From positions 1,961,545-2,025,544 of the forward strand of contig OY282385.1 in assembly GCA_958295935.1 (NCBI GenBank): a stretch of 64,000 nucleotides of DNA, read 5' to 3'. The position numbers and the translations under genes are program-made. The stretch is from an uncultured Dehalococcoidia bacterium. GTDB taxonomy: Bacteria > Chloroflexota > Dehalococcoidia > Lucifugimonadales > Lucifugimonadaceae. Below the pieces are notes generated by a model. That model saw only the letters and a program-made list of their open reading frames with translations, had not been told where the DNA came from and did no database searches. Shown here piece by piece: positions 1 to 64,000 of the stretch (positions are counted from its first letter, which is position 1; each line of letters opens with the position of its first letter).

Positions 1-513
1 CTCGGCAACAGCCGCCTTCACCTGCCAGGCAGGCCCCTCTTTGACAAGCCCCGGCGCCACGTCATGCGGCGCGACCATGGGCTTGCGGCGGGGAAGCTTG
101 CCGCCGCGGTCGCGATAGGTAACCTGGCTGGCCGGATGGTGCACCCTTGCCAGCCAGTCGTGGGCAAAGAGACCGCTCTCCTCGTCGATTATCCCGTTGG
201 TGAAACTGGTGGTGGGCGGCGGACCATACACGCTCAGCTCACGGTCTTCAGGCACGTTCTGATCCCACCTGGTAAGAATGAAGGCAGGAAAATCGGCGTC
301 GTGATCGAAGTGGTGGTGCGTAAAGAACACTGTGTCGATCTCGGTCGGCGATATGCCGGCCTTTACCAGCTTGTGCGTCGTGGCAGGGCCGCAATCGAAG
401 AGCAGCTTCTCGCCTCCAACGTCGATGACGTAGGCGGAGCCAAAGCGGTCCGGGAGCGGTGTAGGCGTGCCGCATCCAATGATGGTGACTTCAGGATAAT
501 TTTTGTCCGTCAC
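1..513 (-). CDS. MBL-fold metallo-hydrolase, 3' end off the window edge. It starts with GTG at 511-513 (MTDKNYPEVTIIGCGTP...).
   Basis: Manual minus-strand translation gives MTDKNYPEVTIIGCGTPTPLPDRFGSAYVIDVGGEKLLFDCGPATT...FFTHHHFDHDADFPAF, with the HxHxDH metallo-beta-lactamase motif. This open frame runs off the window edge and is absent from the complete-ORF track. The plus-strand ORF 64-744 is its shadow. Confidence 0.6.
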   Translation of the reverse strand, partial: MTDKNYPEVTIIGCGTPTPLPDRFGSAYVIDVGGEKLLFDCGPATTHKLVKAGISPTEIDTVFFTHHHFDHDADFPAFILTRWDQNVPEDRELSVYGPPPTTSFTNGIIDEESGLFAHDWLARVHHPASQVTYRDRGGKLPRRKPMVAPHDVAPGLVKEGPAWQVKAAVAE

Positions 514-664
514 CGAATAGCCCTCCGGCGAATGTGCGAGACTTGCAGCCTAACAGATGGAATGAGTACTAAACTTGCTCACAGACCGGCGCGGCTGCTG
601 CTGGACTCGCGCTTATGCCGTGCGGTTGGAAATCCAGGCGCAACTTTCAGAGTGGGGGTTCACC

Positions 665-1861
665 ATGAAGATCACGGCCATCGATACGTTTGTAGTAGAT
701 GCGGGTTGGCGGCCATGGGTGTTCGTTGCGGTGCGCACGGATGAAGGGCTTACGGGATATGGAGAGTGCTCGGACGGCAGAAACCCATTTGGAATAGCCG
801 CTACGGTGGGCGAGTTCGCGACGGTACTTGCAGGCCGCGACCCTCGCCCGGTCGAGGCGAACTACCACGACATGTACCGCTTGGCCAGGCAGAGCGCGGG
901 CGGCATCGCGTCGAAGGCTATCGCCGGAGTGGAATTGGCGTTGTGGGACGTAAAGGCAAAGGCTCTGGGTGTACCGGTGTACGAGCTGTTCGGCGGCCCG
1001 CTACGGAAACGGCAGAGGGTCTACTGGTCGCACTGCGGTTCCTCCAGAGCGAGAAGCCACCGCCTCATCGGGACTCCGCCCATCGATTCGATGGAGTCCT
1101 TCATCGCATTGGGCAGAGAGGTGCGAGACAGAGGGTTCAACGCGCTCAAGACGAACATCATCTTCCCGGGACCAGAAGCCAGCGTCTACTTCGGCGGCTT
1201 TGGGCCAGGCGCTACCGACCAGACGGTGTCGGTTGAAGTGCTGCGCCACGTTCAGAAGCAGATCAGCGCATTCCGTGAGGGCGCCGGAGAGAACGTCGAG
1301 ATAGCTCTGGATCTGAACTTCAACTTCAAGCCCGAGGCCGCAACCAGGATCTGCAATGCGCTGGCTTCCCACGACATGATGTGGGTCGAGATAGACATGT
1401 ACGAACCGCATGCGCTCGCAAGAATCCGCAACAGCGCGTCGATGCCGATCATGTCGGGCGAGAACCTGTTTGGAATGCGCGGCTATCGGCCGTACTTCGA
1501 GGCAGGCTCGATGGACATCGTGATGGTGGACATTCCATGGAACGGTTTCGCCGAGTCGAGGCGCATAGCGGCTATGGCGGAGAGCTTTGAACTTAACGTG
1601 GCTCCACACAACTACTACTCACATCTGGCGTCGCATATCGCGCTCAATCTGTCCGCCTGCACTCCCAACGTGCATATCATGGAGATCGACGTCGATGACG
1701 TGCCCTGGAAGGACGACCTGACCGGCGGCCCTATGGACATCGTGGAAGGCCAAGCGGCTGTGCCTGTCGAGCCGGGGTGGGGAGTTGAATTGAACGAGGA
1801 AGTTGCGGGGGAGCATGTTTGGATGCCGGGACGCGGCCCCGGCTACACCGCCGCCAGGTAA
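665..1861 (+). CDS. Enolase-superfamily enzyme, mandelate racemase / muconate lactonizing enzyme (MR/MLE, D-galactonate dehydratase-like).
   Basis: The protein MKITAIDTFVVDAGWRPWVFVAVRTDEGLTGYGEC... has the MR/MLE N-terminal capping domain and barrel. The ATG at 665 is preferred over the GTG at 575. Confidence 0.8.
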   Translation: MKITAIDTFVVDAGWRPWVFVAVRTDEGLTGYGECSDGRNPFGIAATVGEFATVLAGRDPRPVEANYHDMYRLARQSAGGIASKAIAGVELALWDVKAKALGVPVYELFGGPLRKRQRVYWSHCGSSRARSHRLIGTPPIDSMESFIALGREVRDRGFNALKTNIIFPGPEASVYFGGFGPGATDQTVSVEVLRHVQKQISAFREGAGENVEIALDLNFNFKPEAATRICNALASHDMMWVEIDMYEPHALARIRNSASMPIMSGENLFGMRGYRPYFEAGSMDIVMVDIPWNGFAESRRIAAMAESFELNVAPHNYYSHLASHIALNLSACTPNVHIMEIDVDDVPWKDDLTGGPMDIVEGQAAVPVEPGWGVELNEEVAGEHVWMPGRGPGYTAAR

Positions 1862-1926
1862 CCTGCCCTCGCGGACAGGGGGGCGACCGAACCAGGCCAT
1901 CGCAAGAGTCCGGCGAGGAGGACGAT

Positions 1927-2916
1927 TTGGCGAACCAAGTAGTAGCAGTGGTCATGCCACAGGCCGGAGACAGCGAGCGGATACGTCACTTCAGCCGCGC
2001 CGCTGGTCTGGAAGACGACGTTGAATTTGTCTTTGTCGATGCCGATTCTCCGCCTGACGAGGTCGTTGCAAAATGCCTCGGCGCCAAGGCTCTCATGCCG
2101 TCCACGCGCTCTATGACCATGGAGCAGTTCGAGGAGCTTCCCGACCTTCGACATATCCAGGTGACGAGTGCGGGCACCGACTGGCTGGATAAGACGGCTC
2201 TCGCTGAGCGAGGCGTAACTGTGTCCAACAACGGCGGTGCAAACGCTCCCGCGGTCGCCGAGCACGCTATAGCCCTCATGTTCTCGGTCTACAGAAGGCT
2301 CGACAGGCAGTTCGAAAGCGTGAGGGCGATGCGCTGGGCGGACGGAGCGCGAGGCGACCTCGATGACCGTCACACTTTGGTAGGCAAGCGGGTCGGAATC
2401 GTCGGCCTGGGGCAAATCGGTTCCAGAGTCTCCAAACGGCTCGCCGGATGGGAGTGCGAAATCGTCTACTACGATTCGTTCGCATTCCCGCGGGAATATG
2501 AGCAGGAGGCCGGGGCGGCGCGCGTCTCTTTTGAAGAATTGCTCAAGACCTCAGACGTCGTCTCTCTCCACACCCCGCTCGAATCGACTACGCGCTATCT
2601 GATATCTGACCGCGAACTGGGTATGATGAAGCCGACGGCGACCCTTATCAACACTTGCCGCGGCCCGGTGGTGAACGAATCGGCATTGATTCGGGCGTTG
2701 AAGGACGGAGTGATCAAGGGCGCGGGCCTTGACGTGACCGAGGTGGAGCCCACACCGCCGGACAACCCATTGCTCGACTTGGACAACGTGGTCATTACGC
2801 CGCACCTCGCAAGCATGGCCATCGAATCGACCATCGACTCCGTTAACTTCGGCGTGCAGAACGCAGCAAGAGCCGCCAGAGGAGAAGCCCCGGAGTCGGT
2901 GGTGGCCCCGGTATGA
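1927..2916 (+). CDS. D-isomer-specific 2-hydroxyacid dehydrogenase (NAD-binding, phosphoglycerate-dehydrogenase-like).
   Basis: It contains GKRVGIVGLGQIGSRVSKRLAGWECEIVYYD (Rossmann GxGxxG), plus TCRGPVVNE and ITPHLA motifs. The start is uncertain: TTG 1927 follows GGAGGA, and ATG 1954 is the alternative. It sits next to the MR/MLE gene. Confidence 0.7.
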   Translation: MANQVVAVVMPQAGDSERIRHFSRAAGLEDDVEFVFVDADSPPDEVVAKCLGAKALMPSTRSMTMEQFEELPDLRHIQVTSAGTDWLDKTALAERGVTVSNNGGANAPAVAEHAIALMFSVYRRLDRQFESVRAMRWADGARGDLDDRHTLVGKRVGIVGLGQIGSRVSKRLAGWECEIVYYDSFAFPREYEQEAGAARVSFEELLKTSDVVSLHTPLESTTRYLISDRELGMMKPTATLINTCRGPVVNESALIRALKDGVIKGAGLDVTEVEPTPPDNPLLDLDNVVITPHLASMAIESTIDSVNFGVQNAARAARGEAPESVVAPV

Positions 2917-2961
2917 CCCGGAGGGGTTTTATCGGCCTGCTAACGCGGCTCGCTTACGGAC

Positions 2962-4566
2962 TTACGCCGTTTCGACCATTCCCGGATCGGAGTCCGGGGC
3001 AAGTTTGCGCTGTTCCTCCTCTGCCCGCCTGATCCGCTGAGCGGCCTGATACGTGGAAGGATGGGCCGGTATCTCGAAGGTTCTGTCGTTAAGCAGTTCC
3101 TCTATGGTTCGGATCTGTATCTTGGGATAGTCCCGTTGCCACACTTCAGAGCGGTAGAAGCCGGCGCTGAGGGCCTCGGTTCGCATTTCGCGAGTAGGTT
3201 CCTCCAACGTGATGAAGAGGCCGAGCGCGGCTTTCTCGCGGTCGACGGCGCCCTTCAAATCCCTGATGAGGGGCGATGATACCCTGTCGCTCTTGACCTG
3301 TACGAGGCCCTTCCGACGCGGGCCGTCTATGAAGTGAATGACGCCGTCGATGCTCCTGTCGGCGCCGCGCTTGCGCTGCTCTCGCGGTAAAGCCTCCAGC
3401 AGAGACATTGCCCAGAACTGGAACTGGCAGCGGTCCTGATCGGCCAAGGCGCGGGCGCTACCGACGTCCACCGGCTCGCCGATGACTTGGTAGTCCTTTC
3501 CGGGAACGATGTCAAAGGCAGTCTTGAGCCGGTTCTTCACAAGGGCTACTGCCAGGTGGGTGACGTCGATGCCGATCCATCGTCGTCCGAGCTTCTCCGC
3601 AGCTGCCACGGCCGTACCGCAGCCACAGAAAGGATCCAATACCACGTCGTCATCGCTGGATGACGCCCGGATGATCCGTTCCAGAAGGGCCTGCGGCTTC
3701 TGTGTCGGGTATCCCAAACGTTCCTTCCCGATATGCATGGCATCCGGAATGTCTGACCAGGTGTCTCCGAGGAGAACATCCTCAACGACCCTCCCCGCGC
3801 TCTCTCTGAGAAAGTACTTGATTCGAATTGAGCCGGTTCTGGTCTGATGGACTCGACCCTCCGCATCAAGCCGTCTGATAGAGGCCTCCGTGTAGTCGCC
3901 TCTCGGGGCCGTCTTGAACCACCTGCCTTCATCATCCTGTCGCAGCCCCGCCTTTCGGGCCTCTTCGAACGTCAGCAGCCGCTCTAGATACTGTCTCCTG
4001 AAGGCGTGCTGGCCCGCCTCCTTCGAGTAGAACAACAGGACGTCGTGGTTGCGCGGGAATTGGTGTGCAATCGCCTTTGCGCCCCTGCCTCCGTAGTGCC
4101 ACACCAGCTCGTTCCGAAAGTTCGAGGCGCCGAACAAAGCATCCATCAGAAGCTTCAGGTAGTGACTCGCGGTGGGGTCGCAGTGCAAGTAGACGCTGCC
4201 GGCGGGTTTCATTACGCGGCGTAGTTCCACGAGGCGCGGGGTCATCATCACGAGGTAGGCCATCATGGCGTTGCTGCCTATGAACTGGCGGAAGGCGGAG
4301 ATCATGTCTTTGACGGCGGCGGGCGTCTCCGGGTTCGTGATGATCTCTTTTTCTAAGGTGCGCTCCGCTTCCTGCGTCCACTTCCAGGTATCGGTGAACG
4401 CCCTGATCTGGGCAGGAGACTCTTCACCCGATTGCTCCTCGAACAGAACGTTGTATGAAGCGTTTGAGTTGAACGGAGGGTCGAGGTAGACGAGGTCTAC
4501 CGACTCGTCGGGGACGTGCTCCCGGAGTATGGTTAGGTTGTCACCGTAGTAGAGTGCATTGTGCAT
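2962..4566 (-). CDS. Beta-class DNA methyltransferase (N6-adenine or N4-cytosine) with a C-terminal Mrr-like PD-(D/E)xK nuclease domain, 534 aa.
   Basis: Motif IV (VYLDPPFNSN) lies N-terminal and motif I (VLDPFCGCGTAVAAAEKLGRRWIGID) lies C-terminal of it. The C-terminal roughly 170 aa carry RSIDGVIHF...GLVQVKSD...ALGLFITLEEPT...KIQIRTIEELL, which resembles Mrr_cat (DGxIDG / QxK / KGxFITT). Confidence 0.75.
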   Translation of the reverse strand: MHNALYYGDNLTILREHVPDESVDLVYLDPPFNSNASYNVLFEEQSGEESPAQIRAFTDTWKWTQEAERTLEKEIITNPETPAAVKDMISAFRQFIGSNAMMAYLVMMTPRLVELRRVMKPAGSVYLHCDPTASHYLKLLMDALFGASNFRNELVWHYGGRGAKAIAHQFPRNHDVLLFYSKEAGQHAFRRQYLERLLTFEEARKAGLRQDDEGRWFKTAPRGDYTEASIRRLDAEGRVHQTRTGSIRIKYFLRESAGRVVEDVLLGDTWSDIPDAMHIGKERLGYPTQKPQALLERIIRASSSDDDVVLDPFCGCGTAVAAAEKLGRRWIGIDVTHLAVALVKNRLKTAFDIVPGKDYQVIGEPVDVGSARALADQDRCQFQFWAMSLLEALPREQRKRGADRSIDGVIHFIDGPRRKGLVQVKSDRVSSPLIRDLKGAVDREKAALGLFITLEEPTREMRTEALSAGFYRSEVWQRDYPKIQIRTIEELLNDRTFEIPAHPSTYQAAQRIRRAEEEQRKLAPDSDPGMVETA

Positions 4567-4694
4567 GGCGGATCGTCCTGGGTGAGTTTTACGCGACTAA
4601 ACGTTCACGGAACCTGGCATCTGATCCCACGTACGGCCATCCATATATTTCCAAGATTTGCTGTGGAGAAACCGGCCCCCTGGTCCGCCCTGCT

Positions 4695-5246
4695 CTAGGT
4701 ATCTAACCGTCCCGGCAACTTCATCCCCGTCCCGCGCGGCAGGTCCCAAGAGTCATCCTGCAGGCCGCGCAGGAAGTCGATCTGGCCGTGGTGGTTGTTC
4801 TTGTGAGTTATCTGGTGCCGCAACGCCTGCGCGACGGTCACGCCTGGCCGGAAAGTGTCCGCCGTATCGCCCAGCCGGTCTGGCTCCAGGGTGGACAGAT
4901 AGCCATCGGTTTGACGGTATGCGGCTTTCAGGTACCCGATCAGTGTGTCCAGGGGCGGAATCGCAAGAGCCTGCAGGCCCATCCTGTCGCCGGGATCGGG
5001 CATCTCGACAGGCTGCCGGAACCTCTCATACCAGCCTTCCGACTCCCACAGATCGGAACCGCCGCCGCGCAGACTTGCAATCATCCTGTCCTCTCCCCTG
5101 GCGACGTGCCAGAGGATGAACCCGATATTATTGGCGTGCGGCGCCGGCCTCCACACCACTTGCCCCTGCGTCAGTCCGTCGCACGTGCCAAGCAGCCGCA
5201 GTTGCACCTGATCGAGGCTGTCTCTGATGAACGTGAGAGTATCCAT
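4695..5246 (-). CDS. DinB/YfiT-family (DinB_2) putative metal-dependent hydrolase.
   Basis: The sequence ...ILWHVARGEDRMIASLRGG...ITHKNNHHGQIDFLRGL shows the four-helix DinB-like His motifs. Confidence 0.65.
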   Translation of the reverse strand: MDTLTFIRDSLDQVQLRLLGTCDGLTQGQVVWRPAPHANNIGFILWHVARGEDRMIASLRGGGSDLWESEGWYERFRQPVEMPDPGDRMGLQALAIPPLDTLIGYLKAAYRQTDGYLSTLEPDRLGDTADTFRPGVTVAQALRHQITHKNNHHGQIDFLRGLQDDSWDLPRGTGMKLPGRLDT

Positions 5247-5342
5247 TCACTTTTACCCTGCCTCTCGCGTGCACAAATTCTTGATAGAGGCCGGTTCGGC
5301 TCCGCTCGGCATGGACTGCCGGCAAAGCCCGACGCCCGGAGC

Positions 5343-6683
5343 CTACCCGTGCCCGGAGCGTTCCAGCACCCGGCCCACGGCGTCCACGAAACCGTCCAAC
5401 TCCCCGTGTTCATGCACCGTGGACACGTTTCCCGCGCACCGGCTGGAGGCGACGTACCCTTCGTTGAGCAAGCCCATGAACATCGTTTGGGCAAACTCCT
5501 TGTCATTCGTGGCGTAACTCCGGTAGTCGGTTACGGGAGTTGTGGTGAACTGAAGAGAGAAGAGCGACGATATGCCCGAAACTCTGATCGGCGCTTCGAC
5601 CTCGGCTATGAGTTTCCGGAGCCTCTCCCTCACGTACTCGCCCTTCTCATCCAACTCGCGGTAGGCCGCAGGCGTCAGTTCACCCAGCGTGGCTATGCCG
5701 GCAGCCGCGGTCATCGGGTTGCCGTTGAACGTACCCGCGTGCTGGACCCGGGGCGGCCCATTGCTGGGATCGTATAGGGCCATTACGTCTTCACGTCCTC
5801 CGAATGCGCCCACGGGCATCCCCCCGCCGATGATCTTTCCGAACGCCGTCACGTCGGGCAGCACGCCGTAGTACTCCTGAGCGCCGCCGCGCGAGATTCG
5901 AAAGGCGATCACCTCATCGAAGACCAGCAGTATGCCTAGCTCTGAAGTGAGCGACCTCAGCCCGCTCAGGAACGCCGGGTCGGCGGGTATGAAACCGCTT
6001 TGACCGTTCACCGGCTCGACGATGACCGCAGCCAATTGCTCCGCGTTAGCGCGGATGATGCGTTCGCACGCCTCGATGTCGTTGTACGGCATGATCACTA
6101 TGTCGTCGACCACCCGTGACGGGATGCCCTCGAACCCGATCACCGGATCGGGGTTCAGGGCATCCCCGGCGCTTTCGATAGGCGGCTGCACGCTGATTGA
6201 CACCGCGTCGTGCGTTCCGTGGTACGCACCCTCGCACTTGGCGATCATTTCCCTTCCGGTGAAGGCGCGCGCTGCGCGTATGGCGTTCAGCGTGGCCTCT
6301 GTGCCGGAGTTGACGAAACGCACTTTGTCCACCGACGGCACGCGGTCCACCATCATTTCGGCCCAATCGATGACCGGTGGGCTGGGCGCAGGGAAAGAGA
6401 CCCCGTCGTCGAGCTGCTCTCGCATCGCCTTCACCACGCTGGGGTGACGGTGACCCAGTATGAGCGTGGTCATGTTGTTCAACATGTCCACGCGTTCGTT
6501 TCCGTCCACGTCGTAGAGCTTTGAGCCTTCTCCCCTCGTGACGTAGGTCGGGAATGGCGGCCACCAGATGGAGTTGCGGGAGTCTCCGCCGGGCATCACC
6601 TGAGCGGCGCGCTCGTGCAAGCGCAGTGATTCCTGGTTGCGGGACTTGTAGCGTTCGATCTCTGCTTGCAGCGCGTTCGTCAT
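5343..6683 (-). CDS. Class III aminotransferase, glutamate-1-semialdehyde 2,1-aminomutase-like.
   Basis: It contains VMPGG...LYDVDGNERVDM...ILGHRHPSVVKAM...FVNSGTEATLNAIRAARAFTGREMIAKCEGAYHGTHD, a pattern that resembles HemL. Confidence 0.75.
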   Translation of the reverse strand: MTNALQAEIERYKSRNQESLRLHERAAQVMPGGDSRNSIWWPPFPTYVTRGEGSKLYDVDGNERVDMLNNMTTLILGHRHPSVVKAMREQLDDGVSFPAPSPPVIDWAEMMVDRVPSVDKVRFVNSGTEATLNAIRAARAFTGREMIAKCEGAYHGTHDAVSISVQPPIESAGDALNPDPVIGFEGIPSRVVDDIVIMPYNDIEACERIIRANAEQLAAVIVEPVNGQSGFIPADPAFLSGLRSLTSELGILLVFDEVIAFRISRGGAQEYYGVLPDVTAFGKIIGGGMPVGAFGGREDVMALYDPSNGPPRVQHAGTFNGNPMTAAAGIATLGELTPAAYRELDEKGEYVRERLRKLIAEVEAPIRVSGISSLFSLQFTTTPVTDYRSYATNDKEFAQTMFMGLLNEGYVASSRCAGNVSTVHEHGELDGFVDAVGRVLERSGHG

Positions 6684-6867
6684 GGTCCTGTTCTCCGCCT
6701 GCCTGCCCCGGCTATCGGGGGCGTTGCATTTGCGTGCTCATGGCCCGCCATCCTAACCGCGGGACGTCATGCCGGTAAATCTGTAGATGCTCGTTAGTAT
6801 GGCCGTTCAGACCAAATTCGCAAGCGCCGTGCGACCTCCGCGGCGCAATCCGTCAGGCCGTTCATGC

Positions 6868-8043
6868 TCAGGCTGCATGAGCTCTCACCGTACCGCGATG
6901 TACTGTAAAGCGCTTTGCGCCGGAGAGATACTGAGCCTCTATTAGAGCAAGGTCGGTTGTGGTGAGCAACGTTTGGTCGTAGACGGCCACCTCTTCCAGT
7001 ACGAGCCTCCTGCGGTTGGCGTCCAACTCAGACAGCACGTCGTCGAGAGCCAGAACCGGTGTCCTGCCCGCCGAGTCAGCCACGACCGCCGCCTCTGCCA
7101 GTTTGAGGGCCAAGGCAATAGAGCGCGCCTGACCGCGTGACGAGTAGGCTCCGGCCTGTTGACCGTCGAGCCGAATCTCGAGGTCGTCGCGGTGTGGCCC
7201 TATGATGGACATGCCCTGAGCCACTTCGCGCCCGCGAGCGGCTCTCAGCGCGTTCAGGATGTCAGCAGCGATAGCCGCTGCCCCTATGTCGGAGATGTCG
7301 CGAGCCGGGCCCTCGGACACTGTCAACCTTGGGCGGTAGGTGAGGCTCAGCATACCGCCGCCGCTCAATTTCTGGTGCGTTGGAATCGCATATTGGGCAA
7401 GATCGGCTACCGCCTTGTTGCGGCGCTCCACTATCGCCGCTCCTTCGTGCGACAACCGCCCGTCCCAGAACTCCAATTCATCGATCTCGGCCCGCCCTTC
7501 ACGAACGCGTCGCAGCAGTTGATTCCTCTGGGCAACCACTCTTGAGTAGCGCTGCCGGTTTTTCAGATAGACCGCGTCCGACTGCGATATCAATATGTCC
7601 AGATAACGGCGCCTGAACGAGGGCGCGCCTGTGATTATCTCAAGGTCGCTCGCCTCGAAGAACACGATGTTCATGTTGCCGACGAACTCCCCCGCGGTGC
7701 GCAACACGCCGTTTACCCGGAGCGATTTTCGCATCGGGGGGGATCCCATGTTTCCGGGCGCGGACACCTCTATATCCATCTGCGCACGAACGATAAAGTC
7801 GCGCTCCCTACCCACGCCCAGCACTTGCACGTGACCCCCCAACTGAGCTACGTCCCGGTTTACCAGCTCGCGATCATTGGACGATCTGGGAGACCTGGCG
7901 ATGGCGAGCAGGTAAGCCGCCTCCAGCAGATTGCTCTTGCCTTGCCCGTTCTCGCCTTGGAATATACTCAGGCCGGGCTCAAGCTCCAACTCGGCGGACG
8001 CGTAGTTGCGAAATCCCGAGAGGGCGAGCCTTGAGAAGTGGAT
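6868..8043 (-). CDS. recF: DNA replication and repair protein RecF. The start codon is non-canonical or unresolved.
   Basis: The track ORF (TTG at 7989) begins inside the Walker A motif (FQGENGQGKSNLLEA). Upstream in frame the conserved RecF N-terminus continues (AIHFSRLALSGFRNYASAELELEPGL). No ATG, GTG or TTG occurs between it and the stop at 8137-8139. The best candidate start is ATC at 8041-8043. Confidence 0.75.
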   Translation of the reverse strand: MHFSRLALSGFRNYASAELELEPGLSIFQGENGQGKSNLLEAAYLLAIARSPRSSNDRELVNRDVAQLGGHVQVLGVGRERDFIVRAQMDIEVSAPGNMGSPPMRKSLRVNGVLRTAGEFVGNMNIVFFEASDLEIITGAPSFRRRYLDILISQSDAVYLKNRQRYSRVVAQRNQLLRRVREGRAEIDELEFWDGRLSHEGAAIVERRNKAVADLAQYAIPTHQKLSGGGMLSLTYRPRLTVSEGPARDISDIGAAAIAADILNALRAARGREVAQGMSIIGPHRDDLEIRLDGQQAGAYSSRGQARSIALALKLAEAAVVADSAGRTPVLALDDVLSELDANRRRLVLEEVAVYDQTLLTTTDLALIEAQYLSGAKRFTVHRGTVRAHAA

Positions 8044-8382
8044 GGCCGGAACCTCGCGCTGTGTTATAGAAACCCGGATGACGCCTGTGGGGATTCGGTG
8101 ATTGGCCCCTTGGCAAGAAGATTCTAGCGCCGGTAATCACATCTCAGTCAGGGAGGGCGCTTTCGAGACGGTGTACGACAAATCTCTTCCCTCTCTACGC
8201 GGGAAAGATAAGGTGGGGCCTGCCGCCGCGAGAGCGGGGGCTGAGAGTGAACCAGGCAGTGCGAGGCCGCGCTTCGGACAGTTGTGCGAAACCTCTGATG
8301 GAGAGAAGCGCTTTAGATGCATCCTGAACGACTGAGCGGGGCCGCGTTTTCCAACAGGCTCGCCGACGTGGGAGATGCGCGG

Positions 8383-9696
8383 TTGTCCAGGAAAAACGCA
8401 TACTTCTTGAGCGGTCTGGCCATGGCGGTGGTGGCCGTCGCTGTGGCTATGGGGTGTTCGTCCGAGCAGTCCGGAAGTCAGGACAGGCCGGTTCAGGCCG
8501 TCCGGACCATCGGCCAGGCTGAAACTCCCGTCCCATCCCCTGAACAGTCTGTACAAGCGACTTCGCCCCCGTTGTCGTCCGCGACTCCATCCTCAAAATC
8601 GGATCCAACGCCCAGGCCATCGGTCCTGCCCACCCAGCCGTCGTCCGCAACTCCATCCCTGAAACCGGATCCAACGGCCAGGTCATCGGCCCTACTCACC
8701 CCGTCGCCATCTGCGACTCCATCCCCGAAACCGGATCCAACGCCCGAGCGGGAGTACGAGATCGTCACACTTCTACCGTTCGACGCCATACCAGCCATAT
8801 CCAATCCGATCCTCATGTCCGCAGAAGAGGCGGAGGAGTTATACGATTCTGACGAATTGGTGCTTGGAGTAGAGATCGATGATGACGCCCGGGCCTATTC
8901 GGTGCCGCTGCTCAGCAGGCACGAAATAGTAAACGACGTCGTTGGGGGCAAGCCGGTAGCGGTCACTTGGTGACCCCTATGCTTCACTGGAGTCGGGTAC
9001 TCCAGAGAACTGAACGGCCAGACCCTCGACTTTGGCGTTTCGGGCAAGCTCATCATGAACGCGCTCGTGATGTTCGACCGCGAAACCGGCACACTGTGGA
9101 GCCATTTTCTATCAAAGGCGATTTCAGGACCGCTCAAGGGGACGCGGCTCGAAAACATACCCGTTACGCTTACGACCTGGAGCAAATGGCTAGAGGAATA
9201 TCCGAACACCCTGGCCTTGGAGAAAGGCTTTTCAGGATCTAGCGACCCTTATACACGTTACTATCGGAGCAGCGATCCGGGGGTTATTGGCGAACTGCAC
9301 GAGGACGAGCGGCTGGAACCCAAGCAACTTGTGCTTGGCGTAGGGTTCGGAGACGGACCAAAGGCCTATTCCCACAAAGCTCTTGAACGGCAACGCGTGG
9401 TGAATGACGTTGTGACCGGGAAACCCGCGCTCGTCTATTTCGATCCGCAGACCGGCACGGCGCTCGCCTTCCACCGCGTCGTAGACGGACGGGAGCTGTC
9501 CTTCGATCTGCTGGAAGATGAGGATGGGACCTACGTCGTGGACGACCAGACGGGAACCAGATGGGCGCCATATACCGGTCAGGCATTACAAGGAGAACTG
9601 GCAGGTAGGGCAATGCAAAGGGTGCACTCGGTGAACGTGTTCTGGTTTGCCTGGACCGACTTCTTTCCTGAAACCGAGATCTACGCCGCACCCTGA
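8383..9696 (+). CDS. DUF3179-family lipoprotein interrupted by an in-frame TGA at 8971-8973. It is either a selenoprotein (Sec) candidate or a pseudogene.
   Basis: The signal/lipobox is ...AVVAVAVAMGCSS, followed by Pro/Ser/Thr tandem repeats. The DUF3179 signature then reads ...HEIVNDVVGGKPVAVTW[TGA]PLCFTGVGYSRELNGQTLDFGVSGKLIMNALVMFDRETGTLWSHF. Track ORFs 8317-8973 and 9055-9696 are the same frame split by the TGA, which falls exactly at the Cys of the family CPLC motif. The TTG 8383 start follows GGGAGA; ATG 8317 is the alternative. Confidence 0.55.
8572..8755 (+). repeat. About 63-nt imperfect tandem repeats (about 3 copies) encoding the Pro/Ser/Thr linker of the DUF3179 protein.
   Basis: The repeat units are tcgtccgcgactccatcctcaaaatcggatccaacgcccaggcc... 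/ tcgtccgcaactccatccctgaaaccggatccaacggccaggtc... / tcgccatctgcgactccatccccgaaaccggatccaacgcccgag. Confidence 0.5.
8987..9005 (+). other. Hairpin 13 nt downstream of the in-frame TGA (CTGGAGT-cgggu-ACTCCAG), a possible bacterial SECIS element.
   Basis: There is a perfect 7-bp inverted repeat with a 5-nt G/U-containing loop. Its position, 13 nt after the UGA, is compatible with bacterial SECIS geometry. Confidence 0.3.
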
Positions 9697-9956
9697 AGAG
9701 GCTCCTGAATGACCGGCGCGACGTGGGCGCTTGCATACCATTTTCCACTAGACTCGTACACGTCGACCCTCGACAACCACGTCGTCAAGTAGCATCCTCA
9801 AGGCTTGGCGCCGCTGTTGCGGCGCCTATCCAACGGCGAGGAACCATCGCGCCAAATATAGCCGAGCGGAAAATCATGCGCGCCTCTCCGCAGCGGCGGA
9901 GGGCGGAAGCAAACGGCTGCCCCGAACCACGTCACCGGCGGAGAAGTGTCTGAACC

Positions 9957-10931
9957 ATGAATCCGGCACAACGCCAGAGTGTCAGATCCGTAGACTCGCG
10001 CGAACTGGCCGCCAGGCTGAAGCTCAACCACGTACTCGTGCCCCTCGATGGGTTTCAGGGCGCGGAGTTCGGACTCGCGTTCGCAGGCATATTCGCGCAA
10101 TACTTCGATTCCAGCCTGCTGCTCTTCCACGTGCTGCCGCCGGCTGAACCCGTCCACCAGGTGCATGGCACAGCAGTCAGATACCCATACGCCCTGCGGG
10201 ACAGAGGCGCCAACCTCGCCAACTCCTATCTGAAGGAGGTTGCATCCAGACTTGCCCCCCACGGCATCGATGCACAATGGAGCGTCGCCACGGGAAACAC
10301 CGCGGACCTGATCGGTATGCGGGCCGTTACCGGCGGATTTGGCCTGATCGTGCTAGCCGTCAACCCCCCTGGTACGGTGATCAAGAAAGCCAGACGCACG
10401 CCCGCAATCGAACTGTGGGAAAAGACGGCCGTTCCTGTCTTGATCGTTGATGCGCGCAGGCTCTACCTGAACGGCTCTCCTCCGGAACGCCCAACGCGGC
10501 TGCTCGTACCCAGACATGCCAAGGACTCCGGCCGTGAATCGATCGACGTGGCCGAGGCCATTGCCTCAGGCACGGGCGCCTCGATCTCGCTCATTTGCTC
10601 GCGTCCGCCCCGCGGTGAACTGCCGCCGCACATCGAGCGAGAGGCCGCCCGGATGCGCAACGACGGAATCGACGCAGAGGCTCACCTCTCCTATGAGCCC
10701 ATAATGCCCTTGCTCGACGGGCTGCCTGCCGAAAATCCCGGCTCCTGGATAGTCATAACTTCACGGATGCGCTCCTGGATTGCCCGCACACTCAAGGGAA
10801 GCGTGGCTGATCAGGTGGTGAGGCACGCCAGCGCCCCGGTACTGGCCATCCCCGCGCAGGACGTTGCACGCAGGCGCGCAGATAAACTCCGGGCCCTAAC
10901 GCCCCCTACCCCGAGCCTGCGGTCTCGTTGA
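9957..10931 (+). CDS. Universal stress protein, tandem UspA domains.
   Basis: Two Usp-like halves are present. The C-terminal half carries ...GSVADQVVRHASAPVLAIP, which is typical of UspA. Confidence 0.65.
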   Translation: MNPAQRQSVRSVDSRELAARLKLNHVLVPLDGFQGAEFGLAFAGIFAQYFDSSLLLFHVLPPAEPVHQVHGTAVRYPYALRDRGANLANSYLKEVASRLAPHGIDAQWSVATGNTADLIGMRAVTGGFGLIVLAVNPPGTVIKKARRTPAIELWEKTAVPVLIVDARRLYLNGSPPERPTRLLVPRHAKDSGRESIDVAEAIASGTGASISLICSRPPRGELPPHIEREAARMRNDGIDAEAHLSYEPIMPLLDGLPAENPGSWIVITSRMRSWIARTLKGSVADQVVRHASAPVLAIPAQDVARRRADKLRALTPPTPSLRSR

Positions 10932-11204
10932 ATCGAAGACCCCTGCGGCCGATTGAAGACCGCGTGCGGGGATCAAAAGACACCCGTAGTTCTCTCCGTC
11001 TCCCAAGCCTGCCCCCTGAAGCCACCAGTCCCCTGGTTAGCGGTAACTGCCTCGGGTCCGCGACGAGCGCCCCACTTGGGAGGCGCTCATGACCCTCGCC
11101 CGCTCAGAACGCTGTCTCGGTGTGATGACAGCCGCCCTCGCCGGCGTCACCCGTCTCTCCTCCGTGTCTGTTCTCGTGAAACACTCTGGAAAGCGAGAGG
11201 AAGA

Positions 11205-12962
11205 TCACTCGGGAAATAAAGTCACCACACTAGCTATGCGAGTGTAGTTTTCGTCGCTGCCGGAGGTTAACGCCACCGCTCCGAAAGTATCAGCCAGGAA
11301 TAGGTACAATAGGTTGCCGGTCTCACTTTCGGCGGATATCTGCTCTAAGATGTTGTTTAGGTCCAAATAGAATAATATTTGCCGGCTTTCTGGCAGGTGT
11401 TGAACCGCACGCCGATATTCAGGCTCCGAGTCCAGCGTAGGACCTTCGCCATTCTGCGCTCCTACTATGCTCTCTATCACCTCTGACGTGCTGCCCATAG
11501 TCAGATATCCGTCGTGCACAACGTAGCCTGGGTCATACTGTGAACCGGGTATCTCGTAAATCCGTGCCTCACCTTCCGAGCCTACGTCAACCAGTTCAGG
11601 ATTCACACCCACCAGACTTACGAGCGTTTCAATAGTCTGTCCGATTTCGTCTGCACCGCTTTCACTGACTGACAGCATACCGAACCCGCCGATAGGGTTG
11701 GCGTCCACGCCTTCCATGAAACTAGCCAGCACCGATTCCTGCACTCCCAGGATCACCGTTCCTGTGAGATGGTCAAATATATCCTCTTCAAGGTCGACGC
11801 CGAGAATACCTTCCGCGAGTGACAATCCGACGTCCAAGAAATCGGCCAAAGGCGAGTCCACGGTGAGACTCTCTCCGGAATCCAGACCCAGACCCGGCAA
11901 TAGATCCATCATGTCATCGAAACTTTGTTCAAGGTCACTCCCTTCGAGTATTTCTGCGAGGGTGTATTCGTTCAGGACGCTCCGCCAGTTGTCGACGTCA
12001 GGATCGAAGGTAGCAGCCATGAAGCCGAGGGTGTCTCTTGGAAGCTCGGAGGCGGGGTCTTCCAAATCAGGCGCCTCGAAACCGAGTTCGGGCAATATCG
12101 GCGACAGCCATTCCAACACTATTCCTCGATCAACCCAGGTCGCCGAAGCCGCTACCCACGTCGGTACCGATGCGGGCGCATCTATGGCGTTGGCTCCGAA
12201 CAGGTTGGAGGTGTTCGACAGTAGCGGCCAAAATTCCACTAGCGTATCGACATTCACGTAGATGGAGGCGAACCGGCCCCCGGGCATTGCGTCGCGGGCA
12301 TCGACAAACGAGTCGCTGTTGGCCAGAGACGGTTCGTCGTCACCGGCGATGCGCGCCAACATGCCGTGCAGAGCATCCTTGGCAGTGGCCAGAATTATCC
12401 GGTCGTCTGTTAACGCTAAACCAAATTCGCCGTCGCCCTCCATCCAGGTGTCAAAGCCATTGAAAGAGCCGGCAGCAAGATCTATATCGTGCTCTTGGCG
12501 AAGGATGGTGATCCACCGGGCCAGGAAATCTGCTGCGGCGTCTTTGTCGCGTACCCCAACCGTGCTTACTCCCGTAGGCGCCTCGGAATCCTCATTCCAG
12601 TAGAGCCCCATTGAATACTGGAATCCGATCCACGGTGACACGTCCTCTCTGAAGTCGATGCTCGTGCTTTCGAAGAGATCTGATTCAAGGCCGTCTATAA
12701 AGTCGATAAATAGTTCCGACTCATTGAAACGGTCCCAAATCACTTGCAAATTTCTCGCATTGCGGCTCGTAGGCTTCAAGTCCATAGATACGTATACGGC
12801 AGTATCTTGAGGATAGTATTGCGCTGAATGGTCAGGCCGCGCGGCCCTGAACAACGCAGCCAATTGACCCAGTGGAACGTCGGAAACGAGGGCGGCAACA
12901 CCGACTGACAGCCCAATGATGACGACCCACCCTGCAAACAATATGATTATTTTTCGACGCAT
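11205..12962 (-). CDS. Hypothetical N-terminally membrane-anchored protein, 585 aa, acidic (possibly DUF3352-like).
   Basis: An N-terminal TM helix (MRRKIIILFAGWVVIIGLSVGVAALV) is followed by a long soluble domain with no recognisable catalytic motif. Confidence 0.45.
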   Translation of the reverse strand: MRRKIIILFAGWVVIIGLSVGVAALVSDVPLGQLAALFRAARPDHSAQYYPQDTAVYVSMDLKPTSRNARNLQVIWDRFNESELFIDFIDGLESDLFESTSIDFREDVSPWIGFQYSMGLYWNEDSEAPTGVSTVGVRDKDAAADFLARWITILRQEHDIDLAAGSFNGFDTWMEGDGEFGLALTDDRIILATAKDALHGMLARIAGDDEPSLANSDSFVDARDAMPGGRFASIYVNVDTLVEFWPLLSNTSNLFGANAIDAPASVPTWVAASATWVDRGIVLEWLSPILPELGFEAPDLEDPASELPRDTLGFMAATFDPDVDNWRSVLNEYTLAEILEGSDLEQSFDDMMDLLPGLGLDSGESLTVDSPLADFLDVGLSLAEGILGVDLEEDIFDHLTGTVILGVQESVLASFMEGVDANPIGGFGMLSVSESGADEIGQTIETLVSLVGVNPELVDVGSEGEARIYEIPGSQYDPGYVVHDGYLTMGSTSEVIESIVGAQNGEGPTLDSEPEYRRAVQHLPESRQILFYLDLNNILEQISAESETGNLLYLFLADTFGAVALTSGSDENYTRIASVVTLFPE

Positions 12963-13195
12963 GTAAAACCTTCGTATCTTGAGCTGCCAGAGCTTACGAT
13001 CTCATCCTCTGCTAGCATATCATGCTCGGTTCCGGTGGGGATACTTCAGCAAGCGGACGCGGTTATCCTGCACGCGGCCTGACGGCTTGGAAACGTTCCT
13101 GGCGATGCGTCAAGAGCGGCTGCCAAAGACTGGCTATAATCGGGGCCATGTCCGGCTGAAAGGACGCCGGGCCGACGCACAGGCAAGGGAACTCA

Positions 13196-16009
13196 ATGCC
13201 CTCGACACGAGATGAAAAACCGCTCCTCCTGGTCATGGACGGCCACGCTATGGTATTCAGGGCGTGGTTCTCCATACCTGAAAGGCTGAGCACTTCCGCC
13301 GGTCAGGACACTCGCGGCGCGTACGGTTTCCTCAACACGTTCCTAAAGGTTCTGCGAGACCACCGCCCCACTCACGTCGCGCTGGCCCTGGACACCCGCG
13401 CGCCAACTTTCAGGGATGAGATATTTCCGCAGTACAAGGCCCAGCGCCCGCCCGCCCCTGAGGAGCTCCACGAGCAGATCCCGATAGTAAAGAAGATCAT
13501 GGGCGCCTTTGGGATCCCCGTGCTGGAAAAGGACGGTTTCGAGGCCGACGATATCATCGGCACCCTATGCGCCAAGGCGGAGAACGAAGGTCTGGACACG
13601 CTGATCGTCACGGGTGACGCCGACCAACTCCAACTCGTATCGCCCGACGTAAGGCTTCTCATGTACACCGGATTTGGAGATACGCGCGTCTACGACGTGC
13701 CTGGCGTGATGGAACGCTACGGGGGCCTGGGGCCTGAATACGTCCCCGACATAAAAGCGCTGGAGGGAGACCCCTCAGACAACATCCCGGGCGTGCCGGG
13801 CGTGGGCAAGAAGGCGGCGCACGCGGTGCTGTCCAACTTCGGAAGACTGGAACAGGTGTACGAGCAACTCGATCAAGTACCTGAAATCAAAGGGCTGCGC
13901 GGGGCCAAGCGCGTTCGAAACCTGCTTGAAGAGCACCGGCAGACGGCATTCGACGGTAAGAAGCTGACCACCATAGTCAGGGACGTGCCCGTAAGCTTCG
14001 AGTTCAGGGACGCCGAGTTCTGGAAATACGACCGCAACGAGGTGGTCGAGACTCTACTCAGCCTCGAATTCCGCACGATCATTCGCAACGTACCGGATCC
14101 GTCCGGGCCGTTCGACAAGGACAGCACCGCTCAACTCCAGTTTGGCGATGCCCCGGTCGCTGAAGAGACCGCTCAGCCGCCCAAAAGACCGGCTGATACC
14201 TGCTACCGCACGGTAACGACGTTGGACGACCTGAGGGGCATGGTCTCCGAACTCTCAACACCCGCCGGTTTCGCGTTCGATACGGAGACTACCGGCAAGG
14301 ACCCAATGCTCTCCGACCTCGTCGGCCTGTCGTTCTCTAACAGCGCGGGAAAGGCCTGGTACGTGCCTGTGGGCCACAACGAAGGGAAGCAGGCGCCTAT
14401 AGAGCAGGCTCTGTCCATATTGAGGCCCCTGTTCGAGGATGAATCGATACCCAAAACGGCTCACAACGCCAACTACGACCTGATGGTTGTCGAAGAAGCC
14501 GGCATCAACATACGAGGTGTCGACTTTGACACCATGATCGCAGCCGCGCTCACCGGTCGCAGGGCCGTGGGCCTGAAGCAGTTGGCGCTGGACGTCCTCC
14601 ACGTGGAAATGACCCCCATCACCGACCTGATAGGAACCGGCCGCAAGCAGGTGACCATGGCGCAGACGCCTGTGGAGAAGGCGTCTGAATACGCATCAGC
14701 CGATGCCGACATGACCTGGAGGCTGCGCGATCACCTCGCGCCGGAAATCGAGTCGGAACGGCAACGGAGCGTGATGGACGAGATCGAGATGCGGCTCCTT
14801 CCTGTCATCGTGCGAATGCAACGTAACGGGATCCTCGTAGACAGACCGATTTTGGAGGAGATGTCCGAGGAACTGGGAGGCGAGCTAACCTCAATCGAAA
14901 ACCACGCCCGTAACGAAGTGATGGCGGGCAGGGAGTTCAACCTGAACTCCAATCGCCAACTCGCGGAGATACTGATCGACGAATTGGGGGCTCCCAAGAC
15001 GCGTCGCACCAAGACGGGATACTCCATGGACGCAAACGCCCTCGAAGGCATGCTGCAAAAGGAGGACCTCGACCTCCGCGCCTATGAGTTGATCAGGGAC
15101 GTACTGCGTTACAGGGAACTGTCCAAGCTAAAGTCCACGTACGTTGATGCCTTGCCGCAACTGGTCAACCCGCGCACTGGCCGAGTGCACACCTCCTTCA
15201 ACCAGGTCGGCTCGGCAACCGGGCGCCTGTCGAGCACCGAGCCCAACGTGCAGAACATACCCGTGCGAACGGAGTTGGGCCGCCGGGTGCGTTCGGCCTT
15301 CGTCGCCGACCGGCAAAACGGGTGGACGTTGATGGCGGTTGACTACTCTCAAGTCGAGCTTCGAATACTCGCACACATGTCCCAGGAGCCTGGCCTGCTC
15401 GCTGCGTTCCGGGGCGGCGAGGACATACATGACGCCACGGCCCGCGCCATGTACGGAGTGGATGAGGTGACCTCAGAGCAGCGGCGCATCGCCAAGATAC
15501 TGAACTTCGGAGTGATTTACGGCCTCGGCGCGCATGGTGTAGCGATGCAGACAGACTTGACACGGGCGCAGGGGCAGAAGTTCATTGGGCTTTACTTTGG
15601 CAAGTACCCAGGCATCCGGGACTACGTGGATACGATGAAGGAAGACGCCCGCCGCAAGGGTTACGCCGAAACGCTCTCCGGCAGGCGGCGCAAGCTGCCG
15701 GAAATCAACTCCCGTCACCGGGTACATAGGGCTGCCGCGGAGCGAATGGCTATCAACATGCCGATTCAGGGTACCGCGGCTGACATAGCCAAGATAGCAA
15801 TGATCAATATCGACGCCGAAATGTCAGAGCGCAGGCTGCGCTCGCGTATGCTGATACAGGTGCACGATGAGCTGATCTTCGAGGTGGCGCCCGAGGAAAT
15901 GGATGAAATGGCCGGGTTGGTGACGGAGTTGATGCCCGCGGCTATGGAGTTGTCCGTGCCGCTGAACGTGGAGATCAAGACCGGAGACACCTGGGGCGAC
16001 GTGGAGTAG
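13196..16009 (+). CDS. polA: DNA polymerase I.
   Basis: The 937-aa protein has a 5'-3' exonuclease N-terminus (LLLVMDGHAMVFRAWF), a 3'-5' exonuclease domain (FAFDTETTG) and a family A polymerase domain (DYSQVELRILAH, QVHDELIFE). ATG 13196 follows AAGGGA. Confidence 0.9.
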   Translation: MPSTRDEKPLLLVMDGHAMVFRAWFSIPERLSTSAGQDTRGAYGFLNTFLKVLRDHRPTHVALALDTRAPTFRDEIFPQYKAQRPPAPEELHEQIPIVKKIMGAFGIPVLEKDGFEADDIIGTLCAKAENEGLDTLIVTGDADQLQLVSPDVRLLMYTGFGDTRVYDVPGVMERYGGLGPEYVPDIKALEGDPSDNIPGVPGVGKKAAHAVLSNFGRLEQVYEQLDQVPEIKGLRGAKRVRNLLEEHRQTAFDGKKLTTIVRDVPVSFEFRDAEFWKYDRNEVVETLLSLEFRTIIRNVPDPSGPFDKDSTAQLQFGDAPVAEETAQPPKRPADTCYRTVTTLDDLRGMVSELSTPAGFAFDTETTGKDPMLSDLVGLSFSNSAGKAWYVPVGHNEGKQAPIEQALSILRPLFEDESIPKTAHNANYDLMVVEEAGINIRGVDFDTMIAAALTGRRAVGLKQLALDVLHVEMTPITDLIGTGRKQVTMAQTPVEKASEYASADADMTWRLRDHLAPEIESERQRSVMDEIEMRLLPVIVRMQRNGILVDRPILEEMSEELGGELTSIENHARNEVMAGREFNLNSNRQLAEILIDELGAPKTRRTKTGYSMDANALEGMLQKEDLDLRAYELIRDVLRYRELSKLKSTYVDALPQLVNPRTGRVHTSFNQVGSATGRLSSTEPNVQNIPVRTELGRRVRSAFVADRQNGWTLMAVDYSQVELRILAHMSQEPGLLAAFRGGEDIHDATARAMYGVDEVTSEQRRIAKILNFGVIYGLGAHGVAMQTDLTRAQGQKFIGLYFGKYPGIRDYVDTMKEDARRKGYAETLSGRRRKLPEINSRHRVHRAAAERMAINMPIQGTAADIAKIAMINIDAEMSERRLRSRMLIQVHDELIFEVAPEEMDEMAGLVTELMPAAMELSVPLNVEIKTGDTWGDVE

Positions 16010-16047
16010 CCCTTCATAGCAGGCGAAAACTCGGGAGAATCGCGCCG

Positions 16048-16857
16048 GTGCCTGAATTGCCTGAGATTGAAGCCCTGCGCCGATACCTGGTGACTGCCAG
16101 AGTGCCCGGGCGGGTCATAACCAGGGTCCGGGCCGACTGGCCGGGAGTCGAAAGCACAGTCGATGGCATGGCCGGTCTATCGAATCTGCCGGGCAGGCGC
16201 ATCGAATCGATCCAGCGGCAGGGCAAGCATCTGATACTGTCGCTCGACCGCGGTACTCTTGGACTGCACATGGGTATGACGGGCCGGCTTGTCGTAATGG
16301 ATCCCGGCGACGAGCCCCTCAGATACACGCGTTATACGTTCCACTTCGACGATGAGCGGCGCGTGGAACTGGACGACGTGCGCCGTTGGGCGACCGCGCG
16401 GCTTGTGGAGTCGGCGGAGAACCTCACCCGCAATCTTGGGCCGGACGCACTCGACCCCGGCCTCACTGCCCGGAAGTTTGCGACACTCATCCGGGGCCGC
16501 AAGTCCGTCATCAAGACTCTGCTCATGGATCAATCGGTCTTTGCCGGTGTCGGTAACATATATGCCGACGAGGCGCTGCACCGGGCGGGCATATCGCCAG
16601 CCCGCAGATCGAACCGGATATCGACGACCAGCCTGGAAAGGCTGTACCGAGCCATGGTCGAGACCCTGGAGGGCGCAATCGACTTCATTGAAAATCATCC
16701 CGACGAGCGTGCCAGCCCCTACGTCGTAAACGCGTACGATGAACGTATACGGCTGCCCAGAAAGAACGGGGCGCCGTGCCCGGACTGCCGCGGCCCGATC
16801 AGGTCTCGCAAGTTCGGCAATCGCACGGCCTACTACTGCACCGGGTGCCAGAGTTGA
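16048..16857 (+). CDS. mutM: Formamidopyrimidine-DNA glycosylase.
   Basis: A GTG start gives MPELPEIEALRR (the classic Fpg N-terminal Pro-Glu), and the C-terminus has a zinc finger (CPDCRGP...YYCTGCQ). It lies immediately downstream of polA. Confidence 0.85.
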   Translation: MPELPEIEALRRYLVTARVPGRVITRVRADWPGVESTVDGMAGLSNLPGRRIESIQRQGKHLILSLDRGTLGLHMGMTGRLVVMDPGDEPLRYTRYTFHFDDERRVELDDVRRWATARLVESAENLTRNLGPDALDPGLTARKFATLIRGRKSVIKTLLMDQSVFAGVGNIYADEALHRAGISPARRSNRISTTSLERLYRAMVETLEGAIDFIENHPDERASPYVVNAYDERIRLPRKNGAPCPDCRGPIRSRKFGNRTAYYCTGCQS

Positions 16858-16916
16858 CGGAGGCTCAGCGCACGCAACAACATCTGGCAGACGGCCAGTT
16901 GACTTGAGGAACGAGA

Positions 16917-17372
16917 ATGCAGAGCGATGCGACGACCGTAGAGGAATACCTGTCTGAACTTGATCCCGGCAGGCGAGAGACCATCTCCGCCGTGCGCAGA
17001 GTCATCCTCGATAACCTGCCGACCGGCTACGAGGAGTTGATGCAATACGGGATGATCTCGTACGTCGTGCCGCTGAGCGTGCTGTCAAACACCTATAACG
17101 GGCAGCCGCTCATGTACGCGGCCTTGGCTTCACAGAAGCGGCACACGTCCCTATACCTGACTAACGTGTACGGAGACGAATCAACGGAAAGATGGTTCAG
17201 GGAGCGCTATCTCGCGACCGGCAAGAGGTTGGACATGGGCAAGTCTTGCGTGCGCTTCAGGAAGCTTGACGACCTGCCGCTCAGCCTGGTGGGGGAGGTC
17301 ATAGCCAGGACGCCGATCGCTCAGTTTGTCGAGGTCTACCATGCCTCCCGGTCAGGCCGCGGGCGCAAGTAG
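16917..17372 (+). CDS. DUF1801-domain protein.
   Basis: MQSDATTVEEYLSELDPGRRETISAVRRVILDNLP...YGM fits the DUF1801 pattern. Confidence 0.55.
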   Translation: MQSDATTVEEYLSELDPGRRETISAVRRVILDNLPTGYEELMQYGMISYVVPLSVLSNTYNGQPLMYAALASQKRHTSLYLTNVYGDESTERWFRERYLATGKRLDMGKSCVRFRKLDDLPLSLVGEVIARTPIAQFVEVYHASRSGRGRK

Positions 17373-17508
17373 ATAATCACTCCGCGGGTGTTGCACAGTA
17401 TCTATCCCGCTGCTTCAAGCTAAGGACCCCCACAATAAGTCTGTCGGTCGCGACCAACAACGCAGGCCCAGGCCTGAACCGGACGAGGTTATAGGTACTC
17501 CATCCCGG

Positions 17509-17970
17509 TCACGCCTGGTCCTCGGCGCGGACGATGTGGTACTCGGTGGGCTCGTCCAGCATGCGTTGCAGCACCGTGTCCGACAGGTTCTTCAGGTAGA
17601 TGACGCTCGCCCATGCTGCGCTCAAGTCGGAAAGGATCCGGCTCAGTTTCATTGGCCGGTTGTTGTTGGCCAGCAGCAACCGGAATACCGCTTCTGTAAT
17701 AGGGGTGCCGGGCATCAGATAGTCGGCCTCCTTCTTGCAGTTGGACGTGATCCGCTTCATCAGGTCCGACGGGGTGCGCCAAGCTACGGGCTTTTCGTCC
17801 GAGTCTGACTGACAAGCCGCGCAGTGCCCACAAAGCCTGGTAGAGACCGCGTAGGAAAAAGACTTGCCTGAGCGTTCAAAAGCCTTCACGTCGATCACGT
17901 AGGCAGTTTCGAGGTCGGCCTCCTCGTTTTCAAAATCTGCCTGGGTTCTCGAGTGGAGAGAGTTGACCAT
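17509..17970 (-). CDS. Hypothetical protein, 153 aa.
   Basis: A complete ORF lies in the same orientation directly downstream of moeA. It contains CGHCAAC and I do not recognise any family. Confidence 0.35.
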   Translation of the reverse strand: MVNSLHSRTQADFENEEADLETAYVIDVKAFERSGKSFSYAVSTRLCGHCAACQSDSDEKPVAWRTPSDLMKRITSNCKKEADYLMPGTPITEAVFRLLLANNNRPMKLSRILSDLSAAWASVIYLKNLSDTVLQRMLDEPTEYHIVRAEDQA

Positions 17971-18004
17971 CAGAGTGACGCCATCCTTTTCGATAGGTGA
18001 TTTG

Positions 18005-19267
18005 TTAGAAAACGGTCTCCGGCCAATCTATCATCTCGACCGTAACCTCATCGCCGGCTGACATCATGGCAACGTCGTCCGGGCAGATTGCCAACCCATT
18101 GGCTGCAACCATCGAGGTCAACACTCCGGAACTCTGGTTCCCGGTCGTGCGAGCCCGGTAGGAGCCGTTACGGGCCTTGTAGACCGTCACGCGGGCGTAA
18201 ACTCGCCTGCCGTCGTGATTGTAGATGTCGTCATCCAGCGTTGCACGCACACTCGGCCTCGAAACCGGGGGCAAACCAAGCATGACGCGCAAAGCCGGCC
18301 GCCCGAACTGCTCGAACGCGACCATGGCGCTCACCGGATTTCCGGGCAGGCCAAGATGGGGCACGCTACGGCCGTCCGGACCTCGGAGACTGCCAAACGC
18401 AAGCGGTTTTGCAGGTCTCATCCGTACCGACCACAGGGCTATGGATCCCCGCTCCGACAGTACGTCCTTGACCACGTCGTAGTCGCCCTTGGAAACACCG
18501 GCAGAGGTCACGATCATGTCGTATCTCATGCCGGCGTCCAGAGCCTCGTTGAGAGATTTGACAGTGTCCCTGGCGATGCCTATCACGCGCGGTTCGCCGC
18601 CGAACCGCTCCACCAGCGCAGCCACGCTGTAGGCATTGGAGTTATAGATCTTGCCTGCCTGGTGAGGCTCGCCGGGAGAGAGCAGTTCATCCCCGGTGGA
18701 AATGATCGCCACCACTGGCCGCCTCACCGCGCACACGCTCTTCCGCCCGATGGACGCCGCCACGCCGATCTCAGCCGGACGCATCAGCGAACCGCGCTTG
18801 AGCACGACCTCCCCGGCCCTGGCGTCCTCGCCGGCAGGCCGGATGTTGTCTCCAGGCTCGGCGGGGGTCCTGATCCCGATAACGTCCAGAGCCGCCCCGG
18901 CGCGACGACGCTCCATTTCGTCCGTATCCTCAAACGGGACCACCGCGTCCGCGCCCGCAGGCGCCGGCGCGCCGGTCATGATGCGGATTGCGCCGCCCGG
19001 AGGGACCGGGCGATCTGGCAACTCGCCCGCCGCAACGGAGCCTACTACCGGGAGATCCCTCGGACGTTCGGACGAAGCCGATGACGTGTCCGCCGAACGG
19101 ACGGCGTAACCGTCCATTGCGGAATTCGCCAACGGGGGTATGTCGAATGTTGCTACCAGATCCTCGTCAAGTACCCGGCCGCACGCTTCCAGCAGGGGAG
19201 TATCGACCGCATCCAGCCGGGAGAAATGCGCAAGAATTCTCTCCAGGGCATCCTCGACGCTCAGCAT
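18005..19267 (-). CDS. moeA: Molybdopterin molybdotransferase MoeA.
   Basis: MLSVEDALERILAHF...LANSAMDGYAVR...GDNIRP is the MoeA/gephyrin E-domain. The ATG at 19265-19267 is preferred over the upstream track start at 19357. Confidence 0.8.
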   Translation of the reverse strand: MLSVEDALERILAHFSRLDAVDTPLLEACGRVLDEDLVATFDIPPLANSAMDGYAVRSADTSSASSERPRDLPVVGSVAAGELPDRPVPPGGAIRIMTGAPAPAGADAVVPFEDTDEMERRRAGAALDVIGIRTPAEPGDNIRPAGEDARAGEVVLKRGSLMRPAEIGVAASIGRKSVCAVRRPVVAIISTGDELLSPGEPHQAGKIYNSNAYSVAALVERFGGEPRVIGIARDTVKSLNEALDAGMRYDMIVTSAGVSKGDYDVVKDVLSERGSIALWSVRMRPAKPLAFGSLRGPDGRSVPHLGLPGNPVSAMVAFEQFGRPALRVMLGLPPVSRPSVRATLDDDIYNHDGRRVYARVTVYKARNGSYRARTTGNQSSGVLTSMVAANGLAICPDDVAMMSAGDEVTVEMIDWPETVF

Positions 19268-19364
19268 GTCCGCATCATAGTGATGCCGGTGCGGGCGAGG
19301 CTCAAGCTCGCGGCGGTGCGAATGATCGGCCATGGCGGGTCTGCTATATCTCTCCATACGGGCC

Positions 19365-21779
19365 CTACTGGCGCTGTAAGGCCCCGAACTCTCTGGAAAG
19401 GGCGTTCAGGATGGAACGTTGAGCCTTTTCCACCTGACCGGCTGTCAGCGTGCGGCTGGGCGACTGGTAAACGAGCCTTACGGCAAGAGACTTCTTACCC
19501 TCCGGCAGATTGCTGCCCCGGTACACGTCGAACACGGTAGCGCTGGTTACCAACCTGTTGCGGCTGGCTACCCTGACGACGTCCGCAGCCGCCACGGTCT
19601 CGTCAACCACGACCGCCAAGTCCCTGGGAGATTCCGGGAACCTGATATAGGTTCGATATGCGCCGCCCTGTTGACTGGCCGAGACTGCTGATTCAAGCGA
19701 CGGCAGGTCTAGCTCGAACAGTGACACAGGACCAGAGTCGATCCCAAATGCCTCAAGTACGTGCGCCGCCACCTCGCCTACCACGCCAACGCGCAGCCCG
19801 CCAGCCGCCGGGACGGTCACCTCAGCGGCGCGCCCCGCTGCCAATGTCGCGTCCTCTACAGGCGAGAACTCCGCGGCAATTCCCATACGCTCCAGCGTAT
19901 CCTCCACCACGCCGCGCGCGTCATAGTAGTCGAGCTGTCCTCCTCCTCCGTCCCAATGCAATTCCGCGCGTGGGCCGGCCAGCGCTCCAACCGCCATTTC
20001 CCGCTCATCCGGCAGACCCTCACCGCGGTTGTGGAATACCTTCCCGGACTCGAACAGAGCTATGGGCCCGCGCCACGTGTGCAGATTGTTAGCCACGGCG
20101 TGGAGAATCCCCTCCCTGAGCGTCCTGCGGAGAACGGAATGACCGGCGGAGACTGGATTCAGAATGTGCACGAATTCCGGTGTGGAAGAGGGCAGATCCA
20201 ACCGCTCTTCACCCTCTGCCGTCGTGCCGGAATAGGTGATGATCTGTTGTAGTCCAGCCGCGGTTAGCCCGGCGCGTACGCGCCCGCGAAGATCCAACTC
20301 GGGATTTGGCGACCATGGCGGTAGATTGTCCGCATGAACCCTGAGCGGCAACTCATCGTAACCGATGATGCGCGCCACCTCCTCGCACAGGTCCTCGGGA
20401 ATGCCAACGTCCGGGCGCCAGTATGGAACCTTCACGTTCCAGCCTTCCCCGTCTGCGCTTACGGAGAACCCCAGCGACGTAAGGGTGGACTCCACCTGCG
20501 CGTCCGCAAGGCCGGCTCCCAGTACCCGGTCCAGCTTTTGGCGAGACAGGTAGACGAAATCTGTTTCATCGGCTTTGCCGGGCCATTCGTCCAGTATGCC
20601 CTTTGCGGCCTCGCCTCCCGCCACCTCCAGTATCAGCCTGGTAGCCCTGCGCAACGCCACCTCAGACAACCCGGCGCGCAGGCCCTTTTCAAAGCGAAGT
20701 GAAGCTTGGCTGGTCAGGCTAAGGCTTTGCGAGGTCCGTCGGTTATTTGATGGGTCGAAGGCCGCAGATTCCAGGAGGATATTCACGGTGCCGCCGCCGA
20801 TCTCCGTGTTAGCCCCCCCCATGACGCCGGCAAGGCCGATCGCACGCATCGGGTCGGCGATGACCAGCACGTCCGGCGACAGTTCCCTCTCCACGTCGTC
20901 CAGAGTTGTCAAACGCTCGCCCTCATTAGCGCGGCGCACCACGACGGTGTGATCGACCACGCGGTCGTAGTCGAAGGCATGAAGCGGCTGCCCCAATTCG
21001 AACATCACGTAGTTGGTGGCGTCCACCACGTTGTTGATTGGCCGCTCCCCAAGAGCGAGCAGAGCGTCCTTGAGCCATTTTGGCGAAGGGCCAATCTTCA
21101 CGCCTCTTATCACCGAAGCCGTGTAGCGGGGGCACAGGTCGCTGTCTTCTATTGCCAACCGCGCCAGATCGGCCGCGTCATCAGCGCCTGTCTCGTAATC
21201 GAGGTTCGGCTCGACCAAACGGGCGCCGGTTACCGCAGCGACCTCCCTGGCCACTCCCACGATGCCAAGGCAATCGGGCCGGTTGGGCGTAAGTTCCAAC
21301 TCCAGGATCGTGTCCCCGATCACCTGTCCTATCGGGGCGCCTAACTCCTCGTCGGTGTCGAGTACCAGGATTCCATCATGCTCGTCCCCAAGGCCGAGCT
21401 CCTTTTCGGAGCACACCATGCCTTCGGAAACGACCCCTCGGATTTTGGCGCGTTTCAGCCGTGAAGGTCTTCCGGTATAGCCGTCGATCAACTCCGCGCC
21501 CACAGATGCAAAGGCGATTTTCTGCCCGGCTGCAACGTTCGGCGCACCGCACACCACCTCTGCGACCCCGTTCCCATGGTCCACGGTGACCAGCCTGAGC
21601 CGATCAGCATGAGGGTGAGGCGACACGTCGAGCACGTGCCCAACGACCACCCCGTCCTTGTAGCCGACGCGTTCGACTTTCTCGACTTCCGTACCGGCCA
21701 TGGAGAGGCGATGCGCCAACTCAGCCGGAGAAAGATCTACCCTCACGTAATCGCGCAGCCAGGACAAGGGGACTTTCAT
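19365..21779 (-). CDS. pheT: Phenylalanine--tRNA ligase beta subunit.
   Basis: The 804-aa protein starts MKVPLSWLRDYV, with B3/B4, tRNA-binding and FDX-ACB domain patterns. Confidence 0.9.
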   Translation of the reverse strand: MKVPLSWLRDYVRVDLSPAELAHRLSMAGTEVEKVERVGYKDGVVVGHVLDVSPHPHADRLRLVTVDHGNGVAEVVCGAPNVAAGQKIAFASVGAELIDGYTGRPSRLKRAKIRGVVSEGMVCSEKELGLGDEHDGILVLDTDEELGAPIGQVIGDTILELELTPNRPDCLGIVGVAREVAAVTGARLVEPNLDYETGADDAADLARLAIEDSDLCPRYTASVIRGVKIGPSPKWLKDALLALGERPINNVVDATNYVMFELGQPLHAFDYDRVVDHTVVVRRANEGERLTTLDDVERELSPDVLVIADPMRAIGLAGVMGGANTEIGGGTVNILLESAAFDPSNNRRTSQSLSLTSQASLRFEKGLRAGLSEVALRRATRLILEVAGGEAAKGILDEWPGKADETDFVYLSRQKLDRVLGAGLADAQVESTLTSLGFSVSADGEGWNVKVPYWRPDVGIPEDLCEEVARIIGYDELPLRVHADNLPPWSPNPELDLRGRVRAGLTAAGLQQIITYSGTTAEGEERLDLPSSTPEFVHILNPVSAGHSVLRRTLREGILHAVANNLHTWRGPIALFESGKVFHNRGEGLPDEREMAVGALAGPRAELHWDGGGGQLDYYDARGVVEDTLERMGIAAEFSPVEDATLAAGRAAEVTVPAAGGLRVGVVGEVAAHVLEAFGIDSGPVSLFELDLPSLESAVSASQQGGAYRTYIRFPESPRDLAVVVDETVAAADVVRVASRNRLVTSATVFDVYRGSNLPEGKKSLAVRLVYQSPSRTLTAGQVEKAQRSILNALSREFGALQRQ

Positions 21780-21885
21780 AGCTTGCCGCCGTGGTTCAAG
21801 TCCGGAAGATCCCTGTGGTAGAGAGCCTGGTATTTCATCGTTTCATCTGTCTGTGCACGGATCGAGACAGCTAGGTCGAAGTGGT

Positions 21886-22938
21886 TCAAAACTGTGTCAG
21901 GAAGCGTAAATCGTTGGCGAAGAAGTGGCGAATGTCGTCGATGCCATGCCTGAGCATGGCGATACGTTCGGGGCCCATGCCGAAAGCGTATCCGGTGTAC
22001 CGCTCCGGGTCGTGCCCTGCATTGCGCAGCACGTTCGGATGCACCATACCCGCGCCCAATATCTCGATATATCCGGTCTGCTTGCACAACCTGCATCCCT
22101 GGCCAAAGCACTTGAAGCAATCGACCGCCATCTCAACGCCTGGCTCCACGAACGGAAAGAAATCACAGCGGAACCGCACTTTGCGATCCGGGCCAAAGAT
22201 ACGCCGCGCGAACTCGTACAGCGTACCTTTGAGGTCGGCAAACGTAATGTCAGTGTCCACCGCCAGCCCCTCGATCTGATGGAACTGCCACTCGTGGGTT
22301 GCGTCGGTAGCCTCGAAGCGGTAGCACAGTCCCGGCACGACTATGCGCACCGGCGGGGTCGTACTTTCCAGCGTCCGAACCTGCATCGGAGAGGTCTGAG
22401 TCCTGAGCAGAATGCCGTCACCGCCGGAGCGGTCTATCCAGATCGTGTCGTGTGAGTCCCTCGCCGGGTGGTCCGGCGGGATGTTGAGCATGTCGAAGTT
22501 GTAGCGTTCCCACTCGACCTGCGGCCCCTCCACGGTCTGGAACCCCATGGCATTGAATGCGGCCAGGATTTCTTGAATGGTCTGCGTCGACGGGTGCAAC
22601 CGGCCCCTGACGTGTCTCCGGCCCGGCAGGGTCACGTCAATCGCACCGATAGGTCCCGGGGTTCCAGAGGCCGCGAGCCTTTTGTCCAGAAGTCCTTCTA
22701 GGCGCGCTTTGGCTCGATTGGCCGCTGCTCCGGCCACCCTGCGATCAGCCGCGGGGAGGCTGCCCAGACTGCGCAGTATCGACGTGAGGGCGCCGCGCCT
22801 GCCCAGGTATTTGACGCGCCACGCCTCCAGCTTCTCGCCCTCGCCGCCCAATGCCTCCAACTCTCGTTCGGCGCTGGACGTGAGCCGTTCTATGGCCTGG
22901 GGCGTGGCCGAACTGTTTCCGTTTGCGGAATCCGTCAT
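21886..22938 (-). CDS. pheS: Phenylalanine--tRNA ligase alpha subunit.
   Basis: It has class II aaRS motifs (...FRCDFFPFVEPGVE...GAGMVHPNVL) and lies 106 bp upstream of pheT. Confidence 0.9.
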   Translation of the reverse strand: MTDSANGNSSATPQAIERLTSSAERELEALGGEGEKLEAWRVKYLGRRGALTSILRSLGSLPAADRRVAGAAANRAKARLEGLLDKRLAASGTPGPIGAIDVTLPGRRHVRGRLHPSTQTIQEILAAFNAMGFQTVEGPQVEWERYNFDMLNIPPDHPARDSHDTIWIDRSGGDGILLRTQTSPMQVRTLESTTPPVRIVVPGLCYRFEATDATHEWQFHQIEGLAVDTDITFADLKGTLYEFARRIFGPDRKVRFRCDFFPFVEPGVEMAVDCFKCFGQGCRLCKQTGYIEILGAGMVHPNVLRNAGHDPERYTGYAFGMGPERIAMLRHGIDDIRHFFANDLRFLTQF

Positions 22939-23363
22939 CAGTTTGTCAATCGTCAGAAGCCGTGGAGTGAGTGCAACGCAAGTCGCCTTCGATTATAAAC
23001 GGCCGGTCGATTGGCCCGATGCAGTGCGCCGACCCCCTTTGAGCGCGTCTCAAATTGGGAAACAATGGCTAGCCAGCGCCGCCTTGCCGCAAGTCGCGGG
23101 AAGTTCTCTACGGAATGGGTTGATCTTCAGGCATAACGTAATACATGCTAAAGGCGGTCTCTGAATACGAATATATGCATAGCACGGGTGTTATCGGTGT
23201 ATATCGCTATGTTTTCAGATGCAACCCGTGCATGGACTCTACAAAGACGCTCTAAGACGGGCCGTAGACCAAAGACTAGGCCGAACCGCTTGTAGTAACT
23301 TCAAGTTTCTTCACGAGGCGAACGCCTCACCGGGCCAGATGGCGATCTTGAAGCGAGGATGCT

Positions 23364-23510
23364 ATGGAAGCGTATTGCATGAAGTGTAAGGCCAAGCGGG
23401 AGATGAAGGATCCTGTGCCGTACGAGATGAAGAACAAACGTCCGGCCACTAAAGGCTTTTGCCCAACGTGCGGGACGAAGATGTTCAAGATCGGCAGCGG
23501 CAAGTCGTAG
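23364..23510 (+). CDS. Small zinc-ribbon protein, DUF5679-like, 48 aa.
   Basis: MEAYCMKCKAKREMKDPVPYEMKNKRPATKGFCPTCGTKMFKIGSGKS has CxxC...CxxC, and AGGAUG precedes the ATG. It is shorter than 60 aa, so it is absent from the ORF track. Confidence 0.5.
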   Translation: MEAYCMKCKAKREMKDPVPYEMKNKRPATKGFCPTCGTKMFKIGSGKS

Positions 23511-23702
23511 GCACGGCCATCCCGCGTATTCCGCCGCGCACAGAGCGCATCGGGAGCGCAACAGGCTACGGAAAGCTCGTCTCTTGGTTCTTGGCGGGTT
23601 ATTCGCGCGAGTCGCGCACGAACGCATCCCGACTCCCATAGGCCGCACAAGCAGATAGGGTACAGTGCCGCCTTGTCACCCATACCAGCTTAGGAGCCCC
23701 CT

Positions 23703-24629
23703 ATGGAAAAGGTCCCGTTCGGTAATACAGGTTTGCAGGTGAGCCGCCTGGGCGTGGGTCTGGCCGAGATCGGCAGTGAGCTTCAACTCCACGACGTCCA
23801 CGTCGTGGAGTCCCTTCTTGGACGGGCTCTCGATAACGGCATCAACTTCCTGGATACCAGCGCTTGCTACGGCATCAGTGAGGAGTTGATTGGCAAGGCT
23901 ATACCGGGGCGCCGGGCTGAGTACATACTGGCGACCAAGGCGGGTCACGTGACAGGGGGCTATGAGGGGGAACCGTGGACCCGATCCACTGTCTCGGACA
24001 GCATCGACCGAAGCCTCCGTCGAATGCGCACCGACCGCGTGGACCTGGTGCAACTCCATTCATGCGACAAAGCTCTACTTGAGCGCGGCGACGCCATCAG
24101 GGGGCTACAGGACGCCAGGGACGCCGGAAAGACCCGCTTCATCGGTTACAGCGGGGACAACGAAAACGCCCATTGGGCGGTGGACAGCGGTCTATTCGAC
24201 ACTCTGCAGACCAGCTTCAACCTCGTCGAGCAAAGCCCGCGTGCTTCCGGTCTGCTGGAAAAGGCAGACGGCGCCGGTATGGGCATCATCATCAAACGTC
24301 CTATTGCCAACGGATCGTGGAACGCCGTCAAGTCTGGTCGTCCCAAAGAACAACTCCGTCCATACGCACATACATACTACGAGCGAGCCAGGCAGATGGC
24401 GGCGCTCGGCGATATTCCGGGCGAGCCGGCAGACCCGATTCTAACGTCGTTCGGGTTCACCCTCGCTCAGCCGCAGGTAGACGTGGTAATCGCCGGCACC
24501 AAGAACCCGGACCACCTGACCTCTAACGTGAGGATGGTCAATGAGAGCCTGCCCATCGACGCCGGGGTGGTAGAAGAGTTGCACCGCCGGTTCGAGCAGC
24601 TTGATGACGGGTGGCACGGCCTTACGTGA
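23703..24629 (+). CDS. Aldo/keto reductase.
   Basis: It contains ...NGINFLDTSACYGISEELIGKAI... and the AKR catalytic tetrad context. Confidence 0.8.
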   Translation: MEKVPFGNTGLQVSRLGVGLAEIGSELQLHDVHVVESLLGRALDNGINFLDTSACYGISEELIGKAIPGRRAEYILATKAGHVTGGYEGEPWTRSTVSDSIDRSLRRMRTDRVDLVQLHSCDKALLERGDAIRGLQDARDAGKTRFIGYSGDNENAHWAVDSGLFDTLQTSFNLVEQSPRASGLLEKADGAGMGIIIKRPIANGSWNAVKSGRPKEQLRPYAHTYYERARQMAALGDIPGEPADPILTSFGFTLAQPQVDVVIAGTKNPDHLTSNVRMVNESLPIDAGVVEELHRRFEQLDDGWHGLT

Positions 24630-25810
24630 GCCGCCCTTCGGCTTCGGATGACGCAGCAGCGGCGCCGGAAACGGATCACCAACTGGCGGCGGCCAGTCTG
24701 GAACGGCACAAACTGGCCGTAACGGCTGCGAGTATAGTTCTGAGCCTCACGGCTCCCGTGCTCTTCATCCTGTTCGACGGGACGCAGGCGCTGCGAGACC
24801 TCGCCGAGCAATGGTCGCCCTCACCCGCAGGCGCAATTGCGCTGTACGTCATCATCGCCGCCGCCGCGCTCGAAGTTGCAGGATTCCCGCTCGACTTCTA
24901 CTCCGGTTTCTGGCTGGAACGCAGGTTCAACCTGTCTCGCACCGGCTTCAGGACGTGGCTCGCCGACCACCTGAAGGCCGAGGCTCTTCAGCTCGCGTTC
25001 ATCCTCGCAGCCGTCGAGGCGGTCTACGCAGCAATACGAGCGTTCCCCGGGGCTTGGTGGCTCATCATCGCCGCCGGCTTCAGCCTGGTAACCGTGGTAA
25101 TAGCAGGACTCGCGCCGGTGCTGCTATTCCGCCTGTTCTTCAAGTTCGAGCCGCTTGGCGAGGGTGAACTTCGCCAAAGGTTGGTGCGCCTGTCGGAGCG
25201 TGTCGGGGCAAGAGTGCGAGGCGTGTACGTATGGAAGCTGGGCGAAAAGACGAGGCGCGCCAATGCCGCCCTGGCCGGTTGGGGGCGGACGCGCCGCATT
25301 CTCCTATCGGACACTCTCATCGACTCCTACACTCAAGACGAGATCGAAGTGGTTATGGCCCATGAACTGGCGCACCACGTGCACGGCGATATCTGGAGGG
25401 CCATTCTGCTCAGGTCGGCCCTGGCTTTCGGCGCCCTGTATCTCGTCCACCTTGGGCTGACACAGTGGTCGGAGCCCCTGGGCTATCGATCGATCTCAGA
25501 CTTTGCCAACATGCCTTTGCTCGTTCTGATAACCGCCGCCGCATCGTTTATCGCCATGCCGCTGGCAAACGCATGGTCGCGAAGGCAGGAGAGGCAGGCC
25601 GACGCGTTCGCCCTGAACGTCACCGGCATGTCTGACCAGTTCGCCTCGGCCATAGACAAGCTCGCCAGGCAAAACCTCTCACGCTACAGGTCCAACCGGA
25701 TCGTAGAGTTCTTGTTTCACTCGCACCCTCCGGTCGAAAGCCGGATCAGGTTTGCGAACGGCTTCGCGGCCTCAGACCAAGGGCAGGGCCAGCTCTCTCA
25801 ACGTTTGTGA
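24626..25810 (+). CDS. M48-family zinc metallopeptidase (Ste24/HtpX-like), membrane.
   Basis: HELAHHVH (HExxH) is present with multiple TM helices. A GTG at 24626 overlaps the reductase stop (GTGA); the track start 24611 is the alternative. Confidence 0.7.
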   Translation: MSRPSASDDAAAAPETDHQLAAASLERHKLAVTAASIVLSLTAPVLFILFDGTQALRDLAEQWSPSPAGAIALYVIIAAAALEVAGFPLDFYSGFWLERRFNLSRTGFRTWLADHLKAEALQLAFILAAVEAVYAAIRAFPGAWWLIIAAGFSLVTVVIAGLAPVLLFRLFFKFEPLGEGELRQRLVRLSERVGARVRGVYVWKLGEKTRRANAALAGWGRTRRILLSDTLIDSYTQDEIEVVMAHELAHHVHGDIWRAILLRSALAFGALYLVHLGLTQWSEPLGYRSISDFANMPLLVLITAAASFIAMPLANAWSRRQERQADAFALNVTGMSDQFASAIDKLARQNLSRYRSNRIVEFLFHSHPPVESRIRFANGFAASDQGQGQLSQRL

Positions 25811-25844
25811 CGAGCGCTCTGCGAGGAGCCCCTTGGCGCACCGA

Positions 25845-27812
25845 TTACGGCCCCGCGAGCGTTGTTTCGGCCGGTAAGTTCTCGATGTCGATAGGCTCGA
25901 TCTCGTCCGCCGGGTGGAACCCGAATATCTTGCCGTAGAAGTACAGTTCCGCTTCTAGCGAGCGGCGGATGTTCGCCGCAATCCTGAAGCCGTGCTGCTC
26001 ACCCTCGAATGGCAGGTAGGCGAACGGCGTTCCCTTTGCCCGCAGCGCCTCCACCATCGCCTCGGCCTGCGACGGCGGCACTATCTCGTCCTCCAGCCCT
26101 TGCAAGATGATGAGCGGGCACGACAGCCGGTCAACGTAGTCGATCGGCGAGCGTTCGCGATATAGCTTCCTGGCTTCCGGGTATGGCCCGATCAGTCCGT
26201 CGAGGTATCGGGATTCGAACTTGTGGGTATCGGCAGCCAGCGTCTCTGCGTCCGCCACTCCGTAGTAGCTGGCGCCGGCGGCAAAATAGTCGTGGAACAC
26301 AAGCGCGCACAAAGTGGTGTAACCGCCGGCGCTGCCTCCCTTGATGATCAACCTGCGCCCATCTGCCAACCCCTCGCTCACCAGATACCGGGCGGCATTG
26401 ACGCAATCTTCGGTATCCACGACCCCCCAGCGGCCCTTGAGCGCGTCGCGGTACGCCCGCCCGTATCCTGTCGAGCCGCGGTAGTTGACGTCCACGATTG
26501 CGAAGCCCCGGCTTGTCCAGAATTGCGTGGACATGCTGAAAGCCGCCGACGTTGCGCCTGTGGGGCCGCCATGGCTCAACACTATGAGCGGCGGTTTCTC
26601 ATCAGGGCCGGCCTCGTAATCGGCGCTGGCAGGAGGATAGTAGAGGGCGTGAGCCTCCTCTCCGTCGCCGGTGGGGTACGTAATGCTCTGCGCTGAGGAC
26701 AGATAGCCGGGCGCGACCTTCACCTTTGCGCTGCGCTTTAGTACCTCGACGGCTCCTCCGTCCATCTCCACGCGTACGACGGCTGCCGCATCAGACGGGC
26801 TCGCGGCGACCAGCAGAACTTCGTTTCCCGCTGCGGCCAGGCCGCCTATAGACGTGTAGGGCAGCGCTATCTCTTGCGCCAGCCCGTTCTGGCCGATGAG
26901 TACCAGCCGGTCGCCCTCCCGGCGCTCCACCTTGAGCGCGATACGCCCATCCGCCAGAAAGGCGTAGGTCGATTGCCCGAACTGCCATTGCGGTTCACCG
27001 CACTCCGCCTCCACCGGGTAGACCGGATGCGCCTCGCCGTCCCGGTACGCGTAGAGGTTCCACCAGCCGGTGCGGTCTGAGACGAAATGCAATGTTCCGT
27101 CCGGAGACCATTCAGGCTGAAAGACGCTCTCATCGCGCCCGCCCGCGGCCAGCGCCGCGTTCTCGGCAGTACCGTCTCGGCGCAACTCTGCAACCCAAAG
27201 TTCCGTGCCGTCCCACGGCATGTTGGGGTGGTCCCAAGCCGTGTAGGCGACGCGGCGGCCATCAGGTGAGATACGCGGAAAAGAATAGAAGTCTCGCCCG
27301 TGGGCCAGTGTCTGAGGCTCGCCGCCGTGCGACGGTGTGCAGACGATCTCGTTGACCGCCTCCCCGCCCTCGACGTGCCTTTCCCTGACGCACAAGAGGA
27401 ACTGCCCGTCCGGGGTCAGTCGGGTGTCGGCAAACCGGTCGCCGCATGGGATAGCGGGTTCCGGAGTGATCGGAAAGGGCGCCTCACCCGCGGCCTGTCT
27501 GTAGAGCCGCTGATCGGCGAAGTTGGAAAAATAGACCGCGCCATCCCGAACCTCATACGCGCCGCCGCCGTACTCGTGAACGCGGTTGCGCACGTCATAG
27601 CCTTCCGGCGTTACGTCCACCGCCCCGGATCCGTCCGCGAGCCGCACGACCACGTTCCTGCCGCCCTCGCCGGGCCGACCTTCCAGCCAGTACACGTTCT
27701 CGCCGTCCAGCCTAATCGCGCCAAGCCTCACCCCGGACTCCGTCACCATCTCCAGCGTGACCGGCGACTTCCAGGACCCATACGGCGCGGTTTTCAAATT
27801 TCTAATGGACAA
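25845..27812 (-). CDS. S9-family serine peptidase (prolyl oligopeptidase / acylaminoacyl-peptidase-like) with an N-terminal beta-propeller.
   Basis: The catalytic GGSAGG nucleophile motif is present, as are the C-terminal D and H residues (...LEDEIVPP...GEQHGF). A TTG start follows GGAGG. Confidence 0.8.
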   Translation of the reverse strand: MSIRNLKTAPYGSWKSPVTLEMVTESGVRLGAIRLDGENVYWLEGRPGEGGRNVVVRLADGSGAVDVTPEGYDVRNRVHEYGGGAYEVRDGAVYFSNFADQRLYRQAAGEAPFPITPEPAIPCGDRFADTRLTPDGQFLLCVRERHVEGGEAVNEIVCTPSHGGEPQTLAHGRDFYSFPRISPDGRRVAYTAWDHPNMPWDGTELWVAELRRDGTAENAALAAGGRDESVFQPEWSPDGTLHFVSDRTGWWNLYAYRDGEAHPVYPVEAECGEPQWQFGQSTYAFLADGRIALKVERREGDRLVLIGQNGLAQEIALPYTSIGGLAAAGNEVLLVAASPSDAAAVVRVEMDGGAVEVLKRSAKVKVAPGYLSSAQSITYPTGDGEEAHALYYPPASADYEAGPDEKPPLIVLSHGGPTGATSAAFSMSTQFWTSRGFAIVDVNYRGSTGYGRAYRDALKGRWGVVDTEDCVNAARYLVSEGLADGRRLIIKGGSAGGYTTLCALVFHDYFAAGASYYGVADAETLAADTHKFESRYLDGLIGPYPEARKLYRERSPIDYVDRLSCPLIILQGLEDEIVPPSQAEAMVEALRAKGTPFAYLPFEGEQHGFRIAANIRRSLEAELYFYGKIFGFHPADEIEPIDIENLPAETTLAGP

Positions 27813-28006
27813 AGACAGTACCTCCGGATGTTTGACCTGCCTGGATCATATAGGCGCCGGCAGCGCGGTGACGCAGCGGGAGTGGACGGGGTAGGCCGTT
27901 TGGTGGCGGGATGGTCGCCTTCGCAGCGTTTTCTGGCTTGCGGCGGAATGACGGGGGAAGAGGGCTGCTCGACTGCCTGGGCGCGCCCCGGTCGATTGTC
28001 GTCTGT

Positions 28007-28963
28007 TTAACGCCCCTCATATCGGCAGCAACACCCGGCAAACATCACCCTTCCTTTGTTCTGGGGGGCAGCCAGGGCCTCCGCGCTGCTTGAGTAAGGC
28101 CCGTGCCACCAGTTATCGGGAAGGGGATCTGGCTTGCGGTTCTTGTAGTAGCGGCAGTATCCCTTGTGAATCTTGGACATACCGGTTGGTAGGTCGGTGT
28201 AGACGTAGAATTCTTCGCGCGACGTGCTTGGCGCGGGTGGAACTGGCGGATCCTGTCGCGGGGGCCGAGGGGCAGGTTCGGTAAACCGCGTCGGCGGGCG
28301 CGTAGTCGTATCCCGTAGCGGGGGCGGAGGGTCGGGTAGAGGTGGCGGGGCTGTGTCGGTCACGTCCCAGTTGGCGTAGAAGTCTTCCAGGCGCAGGCCG
28401 AATCGTCTGATAGAGGAAGTCAGTTCGACTCTGAGCGATTCGTACATGTCCTCAAGCAACTTCCGGTTGCCCCGGATTTGCTGAGCGGTGTATTTATTGA
28501 GGTCCAAAGACAGAACCTTGCCCTGCAGCTCTCCCTTCAACCACTCCCCAACGTCGTGCACGGTCACCCTATCGTCCTTGTCCATAGGCCGGATTTGGCG
28601 CAGCCTCTCGCACTGCTCCTGTACCAGCGCCAGCGTGAGGACTACTTCACCCGTGACGGAGGCGCTATCGGAAGTGAGCGCGGGGAAGTCGAGCGGAATA
28701 CGTCCGCCGTGCCTGGAGGGGTCGTCGGGCTCTGGCAGCCAGAAGGCCAATTTGAAGGGGGCCTTCGTCGTCACGTAGGTTTTTATCTGCCCTTTTGGAA
28801 GGCGCCTCTGACCACCTGAAAAGATGTCCCATATCGCGCCGTCGCGTATGATTATCCCGACGTGATGCGGGTCGACTGTAAAAAACTTTCGGCAACACCA
28901 ATCCCGCCGGACGTTCTTATCGCCGGGCCGGAATATCGTCTCGCTATCGCTCTCCCTGTTCAA
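28007..28963 (-). CDS. SPFH-like N-terminal domain, Pro-rich linker and C-terminal Ada-like Zn-ribbon module; paralogue 1 of 3.
   Basis: The N-terminal roughly 190 aa align with the N-domain of the 30786-33215 protein (PHHVGIIIRDG / PHELVVVIRDG; ...IRGNRKLLEDMYESLRVELTSSIRRFGLRLEDFYANWDVTD / ...LRGNEALLRSIYDSLRVELAATLSGYGFRLDNFFINWGLTD). The C-terminus is ...EEFYVYTDLPTGMSKIHKGYCRYYKNRKPDPLPDNWWHGPYSSSAEALAAPQNKGRVMFAGCCCRY. Confidence 0.5.
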   Translation of the reverse strand: MNRESDSETIFRPGDKNVRRDWCCRKFFTVDPHHVGIIIRDGAIWDIFSGGQRRLPKGQIKTYVTTKAPFKLAFWLPEPDDPSRHGGRIPLDFPALTSDSASVTGEVVLTLALVQEQCERLRQIRPMDKDDRVTVHDVGEWLKGELQGKVLSLDLNKYTAQQIRGNRKLLEDMYESLRVELTSSIRRFGLRLEDFYANWDVTDTAPPPLPDPPPPLRDTTTRPPTRFTEPAPRPPRQDPPVPPAPSTSREEFYVYTDLPTGMSKIHKGYCRYYKNRKPDPLPDNWWHGPYSSSAEALAAPQNKGRVMFAGCCCRYEGR

Positions 28964-29055
28964 GTTAGATTCCTTATCTCTGGGTAGGTGCAGTGGGATG
29001 TGGAGAACCGCTGGACGCGCCCCGGCCGATTGTGGTCTGTTCAGCTCCCATTACG

Positions 29056-29829
29056 TCAGCGACAGCGCTCGGCAAACGTCACCCTTCCTCTGTTCTGGGT
29101 GGCATCCCAGGCCTTCGCCTCGGCCTCCGCCTCACTTGAGTAAGGCCCGTGCCACCAGTTATCAGGAAGAGGATCTGGCTTACGGTTTTCGTAGTGGTAG
29201 CAGGGTCCCTTGTGAATCTTGGAGTTTGAACCGTCGGTGTAGACGTAGAATTTCTCTCGCGATGGGCTTGGCGCGGATGGAACTGGTGGATCCTGTTGCG
29301 GGGGCCGGGAGGCAGGCTCGGTAAACCGCGTCAGCGGACGCGTAGTCGTATCCCGTAGCGGGGGCGGGGAAGAGAGCCGGTCCCTGATTCTTTCTACCGC
29401 CTGCTTACTGTCGGATTCGTTGATGCGTCCGAGCAGGTCCGCGATGACGGTCACGCGGCTCCTGACATCCTCTATGTCCAGGTCGCTCTGTGAAGGATGC
29501 GCCGCTTTGTTCCGCGCATCGCGGATCATCCACAACATGTTCTTGACTATTTCGTCGTTCCAGAACTCCTGGCTGAAAATGTCGTTCCAGTACCCGTCTA
29601 CCAGTTTCGGAAAGTCGTTTATGTCGATAGATTCCTCAGCGCTGCCAGTGCGGCGGAGGTCATCTGAGAAATACTTGCCCCGACCACCTAGTTTGCCCTT
29701 TATAGCCTCCTCGATGTTCTTGCCTTTTACACGATTCAGGCATCGGACGATGAAAGGACGCATAGCGTAGCGGAATATGTCAAGCGCATCGTGGAGCGCT
29801 TGTTTGTTTGGATAAAGAGATTCTGTCAT
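29056..29829 (-). CDS. Swt1-type HEPN domain, Pro-rich linker and Ada-like Zn-ribbon module; paralogue 2 of 3.
   Basis: The ATG at 29827-29829 follows AGGAGCCAAAAAA. The HEPN motif is ...MIRDARNKAAHPSQSDLDIEDVRSRVTVIADLLGRI (Rx4H). The C-terminus is ...KFYVYTDGSNSKIHKGPCYHYENRKPDPLPDNWWHGPYSSEAEA...RVTFAERCR. The track ORF extends upstream to 29997 only because the frame stays open. Confidence 0.55.
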   Translation of the reverse strand: MTESLYPNKQALHDALDIFRYAMRPFIVRCLNRVKGKNIEEAIKGKLGGRGKYFSDDLRRTGSAEESIDINDFPKLVDGYWNDIFSQEFWNDEIVKNMLWMIRDARNKAAHPSQSDLDIEDVRSRVTVIADLLGRINESDSKQAVERIRDRLSSPPPLRDTTTRPLTRFTEPASRPPQQDPPVPSAPSPSREKFYVYTDGSNSKIHKGPCYHYENRKPDPLPDNWWHGPYSSEAEAEAKAWDATQNRGRVTFAERCR

Positions 29830-29977
29830 TTTTTTGGCTCCTACCTGATTGAGAGACTCGAATGGCGTTTGGACTGAATAAATTTTGGTCAGGGCAGTGC
29901 CGGGGCAAGGGGGAGTGGGACGTGGAGAACTGCTGAGCGCGCCCCGGTCGATTGTGGTCTGTTCCGCGCCCATTACG

Positions 29978-30682
29978 TCAGCGACAGCACCCGGCAAACA
30001 CCACCCTTCCTCTGTTCTGGGAGGCAGCCCGGGCCCCCGCCTCGCTTGAGTAAGGCCCGTGCCACCAGTTATCAGGAAGGGGGTTTGGCTTGCGGTTCTT
30101 GTAATAGCGGCAGGATGCCTTGTGAATCTTGGACATCCCGGTTGGTAGGTCGGTGTAGACGTGGAATCCCTCGCGCGACGTGCTTGGCGCGGGTGAAACT
30201 GGCGGATCCTGTCGCGGGGAAGAAAGCCGGTCCCTGATTCTTTCTACCGCCTGCTTACTGTCGGGTTCTTTGATGCGTCCGAGCAGGTTGGCGATGTCGG
30301 TCACGCGGCTCCTGACATCCTCTCTATCCAGGTCTTTCTGTGGAGGATGCGCCGCTTCGTTCCGCGCATCGACGATCGTCCGCAACGTGTTCTTGACCTT
30401 TCTCTCGCCCCTGAACTCCTGGCGGAAAATGTCGGTCCAGTACTCGTTTATAAGATCTGGAAAGTAGTTTATGTCGATAGATTCCTCGACGCTGCCAGTG
30501 CGGTAGAGGTTATTGGAGAATTCCCTGCTCCGAGCACCTTTAAGTTTTTCCTTTATAGCCTCCTCGGCGCTCTTGCCTTCGACACGATTCAGGCATCGGA
30601 CGATGAAGCGACGCATATCGTAGCGGAATATGTCAAACGCATCGTTGAGCGCTTGCTTGTTTGGGTAATAGTATTCTGTCAT
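29978..30682 (-). CDS. Swt1-type HEPN domain, Pro-rich linker and Ada-like Zn-ribbon module; paralogue 3 of 3.
   Basis: The ATG at 30680-30682 follows an identical duplicated 5' leader/RBS. It reads MTEYYYPNKQALNDAFDIFRYDMRRFIVRCLNRV...IVDARNEAAHPPQKDLDREDVRSRVTDIANLLGRI...KIHKASCRYYKNRKPNPLPDNWWHGPYSSEAGARAASQNRGRVVFAGCCR. Confidence 0.55.
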   Translation of the reverse strand: MTEYYYPNKQALNDAFDIFRYDMRRFIVRCLNRVEGKSAEEAIKEKLKGARSREFSNNLYRTGSVEESIDINYFPDLINEYWTDIFRQEFRGERKVKNTLRTIVDARNEAAHPPQKDLDREDVRSRVTDIANLLGRIKEPDSKQAVERIRDRLSSPRQDPPVSPAPSTSREGFHVYTDLPTGMSKIHKASCRYYKNRKPNPLPDNWWHGPYSSEAGARAASQNRGRVVFAGCCR

Positions 30683-30785
30683 TTTTTTGGCTCCTACCTG
30701 ATTGAGAGACTCGAATGGCGTTTGGACTGAATAAATTTTGGTCGGGGGTAGCACCGGGACACAGGGGGTGAATGGATGGCTGTTT

Positions 30786-33215
30786 TCACTGGAGCACGGT
30801 GGCTACCGCGGGGGAGGATAATACGTCTCCGCCCGTTTTGTAGCTCCATAGGAGCTTGCCTGAGGATTGGTCCAGCGCGTAGAGGTGATCGTCGTCCGAT
30901 CCTATGAACACGGTGCCGCGGTTCACCGCTGCGCTGGATCTCACGTCCCCCCGCGTCCGGTAGCGCCATAGCAGTTCACCTGTGACGGCGTCCAGCGCGT
31001 AGAGGTGGTCGTCGGTCGATCCGGCGTACACGACACCGTCGATCACCGACGGCCGATTCACGCTATCGCCTGTCTCGTATCGCCAACTCAGATCGCTCGT
31101 GCCGGCGTCCAGCGCGTAGAGGTGGTCGTCGCCAGATCCGGCGTACACGACTCCGTCGGCCACTGCGGGCGACGAGAAGCTGACGTAGTAGTCGCTGCTA
31201 CGGTATCTCCATAACGTGTCTCCAGTCGCCGCGTCTAGTGTGGACAGGTACCTGTCAGCCCTGTTTGCGCGCGCGGCGTACACGACTCCGTCGGCCACTG
31301 CGGGCGACGAGGAGAAGGAGCCGAGGAAGATGCCGCCGGGGCGGTATCGCCACAACAGGTCTCCGGTCGCCGCGTCAAGCGAGTAGAGGTAATCGTCGTT
31401 CGATACTATGAACACGACTCCGTCGGCCACCGCGGGTGAGGAGTGGACGTTGTCGCCGGTCTCGTATCGCCATAGCAGGTCTCCGGTCGCCGCATTGAGC
31501 GCGTAGAGATGGTCATCGGCTGATCCGGCGTACACGACTCCGTCGGCCAGCGCGGGCGAGGAGTGGACGTCGCCGCCGGTGCGGTATCGCCATAGCAGGT
31601 CTCCGGTCGCCGCGTCGAGCGCGTAGAGGTTGTTGTCGTACGACCCTACGTAGATGACGCCGTTGGCCGCTGCGGGCGAGGAATGCACCTCGCCGCCGGT
31701 CCGGTAACTCCAGCTCAGCTCGCCCGTTTCCGCGTCCAGCGCGTACAGGTACTTGTCGCCTGAGCCCACGTAAACGAGATCGCGCTCTGTGGGTACATGC
31801 GGCGTAGCAGTCGCAGTTGGAGTGAAAGTCGGGGTGGGTGAGGCAGTTGGCGTAGGCGTAGGAGTGGAAGTCGGCGTTGCGGTGGGTGGCGCGGTGGTCG
31901 GGGTCGGCGCGGCTGTTGGCGCAGGCGTTGGAATCGAAGTCGGGATTGGATTGGGCGGCGCGTTGGTCGCGGCCGTTGGCGCTGGAACGGCGGTTGGCAC
32001 TGGGCGCGTGGGAGTTGGAACCGAAGTCGGTGTTTGAGTGGGCGGCGCGTTGATCGCGCCCGTTGGTGTTGGAACAGTCGTTGGCGCTGCGCGCGCGGGA
32101 GTTGGAACCGAAGTCGGTGTTTGAGTGGGCGGCGCGTTGATCGCGCCCGTTGGTGTTGGAACAGTCGTTGGCGCTGCGCGCGCGGGAGTTGGAACCGAAG
32201 TCGGTGTTTGAGTGGACGGAGCGTTGGTCGCGGCTGTTGGGAGTGGAACAGTCGTCGGGGAGGGTGTCGGGGTATGGGCCGGCGTCGAGGGTATGACTAC
32301 GGGAGCGGGCGTGTTCGTGGGGATCTGCGCTGCGGCCTGATTTTGGGGTTCACTAATCGCGAGTCTGTCGTTTAGCCAGATCCCGAGGAAGATGCCGCCG
32401 GCCAGGAGAAGGAGGGCAAGTACCGCGAAGGCGGTGACTGCCGGGCTTCTGAAGCCTCGCCAGCCTCCCTTTCGTTGGGATTCCGCGCTGCGGTCTGCAC
32501 CGGATAGAGCGTCGAGTTCCCTTTTTCTCTGTTCCGCGCGCAGACGGGCCTGGTGACGCTGATCCTCGATGGAAGTGCGTTCGGCATCGGTCAGGCCCCA
32601 ATTGATGAAGAAGTTGTCGAGCCGGAAGCCGTAGCCCGACAGCGTGGCTGCGAGTTCGACCCTGAGCGAGTCGTATATCGAGCGCAGCAGGGCCTCGTTG
32701 CCGCGCAGTTCCGCGGCGGTGTGCTTGCTGAGTTCGTGTGCGACGACCTTGGCCAGCAGTTCGTCCTTGAGGTATTCGGCGACGTCCGCCACGCCTATGG
32801 CATCCCGTCCGCGCATGAAGGCGGGCAGCCGGTCGGCGTCCTCCAGGGTGACGGCGAGCCTGAGATTCACCTGCGCGGCTATGAGCTGTCCGTCGGCAGT
32901 GAGAGCGGGGATGCCCTGCGTATCCAGTTCGGACGGGCTGTCAGGGTCCTCGAGCCAGAAGGAGACGGTGAACGGAGAGGTGTCGGCCTGGAGCGCGCGC
33001 GTGCTGGGGCCGCTGCCGAGGAGCGCGCGCAGGAAGTCGCCGAGGCTTCTGGTGCTGCGCTTGCCCTCGGTGAAGATCTCGACGATCTTGCCGTCGCGGA
33101 TGACTACGACCAGCTCATGGGGTTCGGCGATGACGTTGCGCCCGAACCCGCGTAGATCCTTGCGGCCCAGGTAGGCCGCAACGGTATCTACTCCGAATCT
33201 CCGCCAGGAGGTCAT
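30786..33215 (-). CDS. Membrane protein with an N-terminal SPFH (band-7)-like domain, coiled coil, one TM helix, Pro/Thr repeat linker and a C-terminal PQQ-type (BamB-like) beta-propeller.
   Basis: The SPFH-like region reads ...ELRGNEALLRSIYDSLRVELAATLSGYGFRLDNFFINWGLTDAERTSIEDQRHQARLRAEQRKRE. The TM helix is AVTAFAVLALLLLAGGIFLGIWL. About 8 repeats follow of the type YLYALDAATGDLLWRYRTGGDVHSSPA. The ATG at 33213-33215 overlaps the upstream stop (TGAaATG); the track start 33236 is the alternative. Confidence 0.6.
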   Translation of the reverse strand: MTSWRRFGVDTVAAYLGRKDLRGFGRNVIAEPHELVVVIRDGKIVEIFTEGKRSTRSLGDFLRALLGSGPSTRALQADTSPFTVSFWLEDPDSPSELDTQGIPALTADGQLIAAQVNLRLAVTLEDADRLPAFMRGRDAIGVADVAEYLKDELLAKVVAHELSKHTAAELRGNEALLRSIYDSLRVELAATLSGYGFRLDNFFINWGLTDAERTSIEDQRHQARLRAEQRKRELDALSGADRSAESQRKGGWRGFRSPAVTAFAVLALLLLAGGIFLGIWLNDRLAISEPQNQAAAQIPTNTPAPVVIPSTPAHTPTPSPTTVPLPTAATNAPSTQTPTSVPTPARAAPTTVPTPTGAINAPPTQTPTSVPTPARAAPTTVPTPTGAINAPPTQTPTSVPTPTRPVPTAVPAPTAATNAPPNPIPTSIPTPAPTAAPTPTTAPPTATPTSTPTPTPTASPTPTFTPTATATPHVPTERDLVYVGSGDKYLYALDAETGELSWSYRTGGEVHSSPAAANGVIYVGSYDNNLYALDAATGDLLWRYRTGGDVHSSPALADGVVYAGSADDHLYALNAATGDLLWRYETGDNVHSSPAVADGVVFIVSNDDYLYSLDAATGDLLWRYRPGGIFLGSFSSSPAVADGVVYAARANRADRYLSTLDAATGDTLWRYRSSDYYVSFSSPAVADGVVYAGSGDDHLYALDAGTSDLSWRYETGDSVNRPSVIDGVVYAGSTDDHLYALDAVTGELLWRYRTRGDVRSSAAVNRGTVFIGSDDDHLYALDQSSGKLLWSYKTGGDVLSSPAVATVLQ
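32007..32270 (-). repeat. Perfect 90-bp tandem repeat (2 copies plus a degenerate third) within the Pro/Thr linker coding region of the SPFH-propeller gene.
   Basis: Positions 32007-32096 are identical to 32097-32186 (ggagttggaaccgaagtcggtgtttgagtgggcggcgcgttgatcgcgcccgttggtgttggaacagtcgttggcgctgcgcgcgcg). Each copy encodes PTQTPTSVPTPARAAPTTVPTPTGAINAP. Confidence 0.6.
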
Positions 33216-33216
33216 T

Positions 33217-33759
33217 TCAGCCTTGGGCCTTCTCACGCGCTGCCCGCTCGATGTCTCCCAGCGCGTTGTCGTAACCGGCTCCCCGGTAGAACTGCGTTTC
33301 CGAAGGGTCCCTGTCGAATATGCTGATGACCGTTTCGAGCTTGTTGTCCGACCCCTTGACCTTGACGGCTACCTCTTCCATCTGGCTTTCCAGCGCGGCC
33401 GCATCCATCTCATTGATGAGCTTCCAGATGCCGCGCTTCTGGAGATCCTTCTTCATGTTGATGATGTTGATGGTCTCGTCCAGAACCGATATCTGCGTAA
33501 TCACGCGCTGGATGTTGTCCTCCGCCCTGTCCTTGCGCTTTCGGGCTTCGCTCATCCTGTAAGCGGCGACCTGCCGCTCTGCGGAGTTCTTGCCCGGCTC
33601 CGAGGCTATGTCCAGGCGGCGGTCGTACTCCTCCTGCGCACGCCTGATGGTTAACAGCAGCCTGTCCTGCCTGACCTCCTGTCGCGTGCGCTCCTTGCGC
33701 AGGTCGTCGATCTTCAGGTCCTCGAGCTTCTTTGCCGTGCCAAATCCAAATAGTGCCAT
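33217..33759 (-). CDS. ESCRT-III / PspA (IM30) superfamily-like coiled-coil protein, 180 aa.
   Basis: It starts MALFGFGTAKKLEDLKIDDLRKERTRQEVRQ (ESCRT-III proteins begin M-x-LFG-(K/R)) and is predicted all-helical, with ...NIQRVITQISVLDETINIINMKKDLQKRG...MDAAALESQMEEV. It is translationally coupled to both neighbours. The family assignment is tentative. Confidence 0.45.
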   Translation of the reverse strand: MALFGFGTAKKLEDLKIDDLRKERTRQEVRQDRLLLTIRRAQEEYDRRLDIASEPGKNSAERQVAAYRMSEARKRKDRAEDNIQRVITQISVLDETINIINMKKDLQKRGIWKLINEMDAAALESQMEEVAVKVKGSDNKLETVISIFDRDPSETQFYRGAGYDNALGDIERAAREKAQG

Positions 33760-33760
33760 G

Positions 33761-34234
33761 TCATCTCCTTCTTCTTCTGATTACCTTGACGCTCTCGCCG
33801 TCATGGTCTTTCACGTTGGAAACGCTGATCTTCTTCTCCTGTCGGAGCTGCTCGACGACTTCATCGACGACGTTCTCCGGGAACTGCCCGACGAACTGAT
33901 CTATGACGAACACCTTGCGGCTGTCGTCGAGCAGCGCTGTCTCAATCTCGCGGCGGCAGGCGTCCAGCAGTTTTTGTCGCCTCTGGTACTCGGTGTCCTG
34001 CGGCTCCGCGGGCGGGACGAGGGGCTCTCTGCCGCGGGACACGTCCGGGCCGTGGTGCTGCCTCTCCAGCCATGCGTCTATCTCCGAGCGGCGGAAGCGC
34101 CACGTGGACCCGAGCTTGAACACGGGGATCTTCCCGGACTGCGCCCAGTCGTAGATGGTGCGCTCGGACATGTTGAGGTACCTGGCCACTTCCGGTATGG
34201 ACATGAGCGCCGGGGCGCTGTCGCTGCCGTTCAT
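33761..34234 (-). CDS. Excisionase-family (MerR-like HTH_17) DNA-binding protein with a C-terminal extension; the first gene of the operon.
   Basis: It contains MSIPEVARYLNMSERTIYDWAQSGKIPVFKLGSTWRFRRSEIDAWLE. GGAG lies 5 nt upstream of ATG 34234. Confidence 0.6.
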   Translation of the reverse strand: MNGSDSAPALMSIPEVARYLNMSERTIYDWAQSGKIPVFKLGSTWRFRRSEIDAWLERQHHGPDVSRGREPLVPPAEPQDTEYQRRQKLLDACRREIETALLDDSRKVFVIDQFVGQFPENVVDEVVEQLRQEKKISVSNVKDHDGESVKVIRRRRR

Positions 34235-34445
34235 TTCACTCCGTCGACTTGCTGCCGTTCACCGCGCCATACCGCGAGATTCACTAGAATGGTAGCATAA
34301 ACCGCAGAAAACATCAAGGACTGCGTAGAAAGGTAAAATTAAGTATTTCAGGGTGGATTTTAGCAAAGATTATGGGTTGTAGGTACGCAGCGCCGAGGGC
34401 AAGGGAGAGTGGGACGTGCTGGTGGTGACGGGAGAGGCAGGATCG

Positions 34446-34475
34446 TTGACCTGAGGGGGCGTGTGGACATATACT
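34446..34475 (+). promoter_or_regulatory. Putative sigma-70-like promoter (TTGACC, 18 nt spacer, TATACT) for the T-box leader and trpS.
   Basis: The -35 element TTGACC lies at 34446-34451 and the -10 element TATACT at 34470-34475. Confidence 0.35.
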
Positions 34476-34481
34476 CGAATT

Positions 34482-34790
34482 GATCTACGAAATTCGCAAA
34501 GGCTGCGAACGGGAGTAGTAGACTCCAGCACGGAACAGAGAGAGCCGGGGCAGGTGTGAGCCCGGTTTCACGGCTGGGGAGGAATGGACCCGCGAGCCGC
34601 AGGACGAACGTCGCTCTCAAGTTGGGAACGGCGAGTAGTCTGAGCCGGATTGGCCCCCGTTAGCAAGGCCCGGAGAACGTCCGCCGCAATCGGGCGGGAT
34701 CCGCACAAGAGATGTCCCGGCGCGCCGGGACAATCAGGGTGGCACCGCGGGAATGACCTCGCCCCTGCACAAGGGAGCGAGGTTTTTTTA
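34482..34790 (+). promoter_or_regulatory. T-box riboswitch leader with a Trp (UGG) specifier and an intrinsic terminator, controlling trpS.
   Basis: The T-box motif AAUCAGGGUGGCACCGCGG lies at 34732-34750. The terminator hairpin cctcgcccctgcacaagggagcgagg plus UUUUUUU lies at 34757-34789. Stem I has an AGAGA bulge (about 34540), and the specifier loop reads ggaAUGGAccc (UGG at 34585-34587, followed by a purine). Confidence 0.7.
34757..34790 (+). terminator. Rho-independent terminator of the T-box leader (the conditional attenuator).
   Basis: A GC-rich hairpin is followed by a 7-T run. Confidence 0.6.
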
Positions 34791-34897
34791 TTTGTCCATG
34801 GTGGGCGAAGAGATCGAGGCAACGGCCGCATCGCCTCACCCGCCTGGGCGCGCATAGTTCCCATCTCACGAAACGCAGCAATCAAACCGAGACGACC

Positions 34898-35956
34898 ATG
34901 ACGGCTAACAGCCCTGCCAACACACCGCCAAAAAGTAGACCAACGTCTGGCCGGCCGCGCATACTCACCGGCATCCGCCCCACCGGCGCGCTTCATCTTG
35001 GGCACTACGTCGGCGCGCTCAAGAACTGGGTGCGCCTGCAAGACGAATATGAGTGCTACTTCCTGATCGCCGACTACCAGGCTCTTGGAGACCACTTCCA
35101 TGAAATCGACCTGATCAGGGAATCGGTCATAGAAGTCACTCTCGACTTCCTGGCCGTGGGGCTGGATCCGGAGAAATCGACCTTCGTCGTCCAGAGCTAC
35201 GTACCGGAGCACGCCGAACTGGCTATGCTCCTGAGCTTCATCACGCAATTGGGTATGCTCGAACGCAATCCCACACTCAAGGCCGAACTCGATAGCCTGC
35301 CCGTGACCCACCGCACGGTGGGGTTCTACAACTACCCCATGAGCCAGGTGGCGGACATACTGTTGCCGCGGGCCCACCTGGTACCCGTGGGAGAGGATCA
35401 GGCTCCGCACGTCGAGATGACCAGGGAGGTGGCGCGCAAGTTCAATCGTATGTTCGGCGAGGTATTCCCGGAGCCGCAGACCCTCGTCGGCGAGGTGGGT
35501 CGGTTGGTGGGAACGGACGGCGCCGGAAAGATGAGCAAGAGCAGCGGAAACGTCATCATGCTTTCCGACGGCGAGGCGGACGTGAACGAGAAGGTGCGCA
35601 GTATGTTCACCGATCCCAGGAGAGTACGCGCCGATATTCCGGGTAGAGTCGAAGGCAACCCCTTGTTCGAGTACCACGATGCCTTCAACCCTGACACTGG
35701 CCAGGTTGACGAGTTCAAGGAGCGCTACAGGGCTGGAAAGGTGGGTGACGTAGAGGTCAAGAAAGCGCTGGCCCTGGCTATCAACCGTTTTCTCGACCCG
35801 ATCAGGGAACGCAGGGAGTACTACGAGCAGCGCCCCGGGCTGGTCGAGGATGCGATCATCTCCGGCGCAGAGCGGGCGAGCGCCATAGCCTCCGAGACCA
35901 TGATCATGGTGCGAGACGCCATGCGCATATCGTCATACACCTCGACGCGTCGATGA
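34898..35956 (+). CDS. trpS: Tryptophan--tRNA ligase.
   Basis: It has HLGH ([13 protein letters not shown]) and KMSKS class I aaRS motifs. Confidence 0.85.
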
Positions 35957-36195
35957 GGATTGGCGTTTCACGGCCGGGGACTGTCTCCCCCGCCACTCTG
36001 TATCGGACGCAGCGGCTGCAGCGCAAACGTACGGCCTCAGCGCAGGCTGACTTCACAAGAGATTCCACCTTGCGAAAGCACGTGACATACCGCCGGGAGC
36101 ATACGATGCACGGCCCGACTGACCCAGGAAGGTTCCTCTGGCGACGCCGCTCTGCGTCCGCCCGATAGCCCCCCATACCGCAAAAGGGAACCACT

Positions 36196-37707
36196 GTGTA
36201 CTACAAGCCAGACATAGAAACGTTCAGGTCTCTTGCCAGAGAGGCGAATCTGATACCCGTTTACCAGGAGATCACCGCTGACCTGGAGACCCCGGTTTCG
36301 GCATACCTGAAGACCGCCCGGGGGCCCTATTCCTGGTTGCTCGAATCGGTCGAGGGCGGCGAGAACGTGGCTCGATACAGTTTCATGGGCACTGAGCCAT
36401 CGGAAGTCCTCATATCCGGGCCGGGCGAGCGAGATGGAGAAGTCGACCCTCTCGAACTGCTTCAGTCGCGCACGTCCGGGGTGAAGTACGCCGCGGTGCC
36501 GGGCCTCCCTTATTTTCACGGCGGCGCAGTTGGCTACGTGGGCTATGAGGCGATCAGATATTTTGAGCCCAAGGTGCCGCCGCTGCCCATGCCGGGCGTC
36601 GGCGTACCCGAGGCGGTTTTCATGCTGACCGACTCGTTGCTCATATTCGACCACGTTCGCCACACCATCGCGGTGGTGGGACACGCCCGTGTAGACGGAG
36701 ACCCGGACGCCGCCTACCAGAGAGCCACCCAGCGCATCCAGGACATGGTCGGACGTCTGGAGGCGCCACTGCCGGCACAGGCATACAGGCTCGCCCCGGC
36801 AAGAACCGGCGTGACCTCCGATGCCGGCCTGGATTACTCGCACAACCAAGATGCCAACGCGGGCCTGCCGACCAGTTCCAATATGAGCCGCGCAGACTAT
36901 GAGACGATGATCGAGGTCGCCCGCCGGGGGATCTACGACGGCGAGTTGATCCAGGTGGTGTTATCTCAACGGCTCTCACGCCCTACCGGCGCGGCCCCGT
37001 TCGACGTCTACAGGTCGCTCAGGGGAGTGAACCCGTCCCCATATATGTTCTATCTGGACCTTGGAGGGTTTCAGGTCGCAGGCGCCTCGCCGGAGTTGCT
37101 GGTGCAGATGATAGACGGCGACGTAGCCGTTCATCCCATAGCAGGCACGAGACCCAGAGGGGACACCCCGCAAGAGGATGAAGCGCTGGCCCGCGAACTG
37201 GCCCAAGACGAGAAAGAACGGGCGGAACACGTGATGCTGCTGGACCTGGGCCGCAACGACGTGGGCAGGGTTTCGGTTCCCGGAACAGTGAAAGTCACCC
37301 AGCAACTCGACCTGGAACGCTACTCACACGTGATGCACCTCGTTTCGCACGTTACAGGCAAGCTGCGGGATGAGTACGATGCCTACGACGCCCTGCGAGC
37401 AGGTTTTCCGGCAGGCACGGTTTCCGGAGCGCCCAAGGTGCGCGCCATGGAGATGATCGCCGAGTTGGAGCGTGACAAGCGCGGCCTATACTCCGGCGCA
37501 GTCGGATACTTCAGCTATACCGGCAACATGGACACCGCTATCTGCATCCGATCCATCGTGCTCAAGGACGGCGTGGCGCACATGCAAGCAGGCGGCGGCG
37601 TTGTCGCCGATTCCACGCCCAGCGGAGAATACCAGGAGTCACTGATCAAGATCGGCGCCCTGATGCGCGCCATCGACCACGCCGAGGACGTCGCCGGTGC
37701 CTCTTGA
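36196..37707 (+). CDS. trpE: Anthranilate synthase component I.
   Basis: A GTG start follows AAGGGA. It carries TrpE chorismate-binding motifs (...LESVEGGE...VLSQRLS...GAVGYFSYTGNMDTAICIRS). Confidence 0.85.
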   Translation: MYYKPDIETFRSLAREANLIPVYQEITADLETPVSAYLKTARGPYSWLLESVEGGENVARYSFMGTEPSEVLISGPGERDGEVDPLELLQSRTSGVKYAAVPGLPYFHGGAVGYVGYEAIRYFEPKVPPLPMPGVGVPEAVFMLTDSLLIFDHVRHTIAVVGHARVDGDPDAAYQRATQRIQDMVGRLEAPLPAQAYRLAPARTGVTSDAGLDYSHNQDANAGLPTSSNMSRADYETMIEVARRGIYDGELIQVVLSQRLSRPTGAAPFDVYRSLRGVNPSPYMFYLDLGGFQVAGASPELLVQMIDGDVAVHPIAGTRPRGDTPQEDEALARELAQDEKERAEHVMLLDLGRNDVGRVSVPGTVKVTQQLDLERYSHVMHLVSHVTGKLRDEYDAYDALRAGFPAGTVSGAPKVRAMEMIAELERDKRGLYSGAVGYFSYTGNMDTAICIRSIVLKDGVAHMQAGGGVVADSTPSGEYQESLIKIGALMRAIDHAEDVAGAS

Positions 37708-37890
37708 CTTCATCGCAAGGTTGGGTCTGCCGGAATTCAGGCGGCTTGACCTCCGATTCCCACTGGCGCCCCTGGCCGCTATCGACGCGGCGGAGAGAAT
37801 GGCAGTCCTTCGCGGCCAGCGGGCTGCACGAAGCGCCATGGCGGTCGCGACAGGCTGAGCCGCCGCAGCACGGAGAATCAGGATGCCCCC

Positions 37891-38454
37891 ATGGTCTTGC
37901 TGATAGACAACTACGATAGCTTCACCTTCAACCTCTACCAGTACCTTTGCGAACTGGGCGCCGAGGTCGAGGTGATCAGGAACGACGAAGCCACCGCAGA
38001 CGAGATCGAGGCGATGGACCCTGATCGCCTGGTCATCTCTCCCGGCCCGTCCCGCCCCGAAAGCGCCGGTGTGTCGGTGGAAGCCGTCCGACGGTTTGCA
38101 GGAAGGAAACCGCTGCTGGGGGTTTGCCTGGGGCACCAGTGCATTGGAGCAGCCTTTGGCGCAACGATACAGGGCGCGGGTGAAATCAAGCACGGAAAGA
38201 CCTCCATGATCGAGCACGACGGCAAAGGTCTGTTCAAAGGTGTCCCCAATCCATTCGAGGCTGTTCGCTACCACTCCCTCGCCATTCGACCGGGCACCCT
38301 GCCCGACGACTTCGAGGTGACGGCGCGTTCAACGTCCGGGGTGATCATGGGGGTCAGGCATCGCAGAGCGCCCGTAGAAGGCGTACAGTTCCACCCGGAG
38401 TCCATACTCACCGCGCCCGGCAAGCAGATACTCCGGAACTTTCTGGACATGTAG
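37891..38454 (+). CDS. trpG: Anthranilate synthase component II (glutamine amidotransferase).
   Basis: MVLLIDNYDSFTFNL...GVCLGHQ...HPES is the class I GATase triad. Confidence 0.85.
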   Translation: MVLLIDNYDSFTFNLYQYLCELGAEVEVIRNDEATADEIEAMDPDRLVISPGPSRPESAGVSVEAVRRFAGRKPLLGVCLGHQCIGAAFGATIQGAGEIKHGKTSMIEHDGKGLFKGVPNPFEAVRYHSLAIRPGTLPDDFEVTARSTSGVIMGVRHRRAPVEGVQFHPESILTAPGKQILRNFLDM

Positions 38455-38507
38455 GCTCACCCCCGCCGCCAGGCATAGCAGGCCGCACGGTGAGCAGGAA
38501 ACAAGCG

Positions 38508-39554
38508 ATGAACATCCAGCAGGGAATACAAGCGGTTGCGGAGCGCGAGGATCTGAGCGTCGAAGACGCGGCGAGCGTGATGCGGCAGATCATGGCCGCC
38601 GAGGCCACGCCGGCCCAGTTCGGGGCATTTGTCACCGCTCTACGCATGAAGGGAGAAACGCCCGAGGAAATAGCCGGCATGGCCATGGCCATGCGCGAGG
38701 TTTCCCTGCACGTCGATACGGACATCTCAGCCGTGGACACCTGCGGCACCGGCGGAGACTCCATGGGTTGGTTCAACGTATCTACGGCCGCGGCTTTCGT
38801 AGTAGCGGGCGCCGGAGTACCGGTGGCCAAGCACGGCAACCGAGCCATGTCAGGGGCCACGGGCAGCGCAGACGCGCTGGACGCGCTCGGGGTAAAGATC
38901 GACCTGGGCCCCGACGGCGCAAGACGATGCATCGAGCTGACCGGGATCTGCTTTATGTTCGCCCAGGAATTCCACCCGGCCATGAAGTTCGCAGGGCCGC
39001 TCCGTCCACAATTGGGCATCCGAACAGTCTTCAACCTGCTCGGCCCTCTTACCAATCCGGCCGGGACGAAGCGCCAGGTTATAGGCGTGTATGACGGCTC
39101 AGCGGCGGAAAAGATCGCCAAGGCGTTGTCCATTCTGGGAGCCGAGTACACCTTGGTGGTACATGCAGACTCCGGCGCAGACGAGATAGACGTCGAGGGA
39201 CACACTCTTGTGTACCAAGTAACTGCGGATGCGATGAAGCGTCGGCGCACTCGGCCTGCGGACTTTGGGTTGCCGGAGGGCAGCCGCTCTCACCTGGCCG
39301 TCCGCAACGCGGCGGCCAGCGCGCAGACCATCCGCAACGTGCTCGATTCCAAAGGCGGTGGACACAATGCCCCGCCCGGCCCCGCCCGGTCGGCCAGGAA
39401 CGTCGTGGTAATGAACGCCGCGGCAGCGCTCCTGGCCGCGGGCAAGGCGGACAGCTTTCAGGACGGCGCTGCGTTGGCTATGGAATCGATCGATTCAGGC
39501 GCGGCACGCGAGCGGCTCGAAAGGCTGATCACAGTGAGCAACGAGGCACAGTGA
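38508..39554 (+). CDS. trpD: Anthranilate phosphoribosyltransferase.
   Basis: It contains ...KGETPEEIAG...DTCGTGGD...KHGNRA. ATG 38508 (AGGAA upstream) is preferred over GTG 38490. Confidence 0.85.
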   Translation: MNIQQGIQAVAEREDLSVEDAASVMRQIMAAEATPAQFGAFVTALRMKGETPEEIAGMAMAMREVSLHVDTDISAVDTCGTGGDSMGWFNVSTAAAFVVAGAGVPVAKHGNRAMSGATGSADALDALGVKIDLGPDGARRCIELTGICFMFAQEFHPAMKFAGPLRPQLGIRTVFNLLGPLTNPAGTKRQVIGVYDGSAAEKIAKALSILGAEYTLVVHADSGADEIDVEGHTLVYQVTADAMKRRRTRPADFGLPEGSRSHLAVRNAAASAQTIRNVLDSKGGGHNAPPGPARSARNVVVMNAAAALLAAGKADSFQDGAALAMESIDSGAARERLERLITVSNEAQ

Positions 39555-40378
39555 CGAGTGCCAGGTCAACCGCCAGTGCCGGCGTTCTCGACCGGATAGT
39601 CGAGGCGAAACGGCTCCGCGTCGAGCAAGCTCGGAGAGACGTTCCAACCGCCAGACTCCGGGAACTGGCGGAACAGTCTCCCCCCCCTGTCTCACTGGCC
39701 AATGCCCTCGCAAACCGGCCTGGCATAGCCATGATCGCCGAGATGAAGAGGAGGGCTCCTTCCGCAGGTGAGCTTGACCTCGACATGGACCCCGCCGAGC
39801 GCGCGGGCGCATACTGCGCGGCGGGCGCTGCCGCTATATCCGTACTCACCGAGTACGATCACTTTATGGGGACTGTGGAAGACCTGACAAGGGCTAGGAG
39901 CGTGGCCGCCCGGCATGGTGTGTCGGTACTGGAGAAGGACTTTGTGTTCGACGAGTACCAGATTTGGCAGGCGCGAGCCGCAGGCGCAGACGCCATCCTG
40001 CTAATCGTAGCCATCCTGGATCCGTCGCAGTACAAAGACCTGTTCGAGCTCAGCCGCAGTCTCGGTATGGACGCGCTCGTCGAATCGTTCGACGAACAGG
40101 ACCTGGAGGTCGCGTTGTCCGCGGACCCAGAGGTCGTCGGCATCAACAACCGCAATCTCAGAACGCTCGAAACCTCTCTGGACGTGTTCGAGCGATTGGC
40201 GCCCCTCATAGGGCTTGGTAGAATCGCGGTTGCGGAAAGCGGCATGAAGAACGCCGCAGACGTGGAGCGCATGGGACGGGCCGGGGCAAAGGCAATACTC
40301 GTAGGCGAGTCTCTCATGCGCGCTCGCGGCAACGCATCTACTCTTATACAGGCTATGTCACAGGTCGACGTTCAATGA
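39551..40378 (+). CDS. trpC: Indole-3-glycerol phosphate synthase.
   Basis: It contains ...AEMKRRAPSAG...VLTE...INNRNL. The start overlaps the trpD stop (GTGA). Confidence 0.8.
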   Translation: MTSARSTASAGVLDRIVEAKRLRVEQARRDVPTARLRELAEQSPPPVSLANALANRPGIAMIAEMKRRAPSAGELDLDMDPAERAGAYCAAGAAAISVLTEYDHFMGTVEDLTRARSVAARHGVSVLEKDFVFDEYQIWQARAAGADAILLIVAILDPSQYKDLFELSRSLGMDALVESFDEQDLEVALSADPEVVGINNRNLRTLETSLDVFERLAPLIGLGRIAVAESGMKNAADVERMGRAGAKAILVGESLMRARGNASTLIQAMSQVDVQ

Positions 40379-41043
40379 GCGGGTACAAGCCGAAAATCAA
40401 GATCTGCGGCATCCGGGATGCCGACATAGCGCTCGATGCGGCCAAAGCCGGCGTGGATCTTCTGGGGCTGGTCTTTGTGGAAGGCGTGAGGAGGCAGTTG
40501 AAAGTCATGGAAGGCGCGGCCGTGGTCGCGCGCTACCGACTGCGGGCGGACGTACGAGGGTATCGAACAAGGTTCGTCGGGCTTTTTCGGAACCAGCCTA
40601 GAGATTGGGTGAACGAAGTTTCCAAGCGAGCCGCGCTGGACTACGTGCAGTTATGCGGAGAAGAAGACGAGGACTACGTTCGCGGCATCTGGCGGCCCGT
40701 GCTGCGGCAGATCAGAGTACGCAGCGAGATGACCGCAGCTCACCTGGAAGAAGCGGCCTCGCCCCATCTGAACGCCGGGCGCATGGTGTTGCTGGACCGT
40801 TTCGACGAGGATACCCCCGGCGGATCGGGTAAGACGTTCGACTGGTCCAAGGCCGAGGGCGTTGCGGACAAGGACGGCGTGCTGCTGGCAGGGGGGCTAT
40901 CGCCCGACAACGTAGAGGATGCGATCCAGAGACTCCGGCCCTGGGGCGTTGACGTATCCAGCGGAGTCGAGAGCGGCGGAGTCAAGGACCGGGAGAAGAT
41001 CAGAGCGTTTGTCGCTGCTGCGCGCGGCCAACGAGTCGCGTGA
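40375..41043 (+). CDS. trpF: Phosphoribosylanthranilate isomerase.
   Basis: KIKICGI...LLGLVF...LAGGLSPDNV is the TrpF TIM-barrel signature. The start overlaps the trpC stop. Confidence 0.8.
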   Translation: MSGYKPKIKICGIRDADIALDAAKAGVDLLGLVFVEGVRRQLKVMEGAAVVARYRLRADVRGYRTRFVGLFRNQPRDWVNEVSKRAALDYVQLCGEEDEDYVRGIWRPVLRQIRVRSEMTAAHLEEAASPHLNAGRMVLLDRFDEDTPGGSGKTFDWSKAEGVADKDGVLLAGGLSPDNVEDAIQRLRPWGVDVSSGVESGGVKDREKIRAFVAAARGQRVA

Positions 41044-41321
41044 GGCTTCCACAGGACAAGGGCCATCCGCTGGTAAAGGCCCCTGTCATCATGGGCTGAG
41101 CGAGGATATTGAGTGCCGATCATCCCTGTGCATCCTGATCTATCGAAGGGCTGAGCGCGACCATCGGGTTAGAGACGTATGAGAATCAGGGGTGCAGGGT
41201 AGAGAAGGAGACCGTTTGGCGCCGTAATTCAACTGGAATTACGGTAACGCGGCGGTACGAAATGCAGGCGGCCGCGCTGAGGGCGTAGTTGGACACGGCA
41301 AGACGGCTGGATCGGAGGGGC

Positions 41322-42023
41322 TTACGCGGGGCCGAAGAAGAACCGCATTCTTGCGGCAGGCACGCCCCCTCTGCCGGCCGCCACGGCCATTACCGCCGCC
41401 ACGGCTACGTCGGTTGTGACTCTCGCCCCCTCGTCTTCCCAACTTTCCGTCTCGATATTCTCGTTGCCGTCGGCATCGGTCGTAACTTTCGTGTCTCGCA
41501 TGGCGGCTGTCATCAGCAAGCTGCGCAGAGGCCGGACTTTGCCCATCTCGCACGCCTCGCGGAACGCCTTGATGTCGGATGAGCCTTTCTCTAAGTCTGT
41601 TGATCGTAGGTCGAGGTGTGCCGAAGGAATTCCGGCTGCGGCTATGCTTTCGAGGAACAGGTCTGCCCGCCATTGGTCCACGGCTACGATTGCCGGGCGG
41701 CCAAATCTCCTCATCACGGCCTGCAAGAAATTGGGAAGATGGACAAGCCGGGCGCCGATCGTTACCAGTTCTCCGCGTACAGCCATACCCATGTAGAGGT
41801 TGCCGACGCCATCGCGCTGACTGAATTCACGGAGGCCCGGCATGCTAGGAAATGCGGCAAGAGCCTCCAGTCTTCCCGTTTCAGGCCAGTACCCAGCGGC
41901 TGCTACGAGCGCTGAACCGCTTGCGTTGATCCCCCACACGGTCGGCGGAGCAGCCGGCGGCGCCACGCCGTCTCTAACTTCTATGCGCTCCCATGTCCCG
42001 GCCTCCAGAAGTCTGTTTTCCAT
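41322..42023 (-). CDS. Hypothetical protein (possibly an RNase H-like-fold nuclease; family not recognised).
   Basis: A complete ORF, MENRLLEAGTWERIEV...TVWGINASGSALVAAAGYW..., lies convergent with trpF. Confidence 0.3.
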   Translation of the reverse strand: MENRLLEAGTWERIEVRDGVAPPAAPPTVWGINASGSALVAAAGYWPETGRLEALAAFPSMPGLREFSQRDGVGNLYMGMAVRGELVTIGARLVHLPNFLQAVMRRFGRPAIVAVDQWRADLFLESIAAAGIPSAHLDLRSTDLEKGSSDIKAFREACEMGKVRPLRSLLMTAAMRDTKVTTDADGNENIETESWEDEGARVTTDVAVAAVMAVAAGRGGVPAARMRFFFGPA

Positions 42024-42080
42024 CGAAATGGGCTCCGCGTATCGCTGTGCTGCGTTGGGCAGGACGTCGGACGTTAAAGA

Positions 42081-43016
42081 CTAGGGAGCGCTACTGTCCG
42101 CCGCGCCCGCCGCCCTCGCTCGATCCCCTGCCAGACCCTCTATTACCTGGATCAGCGCGTGATGCCCCTGACCGGTGGCATCCTCACCCTGGGCCTGTAG
42201 CGAGCGGTACAGGTTGGAGACCAACGCCACCATGGGCATGGGCGAAGCCACTTCCGCTCCCAGCTCCTGGGCCAGCCGGAGGTCCTTCTGCATGTGCCTC
42301 ACCATGAAGCCTGGGGAAAAATCCCCCTTCAATATCTTTGGCCCCAGCTTTTCTAGGTGCCATGACGTACTGGCGCCACGCGTGGCAGCGCTCAGAAACC
42401 TTTCGAGGTCAAGGCCGGCCTTGCTGGCAAATACCAAGCCCTCACAGATGCCGATAGTGCAGCCTATGCCCAGCACCTGATTGGCGAGTTTAGCGGTGTG
42501 ACCCATACCGCCGGGTCCCATGTGAGTGACTGACGATCCTAGTACTTCCAACGCCGGCCGGCACCGCTCGAACACCTCGGCGTCACCGCCGGCAAGTATC
42601 GACAAGGTGGCATTGACCGCGCCCACCTCTCCGCCGGTCACCGGCGCGTCCAGCATCTCCACGCCCCGGTCTTTCAACTTGGCGGCCAGGGACTGCCCAA
42701 CTATCGGGGAGATGGTGCTCATGTCGATCACGACCGAGCCCGGCGCGGCTCCCTCTATGATTCCGTTTGGACCTGCAATCGCAGCCTCGACGTGCTGGGA
42801 GTCCGGCACCATCGTGATCGTCACGTCCGATCTGGCAGCCGCGTCCGCCGGACTGGCTGCGCCGCGGGCGCCTCTCGCCGTGAGCCGTTCGATCGCATCC
42901 GGGCGTACGTCGTACACACTGGTCTCGTAGCCCGCGTCGATCAAGTGCCCCGCCATGGGCGCGCCCATTATGCCCAATCCCACGAAACCGATTCTGTCCT
43001 TGCCGCTTTCCGACAT
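42081..43016 (-). CDS. NAD(P)-dependent 3-hydroxyisobutyrate dehydrogenase-family oxidoreductase (tartronate-semialdehyde reductase GarR-like).
   Basis: MSESGKDRIGFVGLGIMGAPMAGHL (GxGxxG) and ...GHTAKLANQVL are conserved 6-phosphogluconate dehydrogenase-like motifs. Confidence 0.75.
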   Translation of the reverse strand: MSESGKDRIGFVGLGIMGAPMAGHLIDAGYETSVYDVRPDAIERLTARGARGAASPADAAARSDVTITMVPDSQHVEAAIAGPNGIIEGAAPGSVVIDMSTISPIVGQSLAAKLKDRGVEMLDAPVTGGEVGAVNATLSILAGGDAEVFERCRPALEVLGSSVTHMGPGGMGHTAKLANQVLGIGCTIGICEGLVFASKAGLDLERFLSAATRGASTSWHLEKLGPKILKGDFSPGFMVRHMQKDLRLAQELGAEVASPMPMVALVSNLYRSLQAQGEDATGQGHHALIQVIEGLAGDRARAAGAADSSAP

Positions 43017-43049
43017 GTTCTCCGTCCATTCCGTTCGGTTTGACCCGAT

Positions 43050-43820
43050 TCAGCCGTCGAGGCTGCTGCGTACGTCGTTCAGGTACGCTTGGCACCCTGC
43101 TGAGAAGAAGCGGTTAGTACCGCTGACCAGCCACTTGATGCCGATGTCGCTCCATTGTCTTGCATGACCGCCATCCATAGCGATCGATCCCACGTGCTTT
43201 CCGGCAGCCAGGATCTTAGGGGTGAGAGTCTCGATAGTCTCGACCACCTTTGGGTGCCTCAGCTGTCCGTGCACTCCGAACACGGAGGACAGGTCTCCGG
43301 GACCCAGGAAAACCAGGTCCACGTTCTCGGTACCTATGATTTCATCCTGGTTCTCGATGGCCTCGAGTGTCTCGATCTGGATGGCTATGAAGGTCTCTTC
43401 GTTCGCCTCCTTGACGTACTCGGCCATGTCCTGAACGCCGTACATACTTCCGCGCCCACCGAACAGGCCGCGCCGCCCCATGGGCGGATACTTGACGGCA
43501 TCCACCACGGCCCTGGCTTCTTCGCCGGTATTGATCAATGGCATGAGCACGCCCGCGGCGCCCGCGTCCATGTAGCGCTGTACGTGTTGCTGTACGTTCA
43601 TGCCTATGCGCACGACCGGCGTGATGTCGGACAGTTCCGCGGCTCGGATCATGTTTTCTGTGGTCTCGTAGTCCATGGGGCAGTGTTCGCAATCGATGAT
43701 TACGAAGTCGAACCCCAGCCACCCCATAGTTTCTACGAGCGACGGCGCCGGTGAATTGACGAACCCCCCGATGGTCGCTTTACCAGCGTTCAGCTTCTGC
43801 TTGAGTGTGTTCTTTCTCAC
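43050..43820 (-). CDS. HpcH/HpaI-family 2-keto-3-deoxy sugar-acid aldolase (GarL-like).
   Basis: ...RIGMNVQQHVQRYMDAGAAGVLMPLINTGEEARAVVDAVKYPPMGRRG is the HpcH/HpaI pattern. It lies next to a GarR-like reductase. Confidence 0.7.
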   Translation of the reverse strand: MRKNTLKQKLNAGKATIGGFVNSPAPSLVETMGWLGFDFVIIDCEHCPMDYETTENMIRAAELSDITPVVRIGMNVQQHVQRYMDAGAAGVLMPLINTGEEARAVVDAVKYPPMGRRGLFGGRGSMYGVQDMAEYVKEANEETFIAIQIETLEAIENQDEIIGTENVDLVFLGPGDLSSVFGVHGQLRHPKVVETIETLTPKILAAGKHVGSIAMDGGHARQWSDIGIKWLVSGTNRFFSAGCQAYLNDVRSSLDG

Positions 43821-44095
43821 TTTCCTGTCTCCCTAAACTCGTGCCCAGCGCCGCAGGGTGATCAAAGCCTGCGCTTTTCAACGCGCCCCGTCGATCCCGG
43901 CTTCCCTGCGGGCTTTGCATGACCCGGCCTGGAATCCACGCCCGCGCCGTCACTCTGAACCCGGCCCTCGTTCCGGTTGTGTAAGGGTCTACTTTCGCGT
44001 TGGACGCGTAAACCAACCTACGGCAACGGTTGCAAAATCGCGGTATCATGCCTTTCAATTCTTCACCAAGGTACTGCCAGCACGGGAGGAGCGTT

Positions 44096-45088
44096 ATGGC
44101 CAAGAACCGCATCAAAGGCTACTACACATACTTCTACGGCGACTCCACCGAAACGACGGAGAAGAGAAGGCCAGTATCCAACGCGGCTCCGATCGAGGAC
44201 CTTTCGCACGTGGACCCCGGAACGCGCGCCCGATACTTCCGAGACAATCTCTATCCCTACTCGCACAGGATGACCAACGAGGAGTACTACAACAACAAGT
44301 TTCCGCTACAGGTGGAGTTGGTAAAGCTCCAGAAATGGATGAGAAAGACCGGGGAGCGGCTGATCATTCTGTTCGAAGGCCGAGACGCGGCCGGAAAGGG
44401 GGGAACCATCAGGCGTTTCATGGAGCACTGGAACCCCCGAGGCGCCCGAGTCGTGGCTCTTGAAAAACCCTCCGACGTGGAGAACGGGCAGTGGTACTTC
44501 CAGCGTTACATAGAGCAGTTTCCGACTGCCGGCGAAATCGTCCTGTTCGACCGCTCCTGGTACAACCGCGCCGGTGTCGAGCGTGTCATGGGCTTTTCCA
44601 CTGATCGAGAGTATCGGGAATTCATCCACCAAACCCCCGTGCTGGAACGGATGATAGTTGGAAGCGGTATCCGGCTAATCAAATTTTACTTCTCAGTTAG
44701 CCGGAAAGAGCAGAAGCGCCGGTTTAAGCGACGGAAGAAAGACCTGCTGAAGCAGTGGAAACTGAGCGATCTGGACATGAAGTCCGCAGCCAAGTGGGAC
44801 GCCTACACGAAGGCCAAGAAGGAAATGTTCTTCTACACTCATACGCCTGCCGCGCCGTGGATCATGATCAAGGCCGATGACAAAATGCGGGCGCGCGTCA
44901 ACGCCATACGTCATCTGATCCACACAACCGACTATGAGGGAAAGGATGAGTCCGTGGCCTCCTCACCCGACCCATGGATAGTCGCATCCGTCGAGGACGT
45001 ATACGAGGTACTCACTAGGCAGATGCCCGTGGGAAGCGCAGACCCAAACGGCAAAGGGCCGGAGCTGGAAGTCTTGAGTACCGCGTAA
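44096..45088 (+). CDS. ppk2: Polyphosphate kinase 2.
   Basis: ...LIILFEGRDAAGKGGTIRRFMEHWNPRG...FDRSWYNRAGVERV gives the PPK2 Walker A and lid. GGGAGGA precedes ATG 44096. Confidence 0.8.
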   Translation: MAKNRIKGYYTYFYGDSTETTEKRRPVSNAAPIEDLSHVDPGTRARYFRDNLYPYSHRMTNEEYYNNKFPLQVELVKLQKWMRKTGERLIILFEGRDAAGKGGTIRRFMEHWNPRGARVVALEKPSDVENGQWYFQRYIEQFPTAGEIVLFDRSWYNRAGVERVMGFSTDREYREFIHQTPVLERMIVGSGIRLIKFYFSVSRKEQKRRFKRRKKDLLKQWKLSDLDMKSAAKWDAYTKAKKEMFFYTHTPAAPWIMIKADDKMRARVNAIRHLIHTTDYEGKDESVASSPDPWIVASVEDVYEVLTRQMPVGSADPNGKGPELEVLSTA

Positions 45089-45370
45089 CCTCCTACCTTC
45101 TCAGGTAGAGAGCCTGTGGGCAGTACGCCCAAGGGTTGGCCGGCGCCGGTTTTTGCGGGAATGGCTCCCCAACGGAGATCTTTGCACAATCCCAAGTGGC
45201 GGCATACGCGATATTCCAACCTCACTCATTGCGAGAGAGATTTTTGCGTCTCCCAACCGGAATTGTGTGAAGATATCCGAGTATCGAGCGGCAGGTCGTA
45301 GAATGGGAAGCCCAAAGGGTGGCGGCGCTCCGGAGAAAGCTGCGGGAAAGATCTGTGAGCGAGGCGCGCC

Positions 45371-46117
45371 ATGAGTATCCCGGAAAGTTTCGGGTCTCCT
45401 CCCATCGAGATTTTCGACGAGACGCCGGAACGGGCCATGGTGGTGTTCGCTCACCCTGACGATGCCGAGATAGGCGCAGGCGGAACCGTTGCAAAGTGGG
45501 CTAGAGACGGATGCGAGGTGAGCTACGTGCAGTGCACCTCAGGCAGCAGCGGCAGCAACGACCCTTCCGTGAGTTCAGACGATATTGTGCCCATACGCGC
45601 GGAAGAACAACGTGCCGCGGCTCAGGTGGTGGGTGTCAAGCGGTTGATCGTGCTCGACCACGCGGATGGTGAACTGGAGGCCAACCGCCGCTTCTTGGGC
45701 GAGTTGGTGGAAGCGCTCCGCACGTGCAGGCCGGACGTAGCCCTGTGCCACGACCCTTACCGAATGACAGGATTCAACCACCGAGACCATCGCATGGCGG
45801 GTTTCACGATCATGGATGCCATATATCCATATGCGCGTGATCACCTGCACTTTCCTGAGCACGTGCGCAAGGGGCTGAAACCCCACAAGACGAGGCATCT
45901 GCTGTTTTGGGGTTCAGACAGCCCCAATACGGTGGTTGACGTTTCCAGCACGATAGACGTTCAGATAGAGGCCTTGTCCCGTCACCGCAGCCAGATACCA
46001 GGCCTCCGGCGGGGCTCTGACGTAGAGTCGCGGATGCGGGAAAGAAGAAGGCGGAACGCCGCAGGGATGCCCTTCGAGTACGGTGAGCTTTTCCGACGTA
46101 TTTCAACCCGTGCCTGA
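45371..46117 (+). CDS. PIG-L (LmbE-like) family deacetylase.
   Basis: VVFAHPDDAEIGAGGT is the PIG-L signature, and ...HRDH is also present. Confidence 0.75.
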   Translation: MSIPESFGSPPIEIFDETPERAMVVFAHPDDAEIGAGGTVAKWARDGCEVSYVQCTSGSSGSNDPSVSSDDIVPIRAEEQRAAAQVVGVKRLIVLDHADGELEANRRFLGELVEALRTCRPDVALCHDPYRMTGFNHRDHRMAGFTIMDAIYPYARDHLHFPEHVRKGLKPHKTRHLLFWGSDSPNTVVDVSSTIDVQIEALSRHRSQIPGLRRGSDVESRMRERRRRNAAGMPFEYGELFRRISTRA

Positions 46118-46126
46118 GTCAGCCGC

Positions 46127-46969
46127 ATGAGACGCACCGATCTGCACAGCCACATACTGCCTTCTATCGACTGCGGGCCCGATTCCGTTCAGGAGAGCCT
46201 GGAGATGGTGAGGCTGGCGGCCAAGGACGGGGCCGAGGTAATAGTGGCCACCCCGCACTTCCGGGACGTTCAGCGACGTTCAAGTTCAGCGGAGATATAC
46301 AACCTCGTGACCGGCCTGTACGCGCGCTTGCAGCGCGCCTCGAACGAGCGGGATAGGTCTATACGCCTGGTCGCCGGGATGGAAAACCGGATCGATCCTG
46401 AACTCCCGGATTGGATAGACCAGGGAAAGGCTCTCCCGCTTGGCAACACGAAATTCGTACTGGTGTCTTTGCCTTTCACCTCCTACCCGGACTTCGTCGA
46501 CGAAGTATTGGGCAGAATACGCTCGAAGAGACTCGTACCGATAATCGCCCACCCTGAGCGAAACGAAATACTTCAGCGCCGTCCGAGGATGTTGAAGCGC
46601 ATAATTCAGGACGGCGCTCTGACTCTGGCTACCGGCGCCAGCTTCACCGGCGGGTTTGGACCAAGAACGCGTCTCGCCGCAGAGCAATTCCTCAAGAGGG
46701 GCCTGTTGCATGCCGTGGCATCGAACATGCACGCGCCGCGGGGAGTTAGGTCGCCTCAGTTGACGCCCGCCTTCGAACGCGTTAAGCAGATTGCAGGACC
46801 CGACACGGCACGCGATCTGTTCGAGACCAGCCCGGACGTGATCATACAAGGCCACTCCCCGGACACCTGGATCAAGTCTGCCTTCGAGCCCGGACCTCGG
46901 GAGCGGTTCTCCAACGCGCTCCGCCTGGCAGCCTCGCTTCCTTCACGTCTGCGATCAGGCGAGAGATAG
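46127..46969 (+). CDS. PHP-family manganese-dependent tyrosine-protein phosphatase (CpsB/YwqE-like).
   Basis: MRRTDLHSHILPSIDCGP...VVATPHF...IAHPER are the PHP His motifs. Confidence 0.7.
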   Translation: MRRTDLHSHILPSIDCGPDSVQESLEMVRLAAKDGAEVIVATPHFRDVQRRSSSAEIYNLVTGLYARLQRASNERDRSIRLVAGMENRIDPELPDWIDQGKALPLGNTKFVLVSLPFTSYPDFVDEVLGRIRSKRLVPIIAHPERNEILQRRPRMLKRIIQDGALTLATGASFTGGFGPRTRLAAEQFLKRGLLHAVASNMHAPRGVRSPQLTPAFERVKQIAGPDTARDLFETSPDVIIQGHSPDTWIKSAFEPGPRERFSNALRLAASLPSRLRSGER

Positions 46970-47542
46970 ACCCCTGACCACGCGTATGAAGAGGCTGACC
47001 GCCGGTTCCAGCAGGTCTTTCAGGCGGAGCGTGCCCAGAACCACCAGGACGCCCACTGCCGCCCCGCCCGCGATGTCGGTCGGATAGAAGACACCCGCGT
47101 AGATCCTGGAAATCCCGTAGAGCAACGCTCCGGCTAACAACCATATGCCTAGCCGCCTGCTGGCTAGCCAAGCCGCTGCTCCGGCGGCAAAGCCTATCGC
47201 GACCGGATTTGCCGGAAACGATGAATCCGTGGCTTGGTAGAACAGCAGATTCAGATCATTTCCCAGATCGACGAAGGGCCTGGGCCTGAACCAGAGGGAG
47301 TTGATTGCAAAGACGGCGAGGTTTGAGATACCTATCGAGCTTATGCCCACCAGCGTAGCGACCTGGAAACGACGTCTTTCTGCGGCGTTTCGCCCGGCAA
47401 ACCATAGCCCTACCATCGCAATGGAGAACAGCAACGGCATCAGGTAATCGCTGGCGACCACGCGCAACAGGTCGTCTATCACGCGGACGTTTCCAGACAA
47501 TCCATTGAGCCATAGAACCAGTGCCGAGTCGAAACTGTTCAC
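46955..47542 (-). CDS. PAP2-superfamily membrane protein, probably catalytically inactive.
   Basis: The GTG at 47540-47542 follows AGAGAGG. The PAP2 motifs are degenerate: FRPRPF is kept, but SFPANP replaces PSGH and SRIYAGVFYPTD replaces SRx5HxxxD, so both catalytic His residues are lost. The track ORF start 47806 adds a non-membrane-like leader and is probably not coding. Confidence 0.45.
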   Translation of the reverse strand: MNSFDSALVLWLNGLSGNVRVIDDLLRVVASDYLMPLLFSIAMVGLWFAGRNAAERRRFQVATLVGISSIGISNLAVFAINSLWFRPRPFVDLGNDLNLLFYQATDSSFPANPVAIGFAAGAAAWLASRRLGIWLLAGALLYGISRIYAGVFYPTDIAGGAAVGVLVVLGTLRLKDLLEPAVSLFIRVVRGLSLA

Positions 47543-48156
47543 TTGCGCCTGCCTCTCTTTGCGATACGTCCCGCAATGCTGCCGGGGTGCGCGTAGAGAT
47601 CGCGTCGTAGGTCGTCCATGAATGACCGCCTCAGAAGGGGCAGGGAAGAGCTTAGCGCGGCGAGATAGGAGGCGCCCGCCAACCCGGGCAGACCATCTTG
47701 CCGGGGGCCGTCCTCTCCGGCCTGTGCGGGTGGAAACAGTTTCACCATAATCGCGCCGCCGGCAAGGGATGCCAGCGCGGCCAGAGCCGTGGCTATGGGA
47801 AACCACCTTGCGTGATCGGTGCCTGACATGCCGCCGTCCACGTCATTGACGTTGCGAGCCGCGCCCAGGTCGGACCATGCAGCGCGTCCCCACTGGCGCG
47901 TCGTCGAATCAGACTCGACAGACCCCGCGGCCCAGGGCCCATCCACCCACAGCGGCATGAGATAGAAGATCGACACCCCCGCGATGATGAGAATCACACC
48001 GAGAACTCTGGCGCTCATGCGACCGGGCAATAGCATCATCCCGCGCAGCCCCGGTATCGAAACCGCAATCTGGAGGGCGCCCAGAGTGACGAGAAACGCC
48101 ATAACCAGGTACTGGCGCCCGATCTGCTCGGTTATAGCTCCAATATCCGGCGGCAT
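47539..48156 (-). CDS. Hypothetical integral membrane protein.
   Basis: It has several TM helices, and its stop overlaps the GTG of the PAP2-like gene (GTGA coupling). Confidence 0.4.
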   Translation of the reverse strand: MPPDIGAITEQIGRQYLVMAFLVTLGALQIAVSIPGLRGMMLLPGRMSARVLGVILIIAGVSIFYLMPLWVDGPWAAGSVESDSTTRQWGRAAWSDLGAARNVNDVDGGMSGTDHARWFPIATALAALASLAGGAIMVKLFPPAQAGEDGPRQDGLPGLAGASYLAALSSSLPLLRRSFMDDLRRDLYAHPGSIAGRIAKRGRRK

Positions 48157-48250
48157 CAGCGGATGTCTTGCTCCCAGCCAAGATCAAAGCGACTTTTGCC
48201 GAGGCGAGGCGCACGGGCGGCCCGATGTGAGAAGCGCGTGATCGAGCCCC

Positions 48251-49186
48251 CTAGCCCCCGCCCGGGACTACTGCGGTACACCAGTCCATGTACTTCTCGT
48301 TGTTTCCAACCACCGCGTCGAAATAGGCTTCCTGCAACTTGGCGGTTACGGGCCCCGTTCTTCCAGAGCCTATCTTGCGGTTGTCCAGTTCTCCCATCGG
48401 AGTAACGTGGGCAGCCGTACCGGTCAGGAACACCTCGTCGGCCAGGTATAGCTCGCTTCTATGTATCCGCCGCTGTTCAACCTCTATACCGAGCTCTTCC
48501 CTCGCCAGCACGATGATCGAGTCTCGGGTGATCCCAAGCAGGCAGTTGTCCGTCTCGGAAGGCGTAGAAATGCGGCCATCCCGCACCATGAACAGGTTTT
48601 CCCCGCTGCCTTCCGACACGGTGCCGTCGTTATTTAGCAGAATGGCCTCGTCGTAACCCGCGGCGATGGCCTCGGTCTTGGCCAAGATGCTGGTGGTGTA
48701 CAGGCCGGTGATCTTTACCCCCGTGGGCAGCATGGTGTCTTCTGGCCGCCTCCAGGATGAGGTCTGGCAGCGTATGGGGTTTTCGCCGTCTATGTAGTCT
48801 CCAAAAGGGATGATGATGACGCAGAAATCGTCTTGCACCTCGTGCAACCTGAGGTTGGCTATGAGCTCCTGACTCTTGAAGGCTATCGGGCGTATGTATA
48901 CGTCCTCCCGGTACCCGCAGCGTTCCAGCAGGTCTACGGTGATCTGGCACATCTCATCCGCTGAGTAGGAAAGTTCCATGCGAAGGATACTGGCGCCCCG
49001 GTGTAGGCGTTCATAGTGTTCCCGCAGGCGGAAGATGTAGGACTTTCCGTGTTTTTCGTTCCAGTTGCCTCGTATACCCTCGAAGACGGAGGTTCCGTAG
49101 TGCAGGGCGTGGGTCATTACCCCGACGCGCGCATCGGCCAACGGAACCTGCTTTCCGCTCAGGAATGCGTAGGCTTCAGGCGCCAT
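48251..49186 (-). CDS. ilvE: Branched-chain-amino-acid aminotransferase (PLP fold type IV).
   Basis: ...HALHYGTSVFEGIRGNW... and ...VFLTGTAAHVTPMGELDNRKIGSG are IlvE motifs. Confidence 0.8.
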   Translation of the reverse strand: MAPEAYAFLSGKQVPLADARVGVMTHALHYGTSVFEGIRGNWNEKHGKSYIFRLREHYERLHRGASILRMELSYSADEMCQITVDLLERCGYREDVYIRPIAFKSQELIANLRLHEVQDDFCVIIIPFGDYIDGENPIRCQTSSWRRPEDTMLPTGVKITGLYTTSILAKTEAIAAGYDEAILLNNDGTVSEGSGENLFMVRDGRISTPSETDNCLLGITRDSIIVLAREELGIEVEQRRIHRSELYLADEVFLTGTAAHVTPMGELDNRKIGSGRTGPVTAKLQEAYFDAVVGNNEKYMDWCTAVVPGGG

Positions 49187-49325
49187 GTGACGGCCTCCGG
49201 AGGAGCGGGCCGACTCGCGCCGGTCCGGATTGTGCAGCCTGTCCGCCGCGCTGGGCCCAAGACCCCCGTTCGTACAGGCGAGAGTAGATTATACGGGGGT
49301 GCGGCCTCTTCTACACCTACCCAGC

Positions 49326-50480
49326 CTATGCGGCTTCGACGGTGTGCTCCTCGATGTAATCGAAGTTTATGTCTTCGCCAAGTCCCGGGCGGGTCGGCAT
49401 CGGGATGTACCCTTGGGAGTCCATAGGGTCGATGATGCTGTTCAGGTAGCCGGGAGTTTCGTCGTAGTCGATGAAGGGATGCAGCAACCCGCGCTCGTAC
49501 CATCGCCCGTTGTACATCGCTCCCAGTACGTTCAGATTTCCAGACCCTCCGCCGTGGATCTCACACGCCAGGCCGTGAGACTCGGCAAGATGCGCCACCT
49601 TCATGCTAGGCCCGATCCCGCCCACGTCCATCACGCCGGTACGGGTGATGTCGGACGCGCCCCGCACTATCCACTCAGCGCGCGTGCGAAACTTGCCTTG
49701 GGCCATCTCCGGACCCAGCACGGGCATCTTCAACTGATTCGCCAGCCACACGTAAGAGGAGGTCGAGTGTTCGTCCATCGGCTCCTCGTACCAGTAATAA
49801 TCCAGTTCTTCCAGTTCTCGGCCTATGTACCAGGCGTCCTCCCGGCTATACCAGTGGTTGGCGTCCAGCATGAGGGGCAGGTCCGGCCCCACGGCTTCCC
49901 GGACGGCTGCACACGCCTTGACGTCCATCTTCGGGTCTGGCGCCCAGGACACCGGCGGCATCCAGGTGTGCAGTTTGATGGCCTGATAGCCGCGATTGAC
50001 GAGCCATTCTGCAAATCTGCCGTAGTCCTCGGGCGTGGCGAGGCCGCCCGCCATTTCGTCGCCGCACATCGTGGAGCCGTAGGCAGGCACCCTGTCCCGA
50101 TAGCCCCCTAGCAGTTTCCAGACCGGCAGGCCCAACTTGCGGCCCGCGAGGTCCCACAGGGCCATCTCGACGGGCGCCAGTACCCGGTCGCTGAGCAACT
50201 CGCCTGAACCCCGCTGACGCTTGTAGAGGCCCTGCCAGATGAGCTCTCTGTCATGTGGGTCGCGACCTACAAGCTCAGGCCTGACGAACTGGTCGATTAC
50301 CGGCTGTCTGAGGGAGGACGGAGATCCGAAGCAATATCCCGCCGAGCCGTCATCAGCGGTCACGGTCAGGAGCGCCTGCTGCGCGTCGTGTTCCGGGCCG
50401 GGGTGGCTGTGGCCCTCGCTGTCATTCACCTGTTTCGACTTATAAGTGAAAACCTGTACCTGGATGTCTGTGATCTTCAT
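49326..50480 (-). CDS. Enolase-superfamily MR/MLE enzyme (sugar-acid dehydratase-like).
   Basis: MKITDIQVQVF...LDANHWYS...HGGGSGNLNVL fits the family. The ATG at 50478-50480 is preferred over the track start 50561. Confidence 0.7.
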   Translation of the reverse strand: MKITDIQVQVFTYKSKQVNDSEGHSHPGPEHDAQQALLTVTADDGSAGYCFGSPSSLRQPVIDQFVRPELVGRDPHDRELIWQGLYKRQRGSGELLSDRVLAPVEMALWDLAGRKLGLPVWKLLGGYRDRVPAYGSTMCGDEMAGGLATPEDYGRFAEWLVNRGYQAIKLHTWMPPVSWAPDPKMDVKACAAVREAVGPDLPLMLDANHWYSREDAWYIGRELEELDYYWYEEPMDEHSTSSYVWLANQLKMPVLGPEMAQGKFRTRAEWIVRGASDITRTGVMDVGGIGPSMKVAHLAESHGLACEIHGGGSGNLNVLGAMYNGRWYERGLLHPFIDYDETPGYLNSIIDPMDSQGYIPMPTRPGLGEDINFDYIEEHTVEAA

Positions 50481-50761
50481 GTTTGGCTCCGGCTGATCTT
50501 TTTGATGGAATAGCGGCATGATAAACCGACGACGTGCGGCCGTGGCAGAGTTGCACGTCATTATTCCACCCCCGCCATCCCCATCTCCGGCCAGGAACTT
50601 CAGGGCGGTCTGCTAAAAAACGCGGACAGGGCAGTATCGACAGATACCCCTCTCTTGCACCACTTGACGCAGCGCGGTTTTCGATCAAGGATCGATCTGA
50701 CGTGTCAACTGATAATCCTGATCCGCTTCCTTCTTCTCTCACTACGACATGGCGGTCTGCA

Positions 50762-51790
50762 ATGGGGGATTCCGCTCTGTATTCAGCAGACGCCTTCACC
50801 GCGCTTGCTCAGATGCCGGACGAGTCCATTGACTGTGTATGGACTGACCCGCCCTACAGGCTCTCGAACGGGGGCATAACCTGCGTAGCGGGCAGAAGGG
50901 TTAGCGTGGATAAGGGGGATTGGGACGCAAGCGGGGGGCTGAAGGCGGATTACAAGTTCAACTTGAAGTGGACCGCCGAATGCCGACGAGTTCTGAAACC
51001 TGCCGGAACGATTTGGGTATCCGGCACTTTGCACGTCTACCCGATCATCGGGGTAGCCCTGTTGGAAAACGGTTTTCGGCTGCTGAATGACATCATCTGG
51101 GAGAAGCCAAATCCCCCGCCGAATCTGGGATGCAGAACCTTCACCCATTCCACGGAAATTGTGCTGTGGGCGGCCAAGATGCCAAAAGGAAGCCGGCACA
51201 AGTACAAATTCAATTACCAGGAAATGAAGCGCGAGAACGGCGGCAAGCAGATGAAAACCGTCTGGCGCTTAACAGCCCCGGGCCGCGCTGAAAAACGATT
51301 CGGTAAACACCCGACTCAGAAGCCCGTCGCGCTGGTGGACCGCTGCCTGCGCGCCAGCACAGACCCCGGCGACGTGGTGCTTGACCCGTTCACGGGATCC
51401 GGCAGCACAGGCGTCGCTGCTCTCAAGATTGGCCGACGTTTTATCGGCGTCGAGTCTGAAGAAGAGTACGTGTCCATAGCCAGGATGCGCCTTGAAGAAA
51501 CGGCGGCGCTTGTTGCCCCCCCCCCCGATTATTCCTGCAAATTCCATCAACTCACCCCACCTGCGTACGCAATCCTCAGCGCCCAATTCCAAATCCTTCC
51601 CTGTACGCCGGCTGGGGCGACGGAATCCGACCAGGCTCTTCGAGAAGATGGAAAGCTGAAGTATGTCACCGCGCGACACCCGGACCGGCAGCGTCATGGA
51701 ACTTATGGCGCTTCCGGCATTGGAGATGGGAGGCTACAAAGTCCAACGCAACGTGGAAGTCGGAACCAGATTCGATGTATCGCGGCATAG
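50762..51790 (+). CDS. Beta-class DNA methyltransferase (N4-cytosine or N6-adenine). The 3' end contains an 11-C homopolymer, so the true C-terminus is uncertain.
   Basis: Motif IV (VWTDPPYRLSN) precedes motif I (VLDPFTGSGSTGVAA). A C11 tract lies at 51516-51526. As read, the ORF overlaps the next gene by 95 nt. One fewer C would stop it at about 51659. Confidence 0.7.
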   Translation: MGDSALYSADAFTALAQMPDESIDCVWTDPPYRLSNGGITCVAGRRVSVDKGDWDASGGLKADYKFNLKWTAECRRVLKPAGTIWVSGTLHVYPIIGVALLENGFRLLNDIIWEKPNPPPNLGCRTFTHSTEIVLWAAKMPKGSRHKYKFNYQEMKRENGGKQMKTVWRLTAPGRAEKRFGKHPTQKPVALVDRCLRASTDPGDVVLDPFTGSGSTGVAALKIGRRFIGVESEEEYVSIARMRLEETAALVAPPPDYSCKFHQLTPPAYAILSAQFQILPCTPAGATESDQALREDGKLKYVTARHPDRQRHGTYGASGIGDGRLQSPTQRGSRNQIRCIAA

Positions 51791-52085
51791 GGTGGACACG
51801 TGCGCTGAGGACTCGGCCGGCCGCGTTTACCTCATCTCGATGAAGTGGCAGCAGACGCAGGGAACCGCCGAGCAGAAGATACCGTTCGAGGTCATCTGCC
51901 TTGCAGACGTTCTCTTGAAGAACGAGAAGTTCTATAAAGCCTACCTGGTACTCGGAGGCGTAGGGTGGAAATACAAGGATTTCTACCTGCGCGGCGGCCT
52001 GAACCCCTACTTGATGAACGCGGATATGGTAAGCATAGTTTCCTTGGACGAATTCGTCAGCCGCGCTAATCAGGGCCGCCTCTAG
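51696..52085 (+). CDS. Putative small restriction endonuclease (PD-(D/E)xK-like), partner of the upstream methyltransferase; tentative.
   Basis: MELMALPALEMGGYKV...VDTCAEDSAGRVYLISMKWQ gives a D...(E/D)...K arrangement. The local GC is low (about 52%), and it lies immediately after a methyltransferase. Confidence 0.3.
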   Translation: MELMALPALEMGGYKVQRNVEVGTRFDVSRHRVDTCAEDSAGRVYLISMKWQQTQGTAEQKIPFEVICLADVLLKNEKFYKAYLVLGGVGWKYKDFYLRGGLNPYLMNADMVSIVSLDEFVSRANQGRL

Positions 52086-52138
52086 CAGACGCCATCGGGT
52101 GAACGGGCGCCCGCCTACCCGTTCTTACTCCGCGCTGC

Positions 52139-52417
52139 TTAGGCGCGTACCTCGAACGGTCCCTTTCCCGTATGTGGGCGCGACCAGTCGAGGTTCACCG
52201 ATCTGACGTTAGCCCCGGCCGGTCCTTTCCTGAGCTCCGCCGTCAATGCATCCAGGGCTGCTGCGCTTCCGGCAGCGGAGACCTCCACGGAGCCGTTTGG
52301 CAGGTTGCGAACGTAGCCCGACAGGCCCAGACGGCTAGCCGCGCGGAACACGAAGAATCTGTAACCCACGCCCTGCACCCGGCCCGATACTATGGCAGCG
52401 AAACCGAGGCTCATCAT
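52139..52417 (-). CDS. acyP: Acylphosphatase.
   Basis: AIVSGRVQGVGYRFF...GYVRNLPNGSVEV is the acylphosphatase signature. Confidence 0.7.
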   Translation of the reverse strand: MMSLGFAAIVSGRVQGVGYRFFVFRAASRLGLSGYVRNLPNGSVEVSAAGSAAALDALTAELRKGPAGANVRSVNLDWSRPHTGKGPFEVRA

Positions 52418-52561
52418 GACGCTCGGCGCTGTGGGCGGCCTACCGCGGTCAGCGCTTCATTACCGCTGAGGGGCATGAGGCATGTTGTACACTCGTACCC
52501 GGCTGCGCCCGCAGTCGGCAAGATCAGGTACAGCCGTAGCTTAGGCGGGGAGGGCAATCTC

Positions 52562-53476
52562 ATGAGTATGAAAGACCTGCTGCGTATCGATACTTCCGCC
52601 AGCTCGGAGACTATTATCCTCAAGGCGCTCTTGTGGGTCACCCTGCTGTCTGTCGTCGTCTGGATGATTGCCGGCCTTGTCTCCCTTCGTTTCGAGTTGG
52701 AGGGCAGCTATGAAAAAGTGTTGTACAGCCAGTTCATCATCACGGGAATCATACTGACCGGCGTGATCAACGCCTTCGTTATGAGCAGAGGCGGATTCGG
52801 CGCAAGGCGGGCAAAGATCTTTGGCTACGTTCCTGTATTGTGGACTGCCGTTGTTTCTGCCGCTCTCATTATGCTTTTGTGGCAGGTGTGGGAGGAGTTT
52901 CGAGACGCCAACGAGTTGCTGAAGGTGATGTACTCGCTGCTCGGAATTGGTCTGTGCGGCACCTACGCCGGTCTCGTCACTCTCGCAAGAGTAGATCGTC
53001 TCTACGTACTCTTGCAGCCGGTCATGTACGTTCTCACCCTGATCGTCGGAGTCGAGATACTCGACGGAATGTGGCTGGCCAACGAGAGAATATCCGCAGC
53101 ATCCACGGGCGAGAACTTCGCAATCGTGGGCATGGCAGTGGGCATTAACATGGCCGGGTATGCCGTCTTGGCCACTATACTCGCCCGTTTCTTGTTCGCC
53201 TACCGGGGCATCTCGCTAGGCGCCTTCGCCGTCGCTGCGCTTCTGGGTTTCGTGGTGACTCTCGTAACTCTGTTGACGTCCCTGGACGCAGGGCCGTACA
53301 GATTCATTCTCGGCGCGTGCGTGCTGCTGTCCAGCGCCAGCGTGGCCTTGGGAATGCTTCACTACTTTCACGTGAGTGATGCTAGAGCCGCGCTGCGCGC
53401 CAATCCGAAAACCGCCGATGAGGAGGTTGGCAACCACTACCCGCCGCCCATGACAGAGGCGCCGAGTGGCGGATAG
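52562..53476 (+). CDS. Hypothetical polytopic membrane protein.
   Basis: ATG 52562 follows GGGAGGG. There are about 8 hydrophobic helices. The upstream 130 codons of track ORF 52172 are antisense to acyP. Confidence 0.45.
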   Translation: MSMKDLLRIDTSASSETIILKALLWVTLLSVVVWMIAGLVSLRFELEGSYEKVLYSQFIITGIILTGVINAFVMSRGGFGARRAKIFGYVPVLWTAVVSAALIMLLWQVWEEFRDANELLKVMYSLLGIGLCGTYAGLVTLARVDRLYVLLQPVMYVLTLIVGVEILDGMWLANERISAASTGENFAIVGMAVGINMAGYAVLATILARFLFAYRGISLGAFAVAALLGFVVTLVTLLTSLDAGPYRFILGACVLLSSASVALGMLHYFHVSDARAALRANPKTADEEVGNHYPPPMTEAPSGG

Positions 53477-53526
53477 CCCCGCTTGACCGCGTCCTCAGGT
53501 GAGATAGGGATCTCGGCCCGCCTGTT

Positions 53527-54408
53527 TTAAGGAGGGCTTATTTTCCTTCTGCGCCGTCGACGAGGGGCCGATCTGGATTTGCGCTCTTCGCTTTCGTACC
53601 ACTTGAAGAACAGCGCCGTCATGGTGAACAGATATATGAAGTTGCCGGGCACCCACATGATCAGCCCCCCGATGCGCTGGTCGCTTAGCGGGCTGAGGCC
53701 CCAGATGCTGTCCCCCTGCGCGTATGTCTCGTAGATGACGCTGCCGGACATCGTGATGAACGCTGCCAGCACTGCCGTGGGGGTTACGATGAGCAGCAGA
53801 TATAGCAACCGCTGCGGGTAGCTGAGGGCAGACCTTACCGGCGCCGGGCCGATGATGGGCCACCAAAAGAGCAAGGCCCCTATTAAGAAACACAGGTGCT
53901 CGGCAAGGTGGACGACTTCGTTTCTGAGGGCGGCGTCATAGAGGTCCGGGATGTGCCACACCCAAAGGGAGACGATGAAGATGGTTAGGGCGATGGGGGG
54001 CCGGGTGACCACTGAGACCGCACGCTTGGCAAGGCCTCCCGCGGCGAACTCTGATCCCACGCCTAGGCGCAGAGTCTGCGGCATCGACCACATGTACACC
54101 GGCATCACGCTCGCAGACAGGACGAGGGGAGCCGCGGCCATCGCCAGGGCCAGGTGCTGGAGCATGTGCACGAGGAACAGATGCTCGGCGTATGTGTCCA
54201 ACGGGCCGAAGAGGGCCAGGCCCAGCAGCGCGAAGGCGGCATAAGCCCTGGAGGCTTGCCAGACGCTGACCGACCGGCCCCTGCTGCGCGATCTCAATCT
54301 CACAAGGCCCAGGGTGTAGGCGGCCATGGCCAATGCGATCAGAGGCAGGAACGGCGACGAAGGTTGCCACGCCGTTATGAAGTCGCGGAACGTGTGGGTG
54401 GGTTCCAT
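53527..54408 (-). CDS. ctaG: Cytochrome c oxidase (caa3) assembly factor CtaG.
   Basis: It is a polytopic membrane protein with an HMLQH motif, and it is the last gene of the ctaC-D-E-subunit IV-ctaG cluster. Confidence 0.55.
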   Translation of the reverse strand: MEPTHTFRDFITAWQPSSPFLPLIALAMAAYTLGLVRLRSRSRGRSVSVWQASRAYAAFALLGLALFGPLDTYAEHLFLVHMLQHLALAMAAAPLVLSASVMPVYMWSMPQTLRLGVGSEFAAGGLAKRAVSVVTRPPIALTIFIVSLWVWHIPDLYDAALRNEVVHLAEHLCFLIGALLFWWPIIGPAPVRSALSYPQRLLYLLLIVTPTAVLAAFITMSGSVIYETYAQGDSIWGLSPLSDQRIGGLIMWVPGNFIYLFTMTALFFKWYESEERKSRSAPRRRRRRKISPP

Positions 54409-54541
54409 ACTCAGCGATACAGGCGATTAGAGAGAGCCGCGGCCGTCGTCAGGCCGCGCTGCGGCAAGGGTACCCGGCCTTTGGCCGCTGCGAGAAAACG
54501 GATCGATCCGGCGTCGAGGCAAGCGCGGCAGGCCCGCAGGA

Positions 54542-54985
54542 TTAACCGTTCAGCTTGAAGAACAGGGCCAGTATCGCTACGAACACGGCGACCCCTATGG
54601 TGAATCCGAAGCCGAATATCCAGGTGAAGAGCTTGTTGTCGAAGCGCAGATGCATGAAGAAGGCCACCACCATGACGAACTTCAGGAAAGACAGTATCAG
54701 CAGCAAGGGCACGAACCACGGGCCTAGTGTCTCGAAAGTGAAGATCCACACCTCGGCCAGTGTAATGATCGCGAGGATCACTCCGACCCAGGCGTAGAAC
54801 CAGGGCGTGGCGTGGCGGTCGCCTGAGGTGACCACCGTGAGCCATCTTTTGACGATCGATGCCGTCTGGCCCATGGGCCCGTCGAAAGGCGGATTTTGCT
54901 GTCCCGCCATGGTCTTTGGCAGCATCCACCAGTCGTTTGCACGATGGTAGAAGAGAGAGTTCCAGATGCGTGATAGGAGGCCCAT
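54542..54985 (-). CDS. ctaF: Cytochrome c oxidase subunit IV (prokaryotic COX4 family).
   Basis: ...FMHLRFDNKLFTWIF... is present, and it has three or four TM helices. It lies between ctaE and ctaG. Confidence 0.6.
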   Translation of the reverse strand: MGLLSRIWNSLFYHRANDWWMLPKTMAGQQNPPFDGPMGQTASIVKRWLTVVTSGDRHATPWFYAWVGVILAIITLAEVWIFTFETLGPWFVPLLLILSFLKFVMVVAFFMHLRFDNKLFTWIFGFGFTIGVAVFVAILALFFKLNG

Positions 54986-55009
54986 GTCTTGCGGTTTGCG
55001 AATGCCTTA

Positions 55010-55870
55010 TCAGTGAGCTCCGGGCAGCACGAACGGCGCGCTCCCCGGCGGCGTGCCGTCGGTAGCGGAAATGAGGTACACCACAGTGAAGATGACGATC
55101 CATACTATGTCCACGAAGTGCCAGTACAGACCGGCAATTTCGAGGTCCAGCGCGTGATGGCTCGATTCGTCTCCCCTGCCTGCCTGGGCCAGTATCCACG
55201 CTCCCCCGAACATGCCCAGGATGCCGAAGATGAGCAGCAACATCGCGGGGTAGCCGACCAGGGTGGAGATGATCGCGAGGGTACTCTCCTCACCGGTGAA
55301 TATGCCGGCCAGGGTGGAGAGCATGACGGCGTAGAACCCTGCAATGGCAAGGACCAATCCCCATCGTTCTTTCGGCGTGGGCGATACCACCAACGCCATG
55401 AAGATGAGCCACATCACGCCGAGCGTGACGTGCGTGCCGTGCAACCCGGTGAGGATGAAGAAAGTGGTGCCGAACAGATTCTTTTGCGGTGTAAGTCCCA
55501 TCTGCGCGAACTCGTAGAACTCGTACACCTGGAATCCCAGAAAGACCGAGCCCAGAGCGGCCGTGGTGAGTATCCAGAACCGCCCGACGGCCTTCTTGTT
55601 CCGGCGGATGCCGTCCAGGGCCAGCACCATGGCGAGAGAACTCATCAGGAGTACGAAGGTGCTGACCGAGGTGACCGGTATGTCCAGCACCTGGTTCGGA
55701 TAGGGCCCCTCGAGGCTCTTGTTGCGGTAGACGAGGTAGGTGGCGATGAATGCGCCAAAGAACATGACGTCCGACGCCAGGAAAGCCCACATCAGGAGCT
55801 TCCTGTTGTTGAGACCGGTGGAAGTGTCCTCTACCGGCTCGTGATGTTCAGCCTGCACGGCCTCTGTCAC
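55010..55870 (-). CDS. ctaE: Cytochrome c oxidase subunit III.
   Basis: ...LTGLHGTHVTLGVMWLIF... and ...LYWHFVDIVWIVIF are subunit III signatures. Confidence 0.8.
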   Translation of the reverse strand: MTEAVQAEHHEPVEDTSTGLNNRKLLMWAFLASDVMFFGAFIATYLVYRNKSLEGPYPNQVLDIPVTSVSTFVLLMSSLAMVLALDGIRRNKKAVGRFWILTTAALGSVFLGFQVYEFYEFAQMGLTPQKNLFGTTFFILTGLHGTHVTLGVMWLIFMALVVSPTPKERWGLVLAIAGFYAVMLSTLAGIFTGEESTLAIISTLVGYPAMLLLIFGILGMFGGAWILAQAGRGDESSHHALDLEIAGLYWHFVDIVWIVIFTVVYLISATDGTPPGSAPFVLPGAH

Positions 55871-55913
55871 GTTCCTGCCGTCCTGTTCCGCTTCTCTGCC
55901 ATTCGTATATCGC

Positions 55914-57854
55914 TCAGTCGTTGACCGGCTCGAACGACCAGCCCAACATTCCCCAGGCTATTAGCCCGCCGCCTATTCCCACGACCCAGTACTCGGTGAA
56001 CAGCCCCGCCATTGCCAGGGTTATGCCCGCGGCCAGTACCAGCGGGTAGTAGGACATGTCCGGCAGGTGTATGCCGTGTCCGCCGTGCGAGTCGTCCGCC
56101 CCATGAGCGTAGCTGCCGGTCTCGTCATCCTCAGCGTGGACTTCGTCCTCGTAGTAATCGTCGTCGTCGAACTGCGCTCCCTCAGGCGCGCCGCGCGGGC
56201 CGTGGTGCCCCTCGAACTCGGCAATCAACTCAGGGTGTTTCTTGAACCAGAAGTCGTCCAGGTGCTCAACCTGTGGGATTTTCGCGAAATTGTAGTGCGG
56301 AGGAGGTGACGGAATCGACCACTCCAGCGTGCGGCCGTCCCATGGGTCGTCGCCAGCCGGGTCGCGCCGCCGCCAACTGAGATAGACGTTGATGACCCAG
56401 ACCAGCACGCTCACCGCGATGACGAACCCGCCTATGGTCGCCGCCATGTTCGCGCCGTTCCAACCTTGGTCCGCGGGATACGTGTAGATGCGGCGGGGCA
56501 TACCGTCCATACCGATCCAGTGCATCGGGAAGAAGGTCAGGTTGAATCCAATGAGCATCAGCCAGAAATTGAGCTTCCCCCAGCCCTCGCTCAGCTTCCA
56601 GCCAAAGATCTTGGGCCACCACATGTATATCCCGCCGAAGATGCCCAGTATCGCCCCGCCAAACAGGACGTAGTGGAAGTGCGCGACGACGAAGTAAGTG
56701 TCCTGCTGCTGCGCGTCGCTGGGCGCGGAGGAGTGCATCACGCCGCTCAATCCTCCCACAGTGAACATGGCTATGAAGCCGAGCGCGAACAGCATCGGAG
56801 TGGTAAGGCGGATCGAGCCTCCCCAGGCCGTGCCCATCCAGTTGAAGACCTTCACCCCTGTTGGAATCGCGATGGCCATGGTGGATACCGCGAAGGCTGA
56901 ATTCGCGGCAGGACCCAAGCCTACCGTGAACATGTGATGGCTCCATACGAACCAGCCCATGAACGCGATTACTATCCCCGCGAAGATTACGAACGGGTAT
57001 CCGAACAGGGGCTTACGAGAGAAGACCGGCAGAATTTCGGACACGATCCCCATAGCCGGGAGTATGAGAATGTACACCTCCGGATGGCCGAACAGCCAAA
57101 ACATGTGCTGCCAGAGCACCGGGTCCCCGCCTGCGACCGGGTCGTAGAAGGTGGTGCCGAACAGCCGGTCCGTCTGCAACTGGATGCCCGCAACTGCCAG
57201 CACAGGCAGCGCCAGAACGATGAGCACCGACGTGATCAACGTCATCCACGTAAAGACCGGCATCTTGAACATGGTCATGCCCGGAGCACGGAGGTTGATG
57301 ATGGTGATGATGAAATTGAGACCTGCTGCGATGGATGCAATCCCCAAAACGCCGAGGCTCAAAACCCAGAAGGTCATCCCGTTCGACGGGTTGTAGAGGT
57401 TTTCAGAGTTGGGCGCGTAGCCGAACCATCCCCCGTTGGGCGCGTCCCCAACCAGCCAACTCACGTTGAGCAGCACGCTGCCAAAGAGGAACAGCCAGTA
57501 GCTGAAGGCGTTCAGCCTTGGAAATGCGACGTCCCTTGCCCCGATCTGCAACGGAATTAGCCAGTTGAAGAAGGCCGCGCTGAGCGGCATCACCACCAGG
57601 AACACCATCACCGTTCCGTGCATGGTGAAGAGCTGGTTGAACACCTCCGGCGACACCATCTCCGCCTCCGGGCGGGACAGTTGCAGCCGCATGAGCAGGG
57701 CCTCCACCCCGGCCGTCAGAAACCAGAATATCGACGTGAAGAAATAGAGCGTGCCGATACGCTTGTGGTCGACGGTGCCGATCCAACTCCAAATGCCAGT
57801 CTCGCTCGTGGGGCGAGGCACTATTCTCGGGATTGTGATTGTGCCCGTTGTCAC
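55914..57854 (-). CDS. ctaD: Cytochrome c oxidase subunit I (with a C-terminal acidic, 2-TM extension).
   Basis: A GTG start gives MTTG... Conserved heme/CuB histidines lie in ...WFFGHPEVYILILP and ...HHMF. The protein is 646 aa with a tail ...DDDDYYEDEVHAEDDETGSYAHGADDSHGGHG... plus two extra TM helices. Confidence 0.9.
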   Translation of the reverse strand: MTTGTITIPRIVPRPTSETGIWSWIGTVDHKRIGTLYFFTSIFWFLTAGVEALLMRLQLSRPEAEMVSPEVFNQLFTMHGTVMVFLVVMPLSAAFFNWLIPLQIGARDVAFPRLNAFSYWLFLFGSVLLNVSWLVGDAPNGGWFGYAPNSENLYNPSNGMTFWVLSLGVLGIASIAAGLNFIITIINLRAPGMTMFKMPVFTWMTLITSVLIVLALPVLAVAGIQLQTDRLFGTTFYDPVAGGDPVLWQHMFWLFGHPEVYILILPAMGIVSEILPVFSRKPLFGYPFVIFAGIVIAFMGWFVWSHHMFTVGLGPAANSAFAVSTMAIAIPTGVKVFNWMGTAWGGSIRLTTPMLFALGFIAMFTVGGLSGVMHSSAPSDAQQQDTYFVVAHFHYVLFGGAILGIFGGIYMWWPKIFGWKLSEGWGKLNFWLMLIGFNLTFFPMHWIGMDGMPRRIYTYPADQGWNGANMAATIGGFVIAVSVLVWVINVYLSWRRRDPAGDDPWDGRTLEWSIPSPPPHYNFAKIPQVEHLDDFWFKKHPELIAEFEGHHGPRGAPEGAQFDDDDYYEDEVHAEDDETGSYAHGADDSHGGHGIHLPDMSYYPLVLAAGITLAMAGLFTEYWVVGIGGGLIAWGMLGWSFEPVND

Positions 57855-57922
57855 TTTCTATACCCCGTTTCCCGGTTGGTCTTCATCTCTGAAAGGTTGA
57901 ACGCCCGCAAGGATACCCCAGC

Positions 57923-59395
57923 CTATTCGATCGTCTTGAGATATTCGATGAGGTCCGCAACGTCCGCGTCCGACAACGTCGATAGGATGGGCATCAGACC
58001 GTCTGAGAAACCCTCGACCACGAACGCCGACGGACTGCGAATCGATTCGCTAAGGTAGTCCTCAGCGGAGACCCCTGTCACGCGAGTCCCCGCGCGAGAG
58101 ACCACCCCCTTGAATCCCGGCCCTATTATCGTATCTTCCCCGAGCGAGTGGCACCCGGAACATCCGTTGGCCGCGAACAAAGCCTCCCCCCGTGCTGCAT
58201 TCGGCTCACCGCCCGCATCCGGCGGGGGAACCGAAACGGTCGGCCCGCCCTCCCCAGGTTCCAGCGACATCAGATAGACGATGAGGTTGTCGACCTCCTC
58301 GTCAGTCAAGCCAATACGGTTGTCTTCAGTCGCGTAGACCTGAGCGTTCACCTGCATCCGCGTGCCCGGCTTGATCGAGCCGGGGTTTCGCAACCACGTC
58401 CTGAGATTCTCCTCAGACAGATCCTGTACTCCCGCGGCCAGCGTGCTGCGCAGGCTCAGATGCGTAAGGTTTGGCCCGGATACTATCGGCGAGTCGCCCT
58501 CGCTCTCCACCCACGTGTTCCATCGCCGGTCCTGCGCCGCGATCTCTGTGGGGTATCCGTTCGCAAGGTAAGAGTCTACGGTGTGGCACATGCTGCAATT
58601 TGCCAGGAAGGTCGTTCTTCCCTTGGCCTCCGGACTATCAGGCTCCGGAGCGTCAACCGGTGTGCGCATGTCCGTTACCCACTCGCGGAACTCCTCTTCC
58701 GGCGCGGCCACCACCCGGAAGCGCATGTGGGCATGGGCGATGCCGCAAAACTCCGCGCACTGCCCGTAGAACATCCCCGGCCGGTCCGCAAGGAACCAGA
58801 AGTGGTTGTCGTTCAGCGGCACCATGTCAAGCTTGCCCGCCAGCTTGGGTATCCAGAAGCTGTGGATCACGTCCTCCGATTGCAGAGTGACCACTACGGG
58901 GCGCCCCGTAGGGATGTGCAACTGGTTGGCGGTCACGATTTCGAGACCGGGATAGCGGAATTCGAACCACCATTGGTGGCCAATCGCGATGACCTCCAAA
59001 GGCTCCCCGCGGTCCTGGGGTACAGCGTCGTTTTCGTAGATCGCCTTTACGGTCGGGATGGCTATTGCAAGCAGGATGAAGGCCGGGATGATGGTCCACG
59101 TGATTTCCAGACGCGTATTCCCGTGCACCTGCTTGGGCATCTCGCCGTCGCGCCGCTTCCGGTACTTTATGACTGCGTAGATCAGGCCCCCCTCGACGAG
59201 GATGAACACCGCTACGGCCAGCCAGAATATGAATATGAAGAGGTCGGCCTGACGAGCGGCGATGGGGCCGGCCGGGTCGAAGGTAGACTGGTCGTGCGAG
59301 GGGGTGCAGGCCGCCAGAACCGCAAGCCCCGCGGCTAACAGGCACAGCAGAAGTGTGGCGCGCGTGCGTCCGGTTACGCTGCGAAGCGGGGGCAT
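57923..59395 (-). CDS. ctaC: Cytochrome c oxidase subunit II fused to a C-terminal di-heme cytochrome c domain (caa3-type).
   Basis: The CuA site is ...GQCAEFCGIAHAHM. Two CxxCH motifs (CSMCH, CSGCH) are present. The lipoprotein-like signal is MPPLRSV...LAVLAAC. The ATG at 59393-59395 is preferred over the track start 59524. Confidence 0.8.
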   Translation of the reverse strand: MPPLRSVTGRTRATLLLCLLAAGLAVLAACTPSHDQSTFDPAGPIAARQADLFIFIFWLAVAVFILVEGGLIYAVIKYRKRRDGEMPKQVHGNTRLEITWTIIPAFILLAIAIPTVKAIYENDAVPQDRGEPLEVIAIGHQWWFEFRYPGLEIVTANQLHIPTGRPVVVTLQSEDVIHSFWIPKLAGKLDMVPLNDNHFWFLADRPGMFYGQCAEFCGIAHAHMRFRVVAAPEEEFREWVTDMRTPVDAPEPDSPEAKGRTTFLANCSMCHTVDSYLANGYPTEIAAQDRRWNTWVESEGDSPIVSGPNLTHLSLRSTLAAGVQDLSEENLRTWLRNPGSIKPGTRMQVNAQVYATEDNRIGLTDEEVDNLIVYLMSLEPGEGGPTVSVPPPDAGGEPNAARGEALFAANGCSGCHSLGEDTIIGPGFKGVVSRAGTRVTGVSAEDYLSESIRSPSAFVVEGFSDGLMPILSTLSDADVADLIEYLKTIE

Positions 59396-59636
59396 CAATG
59401 ATGGCTGGGGGGAATCTGTCCGGAAAAGCGTCAGGCGCGAGGCTCGTTCACGGGGTTGAAACGGCTGGCCCGGCGCACCGGAAACCGTTTGTGCACTTTT
59501 TAACAAGCCCGTTGAGCATAGCATCGAGCGCTATGCCGCGCAACGGCCGCGCCGTACTCAACGGACAAAGAATCCCGGAGACTTCACGCACCGGCGGAGT
59601 CGGAAAACCAATGCAGGTCGGAAGCAGGGCAGAAGT

Positions 59637-60239
59637 GTGAGAACACTATTGATAGCAACCCGCAACGCAGGGAAGATCCGCGAGTACCGCGATCTGTTCG
59701 CCCATCTTCGGTTCGAGCTCGCCAGCCTCGACGAGCTCGGCATAGGTCTGGAGGTCGAGGAGACTGGGAACTCATTCGAGGAAAACGCACGATTGAAGGC
59801 GGTCTCCTACGCCAACGCCTCCGGCGAATTCGCGCTGGCCGATGACTCGGGGCTCGAAGTCGATGCCCTGCACGGCGAGCCCGGCGTGCTTTCCGCTCGA
59901 TACGGAGGGCCGGGGCTGGACGACGCAGCCCGGATCGCGCTGCTGCTGGAGAGGATGGCAGGCGTAGCCGGGTGGCGGCGTACAGCTAGGTTTCGGGCCG
60001 TTCTGGCCCTTGCCGGGCCAGGTTCAAGCGGTGTACTGCACCTTACTGAAGCCGTGGTCGAGGGCGCGATTTGCCACCGCAGCATAGGCAATGGCGGCTT
60101 TGGCTATGATCCCGTCTTCTGGTTGCCCCATAGAGCCATGACCATGGCACAATTGTCACCCGCGGAGAAGAACGCTCTCAGTCACCGGGGCAGGGCGGCG
60201 ATGGCTATGGCGGAGTATCTCGAGACCCTGTCGGAATGA
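59637..60239 (+). CDS. rdgB: Non-canonical purine NTP pyrophosphatase (RdgB/HAM1 family).
   Basis: A GTG start gives MRTLLIATRNAGKIREY... It also contains ...FGYDPVF. Confidence 0.8.
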   Translation: MRTLLIATRNAGKIREYRDLFAHLRFELASLDELGIGLEVEETGNSFEENARLKAVSYANASGEFALADDSGLEVDALHGEPGVLSARYGGPGLDDAARIALLLERMAGVAGWRRTARFRAVLALAGPGSSGVLHLTEAVVEGAICHRSIGNGGFGYDPVFWLPHRAMTMAQLSPAEKNALSHRGRAAMAMAEYLETLSE

Positions 60240-60338
60240 ATAGGGAATAGAGATTGCTGATTGTAGGTTGGGCTGTACCTTAGAATTGAGTTCGACCTGA
60301 GAAGCGCCGTCCAGCGCTCGGAAACACGGCAGGCCCAC

Positions 60339-61394
60339 TTGAACGCGACCCCCGGGATAACCCAAACCGCCGCACCGGATCGGCTCGGCAGGCTCTTGCG
60401 CGACCTCCGTATATCGGTCACGGACAGGTGCAACTTCCGCTGCCCATACTGTATGCCGGCAGAGGTGTACGGAGAGCGGTACCAGTTCCTGCCCAAGCCG
60501 GAGATCCTCACGTTCGAGGAAATAGAACGTCTTGCGAGGATATTCGCCCGGCTTGGCGCCAGAAAGATACGCATAACGGGCGGAGAGCCGCTCGTGAGAG
60601 CGAAACTGCCCCTGCTGATCGAACGTTTGTCCCGGATTGAGGACATACAGGATCTGACCCTCACCACAAACGGCTTCCTGCTCGCGAAGATGGCTCAGGA
60701 TTTGAAAGACGCCGGGCTGCACCGCGTTACCGTGAGCCTGGATAGCCTCGACCCGGAAACCTTCAGTCGAATGGCCGGCCGCCCTTACGGGCCCGAGAGA
60801 GTGCTCGAAGGTATCGAGGCCGCGGAACGGGCCGGACTCAGGCCGATCAAGATCAACTGCGTGGTTCAGCGCGGCCTGAATGAGGATGGGCTGGTCGACT
60901 TGGCCCGCCGCTTCAAAGGCGCCGGCCGCGTGGTGCGATTCATTGAATTCATGGACGTGGGCAACCGAAATGGATGGAATCTCAACAAGGTGGTGACCGC
61001 CGCAGAGATTGTCGACCGGGTTGGCAGCGTCTTTCCGCTCGAACCGGCTGAGCCCAACTACCAGGGAGAAGTAGCAACCAGATACCGCTACCTGGACGGG
61101 TCTGGCGAGATAGGCGTAATAGCCTCGGTATCCGCGCCGTTCTGCGGAGACTGCACCCGTGGGAGGCTGTCAACCGATGGACGCTTTGTCACCTGCCTGT
61201 TCGCCGCAGGGGGCAAGGATCTAAAGACGCCGATGCGCTCAGGCGCCGCAGACGGGGAGCTGCGGCAGATCATCTCGCAGATCTGGGCTGGCAGAGCCGA
61301 CCGATATTCCGAGGAGCGGGCCGACAATACAGACTTCGAGGGAAATGTCGCCAATCCCCGCCGAAAGATAGAGATGTTTCGGATTGGCGGGTAG
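60339..61394 (+). CDS. moaA: GTP 3',8-cyclase (radical SAM).
   Basis: It contains ...LRISVTDRCNFRCPYCMP and a C-terminal ...CGDCTRGRL. Confidence 0.85.
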   Translation: MNATPGITQTAAPDRLGRLLRDLRISVTDRCNFRCPYCMPAEVYGERYQFLPKPEILTFEEIERLARIFARLGARKIRITGGEPLVRAKLPLLIERLSRIEDIQDLTLTTNGFLLAKMAQDLKDAGLHRVTVSLDSLDPETFSRMAGRPYGPERVLEGIEAAERAGLRPIKINCVVQRGLNEDGLVDLARRFKGAGRVVRFIEFMDVGNRNGWNLNKVVTAAEIVDRVGSVFPLEPAEPNYQGEVATRYRYLDGSGEIGVIASVSAPFCGDCTRGRLSTDGRFVTCLFAAGGKDLKTPMRSGAADGELRQIISQIWAGRADRYSEERADNTDFEGNVANPRRKIEMFRIGG

Positions 61395-61535
61395 GGGATA
61401 GACTGGGGAACTGCGGTTTTTGTCATCTGTCAGAATTGAGCTGAGGACTTTGGATGCGCCAGCCGGACAGGCCCACGCGCCAACTCCTCTGAGGCGGATC
61501 TCAGCGCACCGCCGAGCAGCGGCGTGAAGGTTCCT

Positions 61536-62042
61536 ATGGCACACGAGGACGACCCCATCCGTCTGTACACGGACGGAGCCTGCTTGGGCAATCCCGGCCC
61601 CGGCGGATATGGAATCGTGCTCCTGTACAGATCGAGCCGAAGGGAAATGTCCGCCGGCTTTCGGCTCACCACGAACAATCGAATGGAGTTGCTGGGGGCT
61701 ATAACCGGCTTGGAAACGCTCAAGAGGCGCAGCAGAGTGACCCTTACTACCGACTCCCGCTACGTGATTGACGGCATCAGCAAGGGATGGGCGAAATCCT
61801 GGAAGGCCAACGGATGGGTGCGAGGAAAAGGCAGCAAGAAGGCCCCGGTACTGAATCCCGATCTGTGGGACCGCCTCCTGCAGGCTGTTGGCAGACACGA
61901 CGTCACCTTCCGTTGGGTCAAGGGCCACGCTGGCGACCCTGAGAACGAGAGGTGCGACCGCCTGGCGCGGGAAGCGGCCGCATCTACGAATCTGCAAGTC
62001 GACAAAACGTACGAACGCCATAAGAGCGCGTCCCGGAGATGA
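61536..62042 (+). CDS. rnhA: Ribonuclease HI.
   Basis: It contains ...IRLYTDGACLGNPGPGGYG...TNNRMEL...KGHAGDPENERCDRLA. ATG 61536 follows GAAGG; GTG 61524 is the alternative. Confidence 0.8.
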   Translation: MAHEDDPIRLYTDGACLGNPGPGGYGIVLLYRSSRREMSAGFRLTTNNRMELLGAITGLETLKRRSRVTLTTDSRYVIDGISKGWAKSWKANGWVRGKGSKKAPVLNPDLWDRLLQAVGRHDVTFRWVKGHAGDPENERCDRLAREAAASTNLQVDKTYERHKSASRR

Positions 62043-62058
62043 GAAACTGCCGGAAGCT

Positions 62059-62538
62059 ATGAACTCGCCCCTTTCGCACCTCGACGAAAGCGGGAAGGCG
62101 CGCATGGTGGACGTGGGAGAAAAGGAATCGACAGACCGCATTGCCGAGGCGAAATGCTCCATACGCATGAGCCCAAGTGCACTGCGATTGATACGCCAGG
62201 GCGGCTTCGCCAAGGGCGACGTTCTGGGAGTCGCACGAGTGGCAGGAGTGATGGCTGCAAAGCGAACGTCGAGCCTCATCCCGTTGTGTCACCCCGTGCC
62301 GCTCACCAGCGTGACGGTCGACTTCAGGGACCGGGAAGATGCCGAAAAGATGGAAGTGACGGCCACGGCCCGGGCGCACTGGAAGACCGGAGTCGAGATG
62401 GAAGCCCTCACCGCCGTTCTGGTGGCGGCATTGACGGTGTACGACATGTGCAAGTCGGCCGACCGCGCCATGGTGATAGAAGAAGCGCGGCTCACGCGCA
62501 AGAGCGGCGGCAAGAGCGGCGACTACTCCGCGGATTAA
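62059..62538 (+). CDS. moaC: Cyclic pyranopterin monophosphate synthase MoaC.
   Basis: It contains ...GKARMVDVGEK...GDVLGVARVAGVMAAKRTSSLIPLCHP. Confidence 0.85.
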   Translation: MNSPLSHLDESGKARMVDVGEKESTDRIAEAKCSIRMSPSALRLIRQGGFAKGDVLGVARVAGVMAAKRTSSLIPLCHPVPLTSVTVDFRDREDAEKMEVTATARAHWKTGVEMEALTAVLVAALTVYDMCKSADRAMVIEEARLTRKSGGKSGDYSAD

Positions 62539-62632
62539 GACCCGCAGCTTCGTGTTTCATTGACCATCCGGTGCATCGTGGCTACCATTTAGCTTAGGTC
62601 GGCTGCCGTGATCGATCGTCTCCTGCAGGCAG

Positions 62633-62708
62633 GGCGATGTAGCTCAGCGGTTAGAGCGGGCGCTTCATAAGCGCTAGGTCGGAGGTTCAAGTCCTCCCAT
62701 CGCCACCA
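62633..62708 (+). tRNA. tRNA-Met (anticodon CAU), elongator-type (or possibly tRNA-Ile2 after lysidine modification).
   Basis: Manual cloverleaf: acceptor GGCGAUG/CAUCGCC, D stem GCUC/GAGC, anticodon stem GGCGC/GCGCU with loop UUCAUAA, T arm GGAGG-UUCAAGU-CCUCC, and an encoded ACCA 3' end. The 1-72 pair is G-C, so it is not an initiator. Confidence 0.7.
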
Positions 62709-62732
62709 CGCGGATTCGGCGCAGCCCACGCA

Positions 62733-62809
62733 GGGCGGTTAGCTCAGCTGGTTAGAGCGCATGCTTCACACGCATGAGGTCGGAGGTTCGAGTCCTCCAT
62801 CGCCCACCA
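62733..62809 (+). tRNA. tRNA-Val (anticodon CAC).
   Basis: Manual cloverleaf: acceptor GGGCGGU/AUCGCCC, D stem GCUC/GAGC, anticodon stem CAUGC/GCAUG with loop UUCACAC, T arm GGAGG-UUCGAGU-CCUCC, and an encoded ACCA 3' end. Confidence 0.7.
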
Positions 62810-63270
62810 TCCTCGACGGTAGGCAGTACCGGGCCGTGAAGAGCAGGCTCTCCCACGCCCTCGTTCATTATGGTCTCCCCTGGGTGGGTTGCCATCGTCC
62901 TAATAATACCGAACGTCATTAGCGGTAAACTTTTATTGAACTATTGTCGCATTGCGGTAGGCAATTATCGATGAAAGCGGTAGTTATGCCCCGGAGCCGT
63001 TGCCCGTAATTTTAATATATTGTCAGATTATATTAGGATAGCACGAAAATATGTATACGAACCATACACCCGGCGCGGTGGTGCGGGCCGGGTGCGTCTC
63101 ACACCAGATTCCCGACGAGAGCAGCCAACGTGAATAGAGAGTTGCGGCTCACCAAAGAACAGGGAGCGATACGGCTGTGGGGCCTTGGATTCTTGCCCCC
63201 TACCAGAGAACTCTCCCGAACGTGCGCCGGGTCTCAGCTAGAACAACGTAGGAAATGCAGCTTGGAGAAG

Positions 63271-64000
63271 ATGCAGCGGATTTCGGATGACGAAGGCGGA
63301 GCCCATAGCGGGACCGGCTCCAGAAGGCCGTATTGTCCGCGGGTAGCATCTTCCGTCCTGCGGTGGGGTCTGACGGCGTTGCTGACAGCGGCGGTCATGG
63401 CATCGGCGGCGGGACTTTCTCCTGCGCTCCCCGCCAGAGCGCAGTCCACGCCCGTCGTCAGCATTGCTTCCACCCAAGCCGGAAGGGAGGGTGGGCAGGC
63501 CGTGGTGAACCTTTCGATCGCGCCGGTCCCTGCCGGCCTACGAGCCAACGGACACCTCGTTGCGGGCAATGTCACGCTGCGCTGGAACGCAGTCCCGGGA
63601 GCAACCGCCTACAACGTAAGGTACGCCAAAGAGACCTGCAATTCCAACGGGGAATGCGCGCCAGACGATTGGCAGACGCCATCCAGCGCGGTTACAGCAA
63701 TCGGGAGCACGACAAAAGAGGCGAGCCTTGGTGGGCTGACCACAAAGACGCTCTATCGCATTGAGGTGCAGGCAGTGATAGTGAGCCCTTCCGAGTGGTC
63801 GGACTTCGCCCTTGTCTTCCCAACCGATTCTCCACCAGATGGCGGGACCCGCGTCGCGACGGCCCCCTTCCACGGCTACCAAACAAATAACGAGTTTCGC
63901 TACGTGCTATGCGAAGACACGATACCAACAGGCATCACGATGAGTACCCAGGACATAAAAGACGCCGTGGACAAGTGGGAAAATACTGTCACCTGGGACA
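63271..64000 (+). CDS. Secreted fibronectin type III domain protein, 3' end off the window edge.
   Basis: In this frame MQRISDDEGGAHSGTGSRRPYCPRVASSVLRWGLTALLTAAVMASAAGLSPALPARAQS (a signal peptide) is followed by FN3-like ...NVTLRWNAVPGATAYNVRY...YRIEVQAV. The track ORF 63333-63764 is a different frame and looks non-coding. Confidence 0.45.
   Translation, partial: MQRISDDEGGAHSGTGSRRPYCPRVASSVLRWGLTALLTAAVMASAAGLSPALPARAQSTPVVSIASTQAGREGGQAVVNLSIAPVPAGLRANGHLVAGNVTLRWNAVPGATAYNVRYAKETCNSNGECAPDDWQTPSSAVTAIGSTTKEASLGGLTTKTLYRIEVQAVIVSPSEWSDFALVFPTDSPPDGGTRVATAPFHGYQTNNEFRYVLCEDTIPTGITMSTQDIKDAVDKWENTVTWD

Follow-up and report, generated by a model that had tools for sequence, protein, structure and literature searches.

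The interval 8317–9696 on the forward strand of the 64-kb stretch of Dehalococcoidia DNA analysed here (the window) is, with a probability of roughly 0.93, a single gene whose product is a DUF3179 selenoprotein, predicted to be lipid-anchored outside the cytoplasm, in which UGA codon 219 is read as selenocysteine by means of a hairpin at 8987–9005. The reading frame opens with ATG at 8317, has TGA as codon 219 (8971–8973) and runs on, over 459 codons including that for Sec219, to a TGA stop at 9694–9696; all of the features described below for this gene lie on the same strand. Within 8962–8982 the codons ACT TGG TGA CCC CTA TGC give the translation GKPVAVTW, stop, PLCFTGVGYSRELNGQTLDFGVSGKL. 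The UGA supplies the first residue of a U-P-L-C motif, where Cys-containing homologues have the leading Cys of CPLC. The TGC at 8980–8982 encodes Cys222, the presumed partner in this UxxC arrangement (i.e. its resolving or co-ligand Cys), which is invariant in one of our alignments (A1) and almost invariant in another (A3). At this site the more distant homologues have CxxC, as seen in 85 of the 93 full-length protein matches among the best 120 database proteins. The sequence, its translation and these homologues all agree with the first-pass annotation, in which the in-frame UGA replaces the leading CPLC Cys to give a U-x-x-C configuration.

With Cys written at the stop, the 459-residue product matches Pfam DUF3179 (PF11376) over residues 156–453 and profile positions 2–292 of 292 (E 2e-89), scoring 300.2 bits against a gathering cutoff of 27 and covering the whole domain. 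Because this match runs end to end across the TGA, the stop sits within an intact domain. The domain (8782–9675) is internally duplicated, with an N-terminal half (residues 173–298; 8833–9210) that carries U-P-L-C and a C-terminal half (residues 330–453; 9304–9675) that has no such motif. Ahead of it, 8317–8457 encodes a predicted lipoprotein signal peptide, recognised by eye: its n-region is basic (RLSRK), hydrophobic residues follow, and it ends in AMG-C, which resembles a lipobox and has its Cys47 at 8455–8457. Also judged by eye, this A-M-G-C47 lipobox is imperfect against [LVI][ASTVI][GAS]C, and orthologues have clearer ones at the same place (LSGC, LWGC and LSC); the protein is presumably exported and lipidated. 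Between signal peptide and domain lies a Pro/Thr/Ser-rich linker (8574–8745), visible in the translation and encoded by a 66-bp tandem repeat of 2.6 copies with 83% matches (Tandem Repeats Finder). NCBIfam holds no model specific to the family and gave just a spurious weak GltJ match on the Pro-rich linker, and consensus scans around the gene found no promoter or terminator. The neighbours of Sec-DUF3179 genes differ between loci, with recF, SIR2 and an aminotransferase gene divergently upstream and acetyltransferase, phosphoribosyltransferase, HAD or Usp genes downstream, and they offer no operon-partner lead to function.

The putative bacterial SECIS element occupies 8983–9009. Its 7-bp upper stem pairs CUGGAGU (8987–8993) with ACUCCAG (8999–9005) around the apical loop CGGGU (8994–8998), and the minimum free energy (MFE) fold adds a weaker lower stem, 8984–8985 with 9007–9008; a third lower pair, 8983/9009, is merely possible and formed part of the structure used in the covariation test. 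The perfect 7-bp hairpin had been reported by the first-pass annotation at 8987–9005, 13 nt past the UGA, and is exactly as described there; its apical loop begins 20 nt past the UGA. Published bSECIS criteria (PMC13188914, Fig. 2A, summarising Zhang & Gladyshev, 2005) call for a loop of 3–9 nt, an upper stem of 4–16 bp, a G as the first or second loop base with G or U next to it on the 3' side, a UGA-to-loop distance of 16–37 nt and an MFE of −7.5 kcal/mol or lower. The hairpin falls within all of these limits, having a 5-nt loop, 7 bp, GG at loop positions 2 and 3, a distance of 20 nt and an MFE of −10.5 kcal/mol. Like the prototype element of E. coli fdhF it would be a stem-loop inside the coding sequence just 3' of the UGA, but there is no sequence similarity between the two and no bulged U was identified in the window hairpin. 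Thermodynamics alone is weak evidence: the 27-nt hairpin taken by itself has a z-score of −2.4, with 4 of 200 shuffles equally good, and the 66-nt stretch around the UGA and hairpin is not unusually stable (z +0.68).

The comparative data are decisive. Across 78 distinct sequences the hairpin is held in register, pairing being kept in 92% of cells, and four of its pairs show double changes (GC 43 and UA 29; GC 54 and CG 23; CG 40, AU 30 and UA 6; AU 67 and GC 11). The covariation score of 0.41 compares with at most 0.14 in slid controls and was reached by none of 500 shuffles; RNAalifold independently predicts the identical seven pairs. At pair 24–40, in which the third position of a Thr/Ser codon (G/U) faces the first position of an Arg codon (C/A), the change is purely synonymous (111 of 121 sequences). 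All seven pairs are present in 99 of the 121 distinct TGA forms (mean 6.74), whereas recoding these peptides with synonymous codons yields a mean of 4.35 pairs and reaches seven in 1.6% of cases, and Cys forms, a small control (n=6), average 3.5 pairs. Judged by these alignments, the RNA structure is under selection beyond the constraint imposed by the protein.

These properties suggest how the gene would be expressed. UGA219 would be bypassed as a stop during translation, the mRNA hairpin within the coding sequence acting as a SECIS element that draws to the ribosome a SelB loaded with GTP and Sec-tRNA(Sec). Selenocysteine would then be put in at UGA219, and the product would bear U-P-L-C in the first of two Rieske-like half-domains. 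We infer that the inserted residue is Sec. An alternative that we consider improbable is that the UGA is recoded without Sec, the hairpin either helping a near-cognate tRNA, for Trp or Cys, to read through the stop or programming efficient termination to yield a functional 218-aa N-terminal fragment. Its appeal lies partly in the searches for the Sec machinery, which found no selA, selB, selD or tRNA-Sec in the window (ARAGORN, Rfam at the gathering threshold, and Pfam for about 50 ORFs), no selA, selB or tRNA-Sec in the flanks of 168 related loci and, using ARAGORN, no tRNA-Sec in L001–L088, and partly in one metagenome relative (L155), in which TGG replaces the TGA although most of the hairpin is kept. 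Against it, the Cys found at this site in homologues makes a classic Sec/Cys pair, and the loop, spacing and energy of the hairpin match the SelB-type bSECIS model. Termination is not the main outcome, because the 240 codons downstream are conserved as protein.

Relatives also encode SelD. In four of them (L005, L013/L088, L015 and L019) selD shares a contig with the Sec-DUF3179 gene, at a distance of 2.2 kb in L005 (TIGR00476, 288 bits) and of about 7.5 kb in L088, the contig on which the orthologue L013 (74% identity) lies. At its GxG-U-xGK site the L088 selD contains a further in-frame TGA, and the SelD fragment P0259 begins just past that site. P0259 is on a contig of 2,750,180 bp, equal in length to the one that carries the window's own C-terminal ORF as deposited (P0001), and it may on the strength of this length and of a common source belong to the same genome. 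SelD also supplies the selenouridine and Se-cofactor pathways, and SelD alone is no proof of Sec decoding. The UGA at the canonical Sec position of the L088 SelD would, however, presuppose a working Sec-insertion system. Dehalococcoidia are moreover documented as rich in selenoproteins, with MAGs reported to hold 46–49. We infer that SelA, SelB and tRNA-Sec exist in the source genome. The window was also scanned for further selenoprotein genes, in the form of two ORFs that share a frame and are separated by a TGA; this gave two plausible pairs (45371–46117 with 46127–46969, and 43820–43050 with 43016–42081), both rejected as unrelated neighbouring genes on their Pfam matches.

Among 150 related loci (149 codons scored), drawn from other Chloroflexota genomes and from metagenomes, 142 have TGA at the position of codon 219. 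The loci on genomes and contigs (L001–L087, of which L008–L087 are GTDB species representatives) have 84 TGA against 2 TGT (84/86). The metagenome loci, retrieved with a Cys-form profile, have 58 TGA, 4 TGC and 1 TGG among the 63 scored. The few DNA homologues that lack TGA mostly have TGT or TGC. One carrier of the TGA, Ca. Lucifugimonas marina JH545 (L022; NZ_CP046146.1, orthologue at L022:3226), is in culture. UGA remains a normal stop in the source genome: TGA is the commonest ordinary stop among the 53 genes of the window (TGA 26, TAG 14, TAA 13), and therefore the genetic code is not reassigned. On either side of the TGA, comparison with six orthologues gives dN of about 0.12–0.21, dS of at least 1.3 and dN/dS of about 0.1.

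It is thus very hard to sustain the view, offered as an option by the first-pass annotation, that the locus is a nonsense pseudogene, or its variant in which a sequencing or assembly error has altered the codon, a Cys TGC/TGT having been mutated or misread to TGA. A single base does separate TGA from TGC/TGT, and public annotation does give two ORFs here. Yet the same codon is TGA in different species, assemblies and sequencing projects, purifying selection acts on both flanks, the Pfam match is unbroken and the covarying hairpin is tied specifically to the TGA forms. The first-pass annotation had also named a pattern that would speak against selenocysteine, namely homologues that are uniformly Cys with no SECIS. 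Aligning the homologues for UGA versus Cys, as it had proposed, revealed TGA in the great majority of related loci, with the hairpin in register and covarying, and Cys in the more distant homologues.

Gene callers divide the locus into 8317–8973 and 9055–9696. The C-terminal ORF is in the same frame as the first and begins mid-domain, and the earlier view that it could not be an independent gene is upheld by the single PF11376 domain that spans both pieces. It has been deposited separately as a 213-aa protein (P0001), and split calls recur in L001–L007. Of the best 120 database proteins, 27 (the closest) are C-terminal fragments of 212–229 aa that start 11–35 residues past the UGA site, a pattern that reads as the signature of gene callers halting at a conserved TGA. 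The proposal that these calls are right, and that a lipoprotein gene (8317–8973) and a gene for a cytoplasmic protein (9055–9696) share a frame by chance, is scarcely credible for all that the automatic annotation of P0001 and of L001–L007 favours it, since the pieces are contiguous within one Pfam domain and one predicted fold, the intervening 27 codons from the TGA to ATG 9055 (including PLC and FGVSGKL) are conserved and lie within the family's most conserved block, and the called C-terminal starts differ between orthologues.

The one-gene selenoprotein has a predicted fold, modelled for a Cys homologue with 50% identity to it, that consists of tandem Rieske-like half-domains; fold comparison of the same model recovers the Rieske beta-fold, and in the model the UxxC motif forms a tight turn linking two beta strands in the first half-domain. 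Known Rieske-fold domains (Rieske [2Fe-2S] proteins and the cluster-less NirD small subunit; for example 3c0d, 2qpz and 8hn2) have about 10% identity to DUF3179, which differs from them in its tandem duplication and in keeping the Cys/Sec in the first copy only. The cluster ligands C-x-H...C-x-x-H are absent from the alignments: conserved Cys/Sec is confined to U/C-P-L-C, the second box is F-G-V-S-G and there is no conserved His pair. Without the pair of His ligands and the second box with its Cys, the protein cannot bind a Rieske 2Fe-2S cluster, and the class of Rieske iron-sulfur proteins was rejected. A Pfam scan of the product gave no Rieske match, and a sequence search of the PDB with the family profile returned nothing. 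We also rejected a thioredoxin fold for the UxxC motif, as the fold searches yielded no Trx-fold matches and the motif lies in a turn of the Rieske-like sandwich, whereas thioredoxin-fold oxidoreductases have theirs at the N-terminus of helix 1.

Thioredoxin-fold UxxC/CxxU selenoproteins (such as DsbA-like, thiol:disulfide interchange and AhpD-like ones) have UxxC aligned with CxxC, as does DUF3179, and Dsb/TlpA proteins are extracytoplasmic, like the predicted location of DUF3179. By analogy, this suggests selenenylsulfide redox chemistry. On the modelled fold, we put at about even odds that the selenol and thiol work together outside the membrane, either as a redox-active selenenylsulfide or as a centre that binds soft metals, on a Rieske-type scaffold that has lost its 2Fe-2S ligands. 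More tentative, and in our estimate somewhat short of even, is the broader proposal that the UxxC on a tandem cluster-less Rieske scaffold, lipid-anchored and found in aerobic marine and soil Chloroflexota (SAR202-type Dehalococcoidia), would constitute a structurally new extracytoplasmic selenol centre (redox or soft-metal), unrelated to thioredoxin-fold or Mo/W/Ni-enzyme selenoproteins, with the Sec form the norm in the lineage.

The first-pass annotation had called the gene a candidate new selenoprotein. The selenoprotein half of that claim stands on the conserved TGA and the covarying hairpin; the novelty of the family does not, and the accompanying belief that DUF3179 is absent from published selenoprotein lists was mistaken. 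Two reviews from the Zhang group (PMC9312934, 2022; PMC13188914, 2026) tabulate DUF3179 (pfam11376) among the selenoproteins with the motif UxxC/T; they credit it to Zhang & Gladyshev (2007; PMC1976440) and give a representative accession only, with neither function nor structure. The 2007 study dealt with contigs of the Olavius symbiont (deltaproteobacterial), under names such as OS_HP1/2. The window gene shares with the reviewed selenoprotein its Pfam family, Sec position, Sec/Cys pairing with CxxC and a bacterial-type SECIS downstream. There is no essential difference between them, the window member having a Dehalococcoidia-type, apparently aerobic host and being split in public annotation. 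The SAR202 cultivation paper makes no mention of selenium. What appears to be new here is the predicted lipoprotein anchoring and, from the model, the tandem Rieske-like fold without cluster ligands.

The locus is therefore an ordinary, usually mis-annotated member of a known selenoprotein family. It carries little weight as a discovery, given that DUF3179 UxxC/T is already catalogued and that the selenoprotein richness of Dehalococcoidia is already known; its practical value lies in annotation. Because the closest relatives in public protein sets are nearly all deposited as two fragments, the window's own product included, domain statistics and pangenomes are distorted for Chloroflexota that are abundant in the ocean and soil. 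A by-product for specialists is a family that appears to keep only the Sec/Cys-x-x-Cys loop on a predicted exported lipoprotein. JH545 has this UGA and hairpin too, so that both the function of the protein and the insertion of Sec are directly testable in a cultured SAR202 strain.

The DUF3179 (PF11376) gene at 8317–9696 (+) carries an in-frame TGA at 8971–8973 (codon 219), in the sequence GTC ACT TGG TGA CCC CTA TGC TTC ACT GGA GTC GGG TAC TCC AGA (8962–9006). Translated from the ATG at 8317, the frame reads ...KPVAVTW-*-PLCFTGVGYSR... and is open as far as the TGA at 9694–9696. When the stop is replaced by Cys, residues 156–453 of the resulting 459-aa protein match the Pfam DUF3179 profile (profile 2–292 of 292, 300 bits, E 2e-89); the profile is covered end to end, which places the TGA within one domain that is intact in all other respects. 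As the first-pass annotation had proposed, the UGA occupies the first Cys of the CPLC motif, and more distant full-length relatives have CxxC at this site in 85 of 93 cases. Re-reading of the sequence and translation bore out every one of that annotation's coordinates and sequence statements. We consider this to be a selenoprotein gene, with a probability of about 0.93.

The UGA is followed, from 13 nt downstream, by the perfect 7-bp hairpin originally described (CUGGAGU, 8987–8993; loop CGGGU, 8994–8998; ACUCCAG, 8999–9005), and a short lower stem is also paired by ViennaRNA. The published bacterial SECIS criteria (PMC13188914, Fig. 2A) are a loop of 3–9 nt with a G within its first two positions and then G/U, a stem of 4–16 bp, a UGA–loop distance of 16–37 nt and an MFE of −7.5 kcal/mol or lower; the window hairpin falls within all four (loop 5 nt, CGGGU; stem 7 bp; distance 20 nt; MFE −10.5 kcal/mol). 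Stability alone is not persuasive, because the 66-nt stretch around the site has a z of +0.68. The hairpin is in register across 78 distinct TGA-form sequences, for which RNAalifold returns exactly the window hairpin's seven pairs and a ten-pair structure has 92% of cells paired. Double changes are found at four pairs (GC43/UA29, GC54/CG23, CG40/AU30/UA6 and AU67/GC11), and the covariation score is 0.41; shifting the 3′ arm by 1–3 columns yields no more than 0.14, and none of 500 column shuffles reaches 0.41. Since the hairpin lies in coding sequence, protein constraint was checked as a source of the pairing. Of the covarying pairs, one links a Thr/Ser codon at its third position with an Arg codon at its first (ACU with AGA; ACG or UCG with CGN). 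Neither change alters the amino acid, and the pair is matched in 111 of 121 sequences. Peptides recoded at random with synonymous codons, weighted by window codon usage, form a mean of 4.35 pairs and reach seven in 1.6% of cases, against an observed mean of 6.74 with all seven in 99 of 121. A small control of Cys-form sequences (n = 6) averages 3.5 pairs. The hairpin, initially called SECIS-like, is thus upheld by the published criteria and by covariation in the TGA forms.

The nearest protein relatives (55–71% identity; 27 of the top 120 matches) are all 212–229 aa long, match the query over its C-terminal 70% alone and start 11–35 residues past the UGA site. Such fragments, alongside distant CxxC proteins, are what gene callers make of a gene interrupted by a conserved TGA. 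In the DNA of seven fragment-bearing contigs, TGA is present at the aligned codon in all seven and the N-terminal DUF3179 portion lies in an upstream ORF. Scanning GTDB with one genome per species gave 80 loci, which with few exceptions carry a Dehalococcoidia or Chloroflexota label; combined with the first seven, they show 84 TGA and 2 TGT at the site. Even with a Cys-form profile as seed, a metagenome scan yielded 58 TGA, 4 TGC and 1 TGG. Homologues are not uniformly Cys forms lacking a SECIS, the outcome named beforehand as counting against Sec; among these DNA loci TGA forms predominate, and they keep the hairpin.

Compared with six orthologues, dN is 0.12–0.14 upstream of the TGA and 0.19–0.21 downstream, with dS at least 1.3; the low downstream dN at this dS indicates that the 240 codons past the 'stop' are maintained as protein. 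Together with the conservation of the TGA in relatives, this leads us to reject both a sequencing error and the nonsense pseudogene that the first-pass annotation had retained as an option. Two independent genes are likewise rejected, and the ORF at 9055–9696 is, as first argued, not a gene of its own. Genome-wide UGA reassignment is excluded by the ordinary stops of 53 window genes, of which TGA is the most frequent (TGA 26, TAG 14, TAA 13).

Several Dehalococcoidia genomes hold two Sec-DUF3179 paralogues (locus pairs L010+L025, L008+L029, L011+L031, L012+L032 and L046+L048, and two copies within L105), ~57–59% and 73–74% identical to the window protein, each with its own TGA and in-register hairpin. 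Variants include a metagenome relative with TGG (Trp) at the Sec site and a nearly intact hairpin (L155:1783), a copy in which an indel destroys PLC (L093:1128) and a small 'AVTF-U-PLCYTG' group (L101/L123/L153) with the hairpin displaced by one position and an 8-nt loop. The same TGA and hairpin occur in a DUF3179 gene of Ca. Lucifugimonas marina JH545 (L022:3226, NZ_CP046146.1), the only cultured SAR202 strain; the paper describing it makes no mention of selenium.

Within the 64-kb window no tRNA-Sec was found, nor were selA, selB or selD among its ~50 annotated ORFs. Indirectly, the evidence for such machinery is good. In one fragment-bearing contig (L005), the Sec-DUF3179 gene has selD (TIGR00476, 288 bits) 2.2 kb downstream, and SelD proteins were found on contigs equal in length to those of loci L019, L015 and L013. 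The last of these is a 74%-identical orthologue that shares the window's recF synteny, and on its contig (L088) ~7.5 kb separates selD from the split DUF3179 gene. In this selD (L088:9878), too, a TGA interrupts the frame, at the canonical GxG-U-xGK active-site position (...LASCAG-U-AGKFSQ...), and a hairpin follows; to make a SelD that contains Sec, a cell must already be able to insert Sec. A SelD fragment of 71% identity (P0259) begins just past that Sec site; it and the deposited 213-aa C-terminal ORF of the window gene (P0001) are each recorded on a contig of 2,750,180 bp (NCBI, ENA), circumstantial evidence for SelD in the window genome. SelD homologues of the clade are mostly deposited N-terminally truncated (293–322 aa), which suggests that mis-annotation of the same kind is widespread there. 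Dehalococcoidia MAGs with 46–49 selenoproteins each are reported in the BSepDB paper (PMC13326102).

The N-terminus has a basic n-region and a hydrophobic stretch, then A-M-G-C47; the orthologues' lipoboxes are clearer (LSGC and similar). From these sequence features we infer that the protein is probably exported and lipid-anchored. A Pro/Thr/Ser-rich linker between signal peptide and DUF3179 is encoded by a 66-bp tandem repeat (8574–8745; 2.6 copies, 83% matches), and linker length varies widely among orthologues, which total ~375–499 aa. DUF3179 is an internal tandem duplication (residues 173–298 against 330–453, 32% identity, E 1e-22), encoded at 8833–9210 and 9304–9675, with the U/C-P-L-C loop in the first half only. 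Each half is predicted to adopt a Rieske-like fold; with the Rieske ligands CxH...CxxH missing, the predicted scaffold would lack a cluster, as does the best fold match, NirD (3c0d). A thioredoxin fold is not involved. Gene neighbourhoods give no clue to function; our working hypothesis is that the protein may provide, outside the membrane, either a selenenylsulfide redox centre or a soft-metal site.

Elsewhere in the window, caa3-type oxidase, trp and molybdenum-cofactor gene sets lie at 53527–59524 (−), 36196–41043 (+), 18005–19357 (−) and 60339–62538 (+). An aerobic lifestyle is indicated by the caa3-type cytochrome c oxidase cluster (CtaG, COX1 with subunit IV, COX2 with cytochrome c). The trp genes form a trpE-G-D-C-F operon, and moeA, moaA and moaC are in keeping with Mo-enzymes, for example formate dehydrogenase, encoded outside this region of the genome. 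Two adjacent paralogues with HEPN_Swt1 domain matches (29056–29997 and 29978–30754, −) adjoin a gene for an 816-aa protein that combines an SPFH domain with a PQQ-type beta-propeller (30786–33236, −), with an HTH_17 gene (33761–34234, −) in the same region; 29056–34234 could represent a defence or mobile island. The gene at 2962–4566 (−) joins a DNA methylase (N6_N4_Mtase) to a restriction endonuclease domain of the Mrr/NA-iREase type, and a second N6_N4_Mtase is encoded at 50534–51790 (+).

The UGA, the hairpin and the selenoprotein reading of the first-pass annotation thus stand, and its pseudogene option and its claim of novelty do not. Two reviews of prokaryotic selenoproteomes (PMC9312934, PMC13188914) tabulate a 'DUF3179 domain-containing protein' (pfam11376/PF11376, UxxC/T; representatives MBW1804167.1 and MDJ0986319.1), so family, Sec position and motif were already published. 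The rows cite the study of Olavius symbionts by Zhang and Gladyshev, 2007 (PMC1976440), which labels its new families OS_HP1-3 and similar. Apparently unstated in the literature covered are how strongly the SECIS pairs covary, the predominance of Sec over Cys forms in Chloroflexota relatives, the predicted lipoprotein architecture and the modelled tandem Rieske-like fold, which are modest additions and no new kind of system. The Sec finding is real and clean, yet already known: the window gene is another member of a known selenoprotein family, split wrongly in public annotation.

Follow-up and report, generated by a model that had tools for sequence, protein, structure and literature searches.

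The window analysed here, a stretch of 64,000 nucleotides from an uncultured Dehalococcoidia bacterium, contains six consecutive open reading frames, G1–G6, between positions 28007 and 34234; within the window, the cluster lies between housekeeping genes (trpS, trpEGD, S9 and M48 peptidases, pheST). All six genes lie on the minus strand, as the original prediction had it, and its excisionase-type HTH in G1, the SPFH–TM–Pro/Thr linker–eight-blade propeller order of G3, the two Swt1-type HEPN proteins with Rx4H motifs and the second SPFH-like protein were recovered by profile search or direct reading:

34289–34317, minus: putative sigma70-like promoter, TTGATG-N17-TACCAT (read from sequence)
33761–34234, minus: G1, 157-aa regulator (Pfam HTH_17, 5e-20)
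34058–34207, minus: G1 HTH_17 domain, excisionase-type, aa 10–59 (Pfam)
33217–33759, minus: G2, 180-aa all-helical protein with MALFGFG N-terminus (ORF and predicted fold)
30786–33215, minus: G3, 809-aa bitopic membrane protein, from ATG (Pfam and sequence)
32517–33131, minus: G3 SPFH domain, predicted cytoplasmic (Pfam Band_7, 31.5 bits vs cutoff 23.6)
32373–32441, minus: G3 TM helix (read from sequence)
31788–32342, minus: G3 Pro/Thr stalk, 185 aa, 87-nt tandem repeats (read from sequence)
30789–31787, minus: G3 8-blade PQQ/BamB-like beta-propeller (Pfam PQQ_2, 8e-91; 8 repeats read directly)
30683–30743, minus: G4 leader and RBS, 61 nt (100% identical to the G5 leader, 29830–29890)
29978–30682, minus: G4, 234-aa HEPN (Swt1-type)-Zn protein (Pfam HEPN_Swt1, 40.3 bits vs cutoff 27.5)
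30272–30640, minus: G4 HEPN domain (Pfam)
30344–30370, minus: G4 DARNEAAHP (read from sequence)
29981–30166, minus: G4 Cys/His module (sequence)
29056–29829, minus: G5, 257-aa paralogue of G4 (Pfam HEPN_Swt1, 41.2 bits vs cutoff 27.5)
29422–29787, minus: G5 HEPN domain (Pfam)
29494–29520, minus: G5 DARNKAAHP (read from sequence)
29059–29250, minus: G5 Cys/His module (sequence)
28007–28963, minus: G6, 318-aa soluble SPFH-N paralogue (local family HMM, 8e-81)
28349–28879, minus: G6 SPFH-N domain (family HMM)
28211–28354, minus: G6 Pro-rich linker (sequence)
28010–28210, minus: G6 Cys/His module (sequence)
27977–28007, minus: repeated 3' element (ACAGACCACAATCGACCGGGGCGCG...), other copies at 29011–29055 and 29914–29977 (repeat comparison)

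The G1 HTH also belongs to the NCBIfam 'excisionase family' (TIGR01764, 59.8 bits vs a cutoff of 28.8); against the model MAD1, G1 scores 76.3 bits, under the cutoff of 80, and its C-terminal domain of ~95 aa has no assigned fold. The putative promoter lies ~55 nt upstream of the G1 ATG. A far better element, TTGACA-N17-CATTAT, is found in 12 related loci, 55–95 nt upstream of the HTH-coding region; since the window copy is degenerate and does not score in a PWM scan, its assignment as a promoter is one we infer. The four tight junctions originally predicted come down to two, G1/G2 (TGAcATG) and G2/G3 (TGAaATG), each with a 1-nt gap, whereas the distal spacers measure 103 nt (G3/G4), 148 nt (G4/G5) and 92 nt (G5/G6). 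G4, G5 and G6 are not translationally coupled, and spacers of this length leave their co-transcription putative. The duplicated leader is real, and its RNA, as predicted for the G4 copy, is unstructured (z=+1.4).

The basic residues ahead of the G3 TM helix predict that the SPFH domain is inside and the propeller outside. G6 scores only 18.9 bits against Pfam Band_7, under the cutoff, yet clearly belongs with the G3 N-domain family as a paralogue; it is 96% identical to its orthologue in L024, a locus of a close relative, with a dN/dS of 0.21. The HEPN domains evolve differently, with dN/dS ~1 (1.02 between G4 and G5, which share 73% aa identity); the RNxxxH catalytic motif is retained in all HEPN copies. 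As had been noticed, the HEPN genes are lower in GC than their surroundings, 0.51–0.57 vs about 0.62–0.66.

G4, G5 and G6 end in one Cys/His (Zn) module of ~65 aa, 75–82% identical, preceded in G5 by a Pro-rich linker that separates it from the HEPN domain. The common module is confirmed; the proposed Ada likeness is unproven. The module has no match in Pfam or PDB beyond a weak DUF6233 match, and although its metal ligands are in register with those of Ada, the alignment is non-significant (hhalign, P=0.03). Its terminal Cys pair is degenerate in the window copies, reduced to 'ERCR' in G5, so metal binding there is uncertain. The repeated element follows the stop codon of each Zn-module gene and marks the segmental duplications or recombination events by which the module spread. 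The HEPN-Zn combination has 5 relatives only among 5.8e9 proteins; it is carried by 4 loci only, all of which (4/4) adjoin an HTH_17–G2–SPFH triad, and the same module occurs on SPFH-N proteins, namely G6 and a 579-aa protein of locus L011.

The G2 protein was originally likened to ESCRT-III/PspA. Its AF2 model (pLDDT 82.8) shows a long alpha1/alpha2 hairpin (aa 17–52 and 59–109) followed by three shorter helices, and residues 115–150 align in register with CHMP4B alpha4 (hhalign, P=0.0014). An N-terminal M-x-x-[LF]-G-F-G is conserved in the family, and 30/43 members combine a basic hairpin with an acidic tail, the charge asymmetry of Snf7-type proteins. At the sequence level the likeness is not visible: no family member matches Snf7 or PspA_IM30 profiles or PDB sequences. 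G2 is best described as a candidate ESCRT-III/PspA-like polymer, a model based on predicted fold, the MxxFGFG N-terminus, charge asymmetry and three genomic contexts.

A neighbourhood comparison of homologues, covering about 40 related loci, separated the core of the cluster from its accessories. In 17 distinct loci an HTH_17 gene is followed by G2 (175–200 aa, helical) and then by one or more SPFH-N genes; one of these loci has a G2 homologue only 24% identical, and co-occurrence in fixed order down to this identity indicates that the three are functionally linked. A G1 orthologue stands immediately upstream of the G2 homologue wherever upstream sequence exists, in SPFH-type and in AAA ATPase + SPFH-type loci, with gaps of 1–4 nt. 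The C-termini of the SPFH proteins are hypervariable (PQQ, ankyrin, Excalibur, Ser/Thr kinase, SBP_5, PKD, trypsin, Zn module), and loci L001 and L002 have identical G1–G2 with different downstream cassettes. Of the six-gene unit first proposed, it is this triad that is conserved; the HEPN genes are accessory and absent from most family loci. The G2 family is rare, with 81 matches in 1.84e9 representatives and presence in 17/185,579 species genomes, mainly Dehalococcoidia/SAR202 with one member from Sumerlaeota. Three contexts recur: G2 with SPFH; G2 with a single classic AAA ATPase, then SPFH + coiled coil + trypsin/ZnR; and, in L018, L019 and L022, a G2 homologue heading an operon of two multi-TM proteins, a coiled-coil protein, a HisKA_3 kinase and a NarL-type regulator. 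Each mirrors a context known for PspA or ESCRT-III, the first that of PspA–YdjI (PMC11237479, PMC8581546) and the third a Lia-like layout. Some related loci are flanked by defence genes (PD-T4-4/PDC-M47, ThsB-like, Shedu, SIR2, E1-like).

The best reading, to which we assign a probability of roughly 50%, is that the cluster is a module, restricted to its lineage, for membrane scaffolding or surveillance (HTH_17, ESCRT-III-like G2 and SPFH) with HEPN RNases as accessory outputs. Given the two predicted HEPN RNases added here, it may be a membrane-surveillance or a defence module; a defence role is plausible, and the putative phage-shock-like sensor coupled to HEPN RNase effectors is compatible with the data. 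Counted against this reading are the spacers of the distal genes, the degenerate Cys pair, the missing profile match of G2, the housekeeping flanks, the failure of G2–G6 to match known defence models (PADLOC), the absence of HEPN from most family loci, a dN/dS of about 1 in the HEPN domains that could equally mean relaxed constraint, and the lack of an AAA ATPase at the window locus and in the window's clade.

In the proposed mechanism, G1 would control the operon, and G2 may hold it in the way that PspA holds PspF. G2, presumed to polymerise and bind membranes, would most likely work at the inner membrane face in the manner of an ESCRT-III/PspA polymer, joining via its MALFGFG N-terminus the SPFH rings that G3 would build and anchor through its single TM helix. 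Outside the cell, the propeller on its long stalk would form a ligand- or damage-sensing arm. The common Cys/His module may dock G6 and both HEPN proteins to one partner; as docking would use the same module, the HEPN RNases are proposed to be a lineage-specific output. Perturbation of the membrane assembly would release the HEPN RNases, which would cut RNA and so arrest growth, possibly as abortive infection; we infer both RNase activation and any antiviral role.

The alternative that survives best, although we consider it unlikely, is a Psp/Lia-like housekeeping module that would maintain the envelope or control the quality of membrane proteins. The part of G2 and SPFH would be to stabilise the membrane, to repair it or to organise proteolysis, for which PspA–YdjI and SPFH–protease pairings are precedents (PMC11237479), including a locus with an SPFH-Trypsin_2 fusion; the solo G2 genes in a Lia-like context and the housekeeping genes on either side of the window locus fit as well. 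HEPN-Zn would be unrelated selfish or toxin-like insertions, spread via recombination at the Zn-module repeat, as suggested by their lower GC, own leaders and repeat-bounded duplications, by the loss of one HEPN gene in L024, and by a dN/dS that fits decay. However, HEPN-Zn proteins are confined to the neighbourhood of these loci with their catalytic motif intact, the family is far too rare and patchy for housekeeping, and physical integration is favoured by the module that the HEPN proteins have in common with bona fide SPFH components (G6, L011).

Rather improbable is a G2 that is not ESCRT-III-like and pairs, as a generic coiled-coil protein, with the HTH_17 regulator (as anti-activator or co-repressor); the cluster would then be a regulated array of cassettes whose products, polymorphic proteins of the surface and the cytoplasm, have an SPFH-like oligomerisation domain in common. 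The invariable G1–G2 adjacency and the missing Snf7/PspA match agree with it, but some G2 genes are solo, without an HTH partner, in the AAA-linked subfamily, encoded beside a classic AAA ATPase, an acidic C-tail is conserved, and the hydrophobic N-terminus and charge asymmetry fit membrane-binding polymers. An ESCRT-like sorting, vesicle or surface-organising system analogous to archaeal 'adaptin-type' ESCRT loci, in which the SPFH proteins would bind cargo or ligands through domains outside the cell (propeller, LRR, SBP or Excalibur) and G2, together with the AAA ATPase where relatives have one, would bud or shape the membrane, is very doubtful: parts of the archaeal variants do recur (PMC10936438), but the window's clade is without the ATPase, no role in sorting is obvious for HEPN RNases or a trypsin protease, adaptin-like, ESCRT-I and ESCRT-II components are missing, and G2–ESCRT-III homology is itself unproven.

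Among known systems, B. subtilis ydjFGHI(L) and other PspA–Band-7 neighbourhoods (Ravi et al. 2024, PMC11237479; Scholz et al. 2021, PMC8581546) provide the PspA–SPFH–Zn-ribbon precedent that was originally proposed for this locus. In the ydj operon, as here, the gene of a small helical ESCRT-III-superfamily-type protein adjoins an SPFH/Band_7 gene, partners bear Zn-binding C-terminal modules, and action is proposed at the inner membrane face. Several features set the present cluster apart: G2 cannot be recognised as a PspA_IM30 protein, regulation falls to an excisionase-type HTH_17 protein, and a cytoplasmic SPFH domain at the N-terminus is followed by a TM helix and hypervariable extracellular or cytoplasmic C-termini; HEPN RNases are added, and YdjG/YdjH equivalents are absent.

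The HEPN genes resemble abortive-infection/toxin modules (Swt1-like HEPN, RiboL-PSP HEPN, AbiD/F-type) in their Swt1-type domain, intact R-N-x3-H, small size, fast evolution and lower GC; they differ in their fusion to a unique Cys/His module common to SPFH proteins, with no antitoxin-like (MNT) gene adjoining and no PADLOC model matching. The L018, L019 and L022 operons follow the layout of the Lia system of Firmicutes (LiaIH-LiaFSR), which differs from that of the window; LiaI, LiaF and PspA have no Pfam match in them. Archaeal ESCRT variants (Meth_adaptin, Halo_adaptin and the main clades) place a wH/HTH gene upstream of ESCRT-III and combine these with a Vps4-like ATPase, SPFH + coiled coil + Zn ribbon, Ser/Thr kinases and propellers of the PQQ-like kind (Makarova et al. 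2024, PMC10936438). The related loci share the SPFH + coiled coil + Zn ribbon combination and the PQQ-type propellers and Ser/Thr kinases as associated modules, and the distant G2 subfamily has its single classic AAA ATPase directly downstream. They differ in being bacterial (Dehalococcoidia, one Sumerlaeota member), in having no detectable MIT domain and no adaptin, ESCRT-I or ESCRT-II parts, in the ATPase-free clade of the window, and in their HEPN and trypsin effector-like domains. The locus family, rare and not described before, is a variation on PspA–SPFH and archaeal ESCRT–SPFH themes.

The cluster is a member of a rare, modular and undescribed family of loci that combine an HTH_17 regulator, an ESCRT-III-like protein and proteins with an N-terminal SPFH domain (SPFH-N) and a variable C-terminal part (SPFH-N-X). 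What the original prediction observed here is largely real; its interpretation is partly supported and open to sharpening. As described there, six open reading frames follow one another head to tail at 28007-34234:

33761-34234, minus strand: G1, HTH regulator, 157 aa
33217-33759, minus strand: G2, helical protein, 180 aa
30786-33215, minus strand: G3, SPFH-propeller protein, 809 aa counted from ATG
29978-30682, minus strand: G4, HEPN protein, 234 aa
29056-29829, minus strand: G5, HEPN protein, 257 aa
28007-28963, minus strand: G6, second SPFH protein, 318 aa

G1 is the expected excisionase-type regulator, matching HTH_17 at 5e-20 in Pfam and labelled ‘excisionase family’ by NCBIfam. Tight coupling had been claimed for four of the five junctions; it holds for G1/G2 and G2/G3, which are separated by 1-nt gaps, but not for the other three, where the spacers G3/G4, G4/G5 and G5/G6 measure 103, 148 and 92 nt. 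The duplicated leader is present as an identical 61-nt sequence preceding G4 and G5, and the GC content across the HEPN genes falls to 0.51-0.57, lower than in their surroundings, as had been noted.

The G2 family is very small. Among 5.8e9 clustered proteins it has 19 homologues; a profile search of 1.84e9 representatives yielded 81, and 185,579 species genomes contain 17 loci, all from Dehalococcoidia, SAR202 or Chloroflexota MAGs. One distant family member comes from Candidatus Sumerlaeota, and a metagenome scan with a narrower alignment returned 3 loci. In a locus census by BLAST and locally built HMMs, the gene order HTH_17, G2, SPFH-N recurs in 17 distinct loci, including a marine one whose G2 homologue is only 24% identical. 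The conserved unit is this triad, not six genes.

The G2 family occurs in three genomic layouts, each of which mirrors a known PspA or ESCRT-III arrangement. In the first, G2 lies with SPFH genes, as in the PspA–Band-7 neighbourhoods that include B. subtilis PspA-YdjI (PMC11237479, PMC8581546). In the second, a distant subfamily with a conserved acidic C-tail, ‘ARESGxVxEE’, has a long HTH_17 gene upstream of it and a single gene for a classic AAA ATPase (PF00004, 5e-32) directly downstream; an SPFH-N protein with a coiled coil comes next. The ATPase is 36% identical to the AAA domain of yeast Vps4, and its top single-domain PDB match is katanin; neither PDB profile search nor hhalign detected an MIT domain in it, a reversed-sequence control scoring equally, and the window cluster is without any ATPase. 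In three loci of this type, the SPFH-N coiled-coil protein bears a Trypsin_2 protease and a zinc ribbon:

L035-L037:1200-13800: HTH_17 protein (526 aa, Zn fingers), G2-like protein, AAA ATPase, then SPFH-N with coiled coil, Trypsin_2 and Zn ribbon

Upstream of these genes are encoded a ThiF/E1-like protein, a protein bearing a JAB-like HSHP...S..D motif, a coiled-coil TM protein of 727 aa and an LRR protein, and downstream a transposase, an HNH gene and a DUF4011 helicase, a setting that looks like a defence island. In the third layout (L018:2700-7860, L019 and L022), a ‘solo’ G2 with neither HTH nor SPFH neighbours is the first gene of a conserved operon. The genes behind it encode two multi-TM proteins, a coiled-coil protein of 346 aa, a NarL-type regulator and a HisKA_3 kinase; the kinase has a membrane domain that is a paralogue of the two multi-TM proteins.

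G2 had tentatively been given an ESCRT-III/PspA-like start, a proposal that its N-terminal motif, charge and genomic context support but that no Snf7, PspA or PDB sequence match corroborates. Neither G2 nor any of 43 full-length family members matches Snf7 (PF03357), PspA_IM30 (PF04012) or another family, and G2 itself returned nothing from Pfam, NCBIfam or PADLOC, or from PDB sequence and profile searches. CHMPs, PspA and Vipp1 start with ‘MGLFG’, and the G2 family has a similar, conserved N-terminus, M-x-x-[LF]-G-F-G. An AlphaFold2 model built from the 43-sequence alignment (pLDDT 82.8) predicts helices at residues 17-52 and 59-109, which form a long hairpin, and at 111-117, 120-148 (29 residues) and 161-179. 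Because the top PDB match of this model in Foldseek is a CHMP1B filament subunit at a probability of 0.89 and an E-value of 0.33, the predicted fold is compatible with ESCRT-III, not diagnostic of it. Alignment with hhalign to five ESCRT-III sequences gave a weak match confined to alpha4 (18% probability, P=0.0014), placing G2 115-150 in register with CHMP4B alpha4; PspA and tropomyosin sequences gave nothing. The net charge of hairpin and tail is +6/-5 in G2 and averages +2.8/-7.0 in the family, a basic hairpin with an acidic tail being present in 30 of the 43 members; this asymmetry is like that of Snf7-type proteins and unlike that of PspA. G2 combines a hydrophobic or amphipathic N-terminal motif, putatively for membrane insertion, with a basic core and an acidic tail, features expected of an ESCRT-III/PspA protein. 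The strongest argument is the genomic context. G2 probably works like an ESCRT-III/PspA polymer and is a candidate member of that superfamily.

The 809-aa protein is organized as anticipated. The N-terminal 240 residues of G3 score 31.5 bits against Band_7 (Pfam gathering score 23.6; relatives reach 43 bits), and this predicted cytoplasmic SPFH domain is followed by a single TM helix (aa 259-281) that basic residues precede, then by a Pro/Thr stalk of 185 aa and eight propeller repeats matching PQQ_2 at 8e-91. Canonical SPFH topology, with a membrane anchor before the SPFH domain, is found in neither window protein, the TM helix following the domain in G3 and G6 having none. The stalk is encoded by 87-nt tandem repeats, which suggest that the length of the extracellular stalk varies:

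31816-32250, minus strand: G3 stalk repeats, four tandem 87-nt copies, the best three 82-84% identical

G6, described as a second SPFH-like protein, falls below the Pfam Band_7 cutoff when searched alone (18.9 bits), but a local HMM of the G3 SPFH-N family recovers it at 8e-81, which makes it, by sequence, an unambiguous paralogue of that family. Matches in the G6 homologue search were confined to this locus and its sister.

SPFH-N proteins are modular. A locus often encodes two or three paralogues, and they end in a TM helix with Pro/Thr stalk and PQQ propeller, ankyrin repeats, SBP_bac_5, a PKD-like domain or the Cys/His module, depending on the locus. Another form carries a TM helix, Excalibur and a beta domain without assignment, and in a further one a Ser/Thr kinase forms the N-terminus and the external domains are LRR or others:

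L016:10554-12977 and L017:1484-6910: SAR202-type SPFH-N proteins with N-terminal Pkinase (5e-52) and large extracellular parts

The design in these two loci is kinase–SPFH–TM–sensor, with LRR-like repeats in L017.

The two Swt1-type HEPN proteins were recognized as such by Pfam, G4 scoring 40.3 bits and G5 41.2 against a HEPN_Swt1 cutoff of 27.5; their RNEAAH and RNKAAH sequences conform to the R-x4-6-H motif, in line with the proposed Rx4H, and they are predicted RNases. As also proposed, G4, G5 and G6 all end in the same Cys/His module of ~65 aa, which also terminates the SPFH-N protein of 579 aa at locus L011. The ‘Ada-like’ label for this module is not supported. It has no match to PF02805, to any other Pfam family or to the PDB, apart from a weak DUF6233 signal, and hhalign lines up its ligands with those of Ada-N, but not significantly (P=0.03). 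The module reads H-x3-C...C-x2-C-x-P in relatives; those in the window finish with GCCR, GCCCRYEGR and ERCR, the last pair being GCC, GCCC or a single C.

Five proteins out of 5.8e9 make up the G4 family, and G4, G5 and G6 account for three of these. Counting additional loci fetched beyond that search, HEPN-Zn genes (HEPN domain plus Cys/His module) occur in four places, the window, L024 (the close sister locus), L011 and L025. In all four they neighbour an HTH_17–G2 core, and their linkage to these loci is exclusive. L024, whose flanks are 98% identical (L024:1-3800), holds one intact HEPN-Zn gene, a module-only ORF and a G6 orthologue. Since only one intact copy is kept there, the tandem HEPN pair of the window was either recently gained or is being lost in the relative. 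L001 and L002, contigs of one sample, share identical G1-G2 genes and carry different downstream cassettes; together with the L024 remnant, this indicates that the distal part turns over fast, the recombination taking place at the module, which is repeated, and at the element 3' of it. In two further loci, SPFH-N and module reading frames overlap, which may point to frameshifts or decay in SPFH-N-Zn genes, or to errors of assembly:

L003:10556-11541 and L004:10497-12355: SPFH-N ORF and downstream Zn-module ORF overlapping in different reading frames

For the HEPN domains (G4, G5 and the copy in L024), dN/dS is 0.94-1.36, with the catalytic motif kept, and it is 0.21 between G6 and its orthologue, both from small samples. 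On these data, HEPN-Zn is more likely a specific though optional accessory, one that would dock by means of the shared module, than a passenger or decaying element.

A strong promoter-like element, TTGACA-N17-CATTAT, lies 55-95 nt upstream of the HTH-coding region in 12 related loci. A weight matrix of this family promoter found no good site upstream of G1, where a weaker putative promoter is located; its best match in the whole window (score 16.8; mean -36, sd 10) lies inside G4:

34317-34289, minus strand: putative window promoter, TTGATG-N17-TACCAT
30442-30483, minus strand: best matrix match, TCGACA-N18-TTATAA type

The G4-internal match is probably due to chance in a low-GC stretch; alternatively, the distal genes could be transcribed from it. 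The shared leaders and 3' repeats were rejected as structured RNA, being less structured than shuffled sequences. Rfam identified only a neighbouring T-box leader (34496-34769, plus strand; 76.8 bits, E=1e-15, under the gathering score of 93) upstream of a tryptophanyl-tRNA synthetase gene (34898-35956), with a sigma70-like promoter match nearby at 34446-34475.

A coherent mechanism can be proposed. G3 would form SPFH rings beneath the membrane, exposing its propeller on a long stalk, and the hydrophobic N-terminus of G2 would let it polymerise together with the rings or around them. G1 would control the operon, and G2 might titrate it in the way that PspA titrates PspF; docking of G6 and the HEPN proteins would rely on their common module, and perturbation would release or activate the HEPN RNases. 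In a bolder reading, to which we assign a probability of about one in four, the locus would be a bacterial equivalent of ESCRT-type machinery that serves immunity or surveillance. A new ESCRT-III-like family, served by a Vps4-like AAA ATPase in some lineages, would assemble with SPFH cages. The variable ends of the SPFH proteins would serve either for sensing outside the cell (propeller, LRR, SBP) or as effectors inside it (trypsin, kinase); the cages would recruit HEPN RNases via the shared Cys/His docking module, so that membrane perturbation by phage or stress leads to RNA cleavage and growth arrest.

The principal rival is a homeostatic Psp-like or quality-control module in which HEPN is a passenger. 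Here the locus is flanked by housekeeping genes, trpS (after the T-box) and trpEGD on one side, S9/M48 peptidases and pheST on the other. PADLOC-DB 2.0 gave no meaningful match for G2-G6, the G1 HTH alone resembling MAD1 (3.5e-10), and literature searches found no SPFH-based defence system. Elsewhere, the neighbours of the locus include PD-T4-4/PDC-M47-like genes, a ThsB-like TIR gene, Shedu, SIR2 and an E1-like gene, as well as genes of toxin-antitoxin type (HigB/HTH_3, Fic, PIN, BrnA and UPF0175 by Pfam annotation). Membrane remodelling in phage defence has precedents in the conjugation of PspA and a CBASS cyclase (PMC11153139) and in DynA (PMC8844932). An ESCRT-like sorting or vesicle system is a second rival; such a role has been proposed for archaeal adaptin-type loci (PMC10936438), and the family counts a Vps4-like ATPase in its second layout. 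A third rival sees in G2 a mere coiled-coil co-regulator, against which its hydrophobic N-terminus and charge asymmetry speak. A mobile-element origin was rejected: no G2 relatives occur in phage and plasmid collections, and no integrase or transposase adjoins the window locus.

If G2 truly belongs to the ESCRT-III superfamily, it would represent a third bacterial branch beyond PspA and Vipp1, missed by current profiles; some lineages couple it to one classic AAA ATPase, and nearly all couple it to SPFH scaffolds. The SPFH-N-X architecture with its shared docking module offers a concrete, testable model of how membrane scaffolds recruit sensors and effectors, and a HEPN output would tie membrane-integrity sensing to RNA-level growth arrest, a coupling undescribed for defence systems. 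The hosts are abundant uncultured marine and subsurface Dehalococcoidia/SAR202, in which envelope stress and antiviral responses are almost uncharted.

Among known systems, SPFH pairing has so far been documented only for B. subtilis PspA-YdjI and archaeal ESCRT variants. PspA-YdjI resembles the first layout in pairing a helical PspA gene with an SPFH/Band_7 gene, and the solo-G2 operons, with their HisKA_3 kinase and NarL-type regulator, resemble Lia in layout. We rate the window cluster as a variation on the PspA–SPFH and ESCRT–SPFH arrangements that carries an unusual HEPN addition.

What the first reader, a model, noticed from the sequence alone, without database searches (positions are those of the whole stretch)
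51516..51526. An 11-C homopolymer tract inside the 3' part of a methyltransferase gene, immediately upstream of a small putative endonuclease
Homopolymeric G/C tracts in restriction-modification genes are classic slipped-strand phase-variation switches. Here C11 (51516-51526) sits after methyltransferase motif I. With 11 C the methyltransferase reads on for about 90 codons and overlaps the downstream ORF start (51696) by 95 nt. With 10 C it would stop at about 51659, leaving a normal 36-nt gap. The tract could therefore toggle the methyltransferase C-terminus and translational coupling to the endonuclease, or it could be a homopolymer sequencing error.
Basis: partly seen in the sequence, partly recalled or inferred. 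Interest (0 to 1): 0.55.

Follow-up and report, generated by a model that had tools for sequence, protein, structure and literature searches.

The report
Hypervariable poly-C tract between methylase and nuclease
The 11-C run is real: it is one copy of a slippage-prone poly-C tract, 7 to 32 bases long in related Dehalococcoidia, that sits between a DNA methylase gene and its partner restriction nuclease gene and probably tunes restriction without touching the methylase's catalytic part.

Summary
C11 at 51516-51526 is confirmed and is the only homopolymer of 9 or more bases in the window.

**Where it sits.** It lies a few codons after the complete catalytic domain of a beta-class N6/N4 DNA methyltransferase. 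The partner gene 137 nt downstream, starting at 51663 and not 51696, encodes a 140-aa PD-(D/E)XK nuclease.

**Effect of length.** C10 or C13 would end the methylase at TGA-AGT-ATG, 3 nt before the nuclease start. Nearly all tract-less relatives have this junction. The assembled C11 reads 128 nt into the nuclease gene.

**In relatives.** About half of the related Dehalococcoidia operons carry a pure C run at the same spot, 9-31 nt long. Near-identical strains differ by as much as C7 versus C27.

**Evidence the frames are used.** In 18 tract-bearing loci, neither alternative frame has a stop codon between tract and nuclease start (0 found, about 31 expected). Tract-less loci show no such depletion.

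**Verdict.** This is a conserved hypermutable switch at the methylase/nuclease junction. It most likely changes nuclease translation and the methylase tail while methylation persists. Neither the direction of the effect nor the true length in this genome (10 or 11) can be settled here.

The parts
50702..51790 (+). Methyltransferase gene as assembled, with 11 C. The start is uncertain: GTG 50702 with AAGGA 10 nt upstream, or ATG 50762. The longest-ORF start, GTG 50534, is unlikely.
   Evidence: ORF list. PF01555 match E 5.9e-55. The N-terminal alignment with homologues conserves P.W.S..G..ALY upstream of ATG 50762. The closest solved structure is CcrM 6pbd, residues 14-261.
50828..51481 (+). 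Complete catalytic domain of a beta-class N6/N4 DNA methyltransferase. It includes DPPY (50846-50857) and DPFTGSGST (51383-51409).
   Evidence: PF01555 covers profile positions 1-219 of 221. The PADLOC Type II MTase model PDLC03371 is matched to position 256 of 260, at residue 248 of the protein counted from ATG 50762, just before the tract.
51516..51526 (+). Poly-C tract (C11), the hypermutable element.
   Evidence: The same site carries C9-C31 in 18 related loci and C7-C28 in near-identical strains. It is the only run of 9 or more bases in 233 kb of related loci.
51527..51659 (+). Canonical-frame tail of the methyltransferase, read only with 10 or 13 C: ...IIPANSINSPHLRTQSSAPNSKSFPVRRLGRRNPTRLFEKMES, then stop TGA at 51657-51659. 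No stop codon occurs in any of the three frames before this TGA.
   Evidence: Length modelling. The tail ends in the family's C-terminal motif [ST]RL[LF][ED]. Off-frame stops are absent.
51657..51665 (+). Junction TGA-AGT-ATG: methyltransferase stop, 3 nt, nuclease start. This is the layout typical of translational coupling.
   Evidence: The stop-NNN-start junction (stop first base at -6) is found in 9 of the 12 tract-less loci listed (the other three have their stop 2, 7 and 13 nt before the start). It is also available in one frame of nearly every tract-bearing locus.
51663..52085 (+). Restriction endonuclease candidate, 140 aa, family PDDEXK_11.
51663..51790 (+). Overlap created by the assembled 11-C state. 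Methyltransferase ribosomes read 128 nt into the nuclease gene in another frame.

Best explanation
The C11 run is one allele of a conserved, hypermutable poly-C tract at the junction of a Type II methyltransferase gene and its restriction endonuclease gene. The element is found in a clade of Dehalococcoidia.

Shown:
- The tract length changes freely between close relatives, over a range of 7-32 nt.
- The tract lies after the complete catalytic domain.
- One length class (10 or 13 C in the window) ends the methyltransferase at TGA, 3 nt before the nuclease ATG. Nearly all tract-less relatives have this same junction.
- The other two length classes, including the assembled 11 C, carry ribosomes over the nuclease start and stop them 125-178 nt inside the nuclease gene.
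- In tract-bearing loci only, all three frames are free of stop codons between the tract and the nuclease start.

Inferred:
- Slipped-strand mispairing during replication shifts the frame reversibly.
- The methyltransferase stays active in every frame.
- What switches is the methyltransferase's C-terminal tail, which carries a conserved RL[LF][ED] motif, and the way the nuclease is translated. In the canonical frame, translation can re-initiate after termination. In the other two frames, passing ribosomes read through the nuclease start.
- My best guess is that restriction is high in the canonical frame and reduced in the other two. That would be a restriction-only phase switch that never exposes unmethylated DNA.
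For: 1. The tract is real and unusual: 0.05-0.09 expected per 64 kb, and it is the only run of 9 or more in the window.
2. The site is conserved. 18 of 35 operons from different Dehalococcoidia species carry a pure C run 4-8 nt after the methyltransferase core, with lengths 9, 11x4, 12, 14x2, 15x2, 18, 19, 20, 23, 24, 25x2 and 31. In 233 kb of these loci, every homopolymer of 9 or more is this tract.
3. Length changes are recent. L164 has C27 and L165 has C7, with flanks 99.6% and 100% identical. L161 has C28 and L163 has C12, with flanks 98.6% and 99.5% identical. L162 has C22. These come from different samples. Within single 90%-identity protein clusters, both poly-proline length and tail frame vary.
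4. The tract is ancestral. Tract-bearing loci are spread over the whole methyltransferase tree, with tract-less ones nested among them.
5. The canonical frame is still under selection in out-of-frame genomes. In every out-of-frame locus, a change of one base restores the -6 stop. The canonical tail ORF is open back through the tract, and most tails keep the RL[LF][ED] motif, written with synonymous codon differences between loci.
6. All frames are kept open. There are 0 off-frame stop codons in 1710 nt of tail from 18 tract-bearing loci. The expectation is 30.8 (sd 5.0) by synonymous resampling and 46.1 (sd 5.0) by codon permutation; 0 of 2000 simulations reached the observed value. Tract-less loci have 17 against 18.9 expected.
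7. The methyltransferase core is complete before the tract. Natural homologues with tails of 3-10 residues exist, such as L037 and L026.
8. The nuclease ORF is intact in all 40 loci, whatever the frame state.
Against: - No expression, methylation or read-level data exist, so the direction and size of the effect on the nuclease are inferred.
- Shine-Dalgarno strength upstream of the nuclease start does not differ between tract-bearing and tract-less loci (p = 0.91). Independent initiation is therefore possible in every frame.
- No mRNA structure that would sequester the start site was found (z = -0.84).
- A second operon type has the same methyltransferase and tract but a MutH/Sau3AI-like nuclease. 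There, all three frames end at or next to the nuclease start or fuse the two proteins. That fits 'ribosomes must reach the nuclease start in every frame' better than a clean OFF state.
- About 4-5 of 19 assembled tracts are in the canonical frame, close to the one third expected if frame did not matter at sampling.
- Many of the related assemblies are long-read MAGs in which the lengths of long homopolymers are unreliable.
- For the window itself, a one-base miscall (true C10) is possible.
Confidence: 0.58

Rival explanations
1. Sequencing or assembly miscall. The true length in this genome is 10 C, the operon is in its canonical state, and nothing is switched in this organism.
For: - One base fewer restores the canonical TGA-AGT-ATG junction and the conserved tail ...TRLFEKMES.
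- The nuclease protein is in the public protein collection, but the methyltransferase from either of the two starts tried is not. This would fit a gene flagged as frameshifted.
- Many related genomes are long-read MAGs, where runs of 10 or more are error-prone (record titles).
Against: - Out-of-frame states also occur in contigs with short-read-assembler-style names: L001 C14, L007 C9, L012 C15, L163 C12 and L164 C27.
- Differences of 16-20 nt between near-identical loci cannot be miscalls.
- The absence of off-frame stops shows that the other frames are really translated in this lineage.
- The window's two C8 runs do not break their ORFs.
- Even if this rival is true, it changes only the state of this one copy, not the nature of the element.
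Confidence: 0.3
2. A tolerated mutational hot spot with no adaptive switching. The tract persists because it sits in a linker where frameshifts are harmless. The methyltransferase is already complete and the nuclease has its own ribosome-binding site. The open frames evolved only as damage control against polarity.
For: - Frame states are close to one third canonical.
- Several lineages lost the tract or the whole tail with no visible harm: L026, L037, L002; L023 has a decayed CCCCCTCCCCC.
- In the MutH-type operon every frame looks workable.
- Ribosome-binding-site strength is the same with and without a tract.
Against: - Pure runs of up to 31-32 C persist at one site across species whose methyltransferase cores differ by 25-35%. 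Meanwhile 233 kb of the same loci, including intergenic DNA, hold no other run of 9 or more. A neutral run should shrink or be interrupted.
- The tract sits exactly at the methylase/nuclease junction in two different operon architectures.
Confidence: 0.2
3. The tract acts at the RNA or transcription level rather than as a heritable switch. There are three candidate mechanisms. RNA polymerase could slip on the C run. tRNA-Pro could slip on CCC-C codons and mix all three frames from any DNA length. Or the G run on the template strand (G-quadruplex or stable rC:dG hybrid) could attenuate transcription into the nuclease gene in a length-dependent way. Any of these would set a low nuclease-to-methylase ratio.
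For: - Tracts reach 20-32 nt, far longer than a three-state DNA switch needs.
- All three frames are kept open, as expected if all are used at once.
- Frame states of the DNA look unconstrained.
- From general knowledge: CCC-C is a known +1 slippery site, poly-proline stalls ribosomes, and long homopolymers promote transcriptional slippage.
Against: - Nothing here tests it directly.
- Transcriptional slippage is best documented for A/T runs.
- C7-C12 alleles are too short for a quadruplex.
- It does not exclude the DNA-level switch; both could operate together.
Confidence: 0.12
4. A classical phase-variable methyltransferase (phasevarion type). The frameshift inactivates the methyltransferase and so changes genome-wide methylation.
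For: - Homopolymers in methyltransferase genes of Type I, III and IIG systems work this way (PMC5909438, PMC7383803, PMC4889913).
- The frameshift replaces about 45 residues and removes a conserved C-terminal motif.
Against: - The tract lies after every catalytic motif and after the end of the family profile.
- Natural homologues lack the tail altogether.
- An intact nuclease gene sits downstream in all 40 loci. Switching off methylation alone would be self-destructive.
Confidence: 0.06

Closest known systems
Phase-variable Type III mod and Type I hsd genes with simple sequence repeats (phasevarions; surveys PMC5909438, PMC7383803)
   Same: A repeat inside a restriction-modification gene changes length by slippage and shifts the reading frame. 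The repeat is conserved at one site while its length varies between strains.
   Different: - In those systems the repeat sits in the coding region and truncates the methyltransferase, giving ON/OFF methylation.
- Here it lies after the complete catalytic domain, at the boundary with the nuclease gene, in a Type II two-gene system.
- The known cases are mostly in host-adapted pathogens; these hosts are uncultured environmental Dehalococcoidia.
Phase-variable Type IIG enzyme Cj0031 of Campylobacter jejuni (poly-G; PMC4889913), and homopolymer-bearing Type II systems of Helicobacter pylori (PMC3936762, PMC4209511)
   Same: A G/C homopolymer switches a Type II-class restriction-modification function. 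The MutH-type relatives found here (L166, L168) even form a methylase-nuclease fusion in one frame.
   Different: - In those cases a frameshift abolishes the whole enzyme, or one gene.
- Here the methyltransferase core is untouched in all frames.
- The tracts are much longer (up to 32).
- The tail is kept open in all three frames.
Translationally coupled gene pairs with a stop and a start a few bases apart (general bacterial operon feature, also discussed for restriction-modification control in PMC12707154)
   Same: In the canonical frame the layout is stop-NNN-start, and this is conserved across the clade.
   Different: Here coupling can be engaged or bypassed by a hypermutable tract upstream. 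I found no description of such an arrangement.
CcrM / HinfI-type beta-class adenine methyltransferases (PDB 6pbd)
   Same: CcrM is the best solved relative of the catalytic domain (E 1.1e-53, residues 14-261). It shares the motif order DPPY ... FxGxG.
   Different: - The score is far below the CcrM equivalog cut-off (219.7 against 830).
- The protein lacks CcrM's C-terminal DNA-binding domain.
- It is paired with a nuclease rather than being an orphan.
'Ambush' or hidden-stop hypothesis, that off-frame stop codons are favoured so that frameshifted translation ends quickly (from my own knowledge, not checked in the library)
   Same: It concerns selection on stop codons in the non-coding frames of a gene.
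   Different: The sign is reversed here. Off-frame stops are purged downstream of the tract (0 against about 31 expected).

Membership tests
Simple-sequence-repeat contingency (phase-variable) locus | A repeat whose length change alters reading frame or expression of a gene | tested here: met
   Modelling 7-14 C gives three outcomes: stop at 51657-51659, 51788-51790 or 51841-51843.
Simple-sequence-repeat contingency (phase-variable) locus | Tract length differs between closely related strains or within a population | tested here: met
   Met for relatives: C7, C12, C22, C27 and C28 in one syntenic locus with 96-100% identical flanks, and variable poly-proline within 90%-identity clusters. No second genome of the window's own species was available.
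Simple-sequence-repeat contingency (phase-variable) locus | The tract is maintained at the same site over evolutionary time | tested here: met
   18 of 35 species-level loci carry it, spread over the whole methyltransferase tree. No other long run occurs in 233 kb.
Simple-sequence-repeat contingency (phase-variable) locus | High-frequency reversible switching of a phenotype | not testable with these tools
   This needs reads, culture or reporter assays. Indirect support: the canonical tail is still conserved in out-of-frame genomes, and all frames are kept open.
Type II restriction-modification system | A DNA methyltransferase with the catalytic and AdoMet-binding motifs | tested here: met
   PF01555 E 5.9e-55, with DPPY and FTGSGST. 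PADLOC MTase_II E 1.5e-84.
Type II restriction-modification system | An adjacent, separately encoded endonuclease | tested here: met
Type II restriction-modification system | Demonstrated sequence-specific cleavage and protective methylation | not testable with these tools
   There is no characterised homologue of the nuclease: no PDB sequence match and no PADLOC match. The recognition site is unknown.
Phasevarion (phase-variable methyltransferase) | The repeat switches methyltransferase activity ON and OFF | tested here: not met
   This rests on sequence only. The tract lies after the end of the catalytic domain and of the family profiles, and tail-less natural homologues exist. Enzyme activity itself was not measured.
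Translationally coupled gene pair | The upstream stop lies within a few nucleotides of the downstream start | tested here: met
   Met in one frame only: TGA-AGT-ATG at 51657-51665 with 10 or 13 C. The same junction (stop first base at -6) occurs in 9 of the 12 tract-less loci listed.
Translationally coupled gene pair | Downstream translation depends on upstream translation | tested here: inconclusive
   Shine-Dalgarno strength ranges from -3 to -11 kcal/mol and does not differ by tract status. The window has one of the weakest values, -4.1. No sequestering structure was found.
CcrM equivalog | Score above the NCBIfam cut-off for NF050803 | tested here: not met
   219.7 bits against a cut-off of 830. 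The match covers profile positions 6-252 of 350 only.

The most novel reading that the evidence does not exclude
The poly-C tract, together with its stop-free three-frame tail, is a dedicated device that uncouples restriction from modification. Changing where methyltransferase ribosomes terminate relative to the nuclease start would switch restriction on and off, or set its level. This could happen heritably through DNA slippage, and possibly also within one cell through polymerase or tRNA-Pro slippage on the C run. Methylation would stay constant throughout. It would be a self-safe phase switch for defence in free-living, uncultured Dehalococcoidia, and it is shared by at least two different nuclease families.
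Probability: 0.3. Interest if true: 0.85.

Novelty: new variant of a known kind. Interest (0 to 1): 0.68.

Why it matters
**Where such switches occur.** Repeat-driven phase variation of restriction-modification is regarded as a trait of host-adapted pathogens, and it normally acts by destroying the methyltransferase or the whole enzyme. Here the same kind of element is conserved across many species of environmental Dehalococcoidia.

**What is different about this one.** The tract sits where it spares the methyltransferase and alters only the hand-over of ribosomes to the nuclease gene. If it does modulate restriction alone, it solves a known problem of switching such systems, namely self-cleavage when methylation lapses. 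It would let a population hedge between blocking phage and accepting foreign DNA.

**A signature that could be searched for.** The complete absence of off-frame stop codons downstream of the tract is a simple and unusual mark of a region translated in all three frames. It could be used to find similar switches elsewhere.

**A practical point.** Annotators will call these methyltransferases frameshifted pseudogenes, and polishing tools may 'correct' the tract.

Tried and rejected
- **Exact-protein look-ups.** The window's nuclease had no contig on record by either query. The methyltransferase from either of the two starts tried (ATG 50762, GTG 50534) is not in the protein collection. No second assembly of the same species could be compared.
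- **Metagenome scan with the nuclease alignment.** It returned only distant relatives (52-61% identity). These had no tract and mostly no adjacent methyltransferase of this family. It was useful as a negative control only.
- **RNA folding around the nuclease start.** No better than shuffled sequence (z = -0.84).
- **Promoter and terminator scan.** Nothing informative.
- **Shine-Dalgarno strength and start-codon use, tract-bearing against tract-less.** No difference in strength (p = 0.91). TTG starts occur only in tract-bearing loci (4 of 19 against 0 of 14), which is too few to test.
- **Nuclease identification.** The PDB sequence search and PADLOC found nothing. The fold search gave only the generic PD-(D/E)XK fold, so the recognition site stays unknown.
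- **Base composition.** Only a mild GC dip over the operon (56-58% against 60-64%). This is not enough to call it a recent transfer.
- **Literature.** Five searches found no report of phase variation in Dehalococcoidia or Chloroflexota, nor of a repeat at a methylase/nuclease junction.
- **Poly-proline linker under protein-level selection.** Considered and rejected, because the runs are pure C rather than mixed CCN codons and their length varies by non-multiples of three.

Full report
**1. The observation**

The window reads GTTG-C11-GATT, with the C run at 51516-51526. The window is 60.7% GC. Its next longest homopolymers are two C8 runs and four 7-base runs. The expected number of C runs of at least 11 in 64 kb is 0.05-0.09. 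The two C8 runs lie in intact ORFs, so the assembly is not riddled with homopolymer frameshifts.

**2. The genes**

- **Methyltransferase.** The ORF through the tract matches PF01555 (N6/N4 DNA methylase) at E 5.9e-55, over residues 99-316 of the longest ORF, which is nt 50828-51481. Motif IV (DPPY, 50846-50857) precedes motif I (DPFTGSGST, 51383-51409), the beta-class order.
- **Relatives of the methyltransferase.** The closest solved structure is CcrM (6pbd, residues 14-261, E 1.1e-53). However, the CcrM equivalog cut-off is missed by far (219.7 against 830 bits). A 260-position PADLOC Type II methyltransferase profile is matched to position 256, at residue 248 counted from ATG 50762. The tract, which encodes PPP at about residues 252-254, therefore lies just beyond the end of the catalytic domain.
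- **Nuclease start.** Homologues are 140 aa and conserve the N-terminus MSPR(D/N)TRTG. The start is therefore ATG 51663, not 51696.
- **Methyltransferase start.** It probably lies upstream of ATG 50762, perhaps at GTG 50702, because homologues conserve residues there.

**3. What tract length does in the window**

- With 10 or 13 C the methyltransferase ends ...TRLFEKMES at TGA 51657-51659, followed by AGT and then the nuclease ATG.
- With 11 C, as assembled, it stops at 51788-51790, which is 128 nt into the nuclease gene.
- With 12 C it stops at 51841-51843.
- No length truncates the catalytic domain.

**4. Relatives**

A protein search showed that many of the closest methyltransferase homologues carry PPP to P10 at the same position. 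These are followed by unrelated, arginine-rich tails. Homologues without prolines end in a short conserved motif, [ST]RL[LF][ED].

Using the nuclease as query, I fetched 80 genomic loci from different species. The 35 that have this methyltransferase directly upstream are almost all Dehalococcoidia MAGs. Two are labelled Gammaproteobacteria.

- **Tract presence.** 18 of the 35 have a pure C run 4-8 nt after the methyltransferase core. Lengths are 9, 11, 11, 11, 11, 12, 14, 14, 15, 15, 18, 19, 20, 23, 24, 25, 25 and 31.
- **Site specificity.** In 233 kb of these loci, every homopolymer of 9 or more is this tract.
- **Outside the clade.** More distant nuclease homologues from genomes and metagenomes (52-61% identity, about 120 loci) have no tract, and usually no such methyltransferase next to them.
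- **History.** On a tree of methyltransferase cores, tract-bearing loci are spread throughout and tract-less ones are nested among them. This suggests an old tract with several losses. Some losses removed the whole tail (L026, L037). One locus (L023) shows a decayed CCCCCTCCCCC.

**5. Recent length change**

Members of single 90%-identity protein clusters differ in proline number and in tail frame. I fetched DNA for five members of one cluster. All carry the same methyltransferase-nuclease pair, and four of them also share their flanking genes. They come from four sample accessions plus one 3.57-Mb contig from a separate assembly.

| Locus | Tract |
|---|---|
| L165 | C7 |
| L163 | C12 |
| L162 | C22 |
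| L164 | C27 |
| L161 | C28 |

- L164 and L165 have flanks 99.6% and 100% identical, yet differ by 20 C.
- L161 and L163 have flanks 98.6% and 99.5% identical, yet differ by 16 C.
- Lengths with remainder 1 on division by 3 give the canonical stop 3 nt before the nuclease start. The others read into the nuclease gene.

Differences of this size cannot be base-calling noise.

**6. The junction and the frames**

- **Tract-less loci.** In 9 of the 12 tract-less loci listed, the methyltransferase stop is followed by exactly 3 nt and then the nuclease start. In L020, L013 and L006 the stop begins 2, 7 and 13 nt before the start.
- **Tract-bearing loci.** 4-5 are assembled in that canonical frame (L004, L014, L028 and L031; L016 has a variant junction). 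About 14, including the window, are not. This is close to the one third expected if frame were random.
- **Restoring the canonical frame.** In every out-of-frame locus, one base more or fewer restores the canonical stop. The canonical tail ORF is still open back through the tract. Most tails keep the RL[LF][ED] motif, spelt with different synonymous codons in different loci.
- **Off-frame stops.** Between the tract and the nuclease start, 18 tract-bearing loci (1710 nt) contain no stop codon in either alternative frame. Resampling synonymous codons predicts 30.8 (sd 5.0). Permuting codon order predicts 46.1 (sd 5.0). None of 2000 simulations reached zero. In 11 tract-less loci the count is 17 against 18.9 expected.
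- **Exceptions.** Two loci were left out of that set for technical reasons. L031 has one off-frame stop, and L016 has one frame full of stops.
- **Gene integrity.** The nuclease ORF is intact in all 40 loci.

Together these results show two things. All three frames are really used in tract-bearing lineages. And it matters that ribosomes stay on the message up to the nuclease start.

**7. Mechanism**

Shown:
- The tract is conserved and hypervariable.
- It lies after the catalytic domain.
- Frame outcomes fall into three classes, with a conserved coupling-type junction in one.
- There is selection against stops in the other two.

Inferred:
- Replication slippage moves the operon between states.
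- The methyltransferase works in all of them, since tail-less natural homologues exist.
- The states differ in the methyltransferase tail and in how the nuclease is translated.

I favour restriction being high in the canonical frame and reduced when ribosomes run over the nuclease start. That would be a safe, restriction-only switch.

I could not confirm the direction of the effect:
- Ribosome-binding-site strength does not differ with tract status.
- No sequestering RNA structure was found.
- A second operon type (L166-L168) has the same methyltransferase and a C19-C32 tract, but a MutH/Sau3AI-like nuclease. One frame gives a methylase-nuclease fusion of 543-567 aa. Another frame stops 2 nt before the nuclease start. 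The third stops just after it. This suggests that delivering ribosomes to the nuclease start in every frame may itself be what is selected.

Alternatives are listed under rivals: a miscalled base in this copy, a tolerated neutral hot spot, RNA-level slippage or length-dependent attenuation, and a methyltransferase ON/OFF switch.

**8. Comparison with what is known, and novelty**

Repeat-driven phase variation of Type I, III and IIG systems, and of some Helicobacter Type II systems, is well documented (PMC5909438, PMC7383803, PMC4889913, PMC3936762, PMC4209511; review PMC12707154).

Five full-text searches found no report of it in Dehalococcoidia or Chloroflexota, and none of a repeat placed at a methylase/nuclease junction. 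The library is incomplete, so this is absence of evidence only.

I rate the finding as a new variant of a known kind:
- The switch principle is familiar.
- The position (post-catalytic, at the gene junction), the host group, the tract lengths and the stop-free three-frame tail are new.

**9. Verdict**

The specific 11-C state of this genome needs read-level confirmation. Interest is 0.68.

Noticed in passing
L166 2801-2820, L167 1710-1741, L168 2838-2856: A second operon type has the same methyltransferase family and a poly-C tract (C20, C32, C19), but is followed by a MutH/Sau3AI-like nuclease (PF02976). One frame fuses methylase and nuclease into a protein of 543-567 aa. Another frame stops 2 nt before the nuclease start. 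The third stops just after it.
   Followed up: partly
window 51627-51641 (TRLFE) and the equivalent tails in L001-L035: The canonical methyltransferase tails share a short C-terminal motif, [ST]RL[LF][ED], written with varying synonymous codons. Natural tail-less homologues (L026, L037, L027, L035) lack it. Its function is unknown.
   Followed up: partly
window 50534-50764: The longest-ORF start of the methyltransferase (GTG 50534) is unlikely to be real. Homologues conserve residues upstream of ATG 50762. GTG 50702, with AAGGA 10 nt upstream, is a plausible true start.
   Followed up: partly
L168 1198-1208: A G11 run lies between two Uma2-family (PF05685) genes, next to the methylase-MutH fusion locus. 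It could be another hypermutable tract.
   Followed up: no
L046, 426 nt after the nuclease start: A C10 run lies just past the nuclease stop, in a locus where the methyltransferase is about 860 nt upstream rather than adjacent.
   Followed up: no
L038-L160: Distant PDDEXK_11 homologues (52-61% identity) come from many phyla. Most have no methyltransferase of this family in the fetched flanks. In L043, L047 and L089 the methyltransferase lies downstream of the nuclease instead.
   Followed up: no
L161 156-1229 versus L162-L165 upstream genes: Near-identical copies of the methylase-nuclease pair sit next to a DndB-family gene in one contig. In the others they sit next to DUF6996/DUF6997 plus a second N6/N4 methyltransferase. 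This hints that the pair moves within defence-gene neighbourhoods.
   Followed up: no
window 50250-52250: The operon is slightly less GC-rich (56-58%) than its flanks (60-64%). The flanking genes look like housekeeping genes by their translated sequences (read by eye, not searched): a branched-chain aminotransferase-like ORF and an enolase-superfamily ORF upstream, and an acylphosphatase-like ORF downstream.
   Followed up: partly
window 20813-20820 and 39680-39687: These two C8 runs are the next longest G/C homopolymers in the window. Both lie inside uninterrupted ORFs of 804 and 275 codons.
   Followed up: yes
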